Shown: positions 1-64,000 of the stretch, one piece after another
Numbering within the stretch: position 1 is the first letter of the stretch
How the letters are laid out: each line of letters starts with the position of its first letter
NCBI GenBank assembly: GCA_021784815.1
Contig: JAJYHK010000019.1
Location: 48,726 to 112,725, forward strand
Reading direction: 5' to 3'
Length of the DNA stretch: 64,000 nt
DNA from: a bacterium
GTDB taxonomy: Bacteria; Patescibacteriota; Minisyncoccia; Phycocordibacterales; Phycocordibacteraceae
The notes under the pieces: generated by a model
What the model saw: the letters and a program-made list of their open reading frames with translations, nothing else
The model's database searches: none
Told to the model about the DNA's origin: nothing
Position numbers and translations under genes: made by a program

Positions 1-1
1 C

Positions 2-3514
<3,513 letters not shown>

Positions 3515-3522
3515 AGCGACCG

Positions 3523-3574
3523 CACGAAGATAACACAACGCCCGCCAACAGGCGGGCGTTGTGTTATCTTCGTG
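3523..3574 (+). terminator. 24-bp perfect stem / 4-nt loop hairpin immediately after rpoC stop
   Basis: cacgaagataacacaacgcccgcc-aaca-ggcgggcgttgtgttatcttcgtg, read directly from the sequence. No T-tract, as is common in GC-rich genomes. Confidence 0.6.
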
Positions 3575-3867
3575 CAGCTTGAGCATGAGCTGCTATCAAA
3601 ATGAGGCGGCGCAGAGGGTCGATCCTCTGCGCCGAGTATCAGCTGCACATCGTGGTCGCCGTCATAACGCAGACGGGCGGCTGGGTTGAGGTAGGGCCTC
3701 CTTTTGCCGCAAGACCGATAGTCGCTGCTACGAGCCCTGCAACAAGCAGGGCATTGAGCAGAAACGAAAGCCCATCGCACAGCCCACGATGGCGTTGGCG
3801 ATTCCTTCGCATGCGCACCTCGACCCCTCCCTATGTGGTTCGTGCCTAATGCAAAAGTAGCACGTAT

Positions 3868-3903
3868 GACGTGTCTAGTCAAGCTTTCTTCATCGCGGTA
3901 AAA
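3868..3903 (+). promoter_or_regulatory. candidate sigma70-type promoter for dnaG (-10 TAAAAT at 3898-3903, weak -35 about 17 bp upstream)
   Basis: AT-rich patch 'gtctagtcaagctttcttcatcgcggtaaaatg' just upstream of the dnaG ATG. Motif match by eye only. Confidence 0.25.
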
Positions 3904-3912
3904 TGAAAATCT

Positions 3913-5619
3913 ATGGCGGGGGATCCGGTACAGGAAATCAAAGAGCGGCTTAGTATTCAGGAGATAGCGGCTCCCTACGTGAAGCTCCATAAGGCCGGGC
4001 GATCGATGGTGGGGCTGTGTCCTTTTCACAAGGAGAAGACGCCGAGCTTTCATATTTCGGTGGAGCGCAATACGTATCACTGTTTCGGCTGCGGGGAGGG
4101 AGGCGACATGTTCGCCTTCATACAAAAAGCAGAAGGACTGGAGTTTAAAGAAGCCTTGAAGCTGCTTGCCGAAAAGGCCGGCGTGCAGCTTACGTATGCG
4201 AGCGGCGCGCGGGAACGGCAGTCGCACACCGAGCGCATCCGAGAGGCGCTCGCGCGCGCGCAGCAGTGGTATGCCGCACAGCTGCCGGGGAGCGCCGCGG
4301 AAGCCTATGCGAAGAAACGCGGTCTCTCGGACGTAGTCCTAAGGGAGTGGGGTCTGGGATTCGCACCCGACGCATGGCGCGCGCTGCTCGAGACGCTTGC
4401 GGCTGAGGGGTTTTCGGCTGCGGAGCTCGTTGCGGCAGGACTCGTGAAGGAGGCCGATGGCAAACCAGGCGTGTACTATGATCGGTTCCGCGGCCGGTTG
4501 CTCTTCCCGATCCGAGACGCTAACGGGCACATCGCTGCTTTTACCGGGCGTATGTTGCCATCGGAGACCCACGCCAAAGAGGATGCCGCGCCGGCAAAAT
4601 ATCTCAACTCGCCGGAAACCGACCTCTATCACAAATCAGAAATCATCTTTGGGCTTGATAGGGCGAAAGATGCGATTCGATTGCGGCGCTTCGCACTCTT
4701 GGTGGAAGGGCAGATGGACGTGCTCATGGCGCATCAAGCCGGCTTCACGAATACGGTTGCACTTTCGGGAACCGCATTCACGCCGAAGCATGTGGCGCTC
4801 TTGAAGCGATACAGCGACAATCTGCTCCTCGTGCTCGACGCCGATTCGGCAGGCATCGCTGCAACGGCCAAGTCTGCGGCGCTTGCGCTCGCGCACGGTA
4901 TGCAGGTTAAGGCGGCACGCTTGCCCGAAGGGAGAGATCCAGCCGACCTCCTTCTTGAGGATGTAAGCGAATTTACGGCGCGTATCAAGGAAGCGAAGCC
5001 GGTAGTCGAGTTTTTTCTCGCCGTGCTCGCGGCGCGCGAGCGCGATGCGCATCGTCTCCTCGCACTCGCCGAGCGCATCGTGCTTCCGCTCATTGCGGCA
5101 ATACCGAGCCCGATGGAGCGCGATCTCTTTATGCAGTCGACCGCGCGCGCTTTGAGCCTTTCGACCGAGAGCGTTCGTGAATCACTATCGCGCCTTCCGG
5201 CCCAGGCGGTTCCCGAAGAACTGCATGTTCTTGTTCGTCCGAGCGCTGTCGAGGAGCGAACCGCCCGCGAAGCACGAGAAAAGGCGCTCCTTGCGGTTCT
5301 CCACGCATATGGCGGAACCCCTCTTGCCGAGCGCGTTAAAAGGGAGTATCTTCGGATTACCGAGGCCTCCGCGCTGCCTGCAGGCGTACCAGACGAGTCG
5401 GCTCTTTTCGGAATCGAGCGGCTGTTTGGCGATACGTCTGCCGAGGATGCTGCGGACGAGCTTCTTCGCGCCTTTGAAGAAGCGGTTATCCGCGAGGCGT
5501 ATCAGCGGGCGGTTATGCGTCTGCGAACGGCTGAGTCCGTCGGTGACGCAGATGCCATTACTAAGGCGCAAGCGTTGTGCGTGGAACTCGCCGCACGACG
5601 CGCTGCGCTCAACAAGTAG
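3913..5619 (+). CDS. dnaG: DNA primase
   Basis: CHC2 zinc finger ([14 protein letters not shown]...[11 protein letters not shown]), TOPRIM region ([17 protein letters not shown]). 568 aa. Confidence 0.92.
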
Positions 5620-5665
5620 CCTAAGCCATCGCATCCTCTCATCATCTTCCCTCCACACCACCATC

Positions 5666-6897
<1,232 letters not shown>

Positions 6898-6901
<4 letters not shown>

Positions 6902-6919
6902 CGTCTCGCAGGACGCTAG
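6898..6919 (+). terminator. short hairpin overlapping rpoD stop
   Basis: ctagcgtc-tcgcag-gacgctag. Confidence 0.35.
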
Positions 6920-6928
6920 ACTTTAGTC

Positions 6929-7480
6929 TTGCAGAGGAATATACTCGTTCACGTTTTCGCTATGTTGAGGCTTTTAGCAACGGTACTAAAAACCGGCTCC
7001 AAAGCGGAGCCGGTTTCAATCGTGGCTGACGAGCACGTGCTCGGCGAGAACCTACGAAAAGCCGTGACCGCGCTGTGCGGCGGGCGGGCGTTGCGTATCC
7101 GCCATGTCGATGCGGGCTCAACCAATGCCGAGGAGTATGAGCTCACTGCGCTTGGAAACGCGTACTATGATGCCGATCGGTTCGGACTCTCGTTCGTCGC
7201 CTCGCCGCGCCATGCCGACATCCTGACCGTTTCCGGACCGGTGACGCGCAGCATGGCGCACGCGCTCGTCGCAGCCTATGAAGCGATGCCCGAGCCGCGC
7301 ATCGTAGTGGCGGTGGGCGACGGTGCCATCACGGGCGGCATCTGGAAAGATTCCTACGCCGTTGTTGGGCCGGTATCGAGCCTACTACCAGTAGACGTGG
7401 AGATTCCCGGCGATCCACCTTCGCCGCGTGTGGTGCTCGAAGGATTGCTCGCCGCCGTGCGCTCGGCGAGCCGCAAGTAA
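6929..7480 (+). CDS. NuoB / HyfI / EchC-like 'small subunit' homolog lacking all four [4Fe-4S]-ligating cysteines
   Basis: Aligns with NuoB and hydrogenase small subunits (DRFG..ASPRHADILTVSG..MPEP..VAVG.GAITGG..VGPV..LPVDVEIPG.PP). The canonical CCxxE, GxCxxxGG and PGCPP read STNAEE, GDGAITGG and PGDPP. Start is TTG at 6929 or ATG at 6962. Confidence 0.8.
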   Translation: MQRNILVHVFAMLRLLATVLKTGSKAEPVSIVADEHVLGENLRKAVTALCGGRALRIRHVDAGSTNAEEYELTALGNAYYDADRFGLSFVASPRHADILTVSGPVTRSMAHALVAAYEAMPEPRIVVAVGDGAITGGIWKDSYAVVGPVSSLLPVDVEIPGDPPSPRVVLEGLLAAVRSASRK

Positions 7481-7490
7481 CCGAGGCTTC

Positions 7491-9476
7491 ATGCTTGCTT
7501 TGCTCTACGGCGGTGCGTTTCTCCTGTCCGGCGCGGCTGCACTCGCGGCTATGGCGCTTGCGCGCAGCGCCCATCAGTCGGCTGTGACGCATGCGCTGCT
7601 TATTCTTTCCGGACTGTTCGGTCTTGCCGCGTCGGTCGGGTACTGTATAGAGCTTGCGCACGGCGTCGTGCGCGTTGTGCCGGTCTACGCTACCGCGCTC
7701 TTCGCCTTCTTCGTTACGCCGCTCTCGGGGTTTTTCCTCGCGCTCGTCTTTCTGGGCGTGACGCTCACCTCTTGGTACGCGCTTGGGTACCTGCCGCGCT
7801 ACCATACTCACTATACGCTCCCGTGGCTCGATTTCGCGACGAGCCTGTTCGTGCTCGGCATGGTTGGTACGCTCATGGCCGGGCAGCCGTTCGCGTTTTT
7901 GATTGCATGGGAGCTCATGTCCGTCGCGGCGTATTTTCTCATCATCGCGGACGGATCTCGGGAGTCGCTCACCGCCGGCTTTCGGTACCTGCTCATGGCG
8001 CAGCTCGGGTTTCTCGCGCTGCTCGTGGGCCTCTTGCTGCTTGCAGGCGGCGACCCGTTCGCTTCCTGGGCCGCAGTGGCGCATGCGGCCGCGGCGCTGC
8101 CGCCGTCGGCGCGCTTGGGCGCGTTCCTTCTCCTGCTTGTCGGCTTCGGATCGAAGGCCGGGCTCGTGCCGCTGCATCAGTGGCTGCCGGCGGCGCATCC
8201 GCAGGCACCGAGCCACAGCTCGGCGTTGCTCTCCGGCGTTATGCTCAAGGTTGCGCTCTACGGGTTCATTCTTTCAGTCGGATTATTGCCGGCTGTGCCG
8301 TTCTCATGGGCGATGCTTGTTATCGTGCTCGGCCTTGCTTCCGCCTTCTTCGGCGTGCTGCATGCAGTCGTCGAGAACGATGCTAAGCGCATGCTTGCCT
8401 GGAGCAGCATCGAACACATGGGACTGCTCTTTACGGGCGTCGGCCTCCTACTCGCTTTGCCGAACCTTCCGGTCGGCGCGGACGCCGCAGCGCTTACTGC
8501 GGCCCTTACCGGCTTCGTCATACTGCACGCCCTTAACCACTCGCTCTTTAAGTCGGGCCTTTTCATGGCAACCGGCGCGGTCGTCGCGCAAACCCACACG
8601 CGCGATCTTGACCGCCTTGGCGGCCTTGCGCAGCGATGGCCGCTTTTCTCGGGCGCATTCCTGGCACTGGCGCTATCAGCGGCGGCGCTGCCGCCGACGG
8701 GCACGTTTTTCGGGGAATGGCTCTTGTTCCAGCCACTCGCGATAGGGTTCCGGAGCGCCGCGCCGGCCTCGTCTCTGGGCGCGGCGCTCGTGCTTGCGGT
8801 TGTGGCGCTTGTGGGCGGGCTTGCGGTGTTTGCGTTCGTTAAGCTCTTCAGCGTCATGTTTCTCGGGCGTCCGCGCAGCAGCGCGGCGGAGCAGGCCGGA
8901 GAAATGCCGCTTTTGCTTACGCTCCCGCCACTCGCTGCTGCGGTGCTTGTTTCTCTTTCAGGCTTGCTGCTCTTTCCGCTGCTTGCGCAACCGGAGCGCG
9001 TGCGCCTGCTGGGATTGCCGTTCGCAAGCGCGGTGCTGCCCGGTGCCGCAATGAGCTCCTGGGGCGTCGTTTTTGCGCTCTTGGGTAGCGCCGCCGCCGC
9101 CGCCGCGTTCTATCGTGCCTTCGCGCGGCGGACAATCAGAATTACCGAGACCTGGGACTGCGGCGCGCCGCTTACCGCGCGTATGCAATACACGGCGACC
9201 GGCTTTTCAGCGCCGATACGGTTCTTCTTCCGGGCGCTTGTGCTGTCGAAAAAGACCTTGGTCGTTGAACCGGTCGTGGTAACGAATCCATGGATAGCGA
9301 AGCGCCGGCTGTCTTGGGCGACCGAATCATTCTGGGAGGCGGGACTATACCGCCCGGTCGGTCGGGCGGCGATCGCCATCTCCGCGTCGGTTCGCCGTCT
9401 CCAGAATGGGGCAGTGCAGTTTTATTTGGCGCTCGTGTTTGCTGCGCTCGTTGGCGTCATTCTGTTCGCGCTATGA
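7491..9476 (+). CDS. HyfB / NuoL / MrpA-like antiporter-type membrane subunit
   Basis: About 660 aa polytopic protein with the complex-I antiporter-like signature (WLPAAHPQAPSHSSALLSGVMLK..SSIEHMGLL). ATG at 7491 chosen over the in-frame extension from 7428 that overlaps the preceding gene. Confidence 0.85.
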   Translation: MLALLYGGAFLLSGAAALAAMALARSAHQSAVTHALLILSGLFGLAASVGYCIELAHGVVRVVPVYATALFAFFVTPLSGFFLALVFLGVTLTSWYALGYLPRYHTHYTLPWLDFATSLFVLGMVGTLMAGQPFAFLIAWELMSVAAYFLIIADGSRESLTAGFRYLLMAQLGFLALLVGLLLLAGGDPFASWAAVAHAAAALPPSARLGAFLLLLVGFGSKAGLVPLHQWLPAAHPQAPSHSSALLSGVMLKVALYGFILSVGLLPAVPFSWAMLVIVLGLASAFFGVLHAVVENDAKRMLAWSSIEHMGLLFTGVGLLLALPNLPVGADAAALTAALTGFVILHALNHSLFKSGLFMATGAVVAQTHTRDLDRLGGLAQRWPLFSGAFLALALSAAALPPTGTFFGEWLLFQPLAIGFRSAAPASSLGAALVLAVVALVGGLAVFAFVKLFSVMFLGRPRSSAAEQAGEMPLLLTLPPLAAAVLVSLSGLLLFPLLAQPERVRLLGLPFASAVLPGAAMSSWGVVFALLGSAAAAAAFYRAFARRTIRITETWDCGAPLTARMQYTATGFSAPIRFFFRALVLSKKTLVVEPVVVTNPWIAKRRLSWATESFWEAGLYRPVGRAAIAISASVRRLQNGAVQFYLALVFAALVGVILFAL

Positions 9477-10414
9477 ACGGCATGCTTTTCATTCTCCAGG
9501 GCGTGGTTACGCTTATGCTTGCGCCGCTCATGGTAGGGCTCGTGCGCTTCTTCAAGGCACGTTTCCAGAACCGCCGCGGCGCGGTGCCCTGGTTGCCGTA
9601 CGTATCGCTCTGGTCGCTCTTTGCGAAGGACATGACGATCACGCGTTATAGCTCATGGGTGTTCCGATTCGTGCCGTTCGTGCTCGCAAGTATCGCTCTC
9701 GTGCTTGCCTTCGTAGTGCCGACCTTCGCGTATGGCGTCGTGCCGCCGTTCCTTTCGAACCTCTTTCTGGTAGGCGGGCTATTCGCGTTTGGGTCCGCTT
9801 GGCTCGTGCTGGGCGGTATGGACACGGCAAGCGCGTTCGGCAACATGGGCGCCAGCCGCGAAATGACGCTTGCGGCGCTCGTCGAGCCGGCGCTCTACGT
9901 AAGCCTAGCGACCATCGCGTTTGCGGCCGGGTCCTGGAGCCTCGACGGTATGCTTGCGCACGAGGCGGGCCTTTCCTGGCATGGCGGGGCATTGCCCTTG
10001 TCGTTTGCGCTCGGCGCGCTTCTGCTCGTTGCGCTTACCGAAAACGCCCGGTATCCGGTCGATAACCCGGCGACGCATCTCGAACTCACCATGGTGCACG
10101 AAGCGATGGTGCTTGAGTACTCGGGGCCGTACTTAGCGTTGCTTGAGTACGCGGCGGCGGTGAAGCTGACCGTGACCATGCTGTTTCTCTTTGCGCTCGC
10201 GCTGCCGTTCGGTCTTATGCATGTAGGCGCCTCGCCGCTCGCCGTTGTATTCTGGTACATCGTTCGCTTCGTCTTCGCATCGTTCATTGTTGCGTTCATT
10301 GAATCGGTGATCGTGAAGATGCGTTTTTATCGGATGCAGGAATACCTCTCGCTTGCGCTGTTCGTGGCGCTGGCGGGCCTGGTGCTTGTGCTTATGCAGC
10401 AGTTCTCGTTCTAG
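9473..10414 (+). CDS. HycD / HyfC / NuoH-like membrane subunit
   Basis: N-terminus MNGMLFILQGVVTLMLAPLMVGLVRFFKARFQNRRGAVP resembles the E. coli HycD N-terminus as recalled (ARLHNRRGP in a hydrophobic context). ATGA overlap with the upstream gene stop. Confidence 0.8.
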   Translation: MNGMLFILQGVVTLMLAPLMVGLVRFFKARFQNRRGAVPWLPYVSLWSLFAKDMTITRYSSWVFRFVPFVLASIALVLAFVVPTFAYGVVPPFLSNLFLVGGLFAFGSAWLVLGGMDTASAFGNMGASREMTLAALVEPALYVSLATIAFAAGSWSLDGMLAHEAGLSWHGGALPLSFALGALLLVALTENARYPVDNPATHLELTMVHEAMVLEYSGPYLALLEYAAAVKLTVTMLFLFALALPFGLMHVGASPLAVVFWYIVRFVFASFIVAFIESVIVKMRFYRMQEYLSLALFVALAGLVLVLMQQFSF

Positions 10415-10417
10415 CGT

Positions 10418-11065
10418 ATGGGTCCGGTATTCCTCAGCGGCGCGTGTCTTGTTGGGGCGGTGCTCGCAGCGTTCCTTATGGCGAGCCGCATGCGCCTTGC
10501 ATCGCTTGCATCGCTCTATGCGATACAGGCCATGCTGCTCTCAGCCGCAGTCGCGTTCTATGCGGTTGCGCATGGCGACGCGTCGGCGTATGCGGTCGCC
10601 GGCCTCACGTTCGTGCTCAAAGCGCTCCTCATTCCGTACTGGTTCGTGCGCATCGTGCGCGCGCACGGCTCAAGTGAGCGGCTCGTGGCGTATGCTCGTC
10701 CGACGACGCTCTCGTTTGGCGCGCTTTTCTCCGTTTCGTTTGCCGGACTGATCGCGCAGGAATTGGCGCGCGCGTCGAGCGCGCCGTACGTAGCGCTCGC
10801 TTCTTCGATCGCGCTCATCTTGATCGGCTTCCTTATGCTCGTTTCGCGGCGCGACATGATCGGCCTAGGCTTCGGCTTTTTGGTCGTGGAGGCTGGCGTC
10901 TTTGCGCTCGGGCTCGCGCTCACGGGCGGCATGCCGCTGTTCGTGGAGCTCGGCGCGCTCTTCGACCTCTCAATCTTCTTCGTGCTTCTGGTGGCATTCG
11001 CACGGCGGGCGCAACGGGAGCACGCGTCGCTCGCGACGGATTATTTGCGTGAACTCATCGGCTGA
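10418..11065 (+). CDS. HyfE-like small polytopic membrane subunit
   Basis: 215 aa. Colinear similarity to E. coli HyfE (216 aa): YAIQAMLLS, VLKALLIPYWF, GLGFGFLVVEAGVFALGLAL. Confidence 0.7.
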   Translation: MGPVFLSGACLVGAVLAAFLMASRMRLASLASLYAIQAMLLSAAVAFYAVAHGDASAYAVAGLTFVLKALLIPYWFVRIVRAHGSSERLVAYARPTTLSFGALFSVSFAGLIAQELARASSAPYVALASSIALILIGFLMLVSRRDMIGLGFGFLVVEAGVFALGLALTGGMPLFVELGALFDLSIFFVLLVAFARRAQREHASLATDYLRELIG

Positions 11066-11068
11066 CCT

Positions 11069-12538
11069 ATGACGGCAACCCTTCTCGTGTGTGCGTCGTT
11101 CGTTTCTGCGTTTTTACCGCTCCGTACGCGGTCAGTGCGCGCTGCGGTGCTCATGAGCCTTGCGGGGAGTACGATTGTGCTCGCCCTCGGACTCGCCCTT
11201 GCGGTGCCGGCACTAGTCGCGTCCGCCTCGGTCGCCTCCGGCTTGTGGTATCTCGACCCGCTTTCGGGGCTGTTGGTCCTCCTTATCGTTTTCGTCGGAT
11301 GGACCGCGGCGATGGCGAGCGTCTCGTACCTGTCGGCCGAAGCGCGCGAGAGCGTCGTGAGCGCGCAGCAGGTACGGCACTACGGGGCGCTCTCCGCGCT
11401 TTTCGTATGCTCGATGCTCGTAGTCGTGCTCGCAAACAATCTCGGTCTCATGTGGGTAGCGCTCGAGGCCACGACGCTTACCACGGCGCTCCTCGTCGCG
11501 TTTTACGCGCGTCCCGGCTCGCTTGAGGCGGCTTGGAAGTACCTCATCCTGTGCTCGACCGGCATCGTGCTGGGGCTTATGGGCGTGATGCTCGTGTATG
11601 CGGCGGCCACGTCCGCGATCGGCGAAAGTGGTTTCGCGGTGTTGAGCTATGCAGCGCTCCTGCACAGTGCAGCCCTTCCGCCCGCGCTCATGCGGCTTGC
11701 GTTCGCGTTCGTGCTCGTCGGGTTCGGCACGAAGGTGGGGCTCGTCCCGATGCATGCGTGGCTGCCGGACGCGCACTCAAGCGCGCCGTCGCCGGTTTCC
11801 GGCATGCTCTCCGGCATCCTGCTCACGACGGCGCTGTTTGCGGTGATGCGCTACAAGACGCTCGTCGACCATGCGCTCGGGAGCGCAGGATACACCGAGA
11901 CGCTTCTGCTCGTCTTTGGCGCATTGACGACCCTCGTCTCCGCGCTCTTTATCCTCGTGCAGCTCGACTACAAGCGACTCTTGGCGTACTCGAGCATCGA
12001 GCACATGGGGCTGACGACCTTCGCGCTCGGCCTGGGCGCTCCGGGCGCGGTGGTTGCAGTCATACACCTCGTCGGCCACGCGCTCGCGAAGCCGCTACTC
12101 TTCTATGGGGCGGGGAACGTGCTTGTGCGCTTCAAGAGCACCAAGTTCGATCGAGTGTGGGGCGTGGCGCGCGTATTGCCTTACACTGCCGGGCTCTTTG
12201 TCTTCGGTTTGCTCGCGCTTCTCGCCGTGCCGCCCTCGCCGCTCTTTGTAAGCGAGCTCCTCCTTGCGGCGCAAGCGGTAGCCGCGCACGCATACCTGTT
12301 TGCCGTCATCGCGGTTGCGCTCGTGCTCGTGTTTGCGGGGTTTGCGCGGGCGTTCTTCCCGTTCCTCTTCAGCCGGGATGAGGCGCCTATCCAGGCGCAC
12401 GAGCTCACGAACGAACGCTGGAACAGCGCGCACACCGCGATGACACTGCATGCGGTGGTGCTGACGGGGTTCGGCGTAGCGCTGTTTGCCGGCTATGCGC
12501 TGCCGTTTATCATGCATATCGCCGCGGCGCTTGCGTAG
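11069..12538 (+). CDS. HyfF / NuoN / NuoM-like antiporter-type membrane subunit
   Basis: 489 aa. WLPDAHSSAPSPVSGMLSGILL and SSIEHMGL motifs of the PF00361 family. Confidence 0.85.
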   Translation: MTATLLVCASFVSAFLPLRTRSVRAAVLMSLAGSTIVLALGLALAVPALVASASVASGLWYLDPLSGLLVLLIVFVGWTAAMASVSYLSAEARESVVSAQQVRHYGALSALFVCSMLVVVLANNLGLMWVALEATTLTTALLVAFYARPGSLEAAWKYLILCSTGIVLGLMGVMLVYAAATSAIGESGFAVLSYAALLHSAALPPALMRLAFAFVLVGFGTKVGLVPMHAWLPDAHSSAPSPVSGMLSGILLTTALFAVMRYKTLVDHALGSAGYTETLLLVFGALTTLVSALFILVQLDYKRLLAYSSIEHMGLTTFALGLGAPGAVVAVIHLVGHALAKPLLFYGAGNVLVRFKSTKFDRVWGVARVLPYTAGLFVFGLLALLAVPPSPLFVSELLLAAQAVAAHAYLFAVIAVALVLVFAGFARAFFPFLFSRDEAPIQAHELTNERWNSAHTAMTLHAVVLTGFGVALFAGYALPFIMHIAAALA

Positions 12539-12542
12539 GCTT

Positions 12543-14081
12543 ATGAACATCGACCAGCTTTGTTCTGAACTGGGGCTTGTGCGCGCCGAGAGCGGAATCG
12601 TCGAGGTGCTGCGCGAGGAACTGGCGCGACAGGCGGAGGCGCTCGTGGTCAAAGAAGCGCCGCTTGTGTTTATGTATGCGACCGATGAGCGCGCGCGGGG
12701 CTCGGGGTTTGCGGTGCATGCCGTCTTCTCGGTCGCCGGAGACGGGTTCCTTACGCTGCGCGCAGCGCTCCCGGCCGATGCGCCCGCATACCCGGCGCTC
12801 ACGCGCTCTATCATGGCCGCCCACTGGTACGAGCGGCTCATGGGAGACCAGTTTGGCATCCTTGCTGAAGGGCATCCGGACTGGCGCCGCCTCATGCATC
12901 ACGAGAACATTCCGGCGGGAACGCATCCTTTGCGTAAAGACTTTGCCTGGAACACCAGGCTGCCGCATGCGCAGGAGCCGCACCTCATGCATCAGGTCGA
13001 AGGACAGGGCGTGTACGAGATTCCGGTGGGGCCCATTCATGCAGGTATCATTGAACCGGGGCATTTCCGATTTAATGTGCGTGGCGAGCGCATTCTGACG
13101 CTCGAGGGCAAACTGTTCTTTACGCACAAGGGCGTCGAGAAGCTCGTGGAGGGGAAGACGCCGGAGGCGGCGCTGCCGTTTGTCGAACGCATCTCGGGCG
13201 ACATGGCGGTAGGGCATACGCTCGCGTATGCGCAAGCGGTCGAGCGTGCCGTCGGCTGCGCGGTCAGCCCGCGCACGCGGTGGTTGCGCGTGGTCTGGAA
13301 CGAGCTTGAGCGGTTCACCGCGCATATCTTTGACATCGGCAACATGGCGGGGAACGGTACCGGTTTTACCTTCATGGCCGCGCAAGGCTTCCGAATGCTC
13401 GAAGAGCTGCGCCGTCTGCACGAAGCGCTCGTCGGACACCGCTATCTGCGCGGCGCGATCACGCTCGGCGGCGCGCATGATCTCGATGCACTGGCGCAGC
13501 AGCAGCTAAGCGCGCAGCTTAGGAAGACGGAGCGCGAGCTCGAAACGATTCTCGATGTCGCTTTCCGGAGCGACGGGCTCATGGAGCGCTTCGAGACGAC
13601 CGGCGTCCTCTCGCCCGACGCCGCGCGCGCATACGGCGCGCGCGGCGTCGGCGCGCGCGGGTCCGGCATAGCGACCGATTTGCGCAGCGAGCATCCGTAC
13701 GCCGCATATGCCGAGCTGCCGTTCTTGGTGGTGATGGAGGCGGCCGGCGACGTCGCGGCGCGTTTCAGGGTGCGCGCGCGCGAAGCGGCGCAGGCTCTCG
13801 CACTCATACGCGCGGCGCTCGACTCGCTGCCCGAGGGCTCGGCGCAGGTCGCGCTCGTTCCTAAGCAAGGCAGCGCGCTTGGTTGGGCCGAAAGCTTTCG
13901 CGGCGCGGTGATCGACTTCGTGCAGCTCGACGAGCGCGGTACGATCGATCGGCTCGCGGTTTCCGACCCGTCGTTCATGAACTGGCCGCTTTTCGGCGAG
14001 CTCGGCCCGGGCAACATCGTGCCGGACTTTCCGCTCTGTAATAAAAGCCTCAATCTCTCCTATTCGGGTACGGATTTATAA
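12543..14081 (+). CDS. Fused NuoC-NuoD / hydrogenase large-subunit-like protein (HyfG/HycE-like) lacking NiFe-binding cysteines
   Basis: N-terminal NuoC-like domain, then a NuoD/large-subunit core (GPIHAGIIEPGHFRF..ERISGDMAVGH..). The L1 motif RxCGxCxxxH reads RISGDMAVGH. The C-terminal DPCxxCxxH/R reads NLSYSGTDL. ATG at 12543 lies 5 nt after the upstream stop. Confidence 0.8.
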   Translation: MNIDQLCSELGLVRAESGIVEVLREELARQAEALVVKEAPLVFMYATDERARGSGFAVHAVFSVAGDGFLTLRAALPADAPAYPALTRSIMAAHWYERLMGDQFGILAEGHPDWRRLMHHENIPAGTHPLRKDFAWNTRLPHAQEPHLMHQVEGQGVYEIPVGPIHAGIIEPGHFRFNVRGERILTLEGKLFFTHKGVEKLVEGKTPEAALPFVERISGDMAVGHTLAYAQAVERAVGCAVSPRTRWLRVVWNELERFTAHIFDIGNMAGNGTGFTFMAAQGFRMLEELRRLHEALVGHRYLRGAITLGGAHDLDALAQQQLSAQLRKTERELETILDVAFRSDGLMERFETTGVLSPDAARAYGARGVGARGSGIATDLRSEHPYAAYAELPFLVVMEAAGDVAARFRVRAREAAQALALIRAALDSLPEGSAQVALVPKQGSALGWAESFRGAVIDFVQLDERGTIDRLAVSDPSFMNWPLFGELGPGNIVPDFPLCNKSLNLSYSGTDL

Positions 14082-14107
14082 AAGAAGAATGCAGAATCCA
14101 AATGGAA

Positions 14108-14132
14108 GACCCGCCAGTTTTGCTGGCGGGTC
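14108..14132. terminator. bidirectional hairpin between convergent genes
   Basis: gacccgccag-ttttg-ctggcgggtc, located between 14081 (+ gene end) and 14154 (- gene end). Confidence 0.5.
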
Positions 14133-14153
14133 GGTTCCGTCTCGATCGGGCGC

Positions 14154-14771
14154 TCATGCAACTGCGTAAAGTTGCCGTTGCCGTTGCGTCGGAATGTCGG
14201 CCTTCAGGAAGGCGATCATTTCTTTCTTCTCATCCTCCGGTGTTGTTGCCTCGAGATGATGGATTCGTTGCGTCCCATCGGCGCAATACGCTGCATCGGC
14301 CGCAACAAGATACGAATCAATAGGTCTCCGCGCAATGTATGCAGTCGGCGGAACCCCTCCTTGCTCAAAGATACGACTCTGCACCAGGCCCGTATGGAAG
14401 CCGAGGGTTTGCGGGCAGGCACCAAACCGGATTGCGAAGTGGTAGGCCTCGCGTCCATACTCGTGGATGAACACGGCCCGATACTCCCCGCTCCTGAGCG
14501 CGGGGATGATTTTGCGCTCGGTCATTTCGTTCATGCGAACCCAGCGCAGAAGCAATCGAGAGGTGGGAAGCAGTGCCGCCATATCCTCATGGTCCCACGG
14601 CACGTCGCATCCAAAGGTGCTGCCGAGAAACGCAAAAGCCTGGTCCGGGAGAAACGTGCCTCCACGGTGCAGGGCTTCGAGTTCCTTGTACAGCCCGAGG
14701 TCTGAAATAACATATAAAAGAGCAGGTGTCGGTGATTGCACGAGTCTCTCCCTCGTTGGTGAAAGCCACAT
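14154..14771 (-). CDS. hypothetical protein (205 aa), unrecognised family
   Basis: Clean ORF convergent with the hyf-like operon. No motif I can name with confidence. Confidence 0.45.
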   Translation of the reverse strand: MWLSPTRERLVQSPTPALLYVISDLGLYKELEALHRGGTFLPDQAFAFLGSTFGCDVPWDHEDMAALLPTSRLLLRWVRMNEMTERKIIPALRSGEYRAVFIHEYGREAYHFAIRFGACPQTLGFHTGLVQSRIFEQGGVPPTAYIARRPIDSYLVAADAAYCADGTQRIHHLEATTPEDEKKEMIAFLKADIPTQRQRQLYAVA

Positions 14772-14899
14772 TGGCGCCCCGGCGGCGCCAATGTGCTGAA
14801 TATATTCCCATATAAACCCTTACGCAAGAGCGCTATGCACGACGCCACAGAGCCAGGCGTAGGCGTGCGTTTATTCGCCGTTCGCGTACACTAACGCTC

Positions 14900-17764
14900 A
14901 TGAGCACTAAAACCTCGGCAGTTTTCGAGGAGGCGTACGCGAAGCTCAATGCGGAACAGAAGCGCGCGGTCGACACGGTCGAGGGGCCGATCATGGTACT
15001 CGCGGGACCGGGTACCGGCAAGACGCATGTGCTCACGCTGCGCATCGCTAATATCCTGCGGCAGACGCAAGCGCGGCCCGACGCGATCCTCGCGCTCACC
15101 TTCACCGACTCGGCCGCACGCACTATGCGGCGGCGGCTTGCGGGTATCGTTGGAGACGTGGCGGCGCGCGCGGTCACCATTACGACCTTCCACGGCTTTG
15201 CCGAGCTCGTGCGCGCGGAGTACCCGAGTGCATTCGCCGATCGAGGCGCACGCCGGCTCATGGGCGACGTGGAACAGGTTCTGCTTATGCGTACCGCGCT
15301 CGATCGCGCCGCGCTCGAAGCGCTTCGTCCTGTCAAGGCTCCCTACACGTACCTGCGCGACCTCCTGTCGCTCTATGACAACCTTGTGCGCGAAGAGTTC
15401 TCGCTTGAGCGGTACCGCGCATGGGGCACGGAGGCCGCGGCGCGGCTCTCCGAGGACGAGTCGCTTACCTACAAGCGGGGCGGGCGTGTCGGGGAGCTCA
15501 CGAAAGCAGGGCTCGAAAAGGTGAAGCATTTCGAGAAGGTCGAAGAGGCGTCGCGCGTGCTCGAGGCGTATCGCGCGCTCAAGGACGAACGGGGGCTCGA
15601 AGATTTTGCGGATCTGCTTTCCGGAGCGGTTCGCTCAGTAGCGGAGAACGAAGAGCTGCACGCCGACCTGCAGGAGCGCTTCCAGTACGTGCTCGCGGAC
15701 GAACACCAGGACGCGAACGCGCTTCAGCACAGGCTGCTTGAGCTTTTCGCGTACGACGACTACCCAAACCTTTTCGTAGTGGGCGACGAGAAGCAAGCCA
15801 TCTATCGCTTTCAAGGGGCGGATCTTGCGGGTTTTTCAAGCTTCACGGAGCTCTTCCCGCGCGCGACGATCATCACGCTCTCGTCCTCGTTCCGTTCGCT
15901 GCAGGGCATCTTGGACGTTGCGCACGAAGTCATTGCGCCGACGGGCGTGCATACACCGCTCGCGGCGGTCCGGGGCGCACAGGAAGAGGCGGTGACGATC
16001 GTTGTGGCGGAAGACCCGCTCGACGAACGTGCCAAGGTGGCCGCGCTCGTCGAGGCACGCCTCAAGGCGGGCATCGCGCCGCATGAGATAGCTATTATCG
16101 CGCGCACGAACGATACGGCGGACCTCGTCGCGAACGCGCTCACCGGCCGGGGCGTCCCGACGCTGCGCGCCGGCGACCTCTCGCTCGTCGGGACGCCGAC
16201 CATGCACGCGCTATTTGCGCTCCTGGCGTACGTGGGCGATCCGACGCGTCTAAGCAGCCTGCGCGCCGCGCTTCTTGCGCCCTGGTGGCCCGTGCCCGTG
16301 GCAGAGCGCGCGCGTTTCCTGCGCATGACGAGCGATCACGAGCTTAGCACGCGGCTCGCCGAGGCGTACCCCGCTATCGCTCGGCTGCTCGACGCGCTGC
16401 TCGATGCGAGCCTCGTCATGCTTCCTGCCGCGTGCTTCTCGTACCTGTTTGCCGAGAGCGGCGCGCGCGACTATCTGCTTGCGCACGGAGCGTTGCTGGA
16501 CGACCTTGTGCTCGTGCGCAAGCTCATGCAGCACCTCGAAGACGCATCGCTCCTCATGGAGGGCGCGCCGCTCTCGGTTGTGGTCGACGCACTCCTTTCG
16601 GCGCAGGAGGAAGGCCTTTCGCCGGTAAAGGTCTCAGTGACCGAACGCGAAGGATTCGTGACAGTCATCACCGCACACAAGTCGAAGGGCATGGAGTTCG
16701 CGGAGGTCATCATTCCGGACGCGACCGAACAGACGTGGGAGAAAGGGGGCCGATCGGCGCTCATTCCAAGTCCCTTCGAGCGCGCGCAGAGCCTCGACGA
16801 CGCGCGGCGGCTCCTGTATGTCGCGCTTACGCGCGCGAAAAATCACGCGTACCTCTCCTACGCGCGCGAGAACGCTTCCGGCCGCGAACGCGCGCTGACC
16901 GCGCTCGTACCGCACGAGCTTCCGCAGACAGCCGTCGAAAGCGACCGCTTGCCGCTCCTGCACGTTGTCGTAGACGCGCCCGAGAAGGTCCGCGAGCTTA
17001 CAGCGGCGTACCTTGAGACGGAAGGGCTCTCGCCGTCGGCGGTGAACGAATTCATCGCGTCGCCGCCTATCTTCTTCGCGCGCCGCGTGCTGCGCATCAA
17101 GGAGCCGCCCGAGCCGGCGCTCGTCTACGGCTCGGCGGTACACGCGGCGATTGCCGCGCTCCTCTCGGGAGAGCCGTTTGAGGCCGCGTGCGCAGCGCTC
17201 GAGCGCTCCTTTTCCCGCTCGCTCCTGCCGCGCGACGCAACATTCGACAAATTGCGCATCGAGGCGCGCTGTGCCTTCGATGCGGTACAAAGCGCGCTGC
17301 CGGCGCTTGGCGAACCGATCGGCATCGAGAAAGGTTTCTCGACGGAACGATTTGTGGACGGGGTGCCGGTAGCACTCGGCGGCAAGATAGATGCGATATT
17401 CAAAACGCCCGACGGGCTCGTCGTTGCCGATATAAAGACGGGCAGTGCGGTAAGCGCGAAAAACGAGGACTACGCGCGTCAGGTGGCTTTCTATGCGCTC
17501 ATACTTGCGGCCAATGACATGCCACCCGCGTCCGCACTTCTCCTTGGCATCTCCGAAGACGGGCTGAAACGCGTTGACGTGCCGATTGCCGAAGCGGATC
17601 GCGCGGCGGCCCTTACTACGCTCGATGTCACGGTGCGTGAACTAAGGAGCGGCGCATGGCACCGGGGTGAACCGTCCTCGTACGATGCGCTGCTCGCGCT
17701 TTTTGATGCTGGTGCTGGAGAGCGCCCTGCTCCGCGGGCTCTGTTAGAGGGCAGGGGGAATTAG
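14900..17764 (+). CDS. UvrD/PcrA-type SF1 helicase with C-terminal PD-(D/E)xK (RecB-family) nuclease domain
   Basis: Walker A (AGPGTGKTH), helicase motifs (FTDSAA, VLADEHQDAN, FVVGDEKQAIYRFQGAD, VITAHKSKGMEF). C-terminal GGKIDAIF..VVADIKTG plus a QxxxY-like segment (YARQVAFY). Confidence 0.85.
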   Translation: MSTKTSAVFEEAYAKLNAEQKRAVDTVEGPIMVLAGPGTGKTHVLTLRIANILRQTQARPDAILALTFTDSAARTMRRRLAGIVGDVAARAVTITTFHGFAELVRAEYPSAFADRGARRLMGDVEQVLLMRTALDRAALEALRPVKAPYTYLRDLLSLYDNLVREEFSLERYRAWGTEAAARLSEDESLTYKRGGRVGELTKAGLEKVKHFEKVEEASRVLEAYRALKDERGLEDFADLLSGAVRSVAENEELHADLQERFQYVLADEHQDANALQHRLLELFAYDDYPNLFVVGDEKQAIYRFQGADLAGFSSFTELFPRATIITLSSSFRSLQGILDVAHEVIAPTGVHTPLAAVRGAQEEAVTIVVAEDPLDERAKVAALVEARLKAGIAPHEIAIIARTNDTADLVANALTGRGVPTLRAGDLSLVGTPTMHALFALLAYVGDPTRLSSLRAALLAPWWPVPVAERARFLRMTSDHELSTRLAEAYPAIARLLDALLDASLVMLPAACFSYLFAESGARDYLLAHGALLDDLVLVRKLMQHLEDASLLMEGAPLSVVVDALLSAQEEGLSPVKVSVTEREGFVTVITAHKSKGMEFAEVIIPDATEQTWEKGGRSALIPSPFERAQSLDDARRLLYVALTRAKNHAYLSYARENASGRERALTALVPHELPQTAVESDRLPLLHVVVDAPEKVRELTAAYLETEGLSPSAVNEFIASPPIFFARRVLRIKEPPEPALVYGSAVHAAIAALLSGEPFEAACAALERSFSRSLLPRDATFDKLRIEARCAFDAVQSALPALGEPIGIEKGFSTERFVDGVPVALGGKIDAIFKTPDGLVVADIKTGSAVSAKNEDYARQVAFYALILAANDMPPASALLLGISEDGLKRVDVPIAEADRAAALTTLDVTVRELRSGAWHRGEPSSYDALLALFDAGAGERPAPRALLEGRGN

Positions 17765-18447
17765 TTGCTCTGGCCGAGCGCCTGATCGACGAGCTGCTTA
17801 ACCGCTGCGTACGAGTATGCGCCGTCCATGACGACTGGCGCCTTCCCGGGCGCGAGGAGGAGGCTGTACGGCGTGCCGCGCGCGCCGATCGCGAGGGCAT
17901 TCTGGCGCTGCGCCATGATGCGCGCGCCGACCGTACTTGAGGCGTTTGCGAGGCAATCGCCAAAGGCGATGCTGTCGGTCACGCCGGCCTGTTCGGCAAG
18001 CGCGCCGAAATGGCTCGGGTCAACCGGTTGATCCTGGAACAACTTGTTTTCGAAATTCCAGAAGGCCGACTCGCCGCTCGTCTTCGCGACGCATTCGGCG
18101 GCTTGCGCCTGTTGGAGCGCATTTGGATGGATTTCGGTGAGCGGAAATTCCCGCAGTATCCAGGCAACGTTGCCCGAGGCACCCTCGGTTGCGATGATCT
18201 CGTGCATGGTGGCGTTGAATGCCTTGCAGTACGCACAGCTGAAGTCGGAGTACTCGACAATTTGCACCGGCGCGGCGGGGTTGCCGAGAATGTGATCGGT
18301 CGGGCCGACGGGCGTCACGAGTGCAGGGTTACCCTGCCCAGAGCTGGTCGAGGGTTCCTGCTTGGGGCTCGCGCTGAAGTAGACGGCTGCGGCGACGATT
18401 ACGCCGCCCGCAAAGATCGCGAGCGGGATGACGAGGCTCTTGTGCAT
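17761..18447 (-). CDS. DsbA-like thiol:disulfide oxidoreductase (membrane-anchored, thioredoxin fold)
   Basis: N-terminal TM segment then FSCAYCKAF CxxC motif. Internal ATG (MHKSLV...) chosen over the 110-codon N-terminal extension of ORF 17761-18774. Confidence 0.75.
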   Translation of the reverse strand: MHKSLVIPLAIFAGGVIVAAAVYFSASPKQEPSTSSGQGNPALVTPVGPTDHILGNPAAPVQIVEYSDFSCAYCKAFNATMHEIIATEGASGNVAWILREFPLTEIHPNALQQAQAAECVAKTSGESAFWNFENKLFQDQPVDPSHFGALAEQAGVTDSIAFGDCLANASSTVGARIMAQRQNALAIGARGTPYSLLLAPGKAPVVMDGAYSYAAVKQLVDQALGQSN

Positions 18448-18454
18448 GAGCCCA

Positions 18455-19036
18455 TTATAGCCCAAGGGCGTGGGTAAGGGTGGGTGCGGATTCCGCAGGT
18501 GTAAGCCACGCGCTCGTGTCGAGCTTGATTTCGCGGGCGGTACGCAGGTCCTTGTACTTGAGGTTCCCGTGCTCGAGCGCGTAGTCAAAAAGTGCGCGCG
18601 TGAGCCGCACGTCTTCCATGCAGTATTTGCGGACGAGGTCATACTTGCCTTCGCGCCACCAATCCATCGCCTTGAGGCCGTCGCCGCTCTTGCCCGCGTC
18701 AAGCGTTGCTTCGGCGATTGATTGGAGACGGATGCGCCGGCCAAGCACCTTTTGCACCTCGACGAGAAGGTCAATGGAGCGAATGCGGGTGAGATCGCCC
18801 GGGTAGTAGCGATTTAAGAGCGGGATATCAAACGAGTCGGAGTTGAATCCGACGAGCGCATCGGCGCGCTCGATGGTCGGCCAGAGCCGCGGGAGTTCCT
18901 CGCGGGAGTACGACGAGAGCACGCCGGTGTCGGAGTCGTGAATGGCGACGATGGTGAGCTCCTGCTCCTCGACATCAACCCGCCCGCGTACGGCGGAGTC
19001 CGAAATGGATTCAATGTCGAAGGTGATGATGCGCAT
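18455..19036 (-). CDS. DnaQ/RNase-H-like 3'-5' exonuclease domain protein
   Basis: MRIITFDIES..FNSDSFDIPLL..YCMEDV acidic exonuclease motifs. 193 aa. Confidence 0.65.
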   Translation of the reverse strand: MRIITFDIESISDSAVRGRVDVEEQELTIVAIHDSDTGVLSSYSREELPRLWPTIERADALVGFNSDSFDIPLLNRYYPGDLTRIRSIDLLVEVQKVLGRRIRLQSIAEATLDAGKSGDGLKAMDWWREGKYDLVRKYCMEDVRLTRALFDYALEHGNLKYKDLRTAREIKLDTSAWLTPAESAPTLTHALGL

Positions 19037-19057
19037 TGGAAAAACGGTTAGGGGTAC

Positions 19058-20326
19058 CTACGAACGAGAGGCGAGGTGGGCGGGGAAGTCGGTTATTGGG
19101 AACGCCTCCTCTTGGCCGGTTGCAAGTTGCTTCACGCGTACCGTCCCGCTCGCAAGCTCGTCTCTGCCGTACGCGAGGAAGAGGGGAATGCGGCGGCGGG
19201 CCGCGTCTTTAATCTGGTCGCCAAGGCTCTTCTCCGTGAGGTTTACGAAAATGCGGCCGCCCTGCGCGCGCAACTGGTCCGCAAAGGCCTGCGCGCTCGG
19301 GATGTCGCCCGAGCCAGGGGTGCCGATGTAGAGCTGCGGGCGCGTGGAATCGGTGTTGAGCGGCAAGTTGCGCGCGGCAATGAAATCGCCCATGGTAACG
19401 TCGCCGATGGCGAAGCCGACGGCGGGGATAGGGTCGCCGCCAAAGAGCGCGACGAGCCGGTCGTAGCGGCCGCCGCCAAACATGGTGCGGGGGTTTTCAG
19501 GGTTGGTGTCGTATACCTCAAAGACCATGCCGGTGTAGTAGTCAAAGCCGCGGATGATGGTCGGGTCGAATTCGACGTTCGTGATGCCGCGCACCGCGAG
19601 GCGCGTGATACCGTCGAGGAGCTTCGCCTTTTCAGCTGCAACGGAAGGCGCGCTGCCGGCGTCTTTGATAATTTCAAGAGGGTCTTTTGCGGTGAGCTCA
19701 CGCACGGCGTCAGCGAAGGCTCCTGAATCCATCTTGTCCTTTTTGTCGAGGAGCCGCATGTACGCGCGGACAGCATCGCCTTCAAGCTCGGCAGCTGCGC
19801 AGGCTGCCGAGAGGAGCGGGCGCGAGCTCATACGGATGCGGTACTCCTGCGCGCTCGCGCCGAAGGCATCGAAGACTGCCTTCACGAGCGTGATGATCTC
19901 AAGATCCGCCTCGCCCTCGGGGAGGCCGAGAAGATCGACGTCGCACTGGTAGAACTCGCGGAGGCGGCCCTTCTGGGGGCGCTCGTAGCGGAACCGGTTG
20001 CCGATTGAGAACCAGCGCAGCGGAAAGGCGAGCTCGCGCCGCTTCGCGGCAACCATGCGCGCGAGGGTCGGCGTCATTTCCGGGCGCAAGGTGACCCGGC
20101 GGCCGCCGCGATCGGTAAAGGTATAGGTCTGTTCGCTCACAATTTCCTCCGAGGTCTTTGCCTCGTAGAGCTCCGCACGCTCGAGCGGGGACGCGTTGTA
20201 CTCCTCGTACCCGTACCGCGCGAGCGCGCTGCGGATCGTGGCGAACATTGCCTGGAAACGCGCCCAACCCTCAGGATAAAAATCGCGAACGCCTTTATAT
20301 GGCTCCGTTGAAAGCTTTTCGGCCAT
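19058..20326 (-). CDS. hisS: Histidine--tRNA ligase
   Basis: Class II aaRS motifs (GVRDFYP, RYERPQKGRLREFYQ, GGGRYD), C-terminal anticodon-binding domain. 422 aa. Confidence 0.93.
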   Translation of the reverse strand: MAEKLSTEPYKGVRDFYPEGWARFQAMFATIRSALARYGYEEYNASPLERAELYEAKTSEEIVSEQTYTFTDRGGRRVTLRPEMTPTLARMVAAKRRELAFPLRWFSIGNRFRYERPQKGRLREFYQCDVDLLGLPEGEADLEIITLVKAVFDAFGASAQEYRIRMSSRPLLSAACAAAELEGDAVRAYMRLLDKKDKMDSGAFADAVRELTAKDPLEIIKDAGSAPSVAAEKAKLLDGITRLAVRGITNVEFDPTIIRGFDYYTGMVFEVYDTNPENPRTMFGGGRYDRLVALFGGDPIPAVGFAIGDVTMGDFIAARNLPLNTDSTRPQLYIGTPGSGDIPSAQAFADQLRAQGGRIFVNLTEKSLGDQIKDAARRRIPLFLAYGRDELASGTVRVKQLATGQEEAFPITDFPAHLASRS

Positions 20327-20364
20327 GGGTCGAGTGTACCACAGCCGGTGAAGTCGGAGCGGCG

Positions 20365-20922
20365 TTAGATTCCTTGCTTGTCATCGGCCGCAAGCTCTTC
20401 TTTTGCGGCGGTTTGCGCGGTCATGAGGATGAGGTCGCGCATGCGCTCGGGATGGGGTACGCCGTGCATATAGAACTCCTCAAGCGCTCCTGCACTCTGG
20501 ACCCGAATGTCGCCCATGCCGAGGAGCGATTCGAGGAAGCCGCGGACATCGGTCGTCGTGTCCTGCACGCGGCTGAGGAGGAGGCTCGACACTTCGCGAT
20601 TGAAGTACTCGTGCTGCTTGATCTCAATGATGCGGCGGTTCGTGAGGATCCAGGCGTTGAGGTAGTAGAGCGTGAAGTGGCTCCAGGCGCTCGTCCAGAG
20701 CGCGATGAGCCAGAGGCCAAGCACCACGCGCATGTAGGGTGCGCCCGGCACCAGGTGTGGCGCGAACACTGCCGTGGGCGCCCAGAGCTGCAAAAGGCTC
20801 GGTAGCACGAAGGGGAAGAGGGCGAGAAGGACGTACGGCAGAAGTTCCGCACAGAAAAAGAACCAATGTTTGCGCGTTTCGAGGATGACCGTTTCCCCTT
20901 CTTCGAGGTCGAATTCTTTCAT
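20365..20922 (-). CDS. bPH_2 (YdbT-like) membrane protein
   Basis: MKEFDLEEGETVILETRKHWFFF then two TM segments then a PH-like domain. ATGA overlap with the upstream small-membrane gene. Confidence 0.6.
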   Translation of the reverse strand: MKEFDLEEGETVILETRKHWFFFCAELLPYVLLALFPFVLPSLLQLWAPTAVFAPHLVPGAPYMRVVLGLWLIALWTSAWSHFTLYYLNAWILTNRRIIEIKQHEYFNREVSSLLLSRVQDTTTDVRGFLESLLGMGDIRVQSAGALEEFYMHGVPHPERMRDLILMTAQTAAKEELAADDKQGI

Positions 20923-21176
20923 AAACCGAAGGCGGTTGAGAACGCATAGAGCGCAAGGAGGAGCGAAACGACGAGGTGTAGAGCGACCGCTGGCATCGCG
21001 GTGCGGGAACCGTGCGAGTAGTGGAACCAGTGATAGGAAATGATAAGCGTATAGAGCGTCCAAACGACAACCCCGGCACCAAGAGTCCAGAGCGCGAGTA
21101 TGTGCACCGGCATGCCGGCGAGCGGGCGCAAGATGCGCAAAATGCCAGAACCGGACGCGAGCGGCTGGGATTGCAT
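20919..21176 (-). CDS. YdbS-like small two-TM membrane protein
   Basis: 86 aa hydrophobic. Its ATG shares one base with the prmC stop (TAATG) and its stop overlaps the next ATG (ATGA), consistent with translational coupling. Confidence 0.45.
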   Translation of the reverse strand: MQSQPLASGSGILRILRPLAGMPVHILALWTLGAGVVVWTLYTLIISYHWFHYSHGSRTAMPAVALHLVVSLLLALYAFSTAFGL

Positions 21177-22093
21177 TAGGAAAACGATACCACGAGTACG
21201 CGGGGTACTCCGTATTGATCGTTGATCATCGTGCCAGAAAGTCCCGTCTCGCGAGCGAGCGAGCGAGCGGCTTCGGCTTGGGTATGATCGATCTCGATCC
21301 ACGCTTCGCCGCCGGGCGCTAAGCGGTCTGGCAGTTGCGCTACGATTGGGCGAACAAGATCGAGGCCGTCGGTACCGGCATAGAGCGCGCGCGCTGGTTC
21401 GTATCGCGCAACGCTTTCAGGCAGAATGCGGCCTTTTGGGATGTAGGGCGGGTTCGCGGCGATACGGTCAAAACGCACATCGCCAAAAGGTGCGAAGAGA
21501 TCGCCGATGCGTATATCGGCGCAGGCTGCATCAAGACCGTTTCCTCGGATGTTTCCGCGGATGGTTAGTTCGTGAACGGGATCAAGTTCGCCGAAAAAGA
21601 CCTGCGCATGAGGGATCTGCGCGAGGGCCGCGCAGCCAATGGCGCCGGATCCGGCGCACAAATCAAGAAAAGAAAAGACTGGTTTCGCGTCGGGTGTTTT
21701 CTCGAAAGGGGCGGCGTATTTTTTTGCTAAAAAGTCGCCTCCTCTCGGCTCGTCAGTCTGCGAGATCCCTTTCGCGGGAACACCCTTTCGCGAAACGGGG
21801 GAGGAATGATGGAGAGTCGGGAGGAATGCTTCTGGCGCGCGCTCGCCTCCCTTTTGCGCTTTTCGCAGCAGTTGCTCGGTCCACCACTCGGTTTCGGGGC
21901 GGGGGATTAAAGGGCGCGAGTCGAGGGCGATGCGTAGCCCGAGGAAGGGCTGCCAGCCGATCACATACGCAAGCGGCTCGCCGCAGGCGAGCCGCTTGCG
22001 ATCCTCGGTGAATCCTGGCGCGTCCGTATCGCCGTGATATTTCTCCTCGAGCACCCAGCGCTCCTCTTTGGTCATATAATATAAGTAGTCCAT
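21176..22093 (-). CDS. prmC: Release-factor glutamine N5-methyltransferase (HemK/PrmC family)
   Basis: SAM-binding DLCAGSGAIG and catalytic NPPY motifs. Starts MDYLYYM. Confidence 0.8.
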   Translation of the reverse strand: MDYLYYMTKEERWVLEEKYHGDTDAPGFTEDRKRLACGEPLAYVIGWQPFLGLRIALDSRPLIPRPETEWWTEQLLRKAQKGGERAPEAFLPTLHHSSPVSRKGVPAKGISQTDEPRGGDFLAKKYAAPFEKTPDAKPVFSFLDLCAGSGAIGCAALAQIPHAQVFFGELDPVHELTIRGNIRGNGLDAACADIRIGDLFAPFGDVRFDRIAANPPYIPKGRILPESVARYEPARALYAGTDGLDLVRPIVAQLPDRLAPGGEAWIEIDHTQAEAARSLARETGLSGTMINDQYGVPRVLVVSFS

Positions 22094-22162
22094 CACACTG
22101 CGCCTATTGCAGCAACAAAGAAGCGGGCCGCCCGCCGCGCGATACGCGGGGGCGGCCATTGA

Positions 22163-22561
22163 TTAGAAATTCTCTGCGTACAGTGCAGCAATGAGTTCCT
22201 GTCGGAGCGCGTCGTCTAGGCACAGGATCTCGATGACGCTAGTTATGTACGCTCTTGCGTCGTCGGTTGCTCTCCCGCGCAGCTTGGCATTGGACTCCAA
22301 TACTGATTGGAAGAACCGGTCGTTCGGCCGCAAGCGTCCATGGAGCACTTGTCTCTCCAGGCTGGAACGTTGCGCCAGGAGCGCTTTGGAAGTCTTGATC
22401 GACTCTCGAATCATTTCTCGTACTGCGTCGCAGGCATGATTGACCTGCCTGACCGCTGCCTCTCGAAGTTCGCGGGTGCCCTTGAGAATGGGGTGGGAAT
22501 CGGCAAGGTTTCCTTCGACCGCATCAATGACGCGGGTGTGCAGGCTGCTATCTAGCGCCAT
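22163..22561 (-). CDS. hypothetical protein (132 aa), compositionally atypical (lower GC)
   Basis: ORF with AGGAGA Shine-Dalgarno and an AT-rich putative promoter (22565-22640). Markedly lower GC than neighbours. No recognisable domain. Confidence 0.5.
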   Translation of the reverse strand: MALDSSLHTRVIDAVEGNLADSHPILKGTRELREAAVRQVNHACDAVREMIRESIKTSKALLAQRSSLERQVLHGRLRPNDRFFQSVLESNAKLRGRATDDARAYITSVIEILCLDDALRQELIAALYAENF

Positions 22562-22642
22562 TTCAATATCTCCTACAGACCTATAAAAATATACAAAATG
22601 CTCTACTATTGTCGAGCCCGCCCGGGAGGCCGCTACGCTTCG

Positions 22643-22685
22643 AAAAACAGCCCGCCCCGCGCAATGCGCGGGGCGGGCTGTTTTT
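22643..22685. terminator. strong bidirectional intrinsic terminator (A-tract, 15-bp GC stem, T-tract)
   Basis: aaaaacagcccgccccgcgc-aat-gcgcggggcgggctgttttt. Confidence 0.8.
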
Positions 22686-22707
22686 CGAGCTTACGCTCAG
22701 CGGACGC

Positions 22708-23079
22708 TTAGTACGTGCCGCGGCTGTAGCTGTCGCGGTCGTTGTTGCCGTAGCCGCCGCGATTGCCGCGGTCAAAGCCGCCTTCGCGACGCGGCGGGCG
22801 CTCGCCCTGCGGGCGGGCGAAGGAGACCGAGAGCGTGCGCCCATCGAAGTCCTTGCCGTCCCAGCGGTCGATCGCCGCCTGCGCTTCCGCCTCGGACGCC
22901 ATTTCGACGAAACCGAAGCCGCGCGAACGGCCGGTCATACGGTCGCTGATAATGCTCACGGAAACGACCGAACCGGCCTCTTCAAAGGCCTTCTTGAGAT
23001 CATCTTCCGTCGAGCGGTAGGGGATGCCGCCGACATAGAGCTTGTTGCCCTGTACCGACGACGACTGCTGCTGATCCAT
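22708..23079 (-). CDS. RRM-domain RNA-binding protein with Gly/Arg-rich tail
   Basis: RNP2 (KLYVGGI) and RNP1 (RGFGFVEM) motifs, RGG/Gly-rich C-terminus. 123 aa. Confidence 0.85.
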   Translation of the reverse strand: MDQQQSSSVQGNKLYVGGIPYRSTEDDLKKAFEEAGSVVSVSIISDRMTGRSRGFGFVEMASEAEAQAAIDRWDGKDFDGRTLSVSFARPQGERPPRREGGFDRGNRGGYGNNDRDSYSRGTY

Positions 23080-23470
23080 GTACTGGATGAAGTGAACGAT
23101 TAACCTCGCTGAAACTGAAATCTATGCGCTTTTTACGGCGAAGCTCGAATACTCTGCGAGTACCCACAGTATGCCAGAACTCGTCCCCGAACGCAAGGCC
23201 GCCTGGGGATAAATCAAACCGGCCGGAATCTCGAATACCATGCGAATCCGGGTTGTCTACGTTGACAGCGAGGCAGCCTCGGGAGACTATTTCGAGTAAC
23301 CACGGCGGGGCCATGGTTTATTAAAGTAACGTCCAGAGCTACACCTAAGTATGAAAAGTTCGCTCTCTTGGATGCTGACGGCACGAACCATTCGCGTCGC
23401 AATCATCGGCGGTGCGGTTTCGTGGTATCGCGGCAAAGTGAGCGAGCTTGAATAGCTCTCCGAGCGCATA

Positions 23471-23515
23471 GACGCAAAACACGGCGCGCCCAGAGGGCGC
23501 GCCGTGTTTTGCGTC
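23471..23515 (-). terminator. 21-bp perfect GC-rich hairpin downstream of small-peptide ORF
   Basis: gacgcaaaacacggcgcgccc-aga-gggcgcgccgtgttttgcgtc. Confidence 0.55.
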
Positions 23516-23520
23516 ACCAA

Positions 23521-23613
23521 CTAACGCAACCCGGACACGAGGGCGGGGAAGAACATGCCGATCATACCGACCGCAAGCAGCAACACGATGAGGATAGCAA
23601 AAGCGCGTTTCAT
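23521..23613 (-). CDS. possible 30-aa hydrophobic peptide (MKRAFAILIVLLLAVGMIGMFFPALVSGLR)
   Basis: Short ORF ending 5 nt before the perfect hairpin, single TM-like. Coding status unproven. Confidence 0.3.
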   Translation of the reverse strand: MKRAFAILIVLLLAVGMIGMFFPALVSGLR

Positions 23614-23952
23614 GGCCCTAGGATAGCAGATTAATTTTCTTGCGTCACAGCGCTGACGGTCGTCGCGGCATCGCGTCAAATCGCTTGTCTGTGCGGGGGA
23701 ACCCGGAGCTCACAAGAATCTCATCGCCTGTCTTTCATTATTCGTGCGTATCTTCATGCGTATTCATGGCCCAGTGGTGAAGCTCGGGAAATGCAGCCTT
23801 GAGTGAGTGGAACGCCGGGGGCTGTATTTCGCGGACTTCACGCCCGGAAGTTTCGCGGGGTTGGTCGGTGCCCGGCGTACGCGACACGCAGCGCGCCATA
23901 GGGTTGGGCGATTCTCGTTACTTAACTTAATTACCTCTTATTTCTAACGCGT

Positions 23953-24615
23953 ATGAACAAAGTCCTTCGCATCTCTCTAGCTGCTTCGTCGGCGCTCGCG
24001 CTCCTCGCGATTGCGGTACCGGCTATGGCGGCTGGGAATGTATCTGTTACCAGCACAAGCTCGTCCCACATCTCTTCCGCTACGACGGCAACGGCTTCAA
24101 CTGGCGGCAATACGGCAGGTGGCAGCTATGCCGGCAATGGTGGTGCGGGCGGTTCGGCAACGGCTAACGGCAGCGGCGGTGGAAATACCGTTGCCGGTGG
24201 CGCGGGCGCGCATGGTGGAAATGCTGCAGCGGGCGGCGCTGTGGTCTCTGGCAATGCGACAGCAAATGCCGCATCGCTCCACGTAGTAAATAGTACGGTC
24301 GTCGGCGTAACCATGACGCCATGGTCAAGCGGCACGGTGTCGGTGGGTAATCACAACACCCTTACTCTCGGTGATACAACGCAGGCACAAGCGGCGACCG
24401 GTTCTAATGCGGCCGGCGGTAGTTATGGCGGCAATGGCGGCGCTGCTGGCGGCGCCTCGTCTTTGGGTTCGGGTGGTGGCAATACCGTCACAAGTGGTAA
24501 TGCTGGTGCAGGCGGGAACGGCAATCTCGGCGGAGTGGTGCAGTCGGGGGCAGCATCAGCAATCTCGCATTCGGTGAGCATCCTCAACTCGAGCATCGTT
24601 CACATCCACCACTAA
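23953..24615 (+). CDS. secreted Gly/Ala/Asn-rich repeat protein (signal peptide + two ~100-aa tandem repeats)
   Basis: Signal peptide MNKVLRISLAASSALALLAIAVPAMA. Internal duplication TGGNTAGGSYAGNGGAGG...NTV..GNAG. Confidence 0.6.
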   Translation: MNKVLRISLAASSALALLAIAVPAMAAGNVSVTSTSSSHISSATTATASTGGNTAGGSYAGNGGAGGSATANGSGGGNTVAGGAGAHGGNAAAGGAVVSGNATANAASLHVVNSTVVGVTMTPWSSGTVSVGNHNTLTLGDTTQAQAATGSNAAGGSYGGNGGAAGGASSLGSGGGNTVTSGNAGAGGNGNLGGVVQSGAASAISHSVSILNSSIVHIHH

Positions 24616-24706
24616 CCCTGTTTCCGGCGCGCAAGGGTCGGGAACTGCGATTCCCGCCCTCGCATGAGAGCCTAAGGCGCTTGGACTCTCATAACGAGGA
24701 ACCTCT

Positions 24707-27682
24707 ATGAAGAACATCGCTCTCGCTCCTGTCTGGGCCCGCGGCATCGCGCTCGTACTCGCGCTCGCGCTCGCGACCGGGCCAGCTGGTAGTGTGCTCG
24801 CAGCGGAACATTCGGACACTTCAAGTTCAAGTACTCCGTCGACCGCATCCTCAAGTCCTCTGGCAGGCACATCTAAGCCGGAGAATACCGCTTCTTCGAC
24901 GCCGCTTACTGCCGCCGTCGTGACCGGCGGTGCCGCGGCAACCGCGCAGACGCACAATGAAGTGAATGCAGCGGTCGTCCAAACTGCAAGCGCCACGCCA
25001 TCGGCGACCGGCAACACGACTGCGGTCTCCGTAGGGGCGCCCTCGACCCTAGCGGCGTCTTCGACGGGGAACGGCGATGCGTCATCGACTTCGGACGCTG
25101 CCTCGTCGTCACCACCGTCGCTCTCGCAAGGGACGACGACCATAACGACGCAAAACATCGCAAGCACGACCGCAACGACGACCGCGCATGCGAGTACGGG
25201 GACCAACGGCGCTCAAAACGCCGACGGCAATGCGTTCGTTGCGACCGGCGATGCTTATGCATCAGCCGATGCGATCAACGTGATCAATACGAACATTATC
25301 GACTCGACCGGCCTCTTGTATTTCAAAAACCTTTTCTCATCGCTCGGCATTAACCTGGGCGATCTCGACCTTTCGTATTTCACCAGTTCATCGACTCCCG
25401 TATGCTCCGCGGGCTTGTGCGATCCGCTCTCGCTGTATGCGCAGAATGCGGCGACCGCGACGAATGCGGTTGAGGCAACCGCGCAAACGGGCGGCAACGC
25501 CGCCTCGAGCACCAAGGGCTCGTCGACTATCGATACCGGCAATGCGTATGCGTCGGGCAATGCGATTAACATCATTAACTCAAATTTCATCCGGTCGAAT
25601 TACCTGCTCATCGCGATGAACGATTTCGGGAACCTTTCGGGCGATATCGTCCTTCCGGACGCCGCCTTCTTCCAGAAATTGCTCGCGCACCGTGCCGGCA
25701 CCACAGGCGACCTTTCGCTCTCTGCAAGCAATGACGGCACGGTCGCCAACTCGACTGCGGCGGTGGCGCAGACGGGCAACAACGCCGCATCTTCGACTGC
25801 GTCGGGGAGTAGCCTCGTTTCTACGGGCGCGGCGCTCTCGAGCGCGACGAGCCTGAACCAGGTAAACGCGAATTTCGTGGGCGGCACGACGGTATTTCTG
25901 CTTTTCCGTATTTGGGGCAACTGGACCGGAACGGTGCGCGGTCTGCCGGCGGGTATGGCCTGGCAGCAAACGCCCGCCGGGCTTGAGATCACGAACGCCG
26001 AGGGCGCGCCGGTTCCGGGCACAGCGCTCGCGCCGCCCGGACCGCTCTCGGTCGACGCGACTAGTACGGCGGTGCTCACGAACCGCGTGCGCGTATATGC
26101 GCTCACGGGCAACAACCAAGCGCGGGCGGCTGACGGCACCTCCACGATAGCGACCGGCAACGCCTATGCGAGCGCGAATAGCGTCAATGTCGTCAACACC
26201 AACCTGGTCGGCCATAACTGGATCTATGCGATCTTCAACATTTTCGGCGACATGACCGGCGACATTGCCTTCGGACAGCCGGATCTCTGGGTCGGGGCCG
26301 CGGCGCAGGCAGATAACCCGACCTTGCCGGGCACGACGGTGCCGTTCACGTTCACGGTCGTCAACAGGGGAACCGCAACGGCGACGGACGTGCGGCTGAC
26401 GACGAGCTTTCTTTCCCACATGCTCCGCTTCGCGACGGGTTCCTCGACCGCGACCGCCGACACGTGGGACCTTGGCTCGCTCGCGCCAGGGCAGACCAGG
26501 GAAGTGACCGTCTCGGCGGTGACCGGGGAGGTGCCGCAAGGCGGCTCGGTCGCGGTGCCGGTGACCGCGGTAGTGTCGAGCGTTGAACATGACGCTAACC
26601 CTTCTGACAACGCCGACAGCCTCACCATCGTCGTCTCAAATCCGATCGCGCCCGGGAGCAGGGGACCGAGCTTCAGCTCCGATCCGAAGCTTTCCGTGCT
26701 GCCGCAGGTCGGCGCGCTGTCGAGCACCGCGCCCGCCGTGCTCTCGTACGCCGCGCTCGTTGCGAACAATGGCGGGACTGCCTTTGATGCCGTCGCCACC
26801 GACGTCATCCGTAACGCCAAGGGCGCGGTCGTGAGCCGTCAATCCTGGAACCTCGGCAACCTCGCGTATAACGACGAGCTTCGGATAGCGTATAAGGCGG
26901 CCTTTGCGTCGACGACCGAGCTTGGGCAGTACACGAACGTCATGACGGTCACCGGACACATGCATTATCCGGACGGTCTCGGGTCGGTGCCGTTTGCACC
27001 GGTATCGGCGACCACCACAATGACGATCCTTCCACCGCTCCAGGCACCGGTCGCGACCGTGCAGGCGCAGTCGTGCGCGCCGTATCTCACCGCGTACCTT
27101 ACGCCGGGCGGCGCGAATGATCCGGCGCAGGTGCGGAAACTGCAGTCGTTCTTGATCGGCGAGAGACTCGGTAACGGCGCCTTGGTAACGGGCGCCTTCG
27201 ATGCGGCAACTGCGGCCGCGGTGAAGCGCTTCCAAACAAAATACGCAGCGAACGTGCTCGAGCCTTGGGGCTACCGTAAGCCGACCGGAGACGTATACTA
27301 CACGACCGAGCTCCAGATCAACGCGCTTGCCTGCGCGGGAAAGGGTACGTTCGCACTCACTCAAGCGCAGCGGGAAGAGATCGATGCGACGCGGACGATC
27401 ATCGCGCAGCTGCGCGCACAAGCGGCGCTCGCAGAAGCTGCTCCTGCTCCGGTGTCTTCAGGTGGGGTCTCGGCAGGCGCTGTGCCCGTGCACACGGTCT
27501 CTGCTAAGGAGCCAGCCGCGTCGAGTCCCGATCTGGCACTCCCGCCGGGGATGGAGGTGGGTGTCAGCACGACGTCGCCGCGCGCGTCTTGGTTCGCAGG
27601 TCTGACGCGGACCCCGTCAATCGTCGCCGCGTCGGTCGCAAATGCATACCGTGCGCTCCTCTCTACCTTCGGTATGCATTAA
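24707..27682 (+). CDS. large cell-surface protein: signal peptide, S/T-rich linker, four ~45-aa 'TGNAYASxNxINxxNxN' repeats, DUF11-like beta domain, C-terminal peptidoglycan-binding domain
   Basis: GAGGA Shine-Dalgarno 8 nt upstream. Repeats visible in the translation. PG_binding_1-like C-terminal segment (GANDPAQVRKLQSFLIGERLGNGALVTGAFDAATAAAVKRFQ). Confidence 0.7.
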   Translation: MKNIALAPVWARGIALVLALALATGPAGSVLAAEHSDTSSSSTPSTASSSPLAGTSKPENTASSTPLTAAVVTGGAAATAQTHNEVNAAVVQTASATPSATGNTTAVSVGAPSTLAASSTGNGDASSTSDAASSSPPSLSQGTTTITTQNIASTTATTTAHASTGTNGAQNADGNAFVATGDAYASADAINVINTNIIDSTGLLYFKNLFSSLGINLGDLDLSYFTSSSTPVCSAGLCDPLSLYAQNAATATNAVEATAQTGGNAASSTKGSSTIDTGNAYASGNAINIINSNFIRSNYLLIAMNDFGNLSGDIVLPDAAFFQKLLAHRAGTTGDLSLSASNDGTVANSTAAVAQTGNNAASSTASGSSLVSTGAALSSATSLNQVNANFVGGTTVFLLFRIWGNWTGTVRGLPAGMAWQQTPAGLEITNAEGAPVPGTALAPPGPLSVDATSTAVLTNRVRVYALTGNNQARAADGTSTIATGNAYASANSVNVVNTNLVGHNWIYAIFNIFGDMTGDIAFGQPDLWVGAAAQADNPTLPGTTVPFTFTVVNRGTATATDVRLTTSFLSHMLRFATGSSTATADTWDLGSLAPGQTREVTVSAVTGEVPQGGSVAVPVTAVVSSVEHDANPSDNADSLTIVVSNPIAPGSRGPSFSSDPKLSVLPQVGALSSTAPAVLSYAALVANNGGTAFDAVATDVIRNAKGAVVSRQSWNLGNLAYNDELRIAYKAAFASTTELGQYTNVMTVTGHMHYPDGLGSVPFAPVSATTTMTILPPLQAPVATVQAQSCAPYLTAYLTPGGANDPAQVRKLQSFLIGERLGNGALVTGAFDAATAAAVKRFQTKYAANVLEPWGYRKPTGDVYYTTELQINALACAGKGTFALTQAQREEIDATRTIIAQLRAQAALAEAAPAPVSSGGVSAGAVPVHTVSAKEPAASSPDLALPPGMEVGVSTTSPRASWFAGLTRTPSIVAASVANAYRALLSTFGMH

Positions 27683-27703
27683 CAGCCCTAACGTTCTGCG
27701 CTT

Positions 27704-28363
27704 ATGACTTCACCTCCCTCGTCAGTGCGTGTATCGCGATTTCGGTCGCGCCCGTTCCTGCTCGTCTCGCTCATGGTGGCGCTCCCGAGTATGCCGTCGC
27801 TGCCGGTGCCTCCCGCGTTTGGCGATGTCCAATCCTTTCAGGCGAGTTCACTCCAGGATAAGGTCGCTCACCTTATGGGTACAGAAGCGGCGCGATTGAG
27901 GGCAGCGGCCGATGCGCAACCTCCCGTTGAGTCGCTGCAGTCTAGTGTCTCCGTCGCCGCTTCGGCAGATACGGGCGGTATGACGGTCACGAGCGGATCT
28001 GCAGGCTCAGGAGGTGCGTCCGCCTCCTCGCAAAGCACTGTCATAAGTAATGGCTTGGGCACAACAATCGACACGAAAGTGCAAACCGAATCAAATGGGG
28101 TAACAAAATCGGAGACACGGCACGTCACGGTCCCGAGCGGTTCCGCTGCGCGCGTCTATGCTGCGACAAGCACGGACGCTGCCCGATCGGCAGCATCCGT
28201 TGAGTATGTCGGTTCTGGCACCGGCAATGGCAACCGTGCCATCTCGCATGTCGATGGATCACTTGGTCCGCCACCGGCGGCGACCGTGACGCCGCCCTCA
28301 GTGCCGGCCGGATTCTTCGATCGGTTCTTTCAGCGCGCTACCCGGTGGTTTACCTTTTGGTAG
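27704..28363 (+). CDS. secreted hypothetical protein
   Basis: N-terminal hydrophobic segment, Ser/Thr/Gly-rich. 219 aa. Confidence 0.4.
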   Translation: MTSPPSSVRVSRFRSRPFLLVSLMVALPSMPSLPVPPAFGDVQSFQASSLQDKVAHLMGTEAARLRAAADAQPPVESLQSSVSVAASADTGGMTVTSGSAGSGGASASSQSTVISNGLGTTIDTKVQTESNGVTKSETRHVTVPSGSAARVYAATSTDAARSAASVEYVGSGTGNGNRAISHVDGSLGPPPAATVTPPSVPAGFFDRFFQRATRWFTFW

Positions 28364-28819
28364 CTAGTGTGCAGCGGCAGAGGAACTGGTGCCGAATCGC
28401 CCGAGGCCTGCGGGGCGCAGTTGGATAAGATCGGCGGAGAGCGACCCGTCGCTATTGCTGGTGCCTGAGACAAGTACGTTTGAGCCGCTCGTAACGTCGC
28501 TCAGACTGCCCGTGACGCTTTTCGATACCGTGGTGTTCGGCGTAACCAGCACGAGACGCGAGCTGCCGTCCGGCATCTTGATGGTTACGTCTTGGCCCGC
28601 GACCGACACAACCGTACCAGTGAGCACGTTGCCGCTGTTTGTACCGTTTGTACCAGCGGCCCCTCGAGTAAAGCCGCCGCGCCCGAACTGGCCGACTGCT
28701 CCTGTGCGGCCAGCAAAGCCAGTGGGCGCTTTGGCTGCGGCGCTGTGCGGAACGACGTAGCCGATAACGCCTCCAATAATGAGTGCGACTACTGCGATTC
28801 CAATAGTTTTCGATTGCAT
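28364..28819 (-). CDS. DUF5666-like secreted/anchored protein
   Basis: Signal-anchor then GTVVSVAGQDVTIKMPDGSSRLVLVTPNTTV OB-like segment. Paralogous to 32844-33611. Confidence 0.5.
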   Translation of the reverse strand: MQSKTIGIAVVALIIGGVIGYVVPHSAAAKAPTGFAGRTGAVGQFGRGGFTRGAAGTNGTNSGNVLTGTVVSVAGQDVTIKMPDGSSRLVLVTPNTTVSKSVTGSLSDVTSGSNVLVSGTSNSDGSLSADLIQLRPAGLGRFGTSSSAAAH

Positions 28820-28855
28820 AGACCTTGTTAGGTTATAAAAGCGCCCGATGCGTGG

Positions 28856-30091
28856 TTACTCATACCGAAGCGCATCGATGGGATTAAGATTGGACGCTCT
28901 TCGTGCGGGGTACCACCCGAAGACAATCCCGATGCCGGCCGAGACGCCGAAGGCGAGCAGGACTGACGATCCTGTTACTTGTGCCGCCATGATGCCAGTA
29001 GCGGTCACCAGATCGGCAATTGCCCAGCCAAGCGCGACGCCAAGCGCGCCGCCCACGAAGGTGAGCGCAACCGCCTCGGCGAGGAACTGCATATTAATGT
29101 CCTTCCGCGTTGCGCCAATGGCCTTGCGTAGGCCAATTTCGCGCATGCGCTCGGTAACGGTGGTAAGCATCATATTCATAATACCGATACCGCCGACCAC
29201 GAGCGAGATGCCGGCAATGGCCGCAAGCAGCGTGGTGAAGGTGCCCGTGACGCTACTCACGGCCGAGACGAGCTGCTGCTGGTTCAAGATACTGAAGTCA
29301 GCCTTGGTGGGATCACTAATGCCATGGCGCTGTAGTAGGAGGTTGGTGACGTCGCTCTGCACCTGGGTCATGGACTGCTGGGTCGCCGCTTCGATATCGA
29401 TGGTCGAGAGGTACTGATTGCCGTTCCCGGCGAAGTACTGCAGCGCCGTGGTGAGTGGTATGAATATGCTGTCGTCTTGGCTCCCGAAGCCTGACCCGCC
29501 CTTGGTCGCCATCACGCCGGTGATGGTGAACTGCATGTTGTTGATGCGGATTGCTTTGCCGATGAGGTTCGTGGAGGTAGCATCCGCGCCGAAGAGGTCG
29601 GTGGCGACGGTGGAGCCAATGACCGCGACTTTGGAGAGTGAAGAGGATTGGCTCGCGGTAATGAACGAGCCCTCATTCATGTCGATGTTACGGATCTGCG
29701 CATAGCTCGGATCGACGCCATCGACCGTCGTGTTGGTGTTTGCGGCGGCAATCGAGACCTGGTACCGACTGGAGTATTCGCCCGACACCGCGGCCACGTT
29801 TTGCACTTGCGCGACCGCATTTTCATCAGCAACCGTAAGGGACGGTGCGGTGCCGCGGCCGCCTGAGGCGCCAAACCCGATTTGGCGCGCTGCGCCTGGG
29901 GTTACGACGAGCAAGTTTGCACCGAGCGAGTTAATTGAACTCGAGACTGAATTTTGTGTGCCTTGGCCGATCGCCATAAGCGCAATGACTGAGGCAATGC
30001 CGATGACGATGCCGAGCACGGTGAGTCCTGAACGCGCCTTGTTTGCCGAGAGCGCGAGATACGTCTCTTGCGCCAGGTCTTGTGATCTCAT
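28856..30091 (-). CDS. ABC transporter permease, MacB/FtsX family
   Basis: N-terminal TM, large periplasmic domain, C-terminal FtsX four-TM bundle. ATGA overlap with the ATPase gene. Confidence 0.85.
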   Translation of the reverse strand: MRSQDLAQETYLALSANKARSGLTVLGIVIGIASVIALMAIGQGTQNSVSSSINSLGANLLVVTPGAARQIGFGASGGRGTAPSLTVADENAVAQVQNVAAVSGEYSSRYQVSIAAANTNTTVDGVDPSYAQIRNIDMNEGSFITASQSSSLSKVAVIGSTVATDLFGADATSTNLIGKAIRINNMQFTITGVMATKGGSGFGSQDDSIFIPLTTALQYFAGNGNQYLSTIDIEAATQQSMTQVQSDVTNLLLQRHGISDPTKADFSILNQQQLVSAVSSVTGTFTTLLAAIAGISLVVGGIGIMNMMLTTVTERMREIGLRKAIGATRKDINMQFLAEAVALTFVGGALGVALGWAIADLVTATGIMAAQVTGSSVLLAFGVSAGIGIVFGWYPARRASNLNPIDALRYE

Positions 30092-30843
30092 ACCGAAAGA
30101 GTCGCCGGGCCGGGCTGTCCAGCGTCGTAAAGCCGGGTTTCTTCTGTCGCGTCGCGCGGATGTGCGTTGCGTTCATCGGAGACGATGCGGCCGTCCATAA
30201 TGCGGATGATACGGTCGGCATGCCTGGCAACGTCCGGCTCATGGGTGATGAGCACGATCGTGCGGTGGAATTCGCGGTTGAGCTTCTGCATCGTACCGAG
30301 GACGACGAGCGAAGTGCGGCTATCGAGGTTGCCGGTCGGTTCGTCGGCGAGGATGAGCGAGGGGTTGTTCACGAGGGCCCGGGCAATGGCGACGCGCTGG
30401 ATCTGTCCGCCCGAGATTTGATTTGAGAGGTGGTCGAAGTATTCCTCAGAGAGGCCGGCGGAAAGGAGCGCCTGTTTCGCGCGCTCTTCGCGCTCAGGAC
30501 TCGGGACGTTTGCGTAGACGAGCGGCAGGACGACATTGCGTAGCACGGTCGTACGGCTCAGGAGGTTGAACGATTGGAACACGAAGCCGATTTTGTCTTT
30601 GCGCACCGCAGCAAGCTCGTCGTCGGTCATCTGGGAAACATCTTTGCCGTCGAGAAGATACGTGCCGCTTGTGGGTGTGTCGAGGCAGCCGAGGATGTGC
30701 ATGAGCGTCGACTTGCCTGAACCTGAGGGGCCCATGATTGCCGCAAACTCGCCTTCGTTAACCTTAAAGCTCACCCCACGCAGCGCGGTATAAGCGCTAT
30801 CGCCAGAACCATACGTCTTCGTGATGTCCTTGATCTCAATCAT
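30088..30843 (-). CDS. ABC transporter ATP-binding protein (MacB-type)
   Basis: Walker A GPSGSGKST, Q-loop, signature LSGGQIQRVAIARAL, Walker B ILADEPTGNLD. Confidence 0.9.
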   Translation of the reverse strand: MIEIKDITKTYGSGDSAYTALRGVSFKVNEGEFAAIMGPSGSGKSTLMHILGCLDTPTSGTYLLDGKDVSQMTDDELAAVRKDKIGFVFQSFNLLSRTTVLRNVVLPLVYANVPSPEREERAKQALLSAGLSEEYFDHLSNQISGGQIQRVAIARALVNNPSLILADEPTGNLDSRTSLVVLGTMQKLNREFHRTIVLITHEPDVARHADRIIRIMDGRIVSDERNAHPRDATEETRLYDAGQPGPATLSV

Positions 30844-30862
30844 GGGTAAAGGTCGATGAACA

Positions 30863-32641
30863 CTAGCCGCCGAGCACACGAAAGGCACCTGGACGACCGC
30901 CACCGAATGCGGGTGCGCTTGCGGTTGTGCCCGTAGACGGTGTGCTAGCGACTGTGCGGGTCACCACCTGGGCGCCCGCAGAGAGACCGCTCGCGATGAT
31001 AGTCTGCGTGTTGTCGGAGAGGCCGGTCACTACCTGCACGTCTTGTGGTGCCGTTGCCGAGGGTGCGCCCGTTGCGCTTTCACTGCCCGCAAGCGGGGGA
31101 CTGAAGACCTGCACGTAGCTTGTGTTGCCGTTGGTCTTCACGGCGCTTGCCGGCACGACGAGGCCCGTCTGGATGCCGGTGATAATGTTGGCGGTCACGC
31201 TCATGCCCGGCTTCACCTGCGGGTTGTCGGTGTTGAAGGCGATCGTCGCGCTGTACGAGACCACGCCCTGGGTGACCGTGCCGACCTCGTTTATGGAAGC
31301 GACGGTGCCCACAATGGTGAGGTTGGGGAGGGCGTCGAAGGTAAGCGTTGCTTTTTGGCCGACCTCGAGCTTGCTCGCGTCGACCTCGTTGACAGTGATA
31401 TCGGCGGTCTCCTTGCTGGTGACTAGAGTGGCGACCTGTGTGCTTGGGCTCGCCTGGTCGTACTTCTGTACGCCGACGTTCGCGATCGTGCCGGCGAACG
31501 GTGCGGTGATCGTGTAGTTGGCAAGTGTCTGCTCGGCGGTGGTGACTGTCTGCTGCGCTTGCTTCAGGCTGAGCTCTGCCTGCTTGACGGTGAGTGTGTT
31601 GGCGCCGCCCCGCTGCACCTGGAGCGCGTTTTGTGCCTGGGCAAGCGTCTGCTCAGCCGAGACGATGTTGCTCGTGGCGGAGAGCGCGTTCGCAAGGTCG
31701 GTCGAGACCGTGGTCGTGTAGGTGTTGGTGTTCGCGAGTAGGGTGTTCAGCTCGGAAGATGTCCCCAGGTTGTAGAGCGTATAGTCGCTGCTCACGCGGT
31801 TAAAGAAGTCGTGGGCTGCACGAACAGCCTGTGCCACCGTTTGCACTGCGTTGTAGGTATTCTGAGCAAGCGTTTGGAGATCGGCGTTGGAAATATTGTC
31901 ATTAGTTGCCTGGTAGCTGGCGACCGCATTTTGGTAGGCAGTGTAGGCCGCGGTGTACGCGGTCTGGGCGCTGTTCGCATAGACGTTAATGCTGTCATCG
32001 TGGCTGCTCACAAGGTTCGTGTACGCGTCGATGTTCTCCTGGTTCGGGCGGCTGGTGACGTTTGAGTCGTGCAGCGCGTTGTCGAGCCCTGTCACGATAG
32101 TTGAGAGGTCGGTGTAGATACCGGCAATGGAGGTGTAGGCGTCGTCGTGCGCTTTGGTGAGCGCAATCTGCGCGTTCGTTGCCGCGCTCTGGGCGTTCAC
32201 GAGATTGAGCTGGAGGGTCGAGGTCGCGGTGTCCTGCTCATAGGTGAGCTGGGCGGTCTCGAGCGCGAGCTTCGCGTTTTGGAGCGCTTGCGCGGCGGTG
32301 GTGTCATCGAGCTGCGCAACGACCTGGCCGGCATAGACGTACTCGCCCGGCGTTACATATACGCCCACGACCTGGCCCGATGCCTGGGGAGAGAGCGTGA
32401 GCTGCTGGGAGGCGCTCACCTGGCCGGTCTCGGTAAGCGTTGCGACCACGGTACCGGTTGCCACGGTGGTTGTAACGTAGCGCGTCTCTGCTGGCTTCGC
32501 GGTTGCCGCCGCATATGCGCGATACCCGCCATAGACCGCAAGCATCAGAATAACGAACGTCCATACTTTATGAGCGCTCGCAAACGTGCGCGATTTGCGC
32601 CAGAGCGTTGCCGGGTTTTGGCGTAAAGAAGGAGAGTCCAT
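30863..32641 (-). CDS. HlyD-family periplasmic adaptor (membrane-fusion protein) with long coiled coil
   Basis: N-terminal TM, lipoyl/beta-barrel segments flanking a roughly 250-aa Ala/Gln/Thr-rich coiled coil. Start uncertain (ATG 32641 or TTG 32662). Confidence 0.75.
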   Translation of the reverse strand: MDSPSLRQNPATLWRKSRTFASAHKVWTFVILMLAVYGGYRAYAAATAKPAETRYVTTTVATGTVVATLTETGQVSASQQLTLSPQASGQVVGVYVTPGEYVYAGQVVAQLDDTTAAQALQNAKLALETAQLTYEQDTATSTLQLNLVNAQSAATNAQIALTKAHDDAYTSIAGIYTDLSTIVTGLDNALHDSNVTSRPNQENIDAYTNLVSSHDDSINVYANSAQTAYTAAYTAYQNAVASYQATNDNISNADLQTLAQNTYNAVQTVAQAVRAAHDFFNRVSSDYTLYNLGTSSELNTLLANTNTYTTTVSTDLANALSATSNIVSAEQTLAQAQNALQVQRGGANTLTVKQAELSLKQAQQTVTTAEQTLANYTITAPFAGTIANVGVQKYDQASPSTQVATLVTSKETADITVNEVDASKLEVGQKATLTFDALPNLTIVGTVASINEVGTVTQGVVSYSATIAFNTDNPQVKPGMSVTANIITGIQTGLVVPASAVKTNGNTSYVQVFSPPLAGSESATGAPSATAPQDVQVVTGLSDNTQTIIASGLSAGAQVVTRTVASTPSTGTTASAPAFGGGRPGAFRVLGG

Positions 32642-32843
32642 TGAGGGCGAGAAAGCTAACAAATAAGCAGGGAAATTGCCCCCGTGGCATGCCGTGGCTA
32701 GGCGGCCTGTCGACTATAATACGCTCGTCTGCCGCATTTGTTCATGATTTACCTTGTCGTTGTATACAACGGGCAGGCATAGGGAAACACGCGCGGTACC
32801 TAGAAGGTGCCGCGCGTGTTTCCCTATGCGTTTCACTGGACCG

Positions 32844-33611
32844 CTATATGAACCCGAACAAGCGGGTAAAGAATCCGCCAATCGCCCCGAAGAAACCGCG
32901 CCGCGGCGGGGTACCGGCGCTTCCTTTTGCGCCCGCCGGGGCCTGGTCGAGGATGGAGGACGCAGTTACGGAAGCGCCGTTTACTGCGCCCTGCACGACG
33001 ACCGCGTCGCCGACTGAGACGTTTGCGAGCGTTGCGTTCGTCACGTCGCGCTTCACGACTTTAGCGTTTACCGCATTTACGGTGTAGGTCTGGCCCGCTT
33101 TTGCAGTAACCATAAGCGTCGAGCTGCTTACTGCAGAGACGGTGCCGCCGATGACGGGGTCGCCGTTGCCTTGAATCGGGAATGCGGTGGACATCGCTGC
33201 CGCGCCTTTTCCTCGAGCGTCATGCCAGATGTCCGGGCCCTTTTTGACGTCGCGGATGTTCGTTGCCGCGACGCTTGTGCCGCTCATCGTGCCGCGTACG
33301 ACAACAAAATCGCCAATCGCAATTTGGGCAAATGATGATGTTTTTCCGTCCTTCACAACCACCGCGCCCGAAGCGTTTACCGTATAAGCCGTCATCGGCG
33401 CAGTGGTCGAGCTTTTGAGTTCATGGCGCCATCCGTGGGTCGTTACCATCAGTATGTCGCCTGAAACGGACGTAACTTTACCGGACACCACCGGCCGTCC
33501 CGTTATGTCCGGGCCGGCCGCAAAGGCCGGGGTCGCCGCAAATGCTAGCGTGCCGAAGAGCACGGAGCCGACCGTAAACGCGGGGAGGAACCGTTTTATA
33601 AAGGTTTGCAT
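32844..33611 (-). CDS. secreted protein with two DUF5666-like repeats
   Basis: Signal peptide. Two copies of a GTV.SV.G..L.V module resembling 28364-28819. Confidence 0.5.
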   Translation of the reverse strand: MQTFIKRFLPAFTVGSVLFGTLAFAATPAFAAGPDITGRPVVSGKVTSVSGDILMVTTHGWRHELKSSTTAPMTAYTVNASGAVVVKDGKTSSFAQIAIGDFVVVRGTMSGTSVAATNIRDVKKGPDIWHDARGKGAAAMSTAFPIQGNGDPVIGGTVSAVSSSTLMVTAKAGQTYTVNAVNAKVVKRDVTNATLANVSVGDAVVVQGAVNGASVTASSILDQAPAGAKGSAGTPPRRGFFGAIGGFFTRLFGFI

Positions 33612-33824
33612 ACGTTTTGGCAAGGATTAACGCGAGCATTGTTTAGTACGCAGCCACCGTTTTTTTGTTGCTGAAACTGAAAAGAGTACCAACCCGGGCC
33701 TTGAGGGAGTACTCGCTGACTTGTCGCGCAACCACACCGGCATGCGCGTCGGTAATGCTCGGCAGCGATCATAGCCGCGCGTACATGCAAAAGCGATGAC
33801 TGCATTCGCAAGAGGCGCGCGCTT

Positions 33825-35507
33825 TCAGACGTTCTGAATCATGTCGCGCTTGATGTCGTCGAAGGAGCCGCCGACCTTCTTCCCCGGGTTCAAGATGTTT
33901 TCGGGATCGAAGAGTTCCTTCACCTGCGCGAAGAGCGCGACGATCTCCGGCCCGAAGAGCATAGGGAGATAGGGCGTGCGGATGATGCCGTCGTTGTGCT
34001 CGCCGGTGGTCGTACCGCCTTCGCTTATGACGAGGCGGTACACTTTCGGCGCAAGCTCGAGAATGACGTCCCTATTTTCTTTCTTCGAGAGATCCATGAG
34101 CGGGATGATGTGGAAATTGCCGTTGCCGATGTGCCCGGCAATCGTATAGATGAAGTGGCTTTTGTACTGATCGAGGAGCGCGTTCAATTTCGGCAGAAAT
34201 TCCGGATATGTCTCCGGCGGCACGACGAAGTCGTCGATAAAGGGCGACGCGTACATGCCGTGCAGATTCTTGCGCAGAAGCGAGAAGCTTTCGCGGCGCA
34301 CGATCCAGTATTTCTCGCTCTCTTTTTCGTTTTTTTCTATTTTCGCTTGCACGTCAAGGCCGTTGAGCGCGTCGCGCGCTGCGAAGGCCTTGCGATCCGC
34401 TTCTTCGATGGACGCCTCGGCAAACTCGGCCATGAGGATGAGTTTAGGCACGCCGCCGGTCGCGACCATGGCCGCCTCGGGAATGAAGTCGATGCCGAGC
34501 CGAGCCGCTTTGGCGAAGCCCATCTGCCTGAGCATTTGCGGCAGGAGCTTCACCGCGAGCGTGAAAGTGTGATCGTCGTAGCTCTCGAAGGACTCGGGAT
34601 GCTGCGGCAGGACGCGCTTCACGATTTCCGGGAGGAGCGCGATGTCGGAGAGGAAGATGACGAGCATCGCGCGGTGTTCCTTGGGAGTGACGAGCGCGAG
34701 CCGCGCGCGCGTCCAGAGCGCGAGCGTGCCCTGACTGCCGCAGATGAGCTTCGCGAGGTTCAGGCCGCCCGTACGCTCATCGCGCACGTTCCAGAGCGCG
34801 TACCCGGCGCTGTTTTTGCTCACCTTCGGCTTATGCGCGGCGATGAGCCTCGCGTTTTTTGCGAGAAGCTCGTCCATGCCGCGGTAGAGCGCGCCCTCGA
34901 GCGTCTTGAGCCTTTTTTTCTCTTCGACCTCTTCGGGGGAGAAGAGTTTAAAGGTTGTCGTGCTGCCGTCGCTAAGCACGACGTCCATCTCCTCGATGTA
35001 CTTCTCGGTCTTGCCGTACTCGAGCGTGCGCTCCCCGCCCGAATTGTTCGCGACGATGCCGCCCATGGCGCAAAGCTCGCGACTCGCGGGGTAGGAGGGG
35101 AGGATAAGGTTTTTGGCGAGGGTTTCCTTTTCGAAATCGCGATAGAAGACACCCGGCTCGGTCTCGGCATAGCCGTCGGCGATCGGGTCGTTGCCTGACT
35201 CCACCGTGAGCACGCGGTTCAGGTGTTCGGTAAAGGAGATGACGACGCCGGTCGTAAGGGGCCCGCCGCTCATGTCGGTACCGGCCGCGCGGGCCGCGAC
35301 GCACACGTCTGCGCCCGCCTTCTTCGCGTCATGCACCGTCTGTACGATCGCCGCGACATCCGCGGCGTCCGCGGGGCAGGCGACGAGCTCGGGCATCCGC
35401 ATGAAGAGCGACGTGTCGCGGCTCATTTTCTTGAGCGTGTCCGCATCATCCTTCACTTCGCCCGTAATCACGCGCACAATTTCTTTTTTAAGATCGAATT
35501 CCTCCAT
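33825..35507 (-). CDS. FAD-linked oxidase (GlcD / D-lactate dehydrogenase family)
   Basis: FAD-binding PCMH domain (GGPLTTGVVISFTEHLNRVL) and C-terminal FAD-oxidase domain. Start taken as MEEFDLKK (35507) by hand; it could instead be further upstream (35537 or 35660). Confidence 0.75.
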   Translation of the reverse strand: MEEFDLKKEIVRVITGEVKDDADTLKKMSRDTSLFMRMPELVACPADAADVAAIVQTVHDAKKAGADVCVAARAAGTDMSGGPLTTGVVISFTEHLNRVLTVESGNDPIADGYAETEPGVFYRDFEKETLAKNLILPSYPASRELCAMGGIVANNSGGERTLEYGKTEKYIEEMDVVLSDGSTTTFKLFSPEEVEEKKRLKTLEGALYRGMDELLAKNARLIAAHKPKVSKNSAGYALWNVRDERTGGLNLAKLICGSQGTLALWTRARLALVTPKEHRAMLVIFLSDIALLPEIVKRVLPQHPESFESYDDHTFTLAVKLLPQMLRQMGFAKAARLGIDFIPEAAMVATGGVPKLILMAEFAEASIEEADRKAFAARDALNGLDVQAKIEKNEKESEKYWIVRRESFSLLRKNLHGMYASPFIDDFVVPPETYPEFLPKLNALLDQYKSHFIYTIAGHIGNGNFHIIPLMDLSKKENRDVILELAPKVYRLVISEGGTTTGEHNDGIIRTPYLPMLFGPEIVALFAQVKELFDPENILNPGKKVGGSFDDIKRDMIQNV

Positions 35508-35716
35508 GGAGGCAGTATAGAACGCACACTGCACCATTTTTGCGGGCGATGGTACAATCTGTGTATGCCAGGGGAGGTTGGGAATCGCAAAAAGGTTCTC
35601 GCAAATGCCAGTATTGAGCCGGGTGGCGGGACTTTGAGTAACGGCCGTACATTGGTACACTATGCCAGTATTTTGGGCTGCCTAAAGCTAGCTCCGGTAC
35701 ACAGGTAACAATCGAC

Positions 35717-36454
35717 ATGAACAACACTAATCGAACCATTCTTGCAGTTATTGTGCTGGCCGTCGTTGTTGGCGCGGGCGGGTACGCGCTCTCGCGTCCG
35801 TCTGCGGCAAATGCGCAAACGGTGGCCACGGTGAACGGTGCCCCGATTACTCGGAGCCAGCTCCAATCGGAGGAGGCGCAGATCGGTACGCAGATGGGCG
35901 CGAGCGGTACCTCGACCGCGCTGTTCCAGAACACGGCGCTTAACGCGCTCATCGGCACCGAGCTTCTGAAGCAGGCGGCGGCAAAGGCCGGCTATGCCGC
36001 ATCCTCGACCGCCATTGATTCCCAGCTCGCCGCGGTGAAAGCGCAATTCAAGACGACGCAGGACTATCAGAACGCACTTAAGGCTCAGAATCTCACGGAG
36101 CCGCAGCTGCGTTCGCAGATTGCGGACAATCTCTTGATCGGCCAGTTCCTGCAGCACCAGCTTAATCTCTCGGCGGCGACTGCGACCGAAGCGCAGATTC
36201 AGCAGGCGTACCAGACCGAGAAGCAGCAGCAACCGAACATGCCCGCACTCTCGTTGGTTCATGATCAGCTCGCACAGATGATCGTGCAGCAGGAGCAACA
36301 GCAGGCGGTGGCGCAGTACGTGCAGCAGCTGCGCGCGAGCGCCGATGTGAAGATCTTCATTTCGACTTCGACGCCAAGCGTGCCGGCGGGCACGGCCCCG
36401 ACGGGCGGCACAAGCGCGGGCGCGAACGGCTCGACCACGGGCACCCAGGGCTAA
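35717..36454 (+). CDS. SurA-N-like periplasmic chaperone-domain protein
   Basis: Signal-anchor then a Gln/Ala-rich helical domain. Weak call. Confidence 0.45.
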   Translation: MNNTNRTILAVIVLAVVVGAGGYALSRPSAANAQTVATVNGAPITRSQLQSEEAQIGTQMGASGTSTALFQNTALNALIGTELLKQAAAKAGYAASSTAIDSQLAAVKAQFKTTQDYQNALKAQNLTEPQLRSQIADNLLIGQFLQHQLNLSAATATEAQIQQAYQTEKQQQPNMPALSLVHDQLAQMIVQQEQQQAVAQYVQQLRASADVKIFISTSTPSVPAGTAPTGGTSAGANGSTTGTQG

Positions 36455-36476
36455 ACAGGGGGGTGCTAAGCGCAAA

Positions 36477-36507
36477 CAAAGCCCCGCGGCAAAGCCGCGG
36501 GGCTTTG
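36477..36507 (+). terminator. intrinsic terminator
   Basis: caaagccccgcggc-aaa-gccgcggggctttg. Confidence 0.7.
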
Positions 36508-36521
36508 CTAGAATTGCGCAC

Positions 36522-36953
36522 ATGTCCGCGCGACCGGAAAAGAGTGCATGGAGCCGGCTGCGCCGCACCCTTCGCACGCGTACGACGGGGTCGGTAACGC
36601 GCTTGCCGCGCGTTCACCGGCAGAGCGCGATGCACAAGGAAGCGGCGGAGCGTGCGCGTGCGCTTGCGCACGCGCGTCTCGAACACTTCAACCGGTTTTA
36701 TGGCTTCACCTACGAACGCGTGTTCATCCGTAGCCAAAAGACGCGCTGGGGCGCCTGCTCGGCCAAGGGAAACCTCGGCTTCAACTTCCGCATCGCGTAC
36801 CTGCCAGCGTACCTTGCCGACTACGTCATCGTGCACGAGCTCTGCCACCTCGAGCAGTTCAATCATCCGCCCGCTTTCTGGGAGCTTGTCGCTAGAACGA
36901 TTCCCGACCACAAGGCACGCCGTACCGAGCTACGCAGGCGCTACCGGTTTTAA
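36522..36953 (+). CDS. DUF45/YgjP-like M48-family zinc metallopeptidase
   Basis: HELCHLEQFNH HExxH motif in a YgjP-like context. Confidence 0.7.
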   Translation: MSARPEKSAWSRLRRTLRTRTTGSVTRLPRVHRQSAMHKEAAERARALAHARLEHFNRFYGFTYERVFIRSQKTRWGACSAKGNLGFNFRIAYLPAYLADYVIVHELCHLEQFNHPPAFWELVARTIPDHKARRTELRRRYRF

Positions 36954-37022
36954 TCACCCAGGGGTCTTAGTTTTCCACAGGAGCTTCTTGAACCGAGTAC
37001 GAATGGGAGTACGGTAAAAGTA

Positions 37023-39980
37023 ATGTGCGCTCGCACGTTCGCACTCCTGGGGTTCTTTTTTGTCGGCGTACTCGGCTGGATCCTGCTGCCGTTCGGGGCG
37101 CATGCGGCCATGGTTGTCAGTCTTAGCGGGACAGCGCTGTTTAGGCACGTCTCTGTTATTTGGCCGACTTATACCTTCGCTAGTATGACTATGACGAAAT
37201 CCGCGCTGCGCGCGGGTGACGCGGTGGGATTCGCGACTACGATCGCGAGCGACTCGGGCGCGCCAATTTTCGAAGCAGATCTCTCTCCGCTCAACGGCCC
37301 CGACGTAACGGACTCCTCAGTGATCGCGACGATCCCCGATACGGACCCCGCGCTGCAGGACTATACATTCAGACTCGATCCGGTTGCGGTGGCTCCTTCT
37401 GCGGCTACGGGAACGCGGACCGTCTCCCTGTATGCGTATGCGCCGCTCAGTATCGGTGATGCCACGTCCGTACCGATCGTTATCGACAACGCGGCGCCGA
37501 TCGTCTCGCTTGCCGCTGCGTCTGCCTCAAGTAGTCCAGGAACGCTCATTTTATATCTCACCGGCTCGGCAGACGGCACTGGGAGCCGCGCGAACATAAT
37601 TGCGCTTGAGGGTGACGCGTACGATAGCTCGGGTGCGCTCTTGACGAGCGGTCCGGTGCCGCACACGTTTGTGACCGCAAACGTTGCGGCCCTTAATGCG
37701 GCGCTTGCATCCTCGACCAACGGCTCGTTTGTGCATGCGCTGGTCGCGATTGATACATCGTCATTGCCGACCTCTCAAGCCGCCGCGCTCGTGCTTACGC
37801 TCGTGGTTGCGGATGGGGCAGGGAACATCGCCACCGCAAGTACGAGCGTGCCACTCGTTCCACCGAGACCAAAGCTCTCGAGCGTGCTCTTCATCCCCGG
37901 CACCGAGGCGAGTCGGTTGTACTACCGCGATGCGCAGGGCAAGGACCATCAAGAATGGGAACCGACCGTAAGCACGAATATCTCATTCCTGGCAATGAAC
38001 CCGGATGGTACGAGCAAATTTCGCTTGTTTACCAAGGACATCCTCGATGTCGGTGAACGTTTCAGCCCGCAGGCTGCCCTCATTGCGAAAGAATTCGGTC
38101 AGAATGTGCAGGTATATGGCGATTTTGAAGCCTTCATGAATGACCTCGTCGCGTCGAGCACGGTCGAAATGCATGCGTGGCGGGCGTACCCGTATGATTG
38201 GCGCTACGACCCCGCCGCGATCGTGAACGACGGTACGCTCACGGAATTACCCGACGGATCGATCACTCGAGTATATCTCGAAAACGTGCTCCAGCGGATG
38301 GCGTCGAGCTCGGCGACGGGCAAGGTGACGGTCGTCGCGCATAGTAACGGCGGCTTGTTGGCGAAAGCGTTGCTCAACAAGCTGCAGCAGGAAGGAAAGA
38401 CGACGCTAGTTGACCGGCTCATCTTGGTCGGGACGCCGCAATGGGGTACGCCGTCCGATATCGGCAGCATGCTCCACGGCGACGGACAGTCGTGGCTCGG
38501 GGGGCTCCTCCTGCAAGCAGCGCCAGCGCGCGCGGTTATCGAATGGCTGCCCGACGCGTATGATCTGCTCCCCTCGGCGGCGTATTTCTCCCACGTGGCG
38601 AATGCGGCTGCCGTATTTGAGCCGGGCGCGCTATCAGGCGCCTACGCGACCCAGTACGGAAAATTCGTTACTTCGTCGCGTGCACTGAACCGGTTTCTTG
38701 AAGATGATGGTAACGTGCATCCCGCTGTGGTGAGCGAAAACGATCTCTATACGCCCGCAACGCTGTCTTCGGCATTGCTTGGTACGGCGACAGCGACGCA
38801 CGCGGTGCTTGATGCATGGACGCCGCCAGCAGGCGTCGCAGTCACGGCGATAGCAGGATGGGGCCAAGAAACGGTTAGCGGCTTGGTGTACACGACAAAG
38901 ACGGTGTGCAGCATGCTGAGCGCCGATATACTGCCGAGCCTGTGCCCGACACCGCAACGGCTTGAGCACGCGCCCATTTTGACCCAAGACGGCGATGATA
39001 CGGTCGTCTCTCCAAGCGCGGTGGGCGATGTGGGGCAGAAGCTGTATTTCAATGCAAAAACGTATGCCAACGTTGGCAAAAATATAACTCACCAGGATTT
39101 AATGTCCGCCGTTCCAGTTCAACAAGAAATCATTAATTTGCTTGAAAACAATCGGTCCAGTACATCTCTCTATATCGGGCCGGCAGAACCGACGGGAGGA
39201 ACAAACCCGCTCATCCAAATCAGCTCTCATTCCCCGGTGCATCTCGTGGTGAGTAACGCGGCGGGGCAGCAGTCGGGCGTCCTGCCGCTGCCGGGTACTG
39301 ACTTTGCCGGGGTCAAAAAAGACATTCCCGGGAGCGCGGTACAGGTGCTCGATGACGAGGAGTACGTGACCGTGCCGCAGAATGGCCTGTACCGCGTTAC
39401 CGCTACCGGATATGCAACGGGAACGGCGACCATTAGCATAGCTGCGGTGTCGAGCGCGGGCTACGCGAGCACAACCGCGGAGCTTGCGGACGTTCCGGTC
39501 GCGGCAAGTTCGACGATTTCGTTTTCGGTTTCGAGCGGCGCGCCAGGCTCGGCGCGCGTGGATGAAAACGGCGACGGCAAAGCCGAGTTCACTATCTCGA
39601 CGAGCACTTTCTCGGGCAATCCGAACGGGTATGTGCGCTTCATGGAGGCGGCCGTTACCGCCATGCGGCTTGCACCGTTTCTGGAGCGCCCCATACAGGC
39701 ACAGCTCTATCTTATCGATCGTAGCCTTAAGATGCAGGATAGGATCCGGGAAATCGCTGATCACTATCCACAGCTCCTCATGCGGCATAGCCCGCTCATT
39801 GACCTGCAGGTCGACGCGCTTACGCGCTGGATTAGTATGCGAGCTGCTCATCCCAGGGCGAATATTCCGCGAGGAGATTTCTTCGAGGCGGAACGGGAGC
39901 GCTTTATGCCGCAACTGTCGACAATCCAGGCACAGGCACTTCTAAGCATGCTTAACTACGTTAAAACCCTTCTCCCATGA
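37023..39980 (+). CDS. large secreted alpha/beta-hydrolase (PGAP1/LCAT-like lipase) with N-terminal Ig-like region
   Basis: Signal peptide. Lipase nucleophile elbow VVAHSNGGLLA. 985 aa. The 3' third is lower in GC. Confidence 0.6.
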   Translation: MCARTFALLGFFFVGVLGWILLPFGAHAAMVVSLSGTALFRHVSVIWPTYTFASMTMTKSALRAGDAVGFATTIASDSGAPIFEADLSPLNGPDVTDSSVIATIPDTDPALQDYTFRLDPVAVAPSAATGTRTVSLYAYAPLSIGDATSVPIVIDNAAPIVSLAAASASSSPGTLILYLTGSADGTGSRANIIALEGDAYDSSGALLTSGPVPHTFVTANVAALNAALASSTNGSFVHALVAIDTSSLPTSQAAALVLTLVVADGAGNIATASTSVPLVPPRPKLSSVLFIPGTEASRLYYRDAQGKDHQEWEPTVSTNISFLAMNPDGTSKFRLFTKDILDVGERFSPQAALIAKEFGQNVQVYGDFEAFMNDLVASSTVEMHAWRAYPYDWRYDPAAIVNDGTLTELPDGSITRVYLENVLQRMASSSATGKVTVVAHSNGGLLAKALLNKLQQEGKTTLVDRLILVGTPQWGTPSDIGSMLHGDGQSWLGGLLLQAAPARAVIEWLPDAYDLLPSAAYFSHVANAAAVFEPGALSGAYATQYGKFVTSSRALNRFLEDDGNVHPAVVSENDLYTPATLSSALLGTATATHAVLDAWTPPAGVAVTAIAGWGQETVSGLVYTTKTVCSMLSADILPSLCPTPQRLEHAPILTQDGDDTVVSPSAVGDVGQKLYFNAKTYANVGKNITHQDLMSAVPVQQEIINLLENNRSSTSLYIGPAEPTGGTNPLIQISSHSPVHLVVSNAAGQQSGVLPLPGTDFAGVKKDIPGSAVQVLDDEEYVTVPQNGLYRVTATGYATGTATISIAAVSSAGYASTTAELADVPVAASSTISFSVSSGAPGSARVDENGDGKAEFTISTSTFSGNPNGYVRFMEAAVTAMRLAPFLERPIQAQLYLIDRSLKMQDRIREIADHYPQLLMRHSPLIDLQVDALTRWISMRAAHPRANIPRGDFFEAERERFMPQLSTIQAQALLSMLNYVKTLLP

Positions 39981-40435
39981 AGCTCTGGATTAAGAAATTG
40001 CTCATTTTCGTGATTGCAGGGTTTGTATACACCTTTGGCCAATATTTTCGTGGGGTATGGTTTCTAAATAGCGGTCTGCCAAACACATGTGGGCATGCGA
40101 TATTTAATGGAATCCCTTTTTGTGATTCACCATATCTAGATACCCTCGGGTGGCCGCTCATAACACTGGGTGAAGTGCTCGCTGTTGTCGCCGTTATCAT
40201 GCTTTTTGCAAACGAGAGAGGTCTTCGTAAGTGGTTCCGATTTTCGCTTGTATACCTGCCACTTGCCGCAGTGCTGTCTATCTACCTCTCCAGCTTACGT
40301 TTGCCGCTCGGTCCCACTATACAGCTTTGGGGTCCCGTTCGTTTCTTCGGTATCATCTATGCGCTCGTAACAGCCGGGATCGTGCTCTACGCGAGAGTGC
40401 GGCGCCCGGATCCTGTTCCACGCGCCGCGCCGTAA
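39977..40435 (+). CDS. hypothetical 4-TM membrane protein (low-GC)
   Basis: ATGA overlap with the upstream gene. Hydrophobic. Composition differs from the genome background. Confidence 0.45.
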   Translation: MKLWIKKLLIFVIAGFVYTFGQYFRGVWFLNSGLPNTCGHAIFNGIPFCDSPYLDTLGWPLITLGEVLAVVAVIMLFANERGLRKWFRFSLVYLPLAAVLSIYLSSLRLPLGPTIQLWGPVRFFGIIYALVTAGIVLYARVRRPDPVPRAAP

Positions 40436-40521
40436 GAAGCACTTGATTATCCCCAGGGGTGCCTGGAGCGGGGTTGGTATGCTCTCAGGGTTGTTAGCTA
40501 ATCAGTAACCACCTTGCGCCT

Positions 40522-41142
40522 ATGAAACTCTACTACTCCCCGGGAGCCTGTTCGCTGTCGCCGCATATCGTGTCGCGTGAGCTCGGGCTGCCCGTCGAAC
40601 TCTCGAAGGTCACCTTTTCCGCCGATGGCCGCACTACCGAAGAAGGCGAGAACTTTTTTCAGGTAAATCCGCGCGGCGGCTATGTGCCAGCGCTACGGCT
40701 CGACGACAGCTCGGTACTCCTTGAAGGGCCGGCAATTGTGCAGTATCTCGCTGACCAGGCGCCGGAGAAGGGTCTTCTGCCGGAGTGCAGTACCCGCGCG
40801 TACTACGACGCGATCTCGTGGATGACGTTCATCTCGACCGAGCTCCATAAGGGTTTCAGTCCGCTCTACGGGAATCCGCCGGAAGAGGAGAAAGCGAAGA
40901 TCATCGACCGGCTCAAGAAGCGTATTGCGATCATTGAAGCGGCTCTTGAGGGGAAGGAGTACCTCCTTGGCTCGACCTTTAGCATTGCCGACTGCTACCT
41001 CTACACGATTCTGCGCTGGACGGGACAGTTCGGCATCGATCTCGCTGCCTATCCGCACACGAAGGCCTTTGTGGCGCGCATAGAAAAACGCTCAGGGGTG
41101 CAGCAGGCACTCTCGGAGGAGGGGCTTGAGCCCGTCGCATAG
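40522..41142 (+). CDS. glutathione S-transferase (beta-class-like)
   Basis: MKLYYSPGACSLSPHIV... N-terminal thioredoxin-like domain plus helical C-domain. 206 aa. Confidence 0.85.
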   Translation: MKLYYSPGACSLSPHIVSRELGLPVELSKVTFSADGRTTEEGENFFQVNPRGGYVPALRLDDSSVLLEGPAIVQYLADQAPEKGLLPECSTRAYYDAISWMTFISTELHKGFSPLYGNPPEEEKAKIIDRLKKRIAIIEAALEGKEYLLGSTFSIADCYLYTILRWTGQFGIDLAAYPHTKAFVARIEKRSGVQQALSEEGLEPVA

Positions 41143-41155
41143 TTTAAGTTCATGA

Positions 41156-41191
41156 CAAAACAAGGCCGAGCGGCTGCTCGGCCTTGTTTTG
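41156..41191 (+). terminator. intrinsic terminator after GST gene
   Basis: caaaacaaggccgagc-ggct-gctcggccttgttttg. Confidence 0.75.
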
Positions 41192-41220
41192 CATCGACGC
41201 CTGCGGTGTCTCGCGCTGTC

Positions 41221-41415
41221 ATGCTACGCTACGCGCATATGCATATCGAATGGAATCGGGTGACGTGGTATTCGTGGCTCGCGGCCGTCATCGTATTTGG
41301 CGGAGCCCTCGCGATCGGTTTCTACCTCGGAGCTCGTTGGGAGCAGGTGCACATTGAGCGCGCGCTTACGCAAATGCCTGCGAGTACCGGGCATGCGCCC
41401 GCGGTCGCGCAGTAG
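41221..41415 (+). CDS. possible small single-TM protein
   Basis: ATG downstream of the terminator hairpin. The listed ORF start at 41152 lies inside the hairpin. Confidence 0.25.
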   Translation: MLRYAHMHIEWNRVTWYSWLAAVIVFGGALAIGFYLGARWEQVHIERALTQMPASTGHAPAVAQ

Positions 41416-41477
41416 GTGCGCGAAACAGCACGCGGCCAGCGGCCGCGCGCTGTTTCGCGTTCCGGTATACTGCCTGC

Positions 41478-43187
41478 ATGATCCAGGGCGAAGCGCTCGC
41501 AATCCTTAAGACCGGTGCAAACGTTTTCCTCACCGGCGAGCCGGGCAGCGGGAAGACGCACACGATTAACGCGTACATCGCCTGGCTACGCGCATGCGGC
41601 ATCGAGCCCTCGATTACCGCGGCCACCGGAATCGCGGCGACCCATGTGGGCGGCATGACCATCCACTCCTGGAGCGGCATCGGCGTCACGCAAAATATCA
41701 CTCCGGCCGACATCGACCGCATCGCCGGCAAGGAACACGTCGCGCGGAGGATCCTGAAGGCGAAAGCGCTCATTATCGAAGAGGTTTCTATGCTCTCGGC
41801 CGATATGCTTGGCGGCGTTGATGCCATCTGCCGTGAGGCAAGACGCGACGAACGGCCTTTCGGCGGTCTCACGGTCGTGCTCGTGGGCGACTTCTTCCAG
41901 CTGCCGCCCATCGTGCAGCGCAACCCGCGCTCCGCCAGTATGGGGGATGAGCGCACGGATGCGCTTTTCGCGTACGCGTCCGAATCTTGGCGCGAACTCA
42001 ATCCGGTCATCTGTTACCTCACGGAGCAGCATCGCCAGGAGGATGACGCGTTTCTCGACATTCTCTCCGCTATCCGCGCGGGCGAGGTGGGCCAGCATCA
42101 CTACGAACAGCTCCTCACCCGGGAGACCGAGGACGCGTTCGTACCGGAGGATGCGCCGAAGCTCTACACGCATAATGCCGACGTCGACCGCATCAATGCG
42201 ACCGCGCTCGCGAAGCTGCCCGGACCGTCGAAGAAGTTTCTCATGACGAGCAAGGGGCGCGATGCGCTCGTCGAAGGGCTGAAGCGCGGCTGCCTCTCGC
42301 CCGAGGTGCTCGAGCTCAAAGAGGGTGCGACGGTCATGTTCACCAAGAACTCTCCGCAGGGAAGGTTTGTCAATGGTACCCTCGGCACGGTCGCGGGATT
42401 CGAGCGGGGGAGCGGCATGCCGCTCGTGGAGACGCGCGCCGGGCAGGCCGTGACTGTCGAACCCATGGAGTGGCAGGTGGAAGAGCAGGGCACGGTACGC
42501 GCGAGCATTGCCCAGGTGCCGCTACGGCTCGCGTACGCAATGACCGTCCACAAAAGCCAAGGGCTCTCGATGGACGCCGCGGTCATCGACCTCTCCCGCG
42601 CCTTTGAGTACGGGCAGGGCTATGTGGCGCTGAGCCGCGTGCGGCGGCTTGATGGCGTGCACCTGCTTGGCATCGGCCAGCGCGCGCTCCGGGTGCATCC
42701 GGCTATCCTTGCGGAGGACCATCGATTTCGCAGCGCTTCGGAGGCGGCAGCGGCGACTTTTGGCGAGCTGTCGGAAATAGAGCTCCATGCGCTCCAGAAG
42801 CGATTCGTGAAGGCAGCGGGCGGCGCATGGAAAGAGCGAGTGCCGGACGCTTCTCTTGAGAGCGCACCCAAGGGTCTTCAGGGCCGGCTCGCGCAGACGC
42901 TCCAAGCCGCGCGCGATGCGCGCACGCTCGCCGAGGTGGCAAAGGAGCGCGGGCTCACCGCTTCGACCATCGTGAAGCATCTCGAAGAGCTCGCTAGCGC
43001 GGGTGCGCTCGAATGCAAGGACATCGCGCATCTGCTCCCGATAGGCAGCGCGTATACCGAGATCCAAGAGGCGCTTGCAGGAGCTGGTACCGAGCGGCTG
43101 ACGCCGGTATTCACCGCGCTCGGCGGTCGCTACTCATTTGAAGAAATTCGCCTCGTGCGCCTTATGCGCGCATACGCGCGATCGTGA
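41478..43187 (+). CDS. PIF1/RecD-family SF1B DNA helicase with C-terminal HTH-like domain
   Basis: Walker A GEPGSGKTH, LIIEEVSMLS, VLVGDFFQLPPI, MTVHKSQGLS motifs. Confidence 0.8.
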   Translation: MIQGEALAILKTGANVFLTGEPGSGKTHTINAYIAWLRACGIEPSITAATGIAATHVGGMTIHSWSGIGVTQNITPADIDRIAGKEHVARRILKAKALIIEEVSMLSADMLGGVDAICREARRDERPFGGLTVVLVGDFFQLPPIVQRNPRSASMGDERTDALFAYASESWRELNPVICYLTEQHRQEDDAFLDILSAIRAGEVGQHHYEQLLTRETEDAFVPEDAPKLYTHNADVDRINATALAKLPGPSKKFLMTSKGRDALVEGLKRGCLSPEVLELKEGATVMFTKNSPQGRFVNGTLGTVAGFERGSGMPLVETRAGQAVTVEPMEWQVEEQGTVRASIAQVPLRLAYAMTVHKSQGLSMDAAVIDLSRAFEYGQGYVALSRVRRLDGVHLLGIGQRALRVHPAILAEDHRFRSASEAAAATFGELSEIELHALQKRFVKAAGGAWKERVPDASLESAPKGLQGRLAQTLQAARDARTLAEVAKERGLTASTIVKHLEELASAGALECKDIAHLLPIGSAYTEIQEALAGAGTERLTPVFTALGGRYSFEEIRLVRLMRAYARS

Positions 43188-43200
43188 GCACCAGGCCCGG

Positions 43201-43641
43201 TTAGCGGCGAATGCGGCGGGCAAAGCTGAGGCTCGAGAACGCGAGATATCCGGCGAGGAGGAACCCGGCCCAGGAGATCCAAAGCGGAAGCGGGAATCCG
43301 CCGAATATGATCGAGATGTTGAAGAGAAGGCGTGCGAGGTGCGCGAGCGAGACGATTGTAAAGATGACGCCCGCGATGACGAGGAGTGTGCGTTCCGAAG
43401 GCGAGGAGATAGGCAACCGCATGTTCCAGCCATAGTGGATGAGGAGCAGCAGGAGCGCGCTGTCGAACACAAGGATTTCCGGAAGCATGTGGTTCGTCCA
43501 GGTGACGCCGAGGAGGGAGAGCGGGAGTATGCCCGCGGCGGAGAACCAGAGGACGCTGATAATGTCGGCGAGCACGAGGCCGGTCGCGACTTTCGCGACT
43601 TCACGGAGTGCGCGGTGGTGGTTCATGTGTGAGATCGTCAT
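43201..43641 (-). CDS. hypothetical polytopic membrane protein
   Basis: 146 aa hydrophobic ORF, ATGA overlap with the HAD gene end. Confidence 0.45.
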   Translation of the reverse strand: MTISHMNHHRALREVAKVATGLVLADIISVLWFSAAGILPLSLLGVTWTNHMLPEILVFDSALLLLLIHYGWNMRLPISSPSERTLLVIAGVIFTIVSLAHLARLLFNISIIFGGFPLPLWISWAGFLLAGYLAFSSLSFARRIRR

Positions 43642-44414
43642 GAAGCGGCTAATAATGACACTATAGCGCGCGCGGTGTCCGCCGGACTTCGGACGGCAAG
43701 TGCCTGCGCATTGGTATCGAGCACCGGTTCGTCGTTGCCTTCTTCGTAGAGCTCGTCGCCGATGTAGAGCGCGTCCTGCTCGGGTATGGCAAGGCGCGCG
43801 CAGAGCTGGCGCAGGCCGTATGCTTTGTCGATCCCTGCTTTTGTCACGGCGATGGTCGCGGTGCCGCCGATATACGCGTGGAAGCCGTTCGGCAAACGGT
43901 CGGCGACGGCGCGCAGGAGCGCCCGGCGTCTGGTCTTTTCCGGGTCCCAGGCGTACTTCTCACTAAAGGGCGCATCGGCGCCGAGCGCGAGAAGCGCGAC
44001 CTCTGCGCCGCGACGCACCACGCGCTTGCCCCATGCCTCTGTCGCAAGATCGATAAATCCCGTGGACTCGGCGCCCTCGCGCAGGGCGCGTTCGATCGTA
44101 CGAGCTTCGGTGTCGGGAATCGTCTCTTCGTACACTTTGTCCCAGCCGCCATCCCGATAGCGATAAAGCGCGCCACCCGATGCGGGGAGGAGATAAAGGT
44201 TGGCGAATCCCGCGCTCGCAGGTAGGCGAGCGACCATCTTTAAGAGATTAGGCAGTCCGTCGACCGAGGTGATGCCGACCGCCATACGCTCGAGCAGCTG
44301 AGCGAGCTTCACTGCCATGAGCTGCTCGAGCGGCTGCTTGTTTGCCGCGAGCGTACCGTCGAAGTCAAAGACGACAAGCTTCGGCTGCGCGGTGTTTAGA
44401 GAGGGAATCAGCAT
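43638..44414 (-). CDS. HAD-superfamily phosphatase (IIB-like)
   Basis: LVVFDFDGTLA motif I, later GD..ND motif. Confidence 0.75.
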   Translation of the reverse strand: MLIPSLNTAQPKLVVFDFDGTLAANKQPLEQLMAVKLAQLLERMAVGITSVDGLPNLLKMVARLPASAGFANLYLLPASGGALYRYRDGGWDKVYEETIPDTEARTIERALREGAESTGFIDLATEAWGKRVVRRGAEVALLALGADAPFSEKYAWDPEKTRRRALLRAVADRLPNGFHAYIGGTATIAVTKAGIDKAYGLRQLCARLAIPEQDALYIGDELYEEGNDEPVLDTNAQALAVRSPADTARAIVSLLAAS

Positions 44415-44432
44415 ACATAACTCTATGGCTCG

Positions 44433-46400
44433 TTACGCGCCCTGGAGATCACCGTCGGGCACTCCGCGTAGCGCCGCATGTTTTTCGAGGTAGTCGAGCA
44501 CGGCATTTACGTATGCCGCATGGCTCCAGGTCAGGGGAGCAACCGAGCACTGCATGAGGTCTTCGGCGTAGAGCTGCTCGGAAAGGGTGCCGGAGTACTG
44601 GGCGTGCTGTACGACCCACTCGAACAGGTTGCGGACCGGCGCGAGCTCGTCGAGCGTTTTGGCGCGTGCAGTGAGATACTGCGCGTACCAGAGCGTCGTC
44701 ACGTACCAGGGATTGCTCGCAAGACCGCGGCGGTAGTAGGGATCGCCGTCGTAGCGGGCGATGCCGCCGCCGCGAGAGAGACGCGAGACGGTTTCTTCAA
44801 ACGCTTTGGACAGCTGCGGGTCATCCGGTTCAAGTACACCGAACGCAAAGAGTCCGTACACGGACGAGATGTCGACGGTGCGGTCGTAAACGGTCTTCTG
44901 CTCGAAGGTCTCTATGAGCTTGACCCAGCCGACCGGATCTTCGGTCACGAGGTGCTTTTGGATAGCAGCCTTGATTTCGTGCGCGGCGCGGTCGTATCGA
45001 AGCGCGTCGTGTTCTTTGCCGAGCACGCGCGCAATCTCTGCCGCGGCGCGGAGCGCGCCATGCACGGCAGCGGAGGTGAAGGTGCTGATGCCGTGTTTTT
45101 CCTCCCAGAGATCGTAAGAGGCATGCGGGAGTCCGGTCTCGTCGCGGTATCGGCAGAGGAAGTCGGCCATACTTGCGACGAGCGGATTGTAGAACTGCTC
45201 GATGAATTCGAGATCGCGATTGCGACGGTAGTGCTGCGCGATACTCCAAAGCACGAGCGCGGTCTCGTCTTCCTGGATCGGTAGCTGCACCTCGCCGTCG
45301 CGGATCCAGGGGTGCCAGGAAGATCCGAGCGATTGATCCGGGAGGTGCTTGTGGAGCAGGTAGCCGCCCTCGGTGAGTACGTCCTTGCAGAACGTGAAAT
45401 AGCGTTCAGCGACCGCGATATCGCCGACGCGCGCGAGCGCAAGCGCGCCATAGCTCGCATCGCGCGGCCATACATAGGCATAGGTGTCCTTTCCATACTC
45501 AAGCGTCTCGCCGTCGGCTGAGGCGAGAATACCGCCTCCGTTATCAGCGTGGGCGCGCACGAACATGAGCGACTTCTTGAAGAGCGCGATTGCGTCAGGA
45601 GAGAGGTCCTGGAAATGCCACTCGTAGCGGTTGGTCCAGGCGCGCCAGTAGTCGCGGGTGCTCTCGACGAGGTGTTGTGGCGTCTTGTGGTGCACGTACG
45701 CGTTCAGCTCAAGCGCGTCCTTGATAGACGTGGCAGCGGTGAGCCAGTAGTGCAGGGTCTTCGGTTTTTCGGATGCGAGGCTGAGCGTGAAGCCGATGAT
45801 GGAGTCGACCGAGCCGTGCTCAATCGCGTTTTTCGATAGGGTGCCGTCTTCGGCGTCGCGAAAAGTGCCGTCCTTGCCGTCAACGCCGAAGAGTCCGACG
45901 GCGTAGTCGGAAAAAGGAGCGCCGTCAGCGCTGCCGTTTGCAAGCAGCACCCGCTGGCCCTTGTAGTGGAGGATTGCGTGCGACTGCGGATCAAAGTAGG
46001 CGGTGTCGCTCCCGTATGACCGGCTCAGTTCGAACTCCTGGCCAAAGAAGAGCTTCACCGTGCGCGCTCGGTCGGCGTGGTTGACGAGTGTAACGGCGCG
46101 AACAAAGATGGGGCGCTCATTATAGACGACGTCAGTAAACGAGATCGAGAGCGCGAGCGTGTCGTTGCGTGCTTCGATGGTGCTCTGGAGCGCGTCCTCG
46201 ACGCACTCGACCCGGATCTGCCAATGGGGATCTTCGGAAAGCCACGAGATCGCATTGTCGACGTAGACTCCGATCCGATGGCGGAGCGCCCCGCCAGCAT
46301 GATTCTCGAGCCCCACATGCGGAAAGTACACGTCACGTACCTCGCCGCGGCAGTCAAGGGTGACGAGGAGGGAGCCGTTGCTGAGGACAAGCGACCTCAT
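44433..46400 (-). CDS. glycoside hydrolase family 15-like (glucoamylase/glucodextranase-related)
   Basis: 655 aa with GH15-type N-terminal beta-sandwich and (alpha/alpha)6 catalytic domain features. Confidence 0.65.
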   Translation of the reverse strand: MRSLVLSNGSLLVTLDCRGEVRDVYFPHVGLENHAGGALRHRIGVYVDNAISWLSEDPHWQIRVECVEDALQSTIEARNDTLALSISFTDVVYNERPIFVRAVTLVNHADRARTVKLFFGQEFELSRSYGSDTAYFDPQSHAILHYKGQRVLLANGSADGAPFSDYAVGLFGVDGKDGTFRDAEDGTLSKNAIEHGSVDSIIGFTLSLASEKPKTLHYWLTAATSIKDALELNAYVHHKTPQHLVESTRDYWRAWTNRYEWHFQDLSPDAIALFKKSLMFVRAHADNGGGILASADGETLEYGKDTYAYVWPRDASYGALALARVGDIAVAERYFTFCKDVLTEGGYLLHKHLPDQSLGSSWHPWIRDGEVQLPIQEDETALVLWSIAQHYRRNRDLEFIEQFYNPLVASMADFLCRYRDETGLPHASYDLWEEKHGISTFTSAAVHGALRAAAEIARVLGKEHDALRYDRAAHEIKAAIQKHLVTEDPVGWVKLIETFEQKTVYDRTVDISSVYGLFAFGVLEPDDPQLSKAFEETVSRLSRGGGIARYDGDPYYRRGLASNPWYVTTLWYAQYLTARAKTLDELAPVRNLFEWVVQHAQYSGTLSEQLYAEDLMQCSVAPLTWSHAAYVNAVLDYLEKHAALRGVPDGDLQGA

Positions 46401-47626
46401 ACGAGCGCCGGTTCGCCCGCACGCACCCGCGCGCGTTCATGTTGGCGGAGGCGCCACTCGAGGTCTTTGAGCGCATGCATGAACGTGTTGTGCGCTTCGT
46501 AGGGCGTACCGTAGGGCGAGAAGTAGGCATGTACATCGCCGTCGGCAGCCCATTTTGTGCACATGTAGTAGAAGTGGTCTGAGGTCTGCAGCCGCCGCCA
46601 GTCTTCGAGGAGCTGCTCGTCGTTGGTTGCCTGGACGCGGTCCTCGAGGCCGTAGAGCGTACCGATAGCCGCGTGCTGGAGCTCGTTGCCCAGCCAGGCG
46701 GTGAGGTCCCGGTCGGTGTCGGCCCAGGTGGTGACGCCCGGCACGTCGACCGTGTCGCGGTCTTGGTGCATAGCGATGACGAGCGACGGCGTCATAAAGG
46801 CGAGGCTCGGATTCTGGAGGAGTTCACCCGGGAGCGCTTCGAGGAAATGGAAGATGCCGGTGTCTTCCCACTGATGTTCGCCGAAGGTCTCATAGTCCAT
46901 AAAGAGGTTCACAGTGTCGCCGCCCTCGGCGCCCATCCACTGGCCGTATTTGCCCGTGGTGAGCGGCCAGCCCTCCCACTCACGCGACGAAAAACGGAAG
47001 GCGATATCGTCAGAAAGCCGGTAATTCTTAAGGAGAAGCTTTGTGCGGCGAGAGCCGGGCGGGCGGTACACATAATTGGGACTGCGTCCGTGGAGAATCG
47101 GATCCCAGCCTTCGGCGAGGATGCCGAGGTAGCCGCGCTCGTCAGCCCAGGAGCCGAGCGCGTTCGTGTAGGAAAGCTCGGTATTGCGAAAGACGCGCGG
47201 CGTCACGCCGAAAAGGCGCTCGACGAGTTCGGTATGCTTGCGCACTTGCCGCTCGAATTCCTGGCGCGAGAAGAAGAATGCGAGCGAGTGGTAGTACGTT
47301 TCGCCCAAAATCTCGAGGCGGCCGGTCCGAACCATGTCTTGGAAAAGCGTGATCGCCTCAGGCGCATCTTGCTCGAGCTGCTCAAGCGCGATGCCGGAGA
47401 AAGAGACAGCAAACCGGAAGGCTTGATGCCGTTTGAGCAGTTTCGCAAGGAGCCGCGCGGTAGGGAGGTACGACTTCTCGGCGACCTTGCGCAGCACGCG
47501 GCGGTTATTGAGATCGTTTTCTTCGTTGCCGTCGAAATACGCATGATCGCGGCCAATGTCAAACAAGCCGTAGCGTTTTACACGATACGGCTGGTGAATT
47601 TGCAGGTAGAGGCAAACGCTTTTCAT
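46397..47626 (-). CDS. glycoside hydrolase family 57
   Basis: MKSVCLYLQIHQPYR... GH57 N-terminal signature. Confidence 0.75.
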   Translation of the reverse strand: MKSVCLYLQIHQPYRVKRYGLFDIGRDHAYFDGNEENDLNNRRVLRKVAEKSYLPTARLLAKLLKRHQAFRFAVSFSGIALEQLEQDAPEAITLFQDMVRTGRLEILGETYYHSLAFFFSRQEFERQVRKHTELVERLFGVTPRVFRNTELSYTNALGSWADERGYLGILAEGWDPILHGRSPNYVYRPPGSRRTKLLLKNYRLSDDIAFRFSSREWEGWPLTTGKYGQWMGAEGGDTVNLFMDYETFGEHQWEDTGIFHFLEALPGELLQNPSLAFMTPSLVIAMHQDRDTVDVPGVTTWADTDRDLTAWLGNELQHAAIGTLYGLEDRVQATNDEQLLEDWRRLQTSDHFYYMCTKWAADGDVHAYFSPYGTPYEAHNTFMHALKDLEWRLRQHERARVRAGEPALV

Positions 47627-47638
47627 AGCCTGGGTTTC

Positions 47639-48988
47639 TTACGCCGGGACAAGTTCGTCCATGATGCCGCGGATCTTTTCTCCCGCGCGATCCCAGGTGA
47701 GCAGGGAGAGCACAGCAGCGTGTTTTGCGATCTGGGCGGCACGCAGCTGCGGCGAGACTAGCAGCTCATGAATACGGGCGGCCATAGCCTGATCGTCCCA
47801 GAAATCAACGATAGTCGCGTGGGGAACCGCCTCCGCAACACCGGATTGTCTAGAGATGATGACAGGGGTCCCAGCGCGCATGGCCTCAAGCGGCGCGATG
47901 CCGAAGGGTTCAGAAATGCTCGGCATCACGAAGACGTCCGCTGTCGCGTATGCTTCGTGGAGGTCATGGTCGCGCAGGAATCCAGGAAAGAGCACGCGAT
48001 CGCCAATGCCGAGCCCGGCGGCCATGCGCATGAGCTGGTGCGTCATATCACCCGAACCAACGATGACGAAAAGCACATCCGGATCACGCTTTGCTACACG
48101 CACGGCAGCGCGCAGGAAGTGGTCGGGCCCTTTCTGGATAGTGAGACGGCCGGCAAAAAGCACGATCTTGTATCCGGCTTGCTTGAGCGCCGCGAGACGC
48201 GCCGCGGCGTGCGGATTCCGCCGCGGCGCGGTTTCGTCGTCGATGCCGTTCCAGACAACGCGCACCCTACTCGGGTTCACGCCATAGCGGTCGATCACCA
48301 TGCCCTTGGTGCGATGGGAGACGGCAACGACGCAGTCGGCATTATGCATGCCGGCGCGCTCGATATCGTAGACCACCTGGTTCACGCTGCCGTTCCCCGT
48401 GCGGTCGAATTCGGTCGCGTGTACGTGCGCCACGAGCGGCTTGTACGATGCGCTTTTGGCGGCGCTGCCGGCCCCGAAAGAGAGCCAGTCATGCGCGTAG
48501 ATGATATCGTGCGGCTCGCGCTCGGCGATTTTTGCGCCCGCTGCAGCATAGCGACGCACTTCGCTCACAAGGTCGCCGCCATAGATGGGTTTGCCGTCGG
48601 GGCCGAGTATATAGCTGCCCTCAATAGCGTACGGCACGATGGGCGAATCGATGTAGCGTACTTGCGCGCCGATATCTTCGTACTCGGCGGTAATCATTTT
48701 CGCGTAGGGGACGGATAGCGGAAAGCGTTTGGGGAGGACGAACGTAACGTCGACGTCACTTTTGGCGAGCGCGCGGGTAAGGCCGAGGGACGCGACGCCG
48801 AGGCCGCCGCTGTTAAAGGGCGGGAACTCCCAGCCGAAAATGAGCGCACGCAGCTTGCGGCGCGCACGCGCGAACGGACGCTGATCGAGGGATGCTGGTT
48901 GCTTTGCAAAAACAGCGCCGAGTGTCGCACCGACCACAAAGAAGGAGAAGAGCAACGCAATGAGATATATGAAAAAAGCGAAGCTCAT
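47639..48988 (-). CDS. alpha-glucosyltransferase (glycogen-synthase-like, GT4/GT5)
   Basis: FPPFNSGGLGVASLGL resembles the KTGGL donor-binding motif. GT-B C-terminal domain. Confidence 0.65.
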   Translation of the reverse strand: MSFAFFIYLIALLFSFFVVGATLGAVFAKQPASLDQRPFARARRKLRALIFGWEFPPFNSGGLGVASLGLTRALAKSDVDVTFVLPKRFPLSVPYAKMITAEYEDIGAQVRYIDSPIVPYAIEGSYILGPDGKPIYGGDLVSEVRRYAAAGAKIAEREPHDIIYAHDWLSFGAGSAAKSASYKPLVAHVHATEFDRTGNGSVNQVVYDIERAGMHNADCVVAVSHRTKGMVIDRYGVNPSRVRVVWNGIDDETAPRRNPHAAARLAALKQAGYKIVLFAGRLTIQKGPDHFLRAAVRVAKRDPDVLFVIVGSGDMTHQLMRMAAGLGIGDRVLFPGFLRDHDLHEAYATADVFVMPSISEPFGIAPLEAMRAGTPVIISRQSGVAEAVPHATIVDFWDDQAMAARIHELLVSPQLRAAQIAKHAAVLSLLTWDRAGEKIRGIMDELVPA

Positions 48989-49215
48989 GGAAGTACCTAT
49001 AAAATAGGAAACAAGCCTATGTGGCTACCATAGCACCAAACGACATGCAATAAGCGCCGTTATGCACAGGTTTTGCCTCGTTATCTCCGCGCACCGGCGT
49101 CCGAGGCGTCCGCTCGGTATGCCCGTTTTCTACGCGGGCCGGCTTGCTCAAATTGCAGAGGAATTTGGAAGCAGTTGCTGGCAGGAAGCGCTGGTATTGG
49201 GTATACTCGCGCCAT

Positions 49216-49593
49216 ATGCTGGTAAATGTATGTATCGCGAAGCTTCATCGCGCGACGGTTACAGGAGCGGACCTTAACTACGTGGGTTCGATCACGATCG
49301 ACGAGGTACTTCTCGAGCAAGCGGGGCTCGTGCCGGGGCAGCTCGTGCAGATCACGAATGTGAGCAACGCCGTGCTCTGGCGAACCTACATCCTCGCGGG
49401 TGAGAAGGGGAAAGGGGACATCATCCTCAATGGCCCGCCCGCCCGCCTCTTTCAGAAGGGCGACAAAGTGGTCATCCTCGGCGAGGCGTGGGTGACTCCC
49501 GAGGAGGCAAAGAACATGGGCGGCCCGACGGTGGTCTTCGTAGACGACAAGAACCAAATCACCGAGGTGAAGAAGCGCTGGCGGCCCGAGTAG
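49216..49593 (+). CDS. panD: aspartate 1-decarboxylase
   Basis: MLVNVCIAKLHRATVTGADLNYVGSITID: pyruvoyl-dependent PanD with the GS self-cleavage site. Internal ATG chosen. Confidence 0.85.
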   Translation: MLVNVCIAKLHRATVTGADLNYVGSITIDEVLLEQAGLVPGQLVQITNVSNAVLWRTYILAGEKGKGDIILNGPPARLFQKGDKVVILGEAWVTPEEAKNMGGPTVVFVDDKNQITEVKKRWRPE

Positions 49594-49791
49594 CTGAAGT
49601 TATCTTGAGATCCCCTCGGCAGACTCTGTCGTGGGGCGGCACTCTAAGCGGTCAAATCAAGTCTTGTTCCGGGGCCGTTTCGAAGGGGAAAAGGATGGCC
49701 TTTCGCCTCGGCTCATTTTCGGGTATGCTCCGCTTGGAGGTCCTTTCCGGTAGAAAGGGCTTTGGGTTTACTATAACGTATGGAGTACAAC

Positions 49792-50817
49792 ATGAACGCG
49801 ACGATGGAGTTCGACTTCAAACTGTTCGATCACCTGAGGCCGCTACCGCGGGTTATCGAGATCGATACGACCTTGCTGCCCGATCCCTGGCCTGAATTTT
49901 GCGAGGCGCAGCGGATACGCGTGCATGCGGTGCTCGGCTATGAAAATCCGGCCAAGCACATCAAGATCTGGCCAGCCTGCAACATTGTCGGTCGAGGAAT
50001 TCAGCGCGGTGCCCACCTCAATACGGATACCGTAACCGATTCCTCGTCCGGCAACTACGTGCTGGGTCTTAATCGGGTGTTGCACGCGGTCCGCAACCGG
50101 TACCCGGATTTCCCGATCATCCGGGTCGTCTCGGTCGTTCCGCGCAATACGCCGCAGGGCAAGCTCGACTTGTTGGAGGCTGCCGGCATCGAGATCGAGT
50201 TCGGGGAAGACTCGCTCGACGCCATGCGCCGAGCCGAAACGTTGGCCGCAGAGCATGGGTGGTGGTACACGCGGCAGTACTGGAATCCGGACAACACGGA
50301 GGCATATGGCCCGTTTGGGTCGCACGTCGCGCAATCCCTGCCGAATGTCGGCATTTTTGCGTGCGGGGTTGGCAGCGGCGGTACCTGTTCAGGGGTCATA
50401 CCGGCGCTGCGCGAAGGACTCAGGCCGCACGGGTCGAATCTCCACGCGGTTGCGGTAGTGGTTGAATCGGGGAGTGCTGTTTCGGGCGTGCGCACCGAGA
50501 AGGCGCTCAAACCGGGTACGCTTGACTGGCGCGGGGTTGTCAATGACGTCCGCTACATCCGGCTCGAGGAATCACTCGTCTGCAGTGCTGCGCTCTGGCG
50601 GTGCGATCCGGGTTCGTCGGTATTCGAGCCGTGTTACGGCGGCGAAAGCACCGGCTTCGCTCTGGTGGGCGGGCTGCTCTCCGCGTCGGCTCTGGCGAAC
50701 ATGAATCGGCTCGGCACGTTCCGGCGTCCTGACGGGAACGTGCATCTGGGCTTCATTGCTCCGGATATGCGCGATCCCTATCGGGACAACTTCGCTAAGC
50801 ACGGTATCTTTTTCTAA
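49792..50817 (+). CDS. PLP-dependent enzyme, cysteine-synthase/tryptophan-synthase-beta fold (PALP)
   Basis: SSSGNYVLGL and GVGSGGTCSGV motifs. GGAG Shine-Dalgarno 7 nt upstream of ATG 49792. Confidence 0.65.
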   Translation: MNATMEFDFKLFDHLRPLPRVIEIDTTLLPDPWPEFCEAQRIRVHAVLGYENPAKHIKIWPACNIVGRGIQRGAHLNTDTVTDSSSGNYVLGLNRVLHAVRNRYPDFPIIRVVSVVPRNTPQGKLDLLEAAGIEIEFGEDSLDAMRRAETLAAEHGWWYTRQYWNPDNTEAYGPFGSHVAQSLPNVGIFACGVGSGGTCSGVIPALREGLRPHGSNLHAVAVVVESGSAVSGVRTEKALKPGTLDWRGVVNDVRYIRLEESLVCSAALWRCDPGSSVFEPCYGGESTGFALVGGLLSASALANMNRLGTFRRPDGNVHLGFIAPDMRDPYRDNFAKHGIFF

Positions 50818-50846
50818 ACGAGGAGAAACCGCGATTCTCACAAGAA

Positions 50847-50879
50847 CCCCGGCCAGATATATGGCCGGGGTATCTTTTT
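50847..50879. terminator. bidirectional terminator between convergent genes
   Basis: ccccggcca-gatata-tggccgggg followed by tatcttttt. Confidence 0.7.
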
Positions 50880-50900
50880 CTATATGCAGCGTTTCATTTA

Positions 50901-51527
50901 TCACGCGGGTTGTAGAATTTCTGCAAGCCGTGCTTCGTCAAAGCCGATGATGAAGTCGGGATCGGACTCGTTCCCGTAGGAAATCTCCGTTACTGGTACG
51001 CCCATCTGGCCGGTCTTCTCTACCATCGCACGACCAGCTTCGTGATTCTGGTCGATGAGCACCACGGTATGCTCAATGTTGTGCTCGGTGAGCCAGTCCT
51101 TCACTTTCGTGCAGTAGGGACAGGTCATAGTCGCATAGACGAGTATGCTTGAGGGCTTGAGCGCTTCCACGCCGGCCGCGGTATTAATAAGATCTTTGCT
51201 TATTTTGTCGGCTTCGGTGGCCAGGTCGGCGAGTGGGCCGTTGTGAATTAGGGATTTTATGATCGTCGGCTGCCCGGTACCGACGAGCACGTCCTCGCCC
51301 CGCTTGAGGATGATAACCGCACAGGGGAGAAAGCCGGCGAGTCGGTGGTCCGTCTCAAGCAGTCTTTTCGCCCACTCAGCCTTGCATGCGAGGAGCATAT
51401 GCATCTCACCCGGGACGAGCTCTTTTTCCGCGAGGATCGAGAATCCGGCATCTTTGGTTGCTGTGCGCGCGCGGTCGACCGTATCCGTAAACGAACGGAC
51501 GCTTTTCCGAAAATAAGATAGTTCCAT
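50901..51527 (-). CDS. DUF302-domain / glutaredoxin fusion protein
   Basis: N-terminal DUF302-like segment. C-terminal Grx with CPYC active site (VYATMTCPYCTKV). Confidence 0.7.
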   Translation of the reverse strand: MELSYFRKSVRSFTDTVDRARTATKDAGFSILAEKELVPGEMHMLLACKAEWAKRLLETDHRLAGFLPCAVIILKRGEDVLVGTGQPTIIKSLIHNGPLADLATEADKISKDLINTAAGVEALKPSSILVYATMTCPYCTKVKDWLTEHNIEHTVVLIDQNHEAGRAMVEKTGQMGVPVTEISYGNESDPDFIIGFDEARLAEILQPA

Positions 51528-51536
51528 AAGCGAAGG

Positions 51537-51797
51537 TTACGTAGCGAGGTTTGCAATGGTGCGGCAGATCGAGATGAGGCGCCGGTCCGCAACGCGGTAG
51601 AGGCGCTCGCGTCCACGGACCGTACTTGCCACGGCGCCCGCGGCGCGCAGCTTCATGAGGTGCTGGGAGATCGCGGATTGGGACAGGGTACAGACGGCGC
51701 AGAGGTCGCTTACCGTTTTCGCATGCGTGCCCAGGCACACGATGATTTTCCGTCTGATCGGGTTCGACAGAGCCGCATCGATGGTTTGCGCGTCCAT
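51537..51797 (-). CDS. ArsR/SmtB-family transcriptional regulator
   Basis: wHTH: LSNPIRRKIIVCL..SDLCAVCTLSQSAISQHLMKL. Confidence 0.8.
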   Translation of the reverse strand: MDAQTIDAALSNPIRRKIIVCLGTHAKTVSDLCAVCTLSQSAISQHLMKLRAAGAVASTVRGRERLYRVADRRLISICRTIANLAT

Positions 51798-52426
51798 GCA
51801 TACACATTAGCAGACACTAATGTATTTGCAAGCATACAAAAAGGAGACGCCCACGAGGGGCGCCGAATGAAATTCTGGGATATCTGATCTTTCGTGAGGT
51901 AGTGGCGAACGACCAACAGAAGCTCGGTTTCTGTTTTGGGCATCGTCGTAAGGTCGTGGTCTCTCAAAACCATGACCTTGTGCATGGTGATGCCCTGGCA
52001 TCGGCCAAACGCATCAGCCGGATTCATCTTCTGTCCGCCGGGCAGGCGGATCGTAGCGTGCGAGGGCATGAGGAAATCAATTTCTCCTTTTGCGCCCATC
52101 GCCTTGTAGTCGAGCACGATGGCGAACTGGCGTGGTAAGTACGCATGTTTGACGTACTCGATGCCGCATCGTTTCGGCTGCTGCTTCACGGTCGCATAGT
52201 CGAAGGCAACGACGCTCCATAGCGGGTACTCATTCTTCAACTGGCGTTGAATAGCGACTGAAATACCAGGGATTGGCGGCGCGCCTGAAGCGGTCGGTCC
52301 ATTTGTGTGGCCCGTCTGGCGTACCGTGGCGTTATAAGCCGTAGCACTCACTTCAGCTCCGAAAGCCGTTGCGGAAAAGAACAAAGAAAGAAAGACGACT
52401 CCTACGAGGTGCGGCTTAGCCCGCAT
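51710..52426 (-). CDS. secreted 3D-domain (MltA/YuiC-like) protein, C-terminus uncertain
   Basis: Signal peptide. ATAY..TG.T.GPTASG..VAI...D...G.IDF pattern. The 3' end overlaps arsR by 88 nt, so either the tail or the arsR start is mis-set. Confidence 0.45.
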   Translation of the reverse strand: MRAKPHLVGVVFLSLFFSATAFGAEVSATAYNATVRQTGHTNGPTASGAPPIPGISVAIQRQLKNEYPLWSVVAFDYATVKQQPKRCGIEYVKHAYLPRQFAIVLDYKAMGAKGEIDFLMPSHATIRLPGGQKMNPADAFGRCQGITMHKVMVLRDHDLTTMPKTETELLLVVRHYLTKDQISQNFIRRPSWASPFCMLANTLVSANVYAWTRKPSMRLCRTRSDGKSSCAWARMRKR

Positions 52427-52684
52427 CAGTGGACTCCTTTTTCGATCGAGCGGCATGCCGGAATGGCGTACCGTGTGTCTTATTACGCCGACCTCAAGAG
52501 AGATCAGCATAAGTACATACGGTGCGTAGAGAAAAAAATTTCAGAACGCCGTTAAACGACCGCGTAGTACGAAATAGCGTAAAAACGAAGACAGACAGAT
52601 CCGTCTTCCAATTTGGGTTTATGCAACATAACGCCGGACTGTTTTGTTGAACAGTCCGGCGTACCCAGAGCTCAGGAGGCTGGA

Positions 52685-53044
52685 TTATGAGCGGTTCAGG
52701 AGGGATGCGAACCAGGAGATAGTCCCGCATGCTCGTCCGGAAACACCCGTCGTGTCCAGAAGCGCGAGTCCCAGGGCGGGTAAGCGTACGGTCGATGTCT
52801 CTCTTGCGCATCGCTCGAGAGCCCGTCCGACCGCATCGACGATCTGGTTTTGCTCCTGGAGGCTTAGTTCGGTGCCCCGCAGCACGCTGGCGAGATGGAG
52901 CGCGAGCCGCTCTTTGTTGCTCTCAGAAAGGCAATCGAGAGCCTTCTTTGGGAGGTCGATATCGGTAAGCGCCTCTTCGCTCGACCGCGGTGTGCTTGGA
53001 CGCGCCTTCGTACGAGGGCCGCTATTCCGCGGGTGTTTCGGCAT
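52685..53044 (-). CDS. hypothetical protein (120 aa)
   Basis: AAGGAG Shine-Dalgarno 6-8 nt upstream of ATG 53044. Downstream hairpin gccggactgtt-ttgttg-aacagtccggc (52633-52660). Confidence 0.4.
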   Translation of the reverse strand: MPKHPRNSGPRTKARPSTPRSSEEALTDIDLPKKALDCLSESNKERLALHLASVLRGTELSLQEQNQIVDAVGRALERCARETSTVRLPALGLALLDTTGVSGRACGTISWFASLLNRS

Positions 53045-53172
53045 GGCGTTCTCCTTCTTGCCCTGTTCCGGATTAATAATACGCTTGAAAGGCGTGATTG
53101 ATGAGTGAATGGCGCAGCTCCACGGGCGCGCTTCGGCTTTCCCTACAAGCCTTGCGGACCTCTTCTCGTACG

Positions 53173-54150
53173 CTAAACGAAGGCAGGGACGTACCGTATC
53201 GGAGCGTGCACCGTTGGCGGCCGTGCGTCGAGTGCCATGCCTGCGCAGAGGACGGAGAGGATGACGAGCGAGAAAAGGAAGACGCGCTTCGCCCATGTGG
53301 CGTCATCAGTCCCGCGGAAACCGCGCAGCGAAAGCGCGATCCATCCGATGCCCAGGACGATTGCCGTGAGGCCGTATGCTATGCCGGTATAGCCGAAGGG
53401 CCAAAGCAGCACGGAGACGATCGCAAAAGCGGAGACGTACAGCACTATCTGTTCTTTTGTCTTGCGCACGCTTTTAACAATGGGCCAGACAGGAATCTTC
53501 GCAGCCGCATAGTCGTCGCGGCGGAAAAGCGCGATCGCGAAGAAATGCGGCATCTGCCAGAGGCAGAGCATAACAAAGAGAATGAGCGCCGCGAGATCAA
53601 ATCGCCCGGTGACGGCGCAGTAGCCGACAACGGGCGGCATCGCGCCGGCAATGCTGCCGAGGTGAGTCGCGTAGGGAGTGCGTCGTTTGGAAAGGAGCGT
53701 ATAGAGGATGACATACGTAAAGAGGCCGAAGAGCGCCATCGTAGTCGCAAGGGGCGTTGTGCCGCGCGCAAGGATGAGGGTGCCGGCGAGGCCAAGGAAT
53801 GTAGCGTAGACGAGCGACGCGCGCGGCGCGATCGCGCCGCGCGGCAGCGGCCGCTCCTGCGTGCGCAGCATGAGACGATCGATGTCCCGATCGAGGTAAT
53901 TGTTAAAGACGCATCCGCTCGCAACTACGAGAGAGAGACCCGCAAGCATCGCCGCAAGCGTTGGGAGCATGAGCGCGCCGTGCGAGGCGAGGAAGAATCC
54001 GCCGAGCGCGGAGATGGCGTTCCCGTAGACGATGCCGGGCTTCGCGAGCTCGTAGTAGGCGCGGAGAGTAGAAACAGCGGTAGAGTGCGAGAACGCGCTC
54101 GGCGGGGTACCGGGGACGGGCTTCGATTGCGCAAATGAGCGGCTTTGCAT
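53173..54150 (-). CDS. cyoE: protoheme IX farnesyltransferase (heme O synthase)
   Basis: UbiA-family. NYLDRDID and the second Asp-rich motif. Confidence 0.9.
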   Translation of the reverse strand: MQSRSFAQSKPVPGTPPSAFSHSTAVSTLRAYYELAKPGIVYGNAISALGGFFLASHGALMLPTLAAMLAGLSLVVASGCVFNNYLDRDIDRLMLRTQERPLPRGAIAPRASLVYATFLGLAGTLILARGTTPLATTMALFGLFTYVILYTLLSKRRTPYATHLGSIAGAMPPVVGYCAVTGRFDLAALILFVMLCLWQMPHFFAIALFRRDDYAAAKIPVWPIVKSVRKTKEQIVLYVSAFAIVSVLLWPFGYTGIAYGLTAIVLGIGWIALSLRGFRGTDDATWAKRVFLFSLVILSVLCAGMALDARPPTVHAPIRYVPAFV

Positions 54151-54152
54151 AC

Positions 54153-54503
54153 CTACATCGAATCCTGACTCTGGGTGTACTGGAGCATGCGAGTCGGAGT
54201 CGGCATCATGCGCGCATTGAGGTTGTACATGATCCAGAGCGAACCGACGACCACGATACCCACGATGACGAGGGTGAGCGCGAGTGCGAGCTGGTTGAGT
54301 TTGTTGCCGCGCTCGCCAAGATGGAGGAACAGCGCAAGCTGGATGAAAAGCTGCACGAGCGCAAGCGCCACGAGTGCCGCAAGGCCGGTGCCGTGGGCTA
54401 CCGGGTGCGCCGCGACGAGCCAGTACGCGGCAAGGGTGCAGACGAGCGAACCGAGGAATCCGAGCACATAGCGCCCCGGGGATGTCTCAGAGGAAGCATT
54501 CAT
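54153..54503 (-). CDS. cyoD: cytochrome o quinol oxidase subunit IV
   Basis: 116 aa, three TM, CyoD-like. Confidence 0.7.
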   Translation of the reverse strand: MNASSETSPGRYVLGFLGSLVCTLAAYWLVAAHPVAHGTGLAALVALALVQLFIQLALFLHLGERGNKLNQLALALTLVIVGIVVVGSLWIMYNLNARMMPTPTRMLQYTQSQDSM

Positions 54504-55096
54504 ATGAAGGGGAAGAGGTACACGATAGTGAAGATGAGTACCCAGATGATATCGAGGAAGTGCCAGAAAAGGGCGAGCAGGGTAAGCCGGCGCACGTTGG
54601 TATCCGAGAGGCCGCGGAACGCGACCTGTACAAGGAGTACCAGCATCCAGAGCGAGCCGAGCGCCACGTGGAGTCCGTGCGTGCCGACGAGCGTGAAGTA
54701 GGCGGAGAGGAATCCGCTCCTCGAGGGGCCGTTGCCTGCCGCGACAAGGCCAGCGAACTCGTGGATTTCGAGCCCGAGGAAAGAGAGACTGAGTAGGAGC
54801 GTCACCGCAAACCAGGCGATCGTTTCGCGCGCGCGATCACGGCGTGCCGCGAGGATGCCTAGGCCCGCGGTAAAGGAGCTGGTGAGCAGGATAAGTGTCT
54901 CGGCAAGCACGTAGGGGAGGCTGAAGAGACTGCGCGCGTCTGGACCGCCGAAGGTGTTCGTGTGCAGTACCGCATATGTCGCGAACAGGCTTGCGAAAAT
55001 GAGGCAATCGCTCATCAGGTACAACCAGAAGCCGAACACGGTTACGTCTTGCGTGGCGTATGCTTCGTGCGTGAGGGCGAGGGAGCGGTCGGTCAT
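54500..55096 (-). CDS. cyoC: cytochrome o quinol oxidase subunit III
   Basis: 198 aa, five TM, CyoC-like. Confidence 0.85.
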   Translation of the reverse strand: MTDRSLALTHEAYATQDVTVFGFWLYLMSDCLIFASLFATYAVLHTNTFGGPDARSLFSLPYVLAETLILLTSSFTAGLGILAARRDRARETIAWFAVTLLLSLSFLGLEIHEFAGLVAAGNGPSRSGFLSAYFTLVGTHGLHVALGSLWMLVLLVQVAFRGLSDTNVRRLTLLALFWHFLDIIWVLIFTIVYLFPFI

Positions 55097-55099
55097 AGG

Positions 55100-57052
55100 T
55101 CAGGCAGAATGCGCCGCATCGAGAGCGGCTACGCGCGCGGCGGGAATGACGTACTCTGTGTCTTCCATAAGCGAACGCATGACAAGAAAGACGAGGAACG
55201 CGAGGGCAGCAAGTGCCGCAAGCCACCAGATGTGCCAGATCACGGCAAACCCGAAGAAGAACGCGGTGCCCGCGAGGTAGATGCCCATTGGAGTGTTTTT
55301 CGGCAGCACGATATCTTCGTACGCTCCGGGGGCGAGGCTCTCGCCGGTGCGCTTTGCCTCCCAGTAAGCGTCGCGGCTTGAGATTTTCGGCGTCTTGGCG
55401 AAGTTGTAGAACGGTGCGGGCGAAGGAACCGACCACTCGAGCGTGCGGCCGTTCCAGGGGTCCGCGGCGTCCGCAGTGGTGCGCGCGCGATCTCGAATGC
55501 TCACGAAGATTTGCATGAGCTGGCTTACGAACCCAAGTACGATGATGCAGACGCCGATCCCGGCCATGATGAAGAGCGGCTGCCAGCCGAGCCCTGCCGG
55601 ATAGTGGTCGAGCCGGCGCGTCGCACCCATGAGCCCGAGTACATAGAGGGGAATGAAGGCGACCATGAATCCAACCGTCCAGCCCCAAAACGCGCGCGCA
55701 CCCCATTTTTCATCCAACCGGAAGCCGAAGATTTTCGGCATCCAGTACGTGATCGCCGCGAAATCGCCGAAGAGCACGCCACTCACGATCATGGTGTGGA
55801 AGTGGGCGACAAGGAAGAGCGAGTTGTGGAGCTCGAAGTCCGCAGGCGGCACGGCCATAAGGACGCCTGCCATGCCGCCGATGGTGAAGAGCGCAACGAA
55901 GCCGAGGAACCAGAGCATCGGCGTGGTGAAGAGTATGCGGCCGCGATACATGGTAAAAATCCAGTTGAAAATCTTCACCCCCGTAGGAATCGCGATGATC
56001 ATGGTCATGATACCGAAGAACGCGTTCACGTCAGCACCGGCGCCCATGGTGAAGAAATGGTGCAGCCAGACGATAAACGAGAAGACGGTGATCGCCATGG
56101 TTGCGAGCACCATCGAGGGGTAGCCAAAGAGCCGCTTCTGCGAAAAAACCGCCACGACCTCGGAAAACACGCCGAAGGCAGGCAGGACGAGGACGTATAC
56201 CTCGGGGTGGCCCCAGGTCCAGATGAGGTTCACATACATCATCATGTTGCCTCCGCCGCCCGCGGTGAAAAAGTGCATGCCGAGGTATCGGTCGAGCGTG
56301 AGCATGCCGAGGGTCGCGGTGAGGACGGGGAAGGCGAAGACGACGAGGAGCATGCTTCCGAGGACCGTCCAGACAAAAATCGGCATGCGCATGAGCGTCA
56401 TCCCCGGGCAGCGCTTCTTGAAGATGGTGGTGATAAAGTTTATGCCCGAAAGGAGGGAACCAATGCCGGCGATTTGTACGGCCCAGATGTAGTAATCAAC
56501 GCCGACGCCCGGGCTATAGCGGAGCTCGGAGAGCGGCGGGTAGGCGAGCCAGCCGGCAGTCGAGAACTCGCCCACGACGAGCGAGAGCATCATGAGCGCC
56601 GCACCGGACACGAAGAGCCAGAAGGAGAGGGAGTTGAGGAAGGGGAAGGCGACATCTCGGGCGCCGATCTGCAGCGGCAGGACAACGTTAATGAGGCCGA
56701 GCATGAGCGGCATGGCCACGAAGAAGATCATAATGACGCCGTGGCCCGTAAACACCTGCTGGAAATGCTGGGGCGGCAGGTAGCCCCCGCCGCCGGCCGC
56801 GAGCGCCTGCTGGAGCCGCATCATAATAGCATCGATGCCGCCCCGTACGAGCATGACGAGTGCCACGACGATGTACATGACCCCGATCTTCTTCGCGTCG
56901 AGCGAGGTGAGCCACTCATTCCAGAGCCAGCTCCATTTCCTAAAGTAGGTGAGGGCGCCGAGCACAGCGAGGGTGCCGATGACGATGAAGATCTGCGCCC
57001 CAAGCACGATGGGTCCCTGTTCGACAGCGGCGATGGTGAGGCGGCCAAACAT
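55100..57052 (-). CDS. cyoB: cytochrome o quinol oxidase subunit I (heme-copper oxidase catalytic subunit)
   Basis: 650 aa. The haem/CuB His-ligand motifs are inferred from the family and overall similarity; they were not located in the translation. Confidence 0.93.
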
Positions 57053-57055
57053 ACG

Positions 57056-58033
57056 CTACGGGCGCATCGGCATTACGGGCGCGCCGCTTGCAGGCGGAGT
57101 CATAAACCGCATGACGATTTCAGCATATAAACGCGAGTTGGTCACGCGGAAAACGGTGGCGGGGTTGTGCACGCTCGGCTGCGCAAGCTGCGTGTATGCC
57201 GCAAAGGAAAGCGTGTTCGGCGAACGTTGTGCTTGCGAGACCCATGCGGCAAAGTCGTTTGTGGTCATTGAGCGGACAGGGAAGTGCATGCTCGAAAACC
57301 CCGCTCCGCTTAGGTTCGACGAGAATCCTTCGTACGTGCCGGTTGCATCAGCCATGAGGTGTAGCTGGGTGATCATACCCGGCATAGTCATTTCCTGACC
57401 GCCGAGCTGCGGAATCCAGAAGGCGTTCATGGGCGCATCGCTCGTGAGCTTGAAGGCGATCGGCGTCTGCTCCGGGATCGCGAGATAGTTCATCGTCGCG
57501 ATGCCTTGCGCGGGGTATATGAAAAGCCATTTCCAATCGAGCGACACGACCTCGACGGTAAGCGGCGACATAGGTGAATCAATAGGTCGGAAGGGGTCGA
57601 GCGCGTGTGCGCTCTGCCACGCGACGACTGCAAGCGCGGCGACCACGATCATGGGTACCGCCCACCAGATACCCTCCTCGATGCGGTTGTGTTCCCAGCT
57701 CGGGCGGTACTGTGCCCGCGTATTGCTTGCTCGGTAGTGCCAGGCGATACCGAAGGTGAGCGCAAAAACCGGCACCACCACGATAAGCATAAGGAGCGCC
57801 GCCTTGATCATGAGCGCCTGTTCGCGCTTCGCGATAACGCCTTGCGGATCGAGCAGGCCGACGGCATGCCCATGGGTAAGGGAAAGGGCAATAGCGGTGA
57901 TAGCTGCCGCTAGGATGAGCACGGAAGGGAAGACGTACTTTGGATTCACGCTTCGCTCATTATCAGTCGCGCGGAGCAAAATGCAATGAATCGCTGAGAG
58001 ATACGGGGGAAAAGGAGGGGGGTGGACATCCAC
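57056..58033 (-). CDS. cyoA: cytochrome o quinol oxidase subunit II (no CuA ligands)
   Basis: Colinear with E. coli CyoA (EVVSLDWKWLFIYPAQGIATMNYLAIP..FKLTSDAPMNAFWIPQLGGQ). Lacks the CuA Cys/His, so a quinol oxidase. Confidence 0.88.
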   Translation of the reverse strand: MDVHPPPFPPYLSAIHCILLRATDNERSVNPKYVFPSVLILAAAITAIALSLTHGHAVGLLDPQGVIAKREQALMIKAALLMLIVVVPVFALTFGIAWHYRASNTRAQYRPSWEHNRIEEGIWWAVPMIVVAALAVVAWQSAHALDPFRPIDSPMSPLTVEVVSLDWKWLFIYPAQGIATMNYLAIPEQTPIAFKLTSDAPMNAFWIPQLGGQEMTMPGMITQLHLMADATGTYEGFSSNLSGAGFSSMHFPVRSMTTNDFAAWVSQAQRSPNTLSFAAYTQLAQPSVHNPATVFRVTNSRLYAEIVMRFMTPPASGAPVMPMRP

Positions 58034-58047
58034 GGATGTCCACCCTT

Positions 58048-58290
58048 TTAGTCGCGGAAAGGCTTGTATTTAGATTCTAGTTCGTCCCGAATCCATTGGG
58101 GGCCAGAATGGTAATTGTGGCGGTAGATGTCGATCTCGTTGTGCAGCTGGTCGGTGGCTTGTTCGTGGGGTCTGGGCCTATCGTCCACGCGGACCAATGC
58201 ACTTAGAATGCAGACAACGAGGACGAGCTCAATTACGCCGTACCAAATAAGGCCATCTACGAGCAGGTTCCACAGAGCAGCACCGGTCAT
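58048..58290 (-). CDS. small two-TM membrane protein upstream of cyoA (PLDc_N-like)
   Basis: MTGAALWNLLVDGLIWYGVIELVLVVCILSALV. Confidence 0.4.
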   Translation of the reverse strand: MTGAALWNLLVDGLIWYGVIELVLVVCILSALVRVDDRPRPHEQATDQLHNEIDIYRHNYHSGPQWIRDELESKYKPFRD

Positions 58291-58370
58291 CGCACAGCTC
58301 TCCTTGGAAAGTTCGGAAGCCTCGGAAGTTTCGAACACGCAAGCATGCTACCCTGAATAAGTATACACCC

Positions 58371-58949
58371 ATGAACAATGCACGTCTCTTGTTTTTCGCC
58401 GCAGCCTCGCTTTCACTCTATGTTCCGATCAGTCGCGGCCGGCCAAAGCGCTTGTGCGGTATGCCGATAGATCGACGCATCCCGTTTTTGCCGATATTCG
58501 TCATTCCCTATCTCTCGCTGTTTTTCTTTCTCCCAGCCGCGATCATCCTTCTCTACCCGACGCCCTTTGCGGGGTCGTTTCTTGTCGCGCTCGGCATTGT
58601 CGGCCTGCTCTATGCCACAATGAGTCCTTTCGTGGGGTGCGGTGCTCGACGCGCGGACGCGCACGGGCCGGGGATATTGCGGGCTCTCGTGCGGTTTGTA
58701 TACCGGATCGACGGAGAGTACAACAACGACGTCTTTCCGAGTACTCACGTGTACGTTTCGACCATTTGCGGATACTATCTCGCGCGCGCATACCCGCCGT
58801 ACGCGCTCCTGTCTTGGGCCGCTGCGGTCTGCATTGCCGCCTCGACGGTGTTCATCAAGCAGCATAATCTCATGGATATCGCGGGCGGGCTCGTCTGGGC
58901 AGCGACAGCGATTCTCGTCGCACAGAGCGTGCTCTCGCTCCTTGTCTAG
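58371..58949 (+). CDS. PAP2-family membrane phosphatase
   Basis: PSTHV ... HNLMDIAGG PAP2 motifs. 192 aa. Confidence 0.65.
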   Translation: MNNARLLFFAAASLSLYVPISRGRPKRLCGMPIDRRIPFLPIFVIPYLSLFFFLPAAIILLYPTPFAGSFLVALGIVGLLYATMSPFVGCGARRADAHGPGILRALVRFVYRIDGEYNNDVFPSTHVYVSTICGYYLARAYPPYALLSWAAAVCIAASTVFIKQHNLMDIAGGLVWAATAILVAQSVLSLLV

Positions 58950-59122
58950 AACTCATTTCAATGATAATGGCGACGAAAACGGCAAAAATCCGTCGGGAGG
59001 CTCAATGAGGCCTGAGGTACGGGGAAACGGACGAAGCCGAGCCGCAGCAGGATTTTTGCCGTTTTCGTCGCCAAACTGCGAGTTCTTTCATAAAAAGTGG
59101 TTATTATTGAAATGAGTTCTAG
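58945..59122. repeat. nested-palindrome (MITE-like) element: 17-20 bp outer inverted repeats and 23-bp perfect inner inverted repeats around a 58-bp core
   Basis: Outer ctagaactcatttcaat(gat)aat at 58946-58968 and attattgaaatgagttctag at 59103-59122. Inner ggcgacgaaaacggcaaaaatcc at 58969-58991 and ggatttttgccgttttcgtcgcc at 59050-59072. Confidence 0.55.
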
Positions 59123-59167
59123 GGTAAGTAGCAAATCATCCAGAAATACGCTACAAATAGGGAACCA

Positions 59168-59240
59168 GGGCCCTTAGCTCATCTGGTAGAGCGCATCCAT
59201 GGCATGGATGAGGTGAGGAGTTCGAGTCTCCTAGGGTCCA
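59168..59240 (+). tRNA. tRNA-Ala (anticodon GGC)
   Basis: Cloverleaf folded by hand: acceptor GGGCCCU/AGGGUCC with G3:U70, anticodon loop AUGGCAU, T-loop UUCGAGU, discriminator A. CCA not encoded. Confidence 0.85.
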
Positions 59241-59245
59241 CTCTA

Positions 59246-59601
59246 GTAGACAAGGGAGACAAAATTGCCTCTTTTGCCTTGAAAATAAAGGATATTTCCG
59301 GAGTTCCAAATTTTTCTCCATCGAAGGTCAAACCTGAGGGGAATTGGAACCACTGAAGCTGTGTTTGCGTTTTAATCCCTACCTTTTTCCACGTGTCGCT
59401 CGGGCACTGAAGATACTCTGTGGAGAATGCCACCGCCTCGTCAGGAGAACCGACGGAGCGATTGAGTAGGGCAAGCGTAGAGCATGCCTCGACCTCTGCC
59501 TTCTCGGTGATTGCGAGCTGCTCTTGCAGTACAGCATCGCTAATAACGCCCTTTAGGTTTTTCTGCACGAGCGCGGTGCGTCGCTCAGCCAGTTCGCTCA
59601 C
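59246..59601 (-). pseudogene. 3' gene remnant in low-GC DNA abutting the 3' end of tRNA-Ala (ORF 59179-59601 runs on through the tRNA)
   Basis: Protein-like translation (…ISDAVLQEQLAITEKAEVEACSTLALL…) with no stop before the tRNA. AT-rich 59246-59420. Confidence 0.3.
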
Positions 59602-59750
59602 TTGCGCTTCTAGCTTCGTAATCTTTTGCCGCTCCTTTGCCGTTACTTCTCCGAATTGGAGCGAAAAGGGCAGAACGCGCTCTCGCAGTTGCGCATGTAA
59701 GCACAGCCCTCGCCTCGCGGCGGGGGCTGTGCGAGCATTCTTTTCGCGTG

Positions 59751-59821
59751 TCGGGCCGCCGGGAATTGAACCCGGTCTACACGCACCCGAAGCGTGCGTA
59801 CTACCGTCATACTCCGGCCCG
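59751..59821 (-). tRNA. tRNA-Pro (anticodon CGG)
   Basis: C1:G72 pair typical of bacterial tRNA-Pro, anticodon loop UUCGGGU with G37, T-arm CCGGG-UUCAAUU-CCCGG. Confidence 0.8.
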
Positions 59822-59822
59822 G

Positions 59823-59896
59823 TGCGCTCTATAGGATTCGAACCTATGACCTTACGCGTGTGAAGCGTACGCTCTAACCAACTGAGCTAAGAGCGC
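59823..59896 (-). tRNA. tRNA-Val (anticodon CAC)
   Basis: Acceptor GCGCUCU/AGAGCGC, D-arm GCUCAGUUGGUUAGAGC, anticodon loop UUCACAC, T-loop UUCGAAU. Confidence 0.85.
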
Positions 59897-59980
59897 GAAC
59901 ACCCCCACGATACCAAATATGGGCTGAAAACGCACTCCCACCGAACAAAAGCCCGCACAAGGCAGACATTTGTTCGGTAG

Positions 59981-60051
59981 TCGGGCCGCCGGGAATTGAA
60001 CCCGGTCTACATCCACCCCATGGACGCGTACTACCGGTATACTACGGCCCG
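59981..60051 (-). tRNA. tRNA-Pro (anticodon GGG)
   Basis: Same acceptor and T-arm as the Pro-CGG copy. Anticodon loop AUGGGGU. Confidence 0.8.
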
Positions 60052-60193
60052 AATGCAGAAAGGGTAACACACGGCGTACTGTGTGCTACTCGAACGGAGT
60101 GGCGGACCGTACCGATACGGCTCGAATCGCCCCAAGATTGCACGTCCTTACTATACTGCACCGGCTGATTCTGTGCTAAAATCGCCGTTACGA

Positions 60194-60266
60194 GGGCCCA
60201 TAGCTCAGTTGGTAGAGCGCGTCATTCGCATTGACGAGGTCAGGAGTTCGACTCTCCTTGGGTCCA
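60194..60266 (+). tRNA. tRNA-Ala (anticodon CGC)
   Basis: Acceptor GGGCCCA/UGGGUCC with G3:U70, anticodon loop UUCGCAU, T-loop UUCGACU. Confidence 0.85.
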
Positions 60267-60303
60267 CTGGAAGCAGTGAAGCGCTTCCCAAGCGCCATAG
60301 GCT

Positions 60304-60639
60304 ATGACAACTCGGAAATTCCAGCGTACCAAAGAAGACTTCGCTTGCGAACAGTGCGGGTCCTTTGTGCGCGGGAGCGGCTACACGAACCACTGTCCGC
60401 AGTGTTTGTGGAGCAAGCATGTTGATGTGAATCCCGGCGATCGTCAGGCGGCATGTCGGGGACTCATGGAACCGATGAGCGTTGAGTATAAGAGCGGAGA
60501 GTACATCATGCTCCATCGCTGCGTCTCGTGCGGCGTTGAGAAACGGAACAGGGCGGCGCAGAATGATGGATTCGACGCGATGCTTAAACTCTCATGCCGC
60601 GCGGCCAAGCGAGCAGGCGTTTCGCTTAAGGCGGGTTAG
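60304..60639 (+). CDS. RNHCP-domain zinc-finger protein
   Basis: CEQCG...YTNHCPQCLWSKH...CVSCG: RNHCP signature. 111 aa. Confidence 0.7.
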   Translation: MTTRKFQRTKEDFACEQCGSFVRGSGYTNHCPQCLWSKHVDVNPGDRQAACRGLMEPMSVEYKSGEYIMLHRCVSCGVEKRNRAAQNDGFDAMLKLSCRAAKRAGVSLKAG

Positions 60640-60648
60640 CTGCTTACC

Positions 60649-60795
60649 ACCTAACTTTCTGCCCTGTATACTCGGGCACGTATCGGTTCCGGTAACGGAC
60701 GGTGAGAGGGCGAAGACGTTTTATACGGCCACGCTTGGACCATTAGGATACGTGCTACAGCGCGACTACTCGCCGGCTTTTTATCAGATGTTAAT
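60649..60795 (+). pseudogene. VOC/glyoxalase-family gene remnant (N-terminal ~45 codons only; ATA where the start ATG is expected)
   Basis: …C-I(ATA)-LGHVSVPVTDGERAKTFYTATLGPLGYVLQRDYSPAFYQ. Similarity ends after about 45 aa. Minus-strand membrane ORFs occupy the downstream DNA. Confidence 0.35.
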
Positions 60796-61021
60796 TACCT
60801 GCGTAAGTGTTGCTTGGAAGATTCGGGGACAGCGGACTGCGTCGCAGCCACATACTAACGAGGTACACTCCGGGCACGGCGAATACGACGCTTACGACCG
60901 CGATATAGTGGAGAAAAAAGTCGTGGAGATAGACGCCCAGAAGAATGCCAAGCGCAATCATGGAGAGCTTGAGCAAAGCGTACTGCCACCAGCGCAGGGT
61001 GAGGGGAGCAAAGAGTCTCAT
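60791..61021 (-). CDS. possible small two-TM membrane protein
   Basis: 76-aa hydrophobic ORF. Confidence 0.3.
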   Translation of the reverse strand: MRLFAPLTLRWWQYALLKLSMIALGILLGVYLHDFFLHYIAVVSVVFAVPGVYLVSMWLRRSPLSPNLPSNTYAGN

Positions 61022-61084
61022 ATGCGATTCAGCATACCACCGTCACTGCCGGTTTTGACGCCGCTATGCACGGCGCTATTGCGC

Positions 61085-61561
61085 TCATTGACGGTGCAAG
61101 AAGTGTACGCGCCGGTGTCGGAGCCGGGCACGCTGCGCCTGGTACTGCGCGCGCAAGCGCCGTTCGAGGACGGCCGCTTTTTGAGAGGCGCGCCAACCGA
61201 GCGCGCTCAGTCCGACGTTGAGCAGGAACACGCTCATGAACACCGGAATGAAATCAATCGCCGCGATGCGCGGTGCGACGATAAAGAAGGCCGGGAGGAA
61301 GCTCGCCATGCCGACGACGACATCGAGCACGCGGTTGACAGGCGTCTCTTGGATCTTTGCGAGCGCCTCCCACATCTCGTAGGCCACGAGCGCAATAATG
61401 GTGGTTACGGTGGCGGAGAGGGCGCCAAACCGGAGAAAGTAGAGGCCTAAGCCAATGGATGCCCCCGAGAGGAGATGCACCGCGCTCCAGAGGTCAAACC
61501 ACTCGCCTTCGCGCCAGATATCCGTGCGCTTGAAGATGAAAGGGTTCCTGCGCTTGAGCAT
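61085..61561 (-). CDS. hypothetical polytopic membrane protein
   Basis: About 160 aa, four predicted TM segments, basic C-tail. Confidence 0.45.
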   Translation of the reverse strand: MLKRRNPFIFKRTDIWREGEWFDLWSAVHLLSGASIGLGLYFLRFGALSATVTTIIALVAYEMWEALAKIQETPVNRVLDVVVGMASFLPAFFIVAPRIAAIDFIPVFMSVFLLNVGLSALGWRASQKAAVLERRLRAQYQAQRARLRHRRVHFLHRQ

Positions 61562-61723
61562 GATGACCTTTAATATACGGCAAGGAGGGGTGTGTTTCCA
61601 TCCTTTTTCTGACGCCTTCATCTATTATTTAGGAGGGAAGGGGAACTATGGTGCCAGTTTGTTGGTTTATCATCTACAAGTAAGTAAAGTAAGTACGTAC
61701 GTGCGTACAGAACCACTAACCTC

Positions 61724-62356
61724 ATGCATATGACTCGCCAACGATATGTACTTCTTTCGGTCGCGGCCGCGCTCGCGGTCGCGGGTGTCACCGTAGCGCA
61801 AGTCGGATCGGCCCAAACGACCGGTCCGCTCTCGTGTACAACGAACACACCAACCGTGAGCGTCAATCAGACCGCGGTTTTTACCGCTACAGGAGGAAAC
61901 GGCGCGTATACCTGGTCGGGCGACAACCTCAATGTGTCTAACCCGGTAGGCGCTCAATTTTCCGCAAGCTATCCGGCTACGGGCACTTACATCATCCACG
62001 TCATGAGCGGCGGTCAACTCGCCGGATGTGCGCTTATAGTTGTATCGAACTCGGCCACGAGCACTGGACTCGTCTGCACGCCTGCGAATCAAACCGTTGC
62101 GCTCGGGAATACGGCGAGTGTTTCTGCTTCGGGCGGCACGGGAGCGTATACCTGGTCGGCGCCCGGGCTCACTATCAATAACCCGTATGGCACGGGTTTC
62201 AATGCGAACTTTGCGACGGCGGGAGTGAAGACGATCAATGTCACCAGCGGAAATGCGACCGCATCCTGCGTCGTCAACGTCGCGGCGGGCGGGGGAACGT
62301 CCGTGACGCCAGGTCTCCCAAATACCGGCGGAGGCTACGGTCGCTGGGGCTCGTAG
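61724..62356 (+). CDS. secreted protein with two Ig-like Cys-pair repeats ending in an LPNTG motif without the usual hydrophobic/charged tail
   Basis: Signal peptide. Two ~75-aa repeats each with C…GAYTWS…C. Ends …TPGLPNTGGGYGRWGS then TAG. Confidence 0.7.
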   Translation: MHMTRQRYVLLSVAAALAVAGVTVAQVGSAQTTGPLSCTTNTPTVSVNQTAVFTATGGNGAYTWSGDNLNVSNPVGAQFSASYPATGTYIIHVMSGGQLAGCALIVVSNSATSTGLVCTPANQTVALGNTASVSASGGTGAYTWSAPGLTINNPYGTGFNANFATAGVKTINVTSGNATASCVVNVAAGGGTSVTPGLPNTGGGYGRWGS

Positions 62357-62365
62357 CGCGCAATC

Positions 62366-62983
62366 ATGCGCGCACCGATGCCTAAACCGATCTCCTGGCA
62401 GGCCGCTCTGTTGCTGCCGTTTCTCGCGGGCCTGTCGGGCATGGCCCTTTCGCTTGCACTGCGTTCTGATGTACAGGCGGCGCCCACGCAGCCTGCCCGT
62501 GATGGCAGCGGAGTCTCGGTGCTGACCCCTACGGAACCCGACCGGCTCATTATTCCGGAGATCGGAATGGATGCGCACGTACAGAGCGTGGGGCTGTCGT
62601 GGACCGGCAATGGCAATCTTGGCGTCCCGACCAACTTCACTGATGTTGCGTGGTATAACCGAGGATCGTTTCCCGGCGCGCCAGGAACCGCCGTCATTGA
62701 CGGGCACCTCGATGGCCGTTACGTTCCGGAGGCCGTATTTTACCGGCTCAGCGAGCTTAAGCCGGGCGATCCGGTGTACGTGAAAGAACGCAATGGACAA
62801 GTGGTCTCTTTCGTGGTGACCGGCAGCGAACGGTTCCCCTACGATGCGCCGGACACGACCGCTGTCTTCACGACTGCCGGGAAGGGGAGCTATCTCAACC
62901 TCATCACCTGTGCGGGCGATTGGATTTCGAGCGCAAAGGAGTACGACCAGCGGGTGGTCGTTTTCACAAGACGAGCTTCTTGA
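62366..62983 (+). CDS. sortase (class E/F-like transpeptidase), N-terminally membrane-anchored
   Basis: TM anchor, catalytic His (VIDGHLDG), TLITCAGDW (TLxTC), conserved Arg (VVVFTRR). In the same frame as the LPNTG gene, separated only by TAG plus 3 codons. Confidence 0.8.
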   Translation: MRAPMPKPISWQAALLLPFLAGLSGMALSLALRSDVQAAPTQPARDGSGVSVLTPTEPDRLIIPEIGMDAHVQSVGLSWTGNGNLGVPTNFTDVAWYNRGSFPGAPGTAVIDGHLDGRYVPEAVFYRLSELKPGDPVYVKERNGQVVSFVVTGSERFPYDAPDTTAVFTTAGKGSYLNLITCAGDWISSAKEYDQRVVVFTRRAS

Positions 62984-63914
62984 CCGATGTCGAGATTGCG
63001 TAGCGGGACGCGCTCATGGACAGGCGCGCGGCGCGCGCGTATCGGTACAGCTCAATGAGCGCCACGCCGATCGGCACCAAGAGGAGCGCGGCCGGGACGC
63101 GCAAATCGGGATGCAGTCCGGAAAGCGCTGGTACCTGGGACGAAAGATAGGGGAGGTACGCGAGCGTGGAGGCAGTGACCACGAGTACGGGCACGTATGC
63201 GCGTCGCGGCACGAAGAACGCAAATAGGGTGGAAATGAAATCGGCGAGGTAGAAGTAACGCTCATGCATGCGTGGCAGGAAGTAAGGAAGGAGGAGGACT
63301 GCAGCGAACGATAGCACGAGCAGCGCGCGCGGCGTAAGCGCTCGGAGACGCCAGACAAGGACCATGATGCCAAACGCGATTACGCCCGCCACGATGATGC
63401 CGAGCCAGAACAGCATGCTTGTAGTCTGGGCCGATAGCCGAAGCGGTTGCGCGAAGGCGAAGATGCTCTGAGCCGAAACGGAGAGGTAGGGGTATTGCCC
63501 CATTTCTTTCAGGTAGATGAGGAGCCAGTACCGCAGGTTGCCGCTCCCAAGCCAGGCGGGGAGCACCGAGAGGATAAATACCGCCGGCGGTACGAATACA
63601 TACCAGCGAGTCTGGCGCCAGCGGAGCAAGTAGCCGACCAGCATAGGTGCAAAAAAGATCGCCTGTATCTTCACGGATAGGGCGACCCCGAACGCACACG
63701 CGGCCCAAAAGGGCGCTCCAGCAAGCAGAGCCCATAGGCTAAAGAGTACGCCGGAGGTGTAAAGAGCGTCGGATTGGCCCCAGAGTGTGCTGTTCATTAT
63801 GACGGTCGGCAAGATAAAGAGTACGGTCGCTGCAAACATGCGCCCCCCTTTGCGCCTCGAGCGCCGGCACGTATCGGAGAATGCGGTATGCGACGAATGC
63901 GTTAGCCGCGTCAA
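62964..63914 (-). CDS. polytopic membrane glycosyltransferase-like protein (GT87/DUF2029-like), N-terminus disrupted by an apparent frameshift
   Basis: Many TM segments. The N-terminal hydrophobic continuation lies in another frame (63739-64000+), with a C6 homopolymer at 63843-63848. Confidence 0.5.
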   Translation of the reverse strand: MTRLTHSSHTAFSDTCRRSRRKGGRMFAATVLFILPTVIMNSTLWGQSDALYTSGVLFSLWALLAGAPFWAACAFGVALSVKIQAIFFAPMLVGYLLRWRQTRWYVFVPPAVFILSVLPAWLGSGNLRYWLLIYLKEMGQYPYLSVSAQSIFAFAQPLRLSAQTTSMLFWLGIIVAGVIAFGIMVLVWRLRALTPRALLVLSFAAVLLLPYFLPRMHERYFYLADFISTLFAFFVPRRAYVPVLVVTASTLAYLPYLSSQVPALSGLHPDLRVPAALLLVPIGVALIELYRYARAARLSMSASRYAISTSVKKLVL

Positions 63915-64000
63915 AAAGCACCGAGAGGGTCTTGACGCTATAGAGGCTCGATGAACCGATATAAGTGAGTACCTTGAGGAGATAGAGATAGAGCGGTGCG

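Follow-up and report, generated by a model that had tools for sequence, protein, structure and literature searches.

A conserved six-gene operon in a CPR bacterium with a NuoB-type small subunit lacking [4Fe-4S] ligands

The operon and its products

Within the window (the whole 64-kb stretch of DNA analysed here), from a CPR (Patescibacteria) bacterium of Kaiserbacteria/Paceibacterota-like affiliation, lies a six-gene operon, 6962–14081, with all genes on the + strand, the small-subunit gene first and the order S-L-H-E-N-D. It co-encodes a NuoB-like subunit, a NuoH-like subunit and Mrp/Nuo antiporter-like subunits. The same gene order, with intact open reading frames, occurs at at least 15 loci counted at species level.

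An open reading frame at 6929–7480 (+) had been picked out in a sequence-only reading of this DNA, and it exists as translated there, including DRFG, ASPRHADILTVSG, MPEP, LPVDVEIPGDPP, GDGAITGG and PGDPP. Translation almost certainly starts at ATG 6962 and not at TTG 6929, because the aligned Met is the start in 107 of 120 small-subunit homologues, the database protein (P0001) is 172 aa long, and a promoter-like site overlaps the TTG. This site, TAGACT-17-TATACT at 6917..6945 (+), falls after the rpoD stop and ahead of the small-subunit start, with a stem-loop (6898–6919) upstream of it; it is a consensus match only, one of two such sites in the region where shuffles gave 1.7 expected. Residues of the small subunit are numbered below from the ORF start at 6929.

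The small-subunit gene (6962..7480, +) encodes a NuoB/HycG/MbhJ-like protein of 172 aa without [4Fe-4S] ligands, as judged by Pfam, PDB matches and alignment. It belongs to PF01058 (Oxidored_q6; 84.7 bits, cut-off 27) and matches MbhJ (6cfw_J, 2.4e-29) and HycG (7z0s_G, 1.4e-26), while its scores for the NCBIfam NuoB subfamily (NF005012 / TIGR01957) stay below threshold, at 112.7 vs 116 and 102 vs 142.7. Its homologues usually go under the database names 'Ni,Fe-hydrogenase III small subunit', 'hydrogenase' or 'NuoB'. The AF2 model has a pLDDT of 81 and was matched by Foldseek to MbhJ 6cfw_J with a TM score of 0.81 (rmsd 3.2 Å over 137 columns); these give the flavodoxin-like fold of the 20-kDa subunit and bear out the earlier claim that the NuoB fold is kept. 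The loop carrying E68, E69 and E71 has a pLDDT below 50 in this model.

Four membrane subunits follow. The first, HyfB/NuoL-like and antiporter-type (7491..9476, +; 661 aa; PF00361, 2.8e-48), has GAGG 5 nt upstream of its ATG, and its E141, K222, K253 and K354 are invariant; its best NCBIfam name is hydrogenase 4 subunit B. The start of the HyfC/NuoH/HycD-like gene (9473..10414, +; 313 aa; PF00146, 9.3e-27) overlaps the stop of the preceding gene (ATGA), and eight carboxylates of its product are invariant (E130, E138, E190, D197, E204, E210, E215 and E225). The HyfE-like subunit (10418..11065, +; 215 aa), identified by the NCBIfam hydrogenase 4 membrane subunit profile (1.6e-13), has invariant E158 and E177 and is the one operon protein of six without a Pfam match. 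A second antiporter-type subunit, HyfF/NuoN-like (11069..12538, +; 489 aa; PF00361, 4.5e-47; NCBIfam hydrogenase 4 subunit F, 1.6e-114), has invariant E133, K222 and K341. The best NCBIfam names of the membrane subunits are thus HyfB, HyfE and HyfF, and every NCBIfam score is under its curated cut-off.

The last gene (12543..14081, +) encodes a fused NuoC-NuoD/HycE-like large subunit of 512 aa, recognised by PF00329 and PF00346 and aligning with HycE (7z0s_E) at 3.4e-66. It falls under the cut-off of PF00374 (23.7 bits against 25.8) and of the NCBIfam NuoD profile (179.7 against 360). Its β1-β2 loop carries a motif that aligns with the hydrogenase form, HycE, and the subunit keeps EPGHF, a hydrogenase-type proton-pathway motif. 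Three basic residues, H150, R290 and R420, are candidates for compensating features specific to Cys-less lineages. Directly 3' of the large-subunit stop, a GC-rich palindromic hairpin with a 10-bp stem (14108..14132, no strand assigned) is probably the operon end.

Pfam and gene content gave no ferredoxin-like NuoI/HycF, no NuoE/F/G and no flavin/NAD domain in the operon. No conserved accessory or redox gene was found beside it; the flanks hold housekeeping genes only, and in seven loci the operon adjoins rpoD. The ORFs of the 64-kb window that were scanned include no Hyp maturation gene. Elsewhere in the window are a cyo-type heme-copper oxidase operon (53173–58033) and an FAD-linked oxidase (33825–35660).

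Former ligand positions and their conservation

Small subunits that bind the N2 or proximal [4Fe-4S] cluster carry CxxC (group 4) or CC (complex I), together with GxC and PGCPP. In our alignment none of these four Cys is present. With the register set by MbhJ, HycG and the nearest Cys-bearing relatives (GSCNxCE / GDC / PGCPP), Cys1 is replaced by T65 (codon 7121–7123, +), Cys2 by E68 (7130–7132, +), Cys3 by G132 (7322–7324, +) and Cys4 by D162 (7412–7414, +), the last turning PGCPP into PGDPP. The nearest Cys-bearing relatives read HVDAGSCNACEHE / LGDCALGCG / PGCPP where the window protein reads HVDAGSTNAEEYE / VGDGAITGG / PGDPP. The sequence-only reading was right that this is a NuoB-type subunit without [4Fe-4S] Cys, as PF01058 and the MbhJ and HycG alignments confirm, and it went astray in placing Asp at both C-proximal ligand sites and in reading the CC pair as Ser-Thr. 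The first two ligands belong to the group-4 CxxC register (GSCNGCE) and not to the complex-I CC pair; S64 is the ancestral Ser directly before Cys1. Of the two Asp proposed as ligand-site residues, D162 holds, whereas D131 (7319–7321, +) is the inherited neighbour preceding Cys3, a position that reads GAC in MbhJ and NdhK and GDC in the nearest Cys-bearing relatives.

Cysteine is scarce throughout. The sole Cys of the window small subunit, C50, is unconserved, with Tyr at that position in the family; family members have 0–3 Cys, and 45 of 120 have none. Over all six proteins, only four isolated alignment columns hold Cys in 50% or more of the CPR loci. The large subunit is of group-4 type without the NiFe-binding CxxC motifs: alignment with HycE shows its four NiFe Cys replaced (C to S, C to M, C to S and C to G), so that ERISGDMAVGH and NLSYSGTDL stand against DRVCGICGFAH and DPCYSCTD of HycE. 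These Cys-free motifs are common to 16 CPR loci, and D220, inside the former NiFe motif SGDM, is invariant.

The replacements are not random, as had been claimed from the sequence. E68, D131 and D162 are each present in 120 of 120 small-subunit homologues (61–100% identity), G132 is present in 118, and position 65 is Thr in 103, Asn in 9 and Ser in 7. Among 72 aligned small subunits 50 columns are invariant, the former ligand positions included. Ratios of dN/dS, from an MSA-based NG86 calculation, were about 0.02–0.12 for all six operon genes, unsaturated pairs included; for the small subunit they were 0.04–0.11 in informative pairs and 0.078 between the window and L001. Purifying selection acts strongly on all six genes, which for the small subunit upholds the earlier proposal of such selection and fits a non-redox function. 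Constraint on the peripheral subunits equals that on the membrane subunits, which suggests a role for them beyond that of a cap.

Acidic replacement of cluster ligands recurs across Cys-less lineages. In 29 Cys-poor cluster representatives, Asp or Glu occupies 49% of the former Cys positions, against a background of 10.6%; after a crude correction for shared ancestry the enrichment stood at 10/36 (p = 0.003). A Dehalococcoidia-type lineage has S/A/E/S at the ligand positions, a Chloroflexota operon of identical gene order has D/A/A/D, and a further Cys-less combination is D/E/D/S. Cys were lost independently in at least one lineage, the Dehalococcoidia-type (quartet bootstrap 97–99%); the quartet test of independent loss in CPR and in the Chloroflexota (D/A/A/D) came out at about 50/50. 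Two Cys-bearing loci retain all four cluster Cys and are without NiFe ligands.

A possible non-redox role

The complex is left without any recognisable redox-cofactor site: there are no Fe-S Cys, no NiFe Cys and, in the operon, no NuoI/HycF-type subunit. Gene content is known for 64 kb, and a ferredoxin-like or other partner could sit elsewhere in the genome. Because the small subunit lacks all four Fe-S Cys yet is strongly conserved, non-redox ion movement is probable. It is from conserved residues only that we infer an ion-translocator role, and its specific form, non-redox ion translocation by a cofactor-free complex whose carboxylates would electrostatically replace the anionic cluster, perhaps with a bound cation, has in our estimate about an even chance of being correct.

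By this proposal the complex would have abandoned electron transfer for the role of a non-redox ion translocator, working either by Mrp-like cation/proton exchange or as a gradient-coupled conformational machine, and the peripheral NuoB/NuoCD module would have been kept as a part indispensable for structure and coupling. The [Fe4S4(SCys)4] unit has a net charge of −2 or −3. The pocket of the former anionic cluster would now be filled by the new carboxylates E68 and D162 along with the inherited acidic residues E69, E71 and D131. These may stand in for the charge and volume of the cluster, bound water or a cation possibly adding to them. The fold would thereby be preserved, and so would the contact surface toward the large subunit and the NuoH-like subunit.

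A less probable but still serious alternative is that T65, E68, E69, E71, D131 and D162 form a functional cation or proton site and are not filler, the electron wire having been turned into an ion path. Such a site could serve in Na+/H+ loading, or as a relay feeding the cavity toward the E-channel of the NuoH-like subunit; alternatively, a divalent metal (Mg2+, Ca2+, Mn2+ or Zn2+) could be bound there in a regulatory or structural role. E68, D131 and D162 are strictly invariant and not just polar; the invariance of E68 and D162 in 120 sequences is not obviously needed for filling charge and volume, and looks more like that of a specific cation, proton-relay or salt-bridge site. Yet other Cys-less lineages differ in what they carry (D/A/A/D, S/A/E/S, D/E/D/S), and a general electrostatic need fits these combinations better than one coordination geometry does. 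The acidic enrichment at former Cys positions in several of those lineages nonetheless counts for a cation or proton site, as do the invariant D220 in the SGDM motif, the retained EPGHF and the peripheral arm being as strongly constrained as the membrane arm; the low AF2 confidence of the loop bearing three of the Glu counts against it. The earlier suggestion that the N2 site was converted into a proton or cation site is thus compatible with the data, as is an electrostatic or structural replacement of the cluster.

A broader version, which we hold to be slightly less probable again, takes in both the CPR complex and its Chloroflexota look-alikes as machines without a redox cofactor. The peripheral NuoB/NuoCD arm would then be an active non-redox coupling module, in which what was once the electron path (E68, E69, E71, D131 and D162 in the N2 pocket, and D220 in the NiFe pocket) has become an acid-lined cation/proton site that gates or drives ion translocation, or that uses the gradient for another chemical or mechanical task.

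Very unlikely, in our view, is continued redox catalysis, with the complex oxidising NADH or ferredoxin in the manner of complex I and passing electrons to cupredoxin/NirK or the quinol oxidase. Electrons would then have to cross the small subunit by way of a metal centre bound to Glu/Asp/Thr and not to Cys, or use another partner. Asp is occasionally a ligand of Fe-S clusters, and an Asp-ligated cluster was raised in the sequence-only reading; we know of no [4Fe-4S] site that is built without any Cys. The cyo-type operon and the FAD-linked oxidase do indicate some electron-transport context, and a chain from NADH through the complex and cupredoxin to NirK has been proposed for the Kaiserbacteria version (Danczak et al. 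2017, PMC5581439). Set against this are the 45 Cys-free small subunits among 120, the missing NiFe ligands, a large subunit in which Pfam finds Complex1_30kDa/49kDa only and whose β1-β2 loop matches the hydrogenase HycE form, an operon without NuoI/HycF, NuoE/F/G or a flavin/NAD domain, and operon flanks without a conserved redox partner; an Asp-ligated cluster founders on the Cys-free members, the lost NiFe ligands and the lack of a ferredoxin-like subunit in the operon.

Total loss of catalytic ligands is what one would expect of a decaying pseudo-enzyme, and CPR genomes are reductive, but the idea of a hydrogenase relic, limited to the small subunit or extending to the whole operon, with neutral leftovers at the former ligand positions has a negligible chance of being true and is effectively refuted by dN/dS of 0.02–0.12 in six genes (unsaturated pairs included), by intact ORFs and conserved gene order in at least 15 species-level loci, by the 50 invariant columns, former ligand sites included, and by a setting amid housekeeping genes, beside rpoD in seven loci.

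For complex-I-type enzymes it has long been asked how events in the peripheral arm drive the membrane arm to translocate ions. A conserved, widespread natural version that dispenses with Fe-S, NiFe and a ferredoxin subunit but keeps its antiporter modules and its NuoB/NuoCD/NuoH interface would allow this to be tested on a minimal system: its peripheral arm might be purely structural or gating in a secondary transporter, or might have a new non-redox energy-coupling function. The recurrent exchange of Cys for carboxylate also offers a small general lesson on how a protein can persist once an anionic metal cluster is gone.

Relation to known complexes

The operon is an Ehr-type ('energy-converting hydrogenase-related') complex, already reported in CPR bacteria. 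CPR large subunits were placed in an Ehr subclade without NiFe ligands (2020, BMC Biol, PMC7304191), and a Kaiserbacteria 'six-subunit Nqo-like/hydrogenase' without Ni sites or maturases was described by Danczak et al. 2017 (PMC5581439), with Hyp genes absent from two near-complete bins. The window complex is evidently the same: it shares with theirs a CPR-specific, group-4-related large subunit without NiFe Cys and six subunits, four of them membrane subunits, and its homologues carry the names Kaiserbacteria, Parcubacteria or Patescibacteria. Both papers seem to treat the large subunit only, and one suggests electron transfer, drawing the complex as an electron-transferring NADH dehydrogenase (PMC5581439). 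A small subunit without Fe-S ligands and the lack of a ferredoxin-like subunit argue against an electron wire. Of the loss of ligands in the small subunit no mention was found in the literature searched (EhrS, NuoB-like, Cys loss), though earlier notice in the Ehr literature is possible; one paper on a CPR sulfur/hydrogen biofilm and one on Parcunitrobacter do not deal with the complex. In CPR metabolic reconstructions the operon should be entered as neither hydrogenase nor respiratory dehydrogenase.

Outside CPR, Ehr complexes are known from Geobacter (EhrA-D/L/S, GSU0739-0745) and from Margulisbacteria/Saganbacteria (PMC6349859, Supplementary Note 4). Common to these and the window are a NiFe-less, group-4-like large subunit fused to NuoC and NuoH-like, HyfB/HyfF-like and HyfE-like subunits. 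In Margulisbacteria a NuoI-like Fe-S domain is joined to the NuoB homologue in one protein, and FDH was proposed as a partner (PMC6349859), whereas the window small subunit has neither that domain nor Fe-S Cys, and its gene comes first in the operon. Neither of the marks of an electron-transferring Ehr, a Cys-bearing NuoB and/or a NuoI-like domain, is found in the operon.

The best relatives of every subunit, by structure and by sequence, are in E. coli hydrogenase-4 and formate hydrogenlyase (Hyf, Hyc; 7z0s) and in P. furiosus MBH (6cfw). Those complexes are genuine [NiFe]-hydrogenases. Their CxxC motifs, their proximal [4Fe-4S] cluster and the subunit that carries 2x[4Fe-4S] (HycF/MbhN) all have no counterpart here. 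The L1 (RxCGxCxxxH) and L2 (DPCxxCxxH/R) motifs of group 4 [NiFe]-hydrogenases (Hyc/Hyf/Mbh/Ech) were not found in the large subunit, and with these NiFe ligands gone an active hydrogenase is rejected. Respiratory complex I (NDH-1), which has 11–14 subunits including NuoA/J/K/I (+ NuoE/F/G), the N2 cluster and a quinone site, is likewise rejected, as the operon has only six genes, no NuoI, A, J or E-G, and no N2 ligands.

Non-redox use of complex-I-type modules has precedents in cyanobacterial NDH-1MS/CupA and in the DabAB CO2-hydration complexes, where antiporter-like subunits couple an ion gradient to non-redox chemistry at an attached soluble module. The window peripheral subunits have no known homology to CupA or DabA. 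With Mrp (CPA3) the complex shares two PF00361 subunits, the TM5 Glu and TM7/TM8/TM12 Lys, and the absence of a redox cofactor. Mrp has MrpB/E/F/G and no NuoB/NuoCD/NuoH-like module, whereas the window complex keeps a full conserved peripheral arm and, of the MrpA-G set, has Mrp-like parts only in its two PF00361 subunits and a NuoK/HyfE-like one; it is therefore not a member of that family, and its best NCBIfam matches carry Hyf and not Mrp names. Since the Glu and Lys residues are conserved, Mrp is still the closest analogue for a possible working mode of the complex.

Small-subunit gene and its former cluster ligands

The ORF at 6929–7480 (+), whose quoted translation agreed exactly with our re-translation, encodes a small subunit matching Pfam PF01058 at 84.7 bits (cutoff 27). 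Among solved structures it is closest to MbhJ from the membrane-bound hydrogenase of P. furiosus (6cfw_J, 2.4e-29) and then to HycG from the E. coli formate hydrogenlyase (7z0s_G, 1.4e-26), with complex-I NuoB/PSST and NdhK chains ranking behind both. The true start is very probably ATG 6962, because several observations agree: 107 of 120 homologs start at the aligned Met, the public collection holds an identical protein of 172 aa (P0001), and a promoter-like TAGACT-17-TATACT at 6917–6945 overlies the TTG start codon of the longer ORF, from which small-subunit residues are numbered here. An AlphaFold2 model (72 homologs) has a mean pLDDT of 81 and overlays MbhJ at TM 0.81 with an rmsd of 3.2 Å; pLDDT falls below 50 only in loop 67–76, which bears E68, E69 and E71.

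To set the ligand register, the protein was aligned to MbhJ, HycG and NdhK with HMMER and MAFFT, and compared with its nearest Cys-bearing relatives (50–60% identity, from Solirubrobacterales, Dormibacterota, Nitrobacter and sphingomonad genomes). Ligands 1 and 2, HVDAGS-C-N-A/G-C-E-x-E in these relatives, read HVDAGS-T65-N-A-E68-E-Y-E in the window protein; ligand 3 (LG-D-C-A) reads VG-D131-G132-A, and ligand 4 (PG-C-PP) reads PG-D162-PP. In place of Cys1–Cys4 the protein thus has Thr, Glu, Gly and Asp, respectively. The sequence-only reading was right that the cluster cysteines are absent, but it placed Asp at two former ligand sites, where alignment gives one Asp and one Glu; D131 and S64, which it took for Cys replacements, are both inherited ligand neighbors. 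Nor is the complex-I "CC pair" it invoked the relevant motif, since this small subunit is of the group-4 CxxC type.

Its further proposal, that the residues at these sites are not random, holds: among the 120 closest cluster representatives (61–100% identity), E68, D131 and D162 are each invariant (120/120). G132 is kept in 118, and position 65 is Thr in 103, Asn in 9 and Ser in 7. Total Cys per homolog is 0 in 45, 1 in 59, 2 in 13 and 3 in 3; the sole Cys in a conserved column is facultative, lying two residues past G132 in 64 of the 120 (GDGACTGG). The window protein has I134 (7328–7330) at that column, and other homologs lacking the Cys have Ala or Val. Loss of the Cys ligands is real and non-random, with the residue map corrected as described.

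The operon and its surroundings

The small-subunit gene (6962–7480) opens a compact plus-strand operon, followed by HyfB/NuoL-like (7491–9476), HyfC/NuoH-like (9473–10414), HyfE-like (10418–11065) and HyfF/NuoN-like (11069–12538) genes and a fused NuoC-NuoD/HycE-like large-subunit gene (12543–14081), and closed by a GC-rich hairpin (14108–14132). This order, S-L-H-E-N-D, recurs in at least 15 species-level CPR loci (labeled Kaiserbacteria, Paceibacterota or Parcubacteria, some labels evidently wrong), and also in a Chloroflexota contig (L082) and two other loci (L083, L084). Measured against NCBIfam's Hyf, Nuo and Mrp families, all six subunits fall under the curated cutoffs. The operon has neither genes nor domains corresponding to a NuoI/HycF-type 2x[4Fe-4S] subunit or to NuoE/F/G.

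Alignment of the large subunit to HycE (3.4e-66) shows all four NiFe cysteines replaced, with HycE DRVCGICGFAH becoming ERISGDMAVGH and DPCYSCTD becoming NLSYSGTD; this replacement is common to all CPR loci. D220 (13200–13202, in SGDM), which lies between the sites of the two lost N-terminal NiFe cysteines, is invariant in the CPR loci, L082 and L083, and its column holds Ala, Val or Ile in Cys-bearing relatives; it may form another acidic site, in what was once the catalytic pocket. No Cys-based cofactor site is left anywhere in the complex. The hallmark ion-translocation residues of this superfamily are intact and invariant: in the antiporter-like subunits, Glu in TM5 and Lys in TM7, TM8 and TM12 (E141/K222/K253/K354; E133/K222/K341); in the NuoH-like subunit, its carboxylate chain; and in the HyfE-like subunit, E158 and E177.

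The operon sits immediately 3' of rpoD in seven loci (the window, upstream region 5177–6961, and L003, L004, L006, L007, L012 and L015); in another subclade it is near infC/rplT/smpB-like genes. Such a core-gene neighborhood points to constitutive expression. No conserved non-housekeeping gene flanks the operon across the compared loci; the 205-aa ORF directly past it (14154–14771, −) has no Pfam match and is not kept beside the operon elsewhere.

Window GC is uniform at about 60%, and housekeeping genes include rpoC, dnaG, rpoD, hisS and a UvrD/PD-(D/E)XK helicase. About 40 kb from the operon is a cyo-type heme-copper oxidase operon (53173–58033, −) encoding subunits II (COX2+COX_ARM, 57056–58033), I (COX1, 55100–57052; PF00115, 2.4e-143) and III (COX3, 54500–55096) and a UbiA-family prenyltransferase, possibly heme O synthase (53173–54150). 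An FAD-linked oxidase resembling D-lactate/glycolate dehydrogenase (33825–35660, −; PF01565 and PF02913) is a possible electron donor to it; no quinone biosynthesis genes were seen within the window. Quinol oxidases reported in Parcubacteria have been read as O2 scavenging (PMC5220378). More speculatively, the oxidase might supply a proton gradient used by a secondary transporter. Also noted were five tRNA genes (Ala-GGC, Pro-CGG, Val-CAC, Pro-GGG, Ala-CGC; 59168–60267, both strands) and a row of GH15, GH57 and starch-synthase-like GT4 genes (44433–48988, −) suggesting glycogen or alpha-glucan metabolism.

Cysteine loss in the wider family

We surveyed 150 representatives of 50%-identity clusters. 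All four Cys are kept in about 110, and three or four are lost in 29, with signatures including S/E/G/D, N/E/G/D, D/A/A/D (Chloroflexota), S/A/E/S (Dehalococcoidia), E/C/E/D, D/V/D/D and D/E/D/S. In these 29, Asp or Glu fill 49% of the former ligand positions, compared with 10.6% overall; when each crude lineage is reduced to a single representative, the acidic count is 10/36 (p = 0.003). The S/A/E/S lineage groups with a Cys-bearing neighbor in 97–99% of quartet bootstrap replicates, so its loss is independent of the CPR loss. Independence is claimed for S/A/E/S only; the quartets did not separate CPR, Chloroflexota D/A/A/D and Cys-bearing P0124.

The L082 operon (10001–17536, SHYO01000004.1) has a D/A/A/D small subunit with PGDPP and a NiFe-less large subunit; the cofactor-free form is therefore not limited to CPR. 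The operons of L083 (7356–14666) and L084 (6883–14193) are likely evolutionary intermediates: their large subunits are NiFe-less (ERISGDTTIGH; NQSYSGNDL), yet their small subunits retain all four Cys (GSCNGCE, GDCARDCG, PGCPP), an isolated [4Fe-4S] site without a ferredoxin-like subunit. This is consistent with loss of NiFe ligands before Fe-S ligands in the operon family. A separate Dehalococcoidia-like locus (L085, ENA k141_5873008, 210–2353) pairs an S/A/E/S small subunit, without any of the four Fe-S cysteines, with a large subunit retaining both NiFe CxxC motifs (GACGVCSVTH; ELCYACTDR), which would leave a putative hydrogenase large subunit with no proximal cluster beside it.

Proposed function and known complexes

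All parts of the complex are under strong purifying selection (Nei-Gojobori dN/dS 0.02–0.12 in all six operon genes). We infer that it is a non-redox ion translocator, which might perform Mrp-like cation/proton exchange or work as a conformational machine coupled to a gradient; the peripheral arm would have been kept as an integral part of assembly or coupling.

With a charge of −2 or −3, the [Fe4S4(SCys)4] center is anionic and sits in a pocket built to stabilize negative charge. That charge would be restored by the new carboxylates E68 and D162 together with inherited E69, E71 and D131, which would also occupy the cavity, perhaps along with water or a counter-ion. We favor the carboxylates as an electrostatic and steric stand-in for the cluster, which would account for recurrent acidic but non-identical swaps in independent lineages. 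The main alternative, a possibility we hold to be less probable, is that the pocket now serves as a specific site for a cation or proton, acting in transport or regulation. In its favor are the strict invariance of E68, D131 and D162, the additional invariant D220 where the NiFe motif used to be, and a peripheral arm under tight constraint. Residual redox function is poorly supported and very improbable. Decay is less credible still, and is excluded by the low small-subunit dN/dS (window versus L001, 0.078; remaining informative pairs, 0.04–0.11; unsaturated pair L008/L017 with dS about 0.2, 0.09), bearing out the earlier proposal of purifying selection.

The solid parts of this finding are the corrected annotation and the recurring exchange of Cys for carboxylates. 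A more far-reaching reading would give a complex-I-type peripheral arm a candidate non-redox coupling function.

The complex is the known CPR energy-converting hydrogenase-related (Ehr) type. In the Margulisbacteria Ehr, by contrast, the small subunit carries a fused NuoI-like Fe-S domain. In the passages concerned, Jaffe et al. (PMC7304191) describe NiFe cysteines missing in CPR proteins and judge interaction with H2 probably impossible, and Danczak et al. 2017 (PMC5581439) describe a Kaiserbacteria "six-subunit Nqo-like/hydrogenase" without Ni sites or maturases, proposing electron flow from NADH through the complex to cupredoxin and NirK. Those passages do not mention small-subunit ligands; the papers that founded the Ehr group (Marreiros 2013, Coppi 2005) may mention Cys-less NuoB-like subunits. 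The total lack of an electron wire, together with the T/E/G/D signature, appears to be a new detail that contradicts the published electron-transfer proposal, and the window complex is a fully cofactor-free variant of the known CPR Ehr-type complex.

Follow-up and report, generated by a model that had tools for sequence, protein, structure and literature searches.

A TA-flanked palindromic element beside a tRNA-Ala gene is very probably one copy of a MITE family in Parcubacteria

Introduction

What is the nested palindrome that lies between a PAP2-family gene (58371–58949, + strand) and a tRNA-Ala(GGC) gene (59168–59241, + strand) in a compact bacterial genome? The stretch of DNA analysed here (64 kb, hereafter the window) has a GC content of ~60% and forms part of a 121.6-kb metagenome contig in ENA (ERZ27236914 k141_1785571). 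The named relative of its PAP2 protein, 59% identical, belongs to Candidatus Kaiserbacteria, which places the host among the Parcubacteria (CPR) as a Kaiserbacteria-like member. CPR/Patescibacteria genomes are ~1 Mb, densely coded, and usually held to be poor in mobile DNA. The first-pass annotation of the window delimited a 178-bp unit (58945–59122) next to the tRNA-Ala gene, and offered three readings of it: a miniature inverted-repeat transposable element (MITE), a structured sRNA, or an unusually elaborate terminator.

Results

The element and its surroundings

Two pairs of inverted repeats are nested at this site. The outer pair (58946–58967 and 59101–59122) is 22 nt long and 95% complementary. 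Its single flaw is a G/A mismatch (58963 versus 59105), not the 3-nt gat indel of the first-pass annotation, and the perfect core of the right arm spans 59106–59122 rather than 59103–59122. The inner pair (58968–58991 and 59050–59073) is 100% complementary over 24 nt, where 23 bp had been given, and the 58 nt that separate its arms were returned by the repeat finder just as annotated. With up to 3 mismatches allowed, neither arm has a second match in the 64-kb window, and 0 of 100 shuffled windows contained two arm matches; the repeats are thus confirmed to be far beyond chance. Neither a mismatch search nor an nhmmer search with the family profile found further copies in the window or in 5 kb of additional contig.

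Comparison with the other copies places the element proper at 58949–59119 (171 bp, GAACTC...GAGTTC), somewhat inside the unit first described. It is flanked by the target dinucleotide TA on the left (58947–58948) and right (59120–59121), giving the end signature TA-GAACTCATTTCAAT...ATTGAAATGAGTTC-TA. The terminal inverted repeats, 19–22 nt by the repeat finder, are GAACTCATTTCAATGATAA on the left (58949–58967, + strand) and, from the repeat search and alignment, TTATTATTGAAATGAGTTC on the right (59101–59119, − strand). The latter holds an outward-facing ATG (59112–59114). Between the termini, all on the + strand, lie the left inner arm (family helices 2 and 3), the 58-nt core (58992–59049, defined by alignment and consensus folding of the copies), the right inner arm, and an AT-rich spacer (59074–59100), which is present on the right side only and gives the element its polarity. 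Two core motifs are conserved in the family, GGAGGCTCAA at 58996–59005 (CGAGGCTCAA in other copies) and GAGCCGCAGCAGG at 59039–59051. By alignment, the window copy lacks some of the family's central hairpin, and part of the right spacer is gone as well. The element is AT-richer than its host, as first noted (47.4% versus 60.6% GC).

The PAP2 ORF ends in a TAG that overlaps the left arm of the outer repeat, and the tRNA-Ala gene, which lies outside the element, begins 46 nt past the right arm. In the interval, 7 nt downstream of the insertion, an intact block of the form TAGCAA-17 nt-TACAAA (59129–59157, + strand) is kept in four related loci (L062, L064, L068 and L069). We infer that it is a putative tRNA-Ala promoter; a promoter consensus scan of 58700–59400 left the block unflagged. 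A serine recombinase gene adjoins tRNA-Ala in L064. An ORF of the window at 59179–59601 (− strand) was considered as a remnant of that recombinase, but the comparison gave no support (E = 9, no Pfam match).

Filled and empty sites

At the loci that carry PAP2 orthologs, the order COX operon, small ORF, PAP2, tRNA-Ala is kept, and the element is found in none of them. The orthologs are 78% (L062 and L063), 76% (L064) and 64% (L065) identical to the window protein, and a further one, P0015, present on both L068 and L069, is 90% identical over 192 aa. In five of these loci (L062, L064, L065, L068, L069) the junction runs from the PAP2 stop codon, TAG or TAA, to tRNA-Ala without the element; L069 comes from the same metagenome as the window. 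The empty alleles of L068 and L069 read CTTGTT-TA-AGGTAAG, with a single TA. The site of the closest relative, ...CTCCTTGTT-TAA-GGTAAGTAGCAAATCGTCC..., compares with ...CTCCTTGTC-TA[GAACTC...171 bp...GAGTTC]TA-GGGTAAGTAGCAAATCATCC... in the window, and the following 122 bp are 98.4% identical. The insertion thus consists of the element plus one TA, a clean 173 bp.

The insertion point is the first two bases (TA) of the PAP2 stop codon. Because the left TA and the first base of the element, G (58949), together rebuild TAG, the PAP2 protein is unchanged (...SLLV), and the ORF has the same length as its orthologs. Two further sites are represented in both states: a copy in rpoD (L043 filled, L071 empty) and a copy between mreB and a holB-like gene (L060 filled, L070 empty), where only 5 nt separate the two genes in the empty allele. 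Insertion polymorphism is therefore seen at three independent sites.

A family of related copies

We scanned the GTDB species representatives with the terminal repeat of the element, GAACTCATTTCAATRATAA (~19 nt), and found paired inverted matches 170–200 bp apart in Parcubacteria MAGs. A Candidatus Sungbacteria MAG (MHQM01) has copies on two contigs (L017 and L034). Matches also occur in MAGs labelled Saccharibacteria (L009; L015, L016 and L024; L026), several of them at contig ends. In one such MAG, CAZYED01, the copies L015/L016 and L024 lie at contig ends, as expected of a repeat; its label is doubtful, since the flanks are orthologous to the Sungbacteria locus. MHQM01 and CAZYED01 each hold 2–3 copies, and an unclassified MAG (L010) holds a truncated one. 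A scan of metagenomes with the terminal repeat added 25 contigs, with groundwater-type metagenomes among their sources. No copies were found in viral contigs, plasmids or phages. About 25 lone 19–21-nt matches in Bacteroidota and other genomes, together with L041/48/53/55, were set aside as chance matches that have neither a partner repeat nor the family interior.

After removal of duplicates, at least 13 distinct full copies remain, 171–196 bp long, at unrelated insertion sites with different flanking genes. They form about six subfamilies, with identities of 55–77% between and up to 97% within subfamilies. The copy nearest to that of the window is 73% identical, and a sibling of the same subfamily is not among the sampled copies. 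Across all 13, the terminal ~19 nt are nearly invariant; when normalised for orientation, every copy starts with GAACTC and ends with GAGTTC. TA is found on both flanks in 12 of the 13, the remaining copy having TA/TG. Bases outward of the TA vary among copies and are not duplicated, and the CTAG...CTAG of the window is for this reason read as TA plus chance neighbours, its outer C and G belonging to the host and not to the element. The element keeps a GC content of 44–50% in hosts that span 40–61%.

Neighbouring genes give an indication of the hosts. The RpoD gene adjoining L043 matches Sungbacteria, and the MreB gene adjoining L060 is closest to Ryanbacteria (88%). Taken with the PAP2 match, these imply that the family is present in three or more lineages of Parcubacteria (Kaiserbacteria-like, Sungbacteria and Ryanbacteria-like), with identical termini in these three. 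The family has probably spread horizontally among Parcubacteria lineages. Identical termini, together with polymorphism between close relatives, show what appears to be active or recent transposition. Orientation relative to the neighbouring genes is unbiased (~5 co-oriented, ~6 anti-oriented), and some copies lie inside operons.

The first-pass annotation had proposed looking for additional copies with target-site duplications, and had set a single copy conserved in position against the MITE reading. Relatives proved to have an element-free junction, and copies with target duplications turned up at unrelated loci. Size (MITEs are shorter than ~600 bp, and in bacteria typically <200 bp), terminal inverted repeats, target-site duplication, lack of coding capacity, multiple unrelated sites and insertion polymorphism are all those of a MITE. 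We conclude that the window element is very probably one copy of a non-autonomous DNA transposon family of the Parcubacteria (CPR).

The internal hairpin

Folding, also proposed in the first-pass annotation, indicates a very stable structure on either strand. As RNA, a 191-nt stretch containing the element folds at −88.6 kcal/mol (z = −10.2, + strand) and its complement at −81.4 kcal/mol (z = −10.7); as DNA, the element gives z = −11.3. On the 13 copies, RNAalifold predicts a rod with 59 base pairs. The counts that follow come from only about six independent subfamilies: 97.9% of cells are paired, compared with 87.1% after the columns are shuffled and no more than 44% after the partners are slid, and 21 of the 59 pairs have changed on both sides, a number reached by 0 of 500 shuffles. 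Helices 3, 6 and 7 are maintained through double substitutions, with compensatory changes in 8 of the 14 pairs of helix 3. The outer helix (helix 1, the terminal inverted repeat) has no covariation; it is evidently constrained in sequence, as would be expected of a putative protein-binding site. Hence the rod-like hairpin is kept across subfamilies through compensatory changes, which suggests that some single-stranded form, whether transcript or DNA, matters.

The two strands differ in how well they fold. The consensus fold is −71.0 kcal/mol for the + sense of the window versus −55.0 kcal/mol for the other sense, and G.U pairs outnumber A.C pairs in the + sense (18 versus 6 columns, 39 versus 7 cells). 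On the structure predicted from the opposite strand, the excess is 12 versus 7 columns. Selection on one strand of the rod is suggestive only.

Stop and start codons at gene boundaries

Like the window copy, those of L009, L017 and L058 sit exactly in a stop codon, making four of 13. Since G is the first base of the element, any stop codon that is hit at its TA is restored as TAG. The insertions occupy extremely short spacers. At both ends, 8 nt in from the tip, the element has an ATG that faces outward. In L043 (and likewise in L034, L040 and L015 with L016), rpoD is interrupted after ATG GCA AAA GA|TA. The L043 ORF resumes in frame from the ATG of the terminal repeat as MSSKQKQKKK and contains the Pfam sigma-70 regions 1.1–4; element-free rpoD orthologs start MAK[T/Q]KQK.KKK. 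Similarly, the pyrH ORF of L010 starts at a terminal-repeat ATG, with MSS-IVIKLSGE. From these reading frames, we infer that the terminal-repeat ATGs serve as starts of rpoD and pyrH.

Gene, terminator or RNA

The window copy contains a 36-codon basic ORF (59005–59115, + strand) with a Shine-Dalgarno-like GGGAGG, and the first-pass annotation had drawn attention to this start context. The ORF exists, but comparison across the family speaks against a gene. Of the 13 copies, 7 lack its ATG; in the others, the peptides are unrelated in sequence and differ in length; CGAGG stands in place of GGGAGG in other copies; and the region changes by paired, structural substitutions rather than codon-wise. 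No ORF is conserved among the 13 copies. The proposal that the element encodes a small protein by way of this ORF and ribosome-binding site is already contradicted by the family comparison, and we give it practically no credence. The ORF should not be called in annotation. A locus-specific regulatory hairpin, or an elaborate transcription terminator between PAP2 and tRNA-Ala, would suit both the very stable fold and the location right after a stop codon. However, the same junction is element-free in five related loci, and copies lie at unrelated loci in both orientations and inside operons (dnaG-rpoD, mreB-holB), one of them even within the 5′ end of rpoD. Furthermore, no T run follows either stem on either strand, and a consensus scan of 58700–59400 returned 0 promoter-like or terminator-like sites. 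These observations contradict a terminator or other locus-specific hairpin, which is very improbable. A structured sRNA belonging to this locus is likewise disfavoured, because the element is missing from orthologous loci.

It is also possible that the element is mobile and that its conserved rod is a functional RNA selected on one strand, either a mobile small-RNA gene or a cis-acting module such as an RNase III target or mRNA stabiliser, making the inverted repeat more than a by-product of transposon ends. The strong covariation of helices 3, 6 and 7, far from the termini, argues in this direction, as do the better folding of the + sense, the excess of G.U over A.C pairs, and the conserved internal motifs, which are non-palindromic. 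Against it stand the unbiased orientation with respect to neighbours, the weaker G.U asymmetry on the opposite-strand structure, the loss of the central helix from the window copy, and an element that has no promoter-like site and matches no RNA family. Rfam searches of the window copy and five other loci, at gathering and E-value thresholds, identified no family; only tRNAs pass, the next best matches being miRNA-like hairpins far below threshold. On balance, a functional RNA of this kind seems unlikely, though less so than the readings weighed above.

Mode of mobility

The MITE reading raises the question of which enzyme moves the copies. A strict 2-bp TA duplication is a hallmark of IS630/Tc1-mariner enzymes, an argument also made for RUP (PMC2229807), and the family has just such a target. 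On the strength of this duplication, an enzyme of that type is the most likely candidate. No autonomous partner with the same termini was found in the window, the sampled loci, viral contigs, plasmids or phages. Pfam identifies no transposase among the 20 ORFs of the window. A tblastn search of 508 kb of loci, with an approximate IS630 transposase query, gave no convincing IS630-like ORF; a weak match in L010 is pyrH. Pairs of terminal repeats 120–2500 bp apart, sought in all loci, are only chance-like, with neither TA flanks nor long ORFs.

Mobility might instead be of a non-DDE kind, as in the IS200/IS605-like PATEs moved by a Y1 transposase, or depend on some other enzyme, with insertion beside TA and no duplication. 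The whole element does fold as a DNA hairpin (z = −11.3), wobbles of the G.T type help to keep it paired on one strand, and an element that ends in TA and inserts 3′ of TA would mimic a TA duplication. But the terminal inverted repeats are long, near-perfect and invariant in sequence, which is typical of DDE transposons, whereas IS200/IS605 elements have a separate subterminal hairpin at each end and are not known to have terminal inverted repeats. In addition, neither a Y1 transposase nor TnpB was seen near the copies. We therefore regard non-DDE mobility as improbable. REP/BIME sequences mobilised by RAYT were also rejected: those are clustered, imperfect palindromes of 20–40 nt that have neither terminal inverted repeats nor target duplication, whereas the unit here is single, 171 bp long, and has both terminal inverted repeats and a TA duplication.

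Discussion

The picture that emerges is of a small transposon whose copies would be moved in trans, in cut-and-paste fashion, by a transposase specific for the invariant termini. The enzyme would most likely be a DDE transposase of IS630/Tc1-mariner type, encoded elsewhere. The hairpin may be kept because a single-stranded form, either a transcript or DNA during transposition or replication, aids spread or harmlessness. The termini, for their part, may allow very compact genomes to tolerate insertions at gene boundaries, in that TA+G would stop the incoming ORF and the ATG 8 nt from each end could restart the outgoing one. A stronger proposal is that the element is more than a passive MITE, with a rod that, given its strand-biased G.U pairs and conserved internal loops, acts as a functional RNA or an obligatory single-stranded intermediate of transposition, and termini that provide "translational punctuation". 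We consider this proposal speculative and probably wrong; if true, the element could settle at gene boundaries in the extremely compact genomes of Parcubacteria, including the opening codons of essential genes such as rpoD and pyrH.

Bacterial MITEs have been described as elements of <200 bp, AT-rich, with terminal inverted repeats, terminal TA, target duplication and transcripts that form long stem-loops (PMC2229807). The window element fits this general description. Its organisation most resembles that of Correia/NEMIS, RUP and ERIC. Correia/NEMIS elements of Neisseria are likewise non-coding units of 100–160 bp with terminal inverted repeats of ~24–26 bp and TA duplication, mostly intergenic and co-transcribed, forming a long stem-loop, with no cognate transposase known (PMC2229807). 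They differ in host (Neisseria versus Parcubacteria) and have no sequence similarity to the present family, in which a covarying inner rod is found in addition. Correia elements are documented to carry an IHF site and promoters and to undergo RNase III processing. RUP of Streptococcus pneumoniae and other IS630-derived MITEs are similarly small, with terminal inverted repeats and a duplicated TA target. That a transposase of the IS630 family moves RUP in trans was deduced from the likeness of their terminal repeats (PMC2229807). In that case a partner is known (IS630-Spn1), whereas the IS630 link of the Parcubacteria family comes from the TA duplication alone.

ERIC/IRU and YPAL of enterobacteria are imperfect palindromes over their whole length (~127–170 bp) with terminal TA, and they share transcripts with adjacent genes and may become fused to ORFs of the host (PMC2229807). 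The terminal inverted repeats of ERIC are ~7 bp, in contrast to the invariant 19–22-nt termini and asymmetric spacer of the Parcubacteria family. PATEs, derived from IS200/IS605, are also short, non-coding and mobile, with conspicuous palindromes. They are sometimes RNA-bearing. PATEs are not known to have terminal inverted repeats or target duplications, both of which are present in the window element.

Searches of the literature brought up no account of MITEs from CPR, Patescibacteria or Parcubacteria, nor any searchable text that contains the terminal repeat; the family therefore counts as new, within a familiar class of element. The result itself is firm, but elements of this sort are no surprise. 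The rod, and the termini that supply stops and apparent starts, might repay more work. The family accounts for some of the contig breaks in Parcubacteria MAGs, and provides a marker for strain-level variation. Copies in stop codons, and those that appear to replace the starts of rpoD and pyrH, point to how a transposon may be tolerated where genes stand only some bases apart. Annotators should note that "MSS..." and similar N-termini of adjacent genes would derive from the element.

Finally, the sampled loci contain related elements, here called families B and C to distinguish them from the one described above (family A). Family B is ~160 bp long, with terminal repeats GAACCCATCTCAAAAATC (L058, 1287–1446; L039), and family C is 268 bp (L050). 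Terminal GAACNCATYTCAA and TA flanks are shared by B and C. As a further mark of mobility, the right spacer of a family-A element holds a nested family-B element in three loci (L045, L057 and L059).

Family-A copies at gene starts

Members of the MITE family to which the window element belongs (family A) are also found at the very start of protein-coding genes. In one comparison contig, L043, a copy at 6511-6760 lies within the first codons of rpoD, the gene for the primary sigma factor, in a dnaG-rpoD operon. The same locus carries the insertion in L034, L040, and L015 with L016. The rpoD reading frame of L043 restarts in frame at the outward-facing ATG of the terminal inverted repeat, giving a predicted protein that begins MSSKQKQKKK...; orthologs that lack the element begin MAKTKQK..., and the empty site is represented by L071. 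A second case involves a pyrH-like UMP kinase gene (L010 3343-4092, plus strand). Here the adjoining family-A copy (3241-3404) is truncated, its right terminal repeat is gone, and the reading frame starts at the terminal-repeat ATG (MSS-IVIKLSGE...). No alternative start was found upstream of the conserved KLSGE motif of this ORF.

Two further MITE families, B (~160 bp) and C (268 bp), have terminal GAACNCATYTCAA and TA flanks in common with family A; the loci for these families are L058 1287-1446, L039 about 6868-7058, L050 275-542 and L045 237-592. Nesting is also seen, with a family-B element inserted within a family-A element in L045, L057 and L059.

CPR contigs with family-A copies also hold unrelated palindromic units (L017 92-250; L047 2022-2080), namely a 159-bp foldback with ends AGACCTACTGATTAAATA and a 24-bp hairpin. 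Beside the family-A copy at L017 1452, the flanking sequence includes AGACCTACTATTA, which is similar to the end of that other palindromic element. Additionally, a 17-nt exact identity, AGTAGCCAAGCGTATGA, links L062 4698-4714 to L017 1584-1600 (E = 0.002 by blastn against a small database). In the Sungbacteria copy (L017) the shared stretch is internal, at element positions 133-149; in L062, a relative of the window, it falls in the PAP2/tRNA-Ala spacer, which there lacks the element. This match could reflect chance or an old relationship.

Genomic setting and source populations

The window sequence that directly follows tRNA-Ala on its 3′ side (59242-59700) diverges completely from L068 (~968 onward), a relative whose PAP2 is 90% identical. 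At the same place after tRNA-Ala, the relative L064 encodes a large serine recombinase of 543 aa (4702-6333). This tRNA gene may be a hot spot for integration. In the window, the ORF at 59179-59601 (minus strand) has no Pfam match and no similarity to the L064 recombinase. Further along is a tight tRNA cluster (59750-60267), with Pro(CGG), Val(CAC), Pro(GGG) and Ala(CGC) genes on both strands; tRNA-Pro and tRNA-Val abut at 59821.

Compared with its counterpart in L069 (375-950), from the same metagenome, the window PAP2 (58371-58946) is 90% identical in protein and only ~80% in DNA, and the spacer and tRNA 3′ of PAP2 are 98% identical. One sample contains two related, coexisting populations. 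MAG CAZYED01 (L015, L016, L024), in which contig breaks fall within the family-A element, has flanks ~96% identical to those of Candidatus Sungbacteria MAG MHQM01 (L034); its NCBI label, 'uncultured Candidatus Saccharibacteria', looks unreliable.

Finally, the window contains a complete cytochrome bo3-type oxidase cluster (53173-58033, minus strand), comprising COX2, COX1, COX3 and COX4_pro together with a UbiA-family gene resembling haem O synthase. Such a complete cluster is noteworthy in a Parcubacteria-type genome, and it is also kept in the relatives L062-L064.

Follow-up and report, generated by a model that had tools for sequence, protein, structure and literature searches.

Sortase substrates are recognized through a tripartite sorting signal that consists of an LPxTG pentapeptide, a hydrophobic segment and a basic tail, and the half that retains the precursor in the membrane is thought to be necessary for its capture. 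In Staphylococcus aureus, Schneewind et al. (1992/1993) reportedly found that a precursor stripped of its hydrophobic and charged tail is secreted instead of anchored, so efficient processing of a substrate that has no such tail requires an explanation. There is a precedent for acceptance of tail-less substrates: the cell's own SrtA in S. aureus builds exogenously supplied LPETG peptides without a hydrophobic domain into the cell wall, albeit only at high substrate concentrations of 0.1–1 mM (PMC4723074). For one class of these enzymes, the class F sortases, the physiological role is still described as unknown (PMC13251363). Our full-text literature search, largely confined to journals outside subscription, found no report of tail-less LPXTG substrates or of sortase cassettes in Parcubacteria.

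Here we describe two adjacent genes, ORF A and ORF B, in a 64,000-nucleotide stretch of patescibacterial DNA (the window; Table 1). We conclude that they are probably two separate, co-transcribed genes that form a dedicated substrate–sortase cassette, in which ORF A is predicted to be processed by ORF B. ORF A ends in GLPNTGGGYGRWGS-TAG, and the sortase gene begins 9 nt later in the same frame (the two start positions both equal 2 mod 3). A preliminary description of this DNA had reported this layout, an LPNTG protein and a sortase in one frame with a single TAG between them, and had stated that ORF A lacks both a hydrophobic segment and a basic tail; sequence and translation confirmed the former and translation the latter. 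Public annotation starts ORF B at the second ATG, at 62378, which gives 201 residues (P0001), and homologues of ORF A start at the position that corresponds to the ATG at 61730.

Table 1. Positions of the two genes and their features in the window
Feature	Position	Strand	Basis or remark
ORF A, 210-aa secreted two-Ig-domain protein, predicted sortase substrate	61724..62356	+	TAG included; sequence and translation
Signal peptide, aa 1–30	61724..61813	+	Alignment; helix 4–25 in AF2 model
Ig/PKD-like domain 1, aa ~34–107, invariant Cys38 and Cys102	61823..62044	+	Alignment, AF2 model, Pfam
Ig/PKD-like domain 2, aa ~115–187, invariant Cys118 and Cys182	62066..62284	+	Alignment, AF2 model
Sortase recognition motif P-G-L-P-N-T-G, aa 196–202	62309..62329	+	P196, G197, P199, T201 and G202 invariant
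Short C-terminal tail GGYGRWGS	62330..62353	+	No hydrophobic segment, no basic tail
TAG stop of ORF A and 9-nt spacer cgcgcaatc	62354..62365	+	Sequence; TAG 62354–62356, cgc gca atc 62357–62365
ORF B, 205-aa class-F-like sortase, stand-alone	62366..62983	+	ATG at 62366, stop 62981–62983
Predicted N-terminal signal-anchor TM helix of sortase, aa ~11–32, WQAALLLPFLAGLSGMALSLAL	62396..62461	+	Translation, sortase alignment
Catalytic His114 (IDGHLD)	62705..62707	+	Invariant in sortase alignment
Catalytic Cys182 (LITC)	62909..62911	+	Invariant in sortase alignment
Catalytic Arg196 (QRVVVF)	62951..62953	+	Invariant in sortase alignment

ORF A has 96 homologues with identities of 36–100% over the aligned part. 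The predicted SPase I site reads ..GSA/QT, with A30 and Q31 invariant in the alignment, and cleavage is expected after A30. The AF2 model (pLDDT 78) places two beta-sandwich domains behind this site, and structure comparison revealed likeness to the Big domains of LigA, to intimin and to the Ig-like tandems of the S-layer protein SbsC. Searches of NCBIfam and Pfam returned no specific family for ORF A, and PKD and intimin-like matches were sub-threshold only. The four invariant cysteines probably form intradomain disulfides. We considered lipoprotein anchoring through Cys38 and rejected it, as the preceding P-L-S is no lipobox and Cys38 lies beyond the AQ cleavage site. By translation, the mature protein is nearly devoid of charged residues.

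The C-terminal residues of ORF A are TPGLPNTGGGYGRWGS, followed by TAG; LPNTG occupies aa 198–202, with the predicted scissile bond between Thr201 and Gly202, and candidate substrate peptides are PGLPNTGGGYGQ and TPGLPNTGGGYGQ. Compared with a canonical LPXTG sorting signal (TIGR01167-type), ORF A has the pentapeptide and lacks the hydrophobic segment and the basic tail, and none of the NCBIfam LPXTG-anchor models matched it. All 96 homologues stop 4–8 residues after LPxTG (the tail has 5–6 residues in 91 of them, with the family consensus GG[YF]G[QKR]), and PGLPNTGGG[YF]G is followed by only 1–4 further residues. The pentapeptide is LPNTG in 74 homologues, LPDTG in 13 and LPATG in 4. By contrast with the invariant PGLPNTGGG, the Pro/Thr-rich linker before it differs among homologues in its residues as well as in how long it is. 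Across 32 loci, the proline, glycine and threonine codons of the motif take all four synonymous forms, and this free synonymous variation beside an invariant PGLPNTGGG indicates that the motif is under selection at the protein level. Within the tail, GG[YF]G is likewise conserved though its codons vary synonymously. A GGAGG within the GGGYG codons was tried as a Shine–Dalgarno sequence for the sortase gene and rejected: it precedes the start by ~32 nt, and orthologues vary freely in their glycine codons, which again argues for conservation at the protein level.

ORF B matched the Pfam peptidase C60 family (PF04203) with 70.9 bits (E = 1.1e-19, cut-off 26.6). Its best NCBIfam match was the class F sortase model NF033748, at 118.9 bits and thus below the curated cut-off of 166, and the class E model scored far lower (27 bits). 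Public annotations of ORF B homologues read class F sortase; given the sub-cut-off match, we describe ORF B as class-F-like. His114, Cys182 and Arg196 are invariant in an alignment of 20 homologues, and the sortase therefore looks active. The catalytic motifs named in the preliminary description held only in part. The histidine in IDGHLD was correct, the cysteine motif is LNLITCAGDW instead of the reported TLITC, and the arginine had been placed in FTRR, where neither arginine is conserved; the invariant catalytic one is R196 in DQRVVVF. Every sortase in the alignment has an N-terminal TM helix with an (F)SW motif before it. In ORF B the helix is preceded by R2 and K7, and an N-in/C-out topology is predicted from this positively charged flank and from family knowledge. 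The sortase homologues (120 among the matches listed) were all stand-alone proteins of 177–240 aa with their own N-terminal TM helix. A phmmer search found no close PDB structure, and a profile search gave only remote matches, to class C and others (E ~1e-4). Comparison of sortases with tail-less and with canonical partners yielded three weak columns and no clean discriminator.

The cassette is spread across a clade of Patescibacteria (Paceibacteria, Kaiserbacteria and 'Parcubacteria'), and the tail-less substrate family has about 100 members (sequence clusters) from many environments. Counting genome loci only where enough sequence was present, we found the sortase directly downstream of the substrate in the window, L002, L003, L007–L010 and L012–L020. 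A metagenome search that started from the sortase found a tail-less substrate directly upstream in 30 independent loci. The genes that flank the cassette differ between loci. Substrates with normal TM tails, which would point to a simple local truncation in the window, were absent among close homologues and present among distant ones. L021 encodes a canonical signal (LPNTGGGGS, a TM segment and GRK) with the sortase 4 nt downstream, P0326 also carries a canonical sorting signal, and more distant sortases of the family were paired with canonical-tail substrates in 22–25 sampled loci. Because these distant cassettes keep LPxTG, TM segment and basic tail, the tail-less state appears derived; because all close homologues lack the tail and only distant ones have it, the truncation would be ancient and conserved instead of local. 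On this comparative sequence evidence, the tail-less state is ancient, derived and kept by selection.

These observations suggest the following pathway. Sec would export ORF A by means of its cleavable N-terminal signal peptide, and the protein is modelled to fold into two Ig-like domains, each braced by a disulfide between two of the four invariant cysteines. The Pro/Thr-rich linker would then present the near-terminal motif to ORF B, which is predicted to be held in the membrane by its own N-in/C-out helix with His114, Cys182 and Arg196 outside, as family knowledge and conservation suggest. Attack on the Thr201–Gly202 bond would free a peptide of 6–9 residues (GGGYGRWGS in the window), and ORF A would pass to an envelope amine, most likely one on a peptidoglycan precursor or stem peptide. 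As to how a tail-less precursor could be processed efficiently, we infer that tight operon coupling and an invariant motif that extends to either side of the scissile bond presumably replace membrane retention.

One alternative is that ORF A is a natural 'sortag', a fully translocated and freely diffusing PGLPNTGGGYG-x protein that its dedicated sortase ligates to an acceptor other than the cell's own lipid II. The acceptor could be a second ORF A molecule, which would build a covalent fibre or coat; it could also be a component of the surface layer, or the envelope of the host cell that these epibiotic bacteria are attached to. We consider this rather unlikely; if it were true, sortase pathways would not universally require C-terminal membrane retention, and a physiological role could be assigned to class F-type sortases. 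It is unlikely, too, that the acceptor is something other than peptidoglycan, with the sortase either joining ORF A subunits covalently into a fibre or pilus or attaching them to a different protein or a surface-layer component. A small Ig-fold subunit beside its own sortase recalls pilin–sortase clusters, a substrate without membrane retention could diffuse to a growing polymer, and the scarcity of charge in mature ORF A would also suit this explanation. However, sortase-dependent pilins have a conserved lysine and CnaA/CnaB domains, and the ORF A family has neither: its fold is PKD/Big-like, the mature proteins of 23 of the 96 homologues contain no lysine, and K170, the only common one, is not invariant. 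The lysine-free members mean that polymerization through a lysine isopeptide, as in pilins, cannot be the general mechanism, and we rejected it as such. Moreover, the locus encodes just one sortase and one subunit. The invariant N-terminal glutamine was considered as a special nucleophile, a proposal weakened by the occurrence of AQ signal-peptidase sites in unrelated canonical substrates; since such sites are common elsewhere, the glutamine offers no special evidence for a head-to-tail link.

We give little credence to the proposal that the sortase is solely a maturation protease, which would trim the tail by hydrolysis and release a soluble protein, a GGGYGQ-type peptide or both. Without membrane retention, water could resolve the acyl-enzyme, and the sequence of the released peptide is conserved. 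Against this, sortases generally favour transpeptidation, and the canonical-tail relatives that share this sortase family imply that anchoring was ancestral. It is very improbable that LPNTG is a vestige and ORF A merely a secreted protein. Tail-less precursors reportedly escaped sortase in the classical experiments, but here the motif has stayed invariant through saturated synonymous change, next to a hypervariable linker, and sortase adjacency is strictly kept across all sampled loci.

The preliminary description had also raised three explanations for the junction itself: two genes whose substrate is retained in an unusual way, a fusion made by read-through of the TAG, and a recent nonsense mutation in a former fusion. 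The evidence favours the first of these, as the substrate homologues are small and the sortases stand alone. According to the second, read-through or suppression of the TAG would yield a substrate–sortase fusion in which the helix of the sortase completes the sorting signal and the protein processes itself at LPNTG. This proposal has some basis in the sequence: a hydrophobic helix followed by Arg lies 24 residues beyond LPNTG, and the window, L007, L008, L016 and L020 all have the two genes in frame with a single stop. Comparison of orthologous junctions, which had been suggested as a check, nevertheless contradicts it. In L002, the closest relative (79% and 73% identity), the two genes are 8 nt apart and in different frames; L003, L009/L010, L014, L015, L017 and L018 are out of frame or overlapping (by 11 nt in L009/L010); and L012, L013 and L019 have extra in-frame stops between the genes. 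Overall, the junctions range from an 11-nt overlap up to ~39 nt in any frame, and substrate genes in the metagenome loci end in TAA and TAG in about equal numbers.

Frame statistics came from 15 loci in genomes and from 52 in metagenomes where an LPxTG gene upstream could be scored. Frames 0, 1 and 2 are all represented among the genome loci and occur 11, 7 and 12 times among the metagenome tail-less cassettes, and the frame relation is random across 45 orthologous cassettes. The arrangement seen in the window has an a priori chance of 1/3 x (61/64)^3, or ~0.29; in the metagenome sample, 6 of 30 cassettes with a tail-less substrate and 6 of 22 with a canonical tail have both genes in one frame with a single stop between them. 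Such junctions show no excess over chance and are as common where the substrate has a TM tail of its own. A fused substrate–sortase protein was found neither among the 96 homologues of the substrate nor among the 120 listed homologues of the sortase. The remaining checks gave the same answer: the five tRNAs of the window (two Ala, two Pro and one Val) include no suppressor, and TAG is an ordinary stop there that ends about one-quarter of the ORFs, including cyoA and cyoD. The features of programmed read-through or recoding, such as a conserved frame, fused homologues or an unusual role for TAG, are therefore missing here. The predicted topology is also unfavourable. In the read-through frame, three positive charges precede the helix (the spacer Arg, R2 and K7) and the net charge just after it is zero, a pattern that fits an N-in signal anchor and not a stop-transfer tail. 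In a fusion the helix would have to run from outside to inside, and the catalytic domain would end up on the cytoplasmic side, apart from LPNTG. We therefore regard read-through as extremely improbable and, judged from the orthologous junctions, the shared frame across a single TAG in the window is a coincidence. The third explanation, a recent nonsense mutation or local truncation by which ORF A lost its TM tail or an ancestral fusion was broken in two, can be set aside with near certainty: L021 and P0326 do imply that a truncation happened at some point, but the short tail is common to 96 of 96 homologues down to ~36% identity and from many environments, the spacers are too short for a decayed TM-coding remnant, and GG[YF]G is conserved above synonymously variable codons.

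Our preferred reading, a two-gene cassette with a tail-less substrate, has several implications. In about 100 clusters the membrane-anchoring half of the sorting signal appears to have been lost while purifying selection kept the pentapeptide, the flanking motif and the sortase partner, and the family can serve as a natural system for testing how a sortase locates its substrate. ORF A is a candidate for the physiological substrate of a class-F-like sortase, and the cassette gives access to the patescibacterial cell envelope, which is still poorly understood. More generally, neighbouring genes that share a frame and are split by one stop should not be read as a fusion without comparative evidence.

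Among known systems, Gram-positive pili resemble this locus in that a small, secreted multi-Ig-domain subunit is encoded beside a sortase. The pilus enzyme is a class C sortase, which ORF B is not, and pilins retain TM tails; the ORF A family has no conserved pilin-motif lysine (23 of 96 are lysine-free) and no CnaA/CnaB fold. Class F sortases (Cutibacterium acnes SrtF, NF033748, and the SrtF paralogues of Streptomyces and Actinoplanes) have LPxTG specificity and form the best-scoring class for ORF B. In contrast to them, ORF B scores below the cut-off (118.9 versus 166), occurs in Patescibacteria and is paired one-to-one with a tail-less substrate family. SrtB–IsdC, SrtB–AbpA of oral streptococci (PMC4974636) and the class GN 'marine' sortase with its target likewise place a specialised sortase next to a single cognate substrate, but these substrates keep the hydrophobic and charged C-terminal segment that ORF A lacks. 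S. aureus protein A and SrtA share with ORF A and ORF B a signal peptide, a C-terminal LPxTG and a cysteine transpeptidase with a His/Cys/Arg triad, which is membrane-anchored in SrtA and predicted to be so in ORF B. The ORF A family differs from protein A in ending 4–8 residues after LPxTG, with no hydrophobic domain or basic tail, and in having a motif that continues, without variation, to either side of the pentapeptide (PG-LPNTG-GG[YF]G). Similar to its C terminus are the LPETGG tags used in 'sortagging' and the exogenous LPETG peptides (PMC4723074), which likewise give soluble substrates with little more than the pentapeptide that a sortase accepts without membrane retention. These systems are artificial and inefficient, whereas the minimal tag of ORF A is natural and evolutionarily conserved, and a sortase that evolved for such a tag could serve protein ligation.

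Reading and translating the DNA confirmed the layout at 61724-62983 given in the preliminary description, in which ORF A, a small secreted protein ending in LPNTG, is followed by ORF B, a sortase gene. ORF A has an N-terminal signal peptide (MHMTRQRYVLLSVAAALAVAGVTVAQVGSA, followed by QTT), a pair of similar repeats, each some 75 residues long, and the C-terminal end TSVTPGLPNTGGGYGRWGS, after which comes TAG. Its Pfam and NCBIfam matches (PKD and intimin-like) were all sub-threshold. An AlphaFold2 model with 34 homologues as input (pLDDT 78) contained two beta-sandwich domains, for which the closest solved structures are bacterial Ig-like tandems, those of LigA, intimin and SbsC (an S-layer protein). 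The mature protein (61814-62326) is nearly uncharged, with one Asp, one Lys, one His and no Glu or Arg in Q31-T201. Its content of Thr, Ser, Asn, Gly and Ala is very high, and across the family the Lys count is zero or one. Such a composition may result from selection against off-target nucleophiles for the sortase, or may go with a role like that of a coat or S-layer. No other ORF within the 64-kb window ends in LPxTG.

The absence of a hydrophobic segment and basic tail from ORF A, also noted previously, is real: all 96 homologues (36-100% identity; NCBI, JGI, ENA and Logan assemblies) are tail-less and end 4-8 residues past the pentapeptide. This tail is 5 or 6 residues long in 91 of the 96, typically GGYGQ, GGYGK or GGFGQ. 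Absence of the half of the sorting signal that provides membrane retention is family-wide and not a local defect. Alignment of 34 sequences showed a linker of variable length and sequence ahead of the motif; P196, G197, P199, T201, G202 and G204 were invariant, and L198, N200 and G203 were nearly so. Every synonymous alternative is in use in the motif codons of 32 distinct loci, which indicates that the constraint is on the peptide, residues beyond the presumed scissile Thr-Gly bond included, and not on the DNA (for example, a ribosome-binding site). The substrate and sortase genes adjoin in every locus with enough sequence, and the neighbouring genes vary. A scan of genome contigs found 58 stretches encoding PGLPNTGGG, only 15 of which are ORF A relatives; the remaining 43 may come from unrelated proteins that use the motif in tail-less or canonical form.

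Pfam PF04203 identifies ORF B as a sortase (70.9 bits). Its best NCBIfam class was class F (NF033748) at 118.9 bits, short of the curated cut-off of 166, and the next was class E at 27 bits; by profile score it is clearly nearest to class F, and we call it class-F-like. His114, Cys182 and Arg196 are invariant across the aligned sortase partners of tail-less substrates. The sortase gene and a convergent glycosyltransferase gene overlap by 20 nt at their 3' ends (62964-62983), and identical overlap and synteny are found in the closest relative, L002 (6483-6502), and in no other locus compared.

The preliminary description had listed among its possibilities that the two ORFs, in one frame across a single TAG, form a fusion by read-through or are the halves of a recently split one. 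By chance, adjacent same-strand genes share a frame one-third of the time, and a 3-codon spacer is stop-free 87% of the time. We compared two independent samples of orthologous cassettes, one substrate-centred (reference genomes and exact-protein look-ups) and one sortase-centred (80 metagenome loci). In the first, the frame differs in L002 (substrate 79% and sortase 73% identical; 8-nt spacer) and L003 (10-nt spacer), the genes overlap by 11 nt in L009 and L010, the sortase gene is out of frame in L014, L015, L017 and L018, and L012, L013 and L019 share the frame but have extra stops; the same-frame, single-stop arrangement recurred only in L007, L008, L016 and L020. In the second, 30 tail-less cassettes were distributed 11/7/12 over frames 0/1/2, and the same-frame, single-stop junction occurred in 6 of these 30 compared with 6 of 22 cassettes with complete transmembrane (TM) tails, where a fusion would be senseless. 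Substrate genes of this tail-less group stop at TAA (16) or TAG (14). Within the window, TAG ends about one-quarter of long ORFs, including clear cyoA and cyoD genes, and the five tRNAs are all ordinary. No fusion was found among the 96 ORF A homologues (maximum 304 aa, all stopping just past LPxTG) or the 120 sortase homologues listed (177-240 aa).

Helix orientation also bears on this question. Basic residues R2 and K7 precede the sortase helix, to which read-through would add the Arg of the spacer, and the flank just after it is net neutral, as would be expected of an N-in/C-out signal anchor. A sorting-signal helix runs in the opposite direction, from outside to inside, so a fusion would leave the catalytic domain on the cytoplasmic side, separated from the LPNTG outside the cell. 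Taken together, the random frames, the ordinary TAG use and tRNAs of the window, the lack of fused homologues and the helix topology led us to reject both read-through and a recent split. The earlier option of two genes with unusual substrate retention is supported and extends to a conserved family.

When 1.84 billion representative proteins were searched with a profile, the Ig-like module of ORF A also turned up in giant Patescibacteria surface proteins; the C-terminus of many is canonical ([AP]PKTG, a hydrophobic stretch and RK). Nine of the giants (P0217, P0218, P0224, P0241, P0256, P0259, P0262, P0281 and P0346) share [FV]xAPKTGADT, a hydrophobic stretch and YRKRK..L(I/V)LNN, which looks like a separate sorting signal, canonical in architecture, whose motif is PKTG and whose end is a conserved LILNN. 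A small relative, P0326, ends in LPNTGMGGDATNLFLNLGVLLALSGMTTLVLRKRMAK, and the one-domain relative at locus L021 (154 aa) ends in LPNTGGGGSLFVTFATAFLVLGFIALSVTWGRK, a complete canonical signal (LPNTGGGGS, TM and GRK). The L021 pair is a natural tailed counterpart of ORF A and ORF B, suited to swap experiments. Among the sortase-centred loci, tail-less substrates are the usual partners of the sortases most like ORF B. From about 49% identity downwards, most sortases have partners of heterogeneous kinds that carry canonical tails, and both pairings occur between about 40% and 49%. Canonical tails in relatives and distant cassettes mark the tail-less state as derived within one substrate family and kept since.

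To the observed anatomy, conservation and gene linkage we add a mechanism inferred from established sortase biochemistry. ORF A would be exported by Sec and fold outside the cell; the sortase Cys would attack Thr201-Gly202, releasing GGGYGRWGS, and the acyl-enzyme would be resolved by an amine, most simply that of a peptidoglycan precursor. Membrane retention might be replaced by the extended invariant motif, operon-coupled co-secretion or confinement in a small envelope space. Staphylococcus aureus SrtA incorporates exogenous LPETG peptides without a hydrophobic domain into the wall, only at 0.1-1 mM (PMC4723074), so a sortase is able to use such a substrate. Hydrolytic trimming by the sortase, ligation of ORF A to another protein and a vestigial LPNTG motif are minor alternatives to this anchoring reaction. 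Pilus assembly through Lys isopeptide bonds is unlikely as a general mechanism, since the mature part lacks Lys altogether in 23 of the 96 homologues and K170, though common, is not present in all.

The window (60.6% GC) probably derives from a member of the Patescibacteria ('Parcubacteria'/Paceibacteria), to judge from how homologues and related contigs are named. It also contains a complete haem-copper quinol-oxidase-like operon (53173-58033, - strand). Aerobic respiratory genes are unusual in Patescibacteria. They have been reported from some Parcubacteria (PMC5220378) and from oxic-adapted CPR bacteria (PMC12577380). An Mrp-antiporter/complex-I-like module (7428-14081, + strand) resembles an energy-converting hydrogenase or a partial complex I, in a reduced genome. 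The DUF11/CARDB-domain protein is probably a cell-surface protein.

Features of the window, and the tailed cassette at L021 (positions on its own contig)
Feature	Position	Strand	Remarks
Proton_antipo_M subunits, two	7428-9476; 11069-12538	+	Mrp-antiporter/complex-I-like module
NuoCD-like protein, fused 30-kDa + 49-kDa	12486-14081	+	Mrp-antiporter/complex-I-like module
DUF11/CARDB-domain protein	24707-27682	+	991 aa; without LPxTG-type signal
UbiA/CyoE prenyltransferase	53173-54150	-	Quinol-oxidase-like operon
Small CyoD-like subunit	54153-54503	-	Quinol-oxidase-like operon
COX3	54500-55096	-	Quinol-oxidase-like operon
COX1	55100-57052	-	Quinol-oxidase-like operon; 650 aa
COX2 with COX_ARM motif	57056-58033	-	Quinol-oxidase-like operon
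Five tRNA genes (Ala-GGC, Pro-CGG, Val-CAC, Pro-GGG, Ala-CGC)	59168-60267	both	Cluster
RNHCP-domain zinc-ribbon protein	60304-60639		After tRNA cluster
ORF A	61724-62356	+	210 aa; sequence and translation
ORF B	62366-62983	+	205 aa; in ORF A's frame, 9 bases after it; N-terminus MRAPMPKPISWQAALLLPFLAGLSGMALSLALRSD
GT87-family glycosyltransferase	62964-63914	-	Convergent with sortase gene
L021 tailed cassette	4019-5117		Candidatus Kaiserbacteria CG10_49_17, PFBJ01000006.1; 209-aa sortase 4 nt downstream

The physiological role of class F sortases is still described as unknown in reviews and a 2026 study (PMC13251363, PMC8225981), and CPR-bacteria papers say of sortases only that the family is enriched (PMC6744442). 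A full-text literature search found no description of tail-less LPxTG substrates. The cassette contradicts a textbook requirement of sorting signals and is experimentally tractable, but the mechanism proposed for it is inferred only. Of the three features that define a canonical sorting signal, ORF A lacks two and should therefore not be classed with standard LPXTG anchor proteins; nor does it qualify as a sortase-dependent pilin. Like SrtB-IsdC and SrtB-AbpA, ORF A and ORF B form a dedicated sortase-substrate pair.
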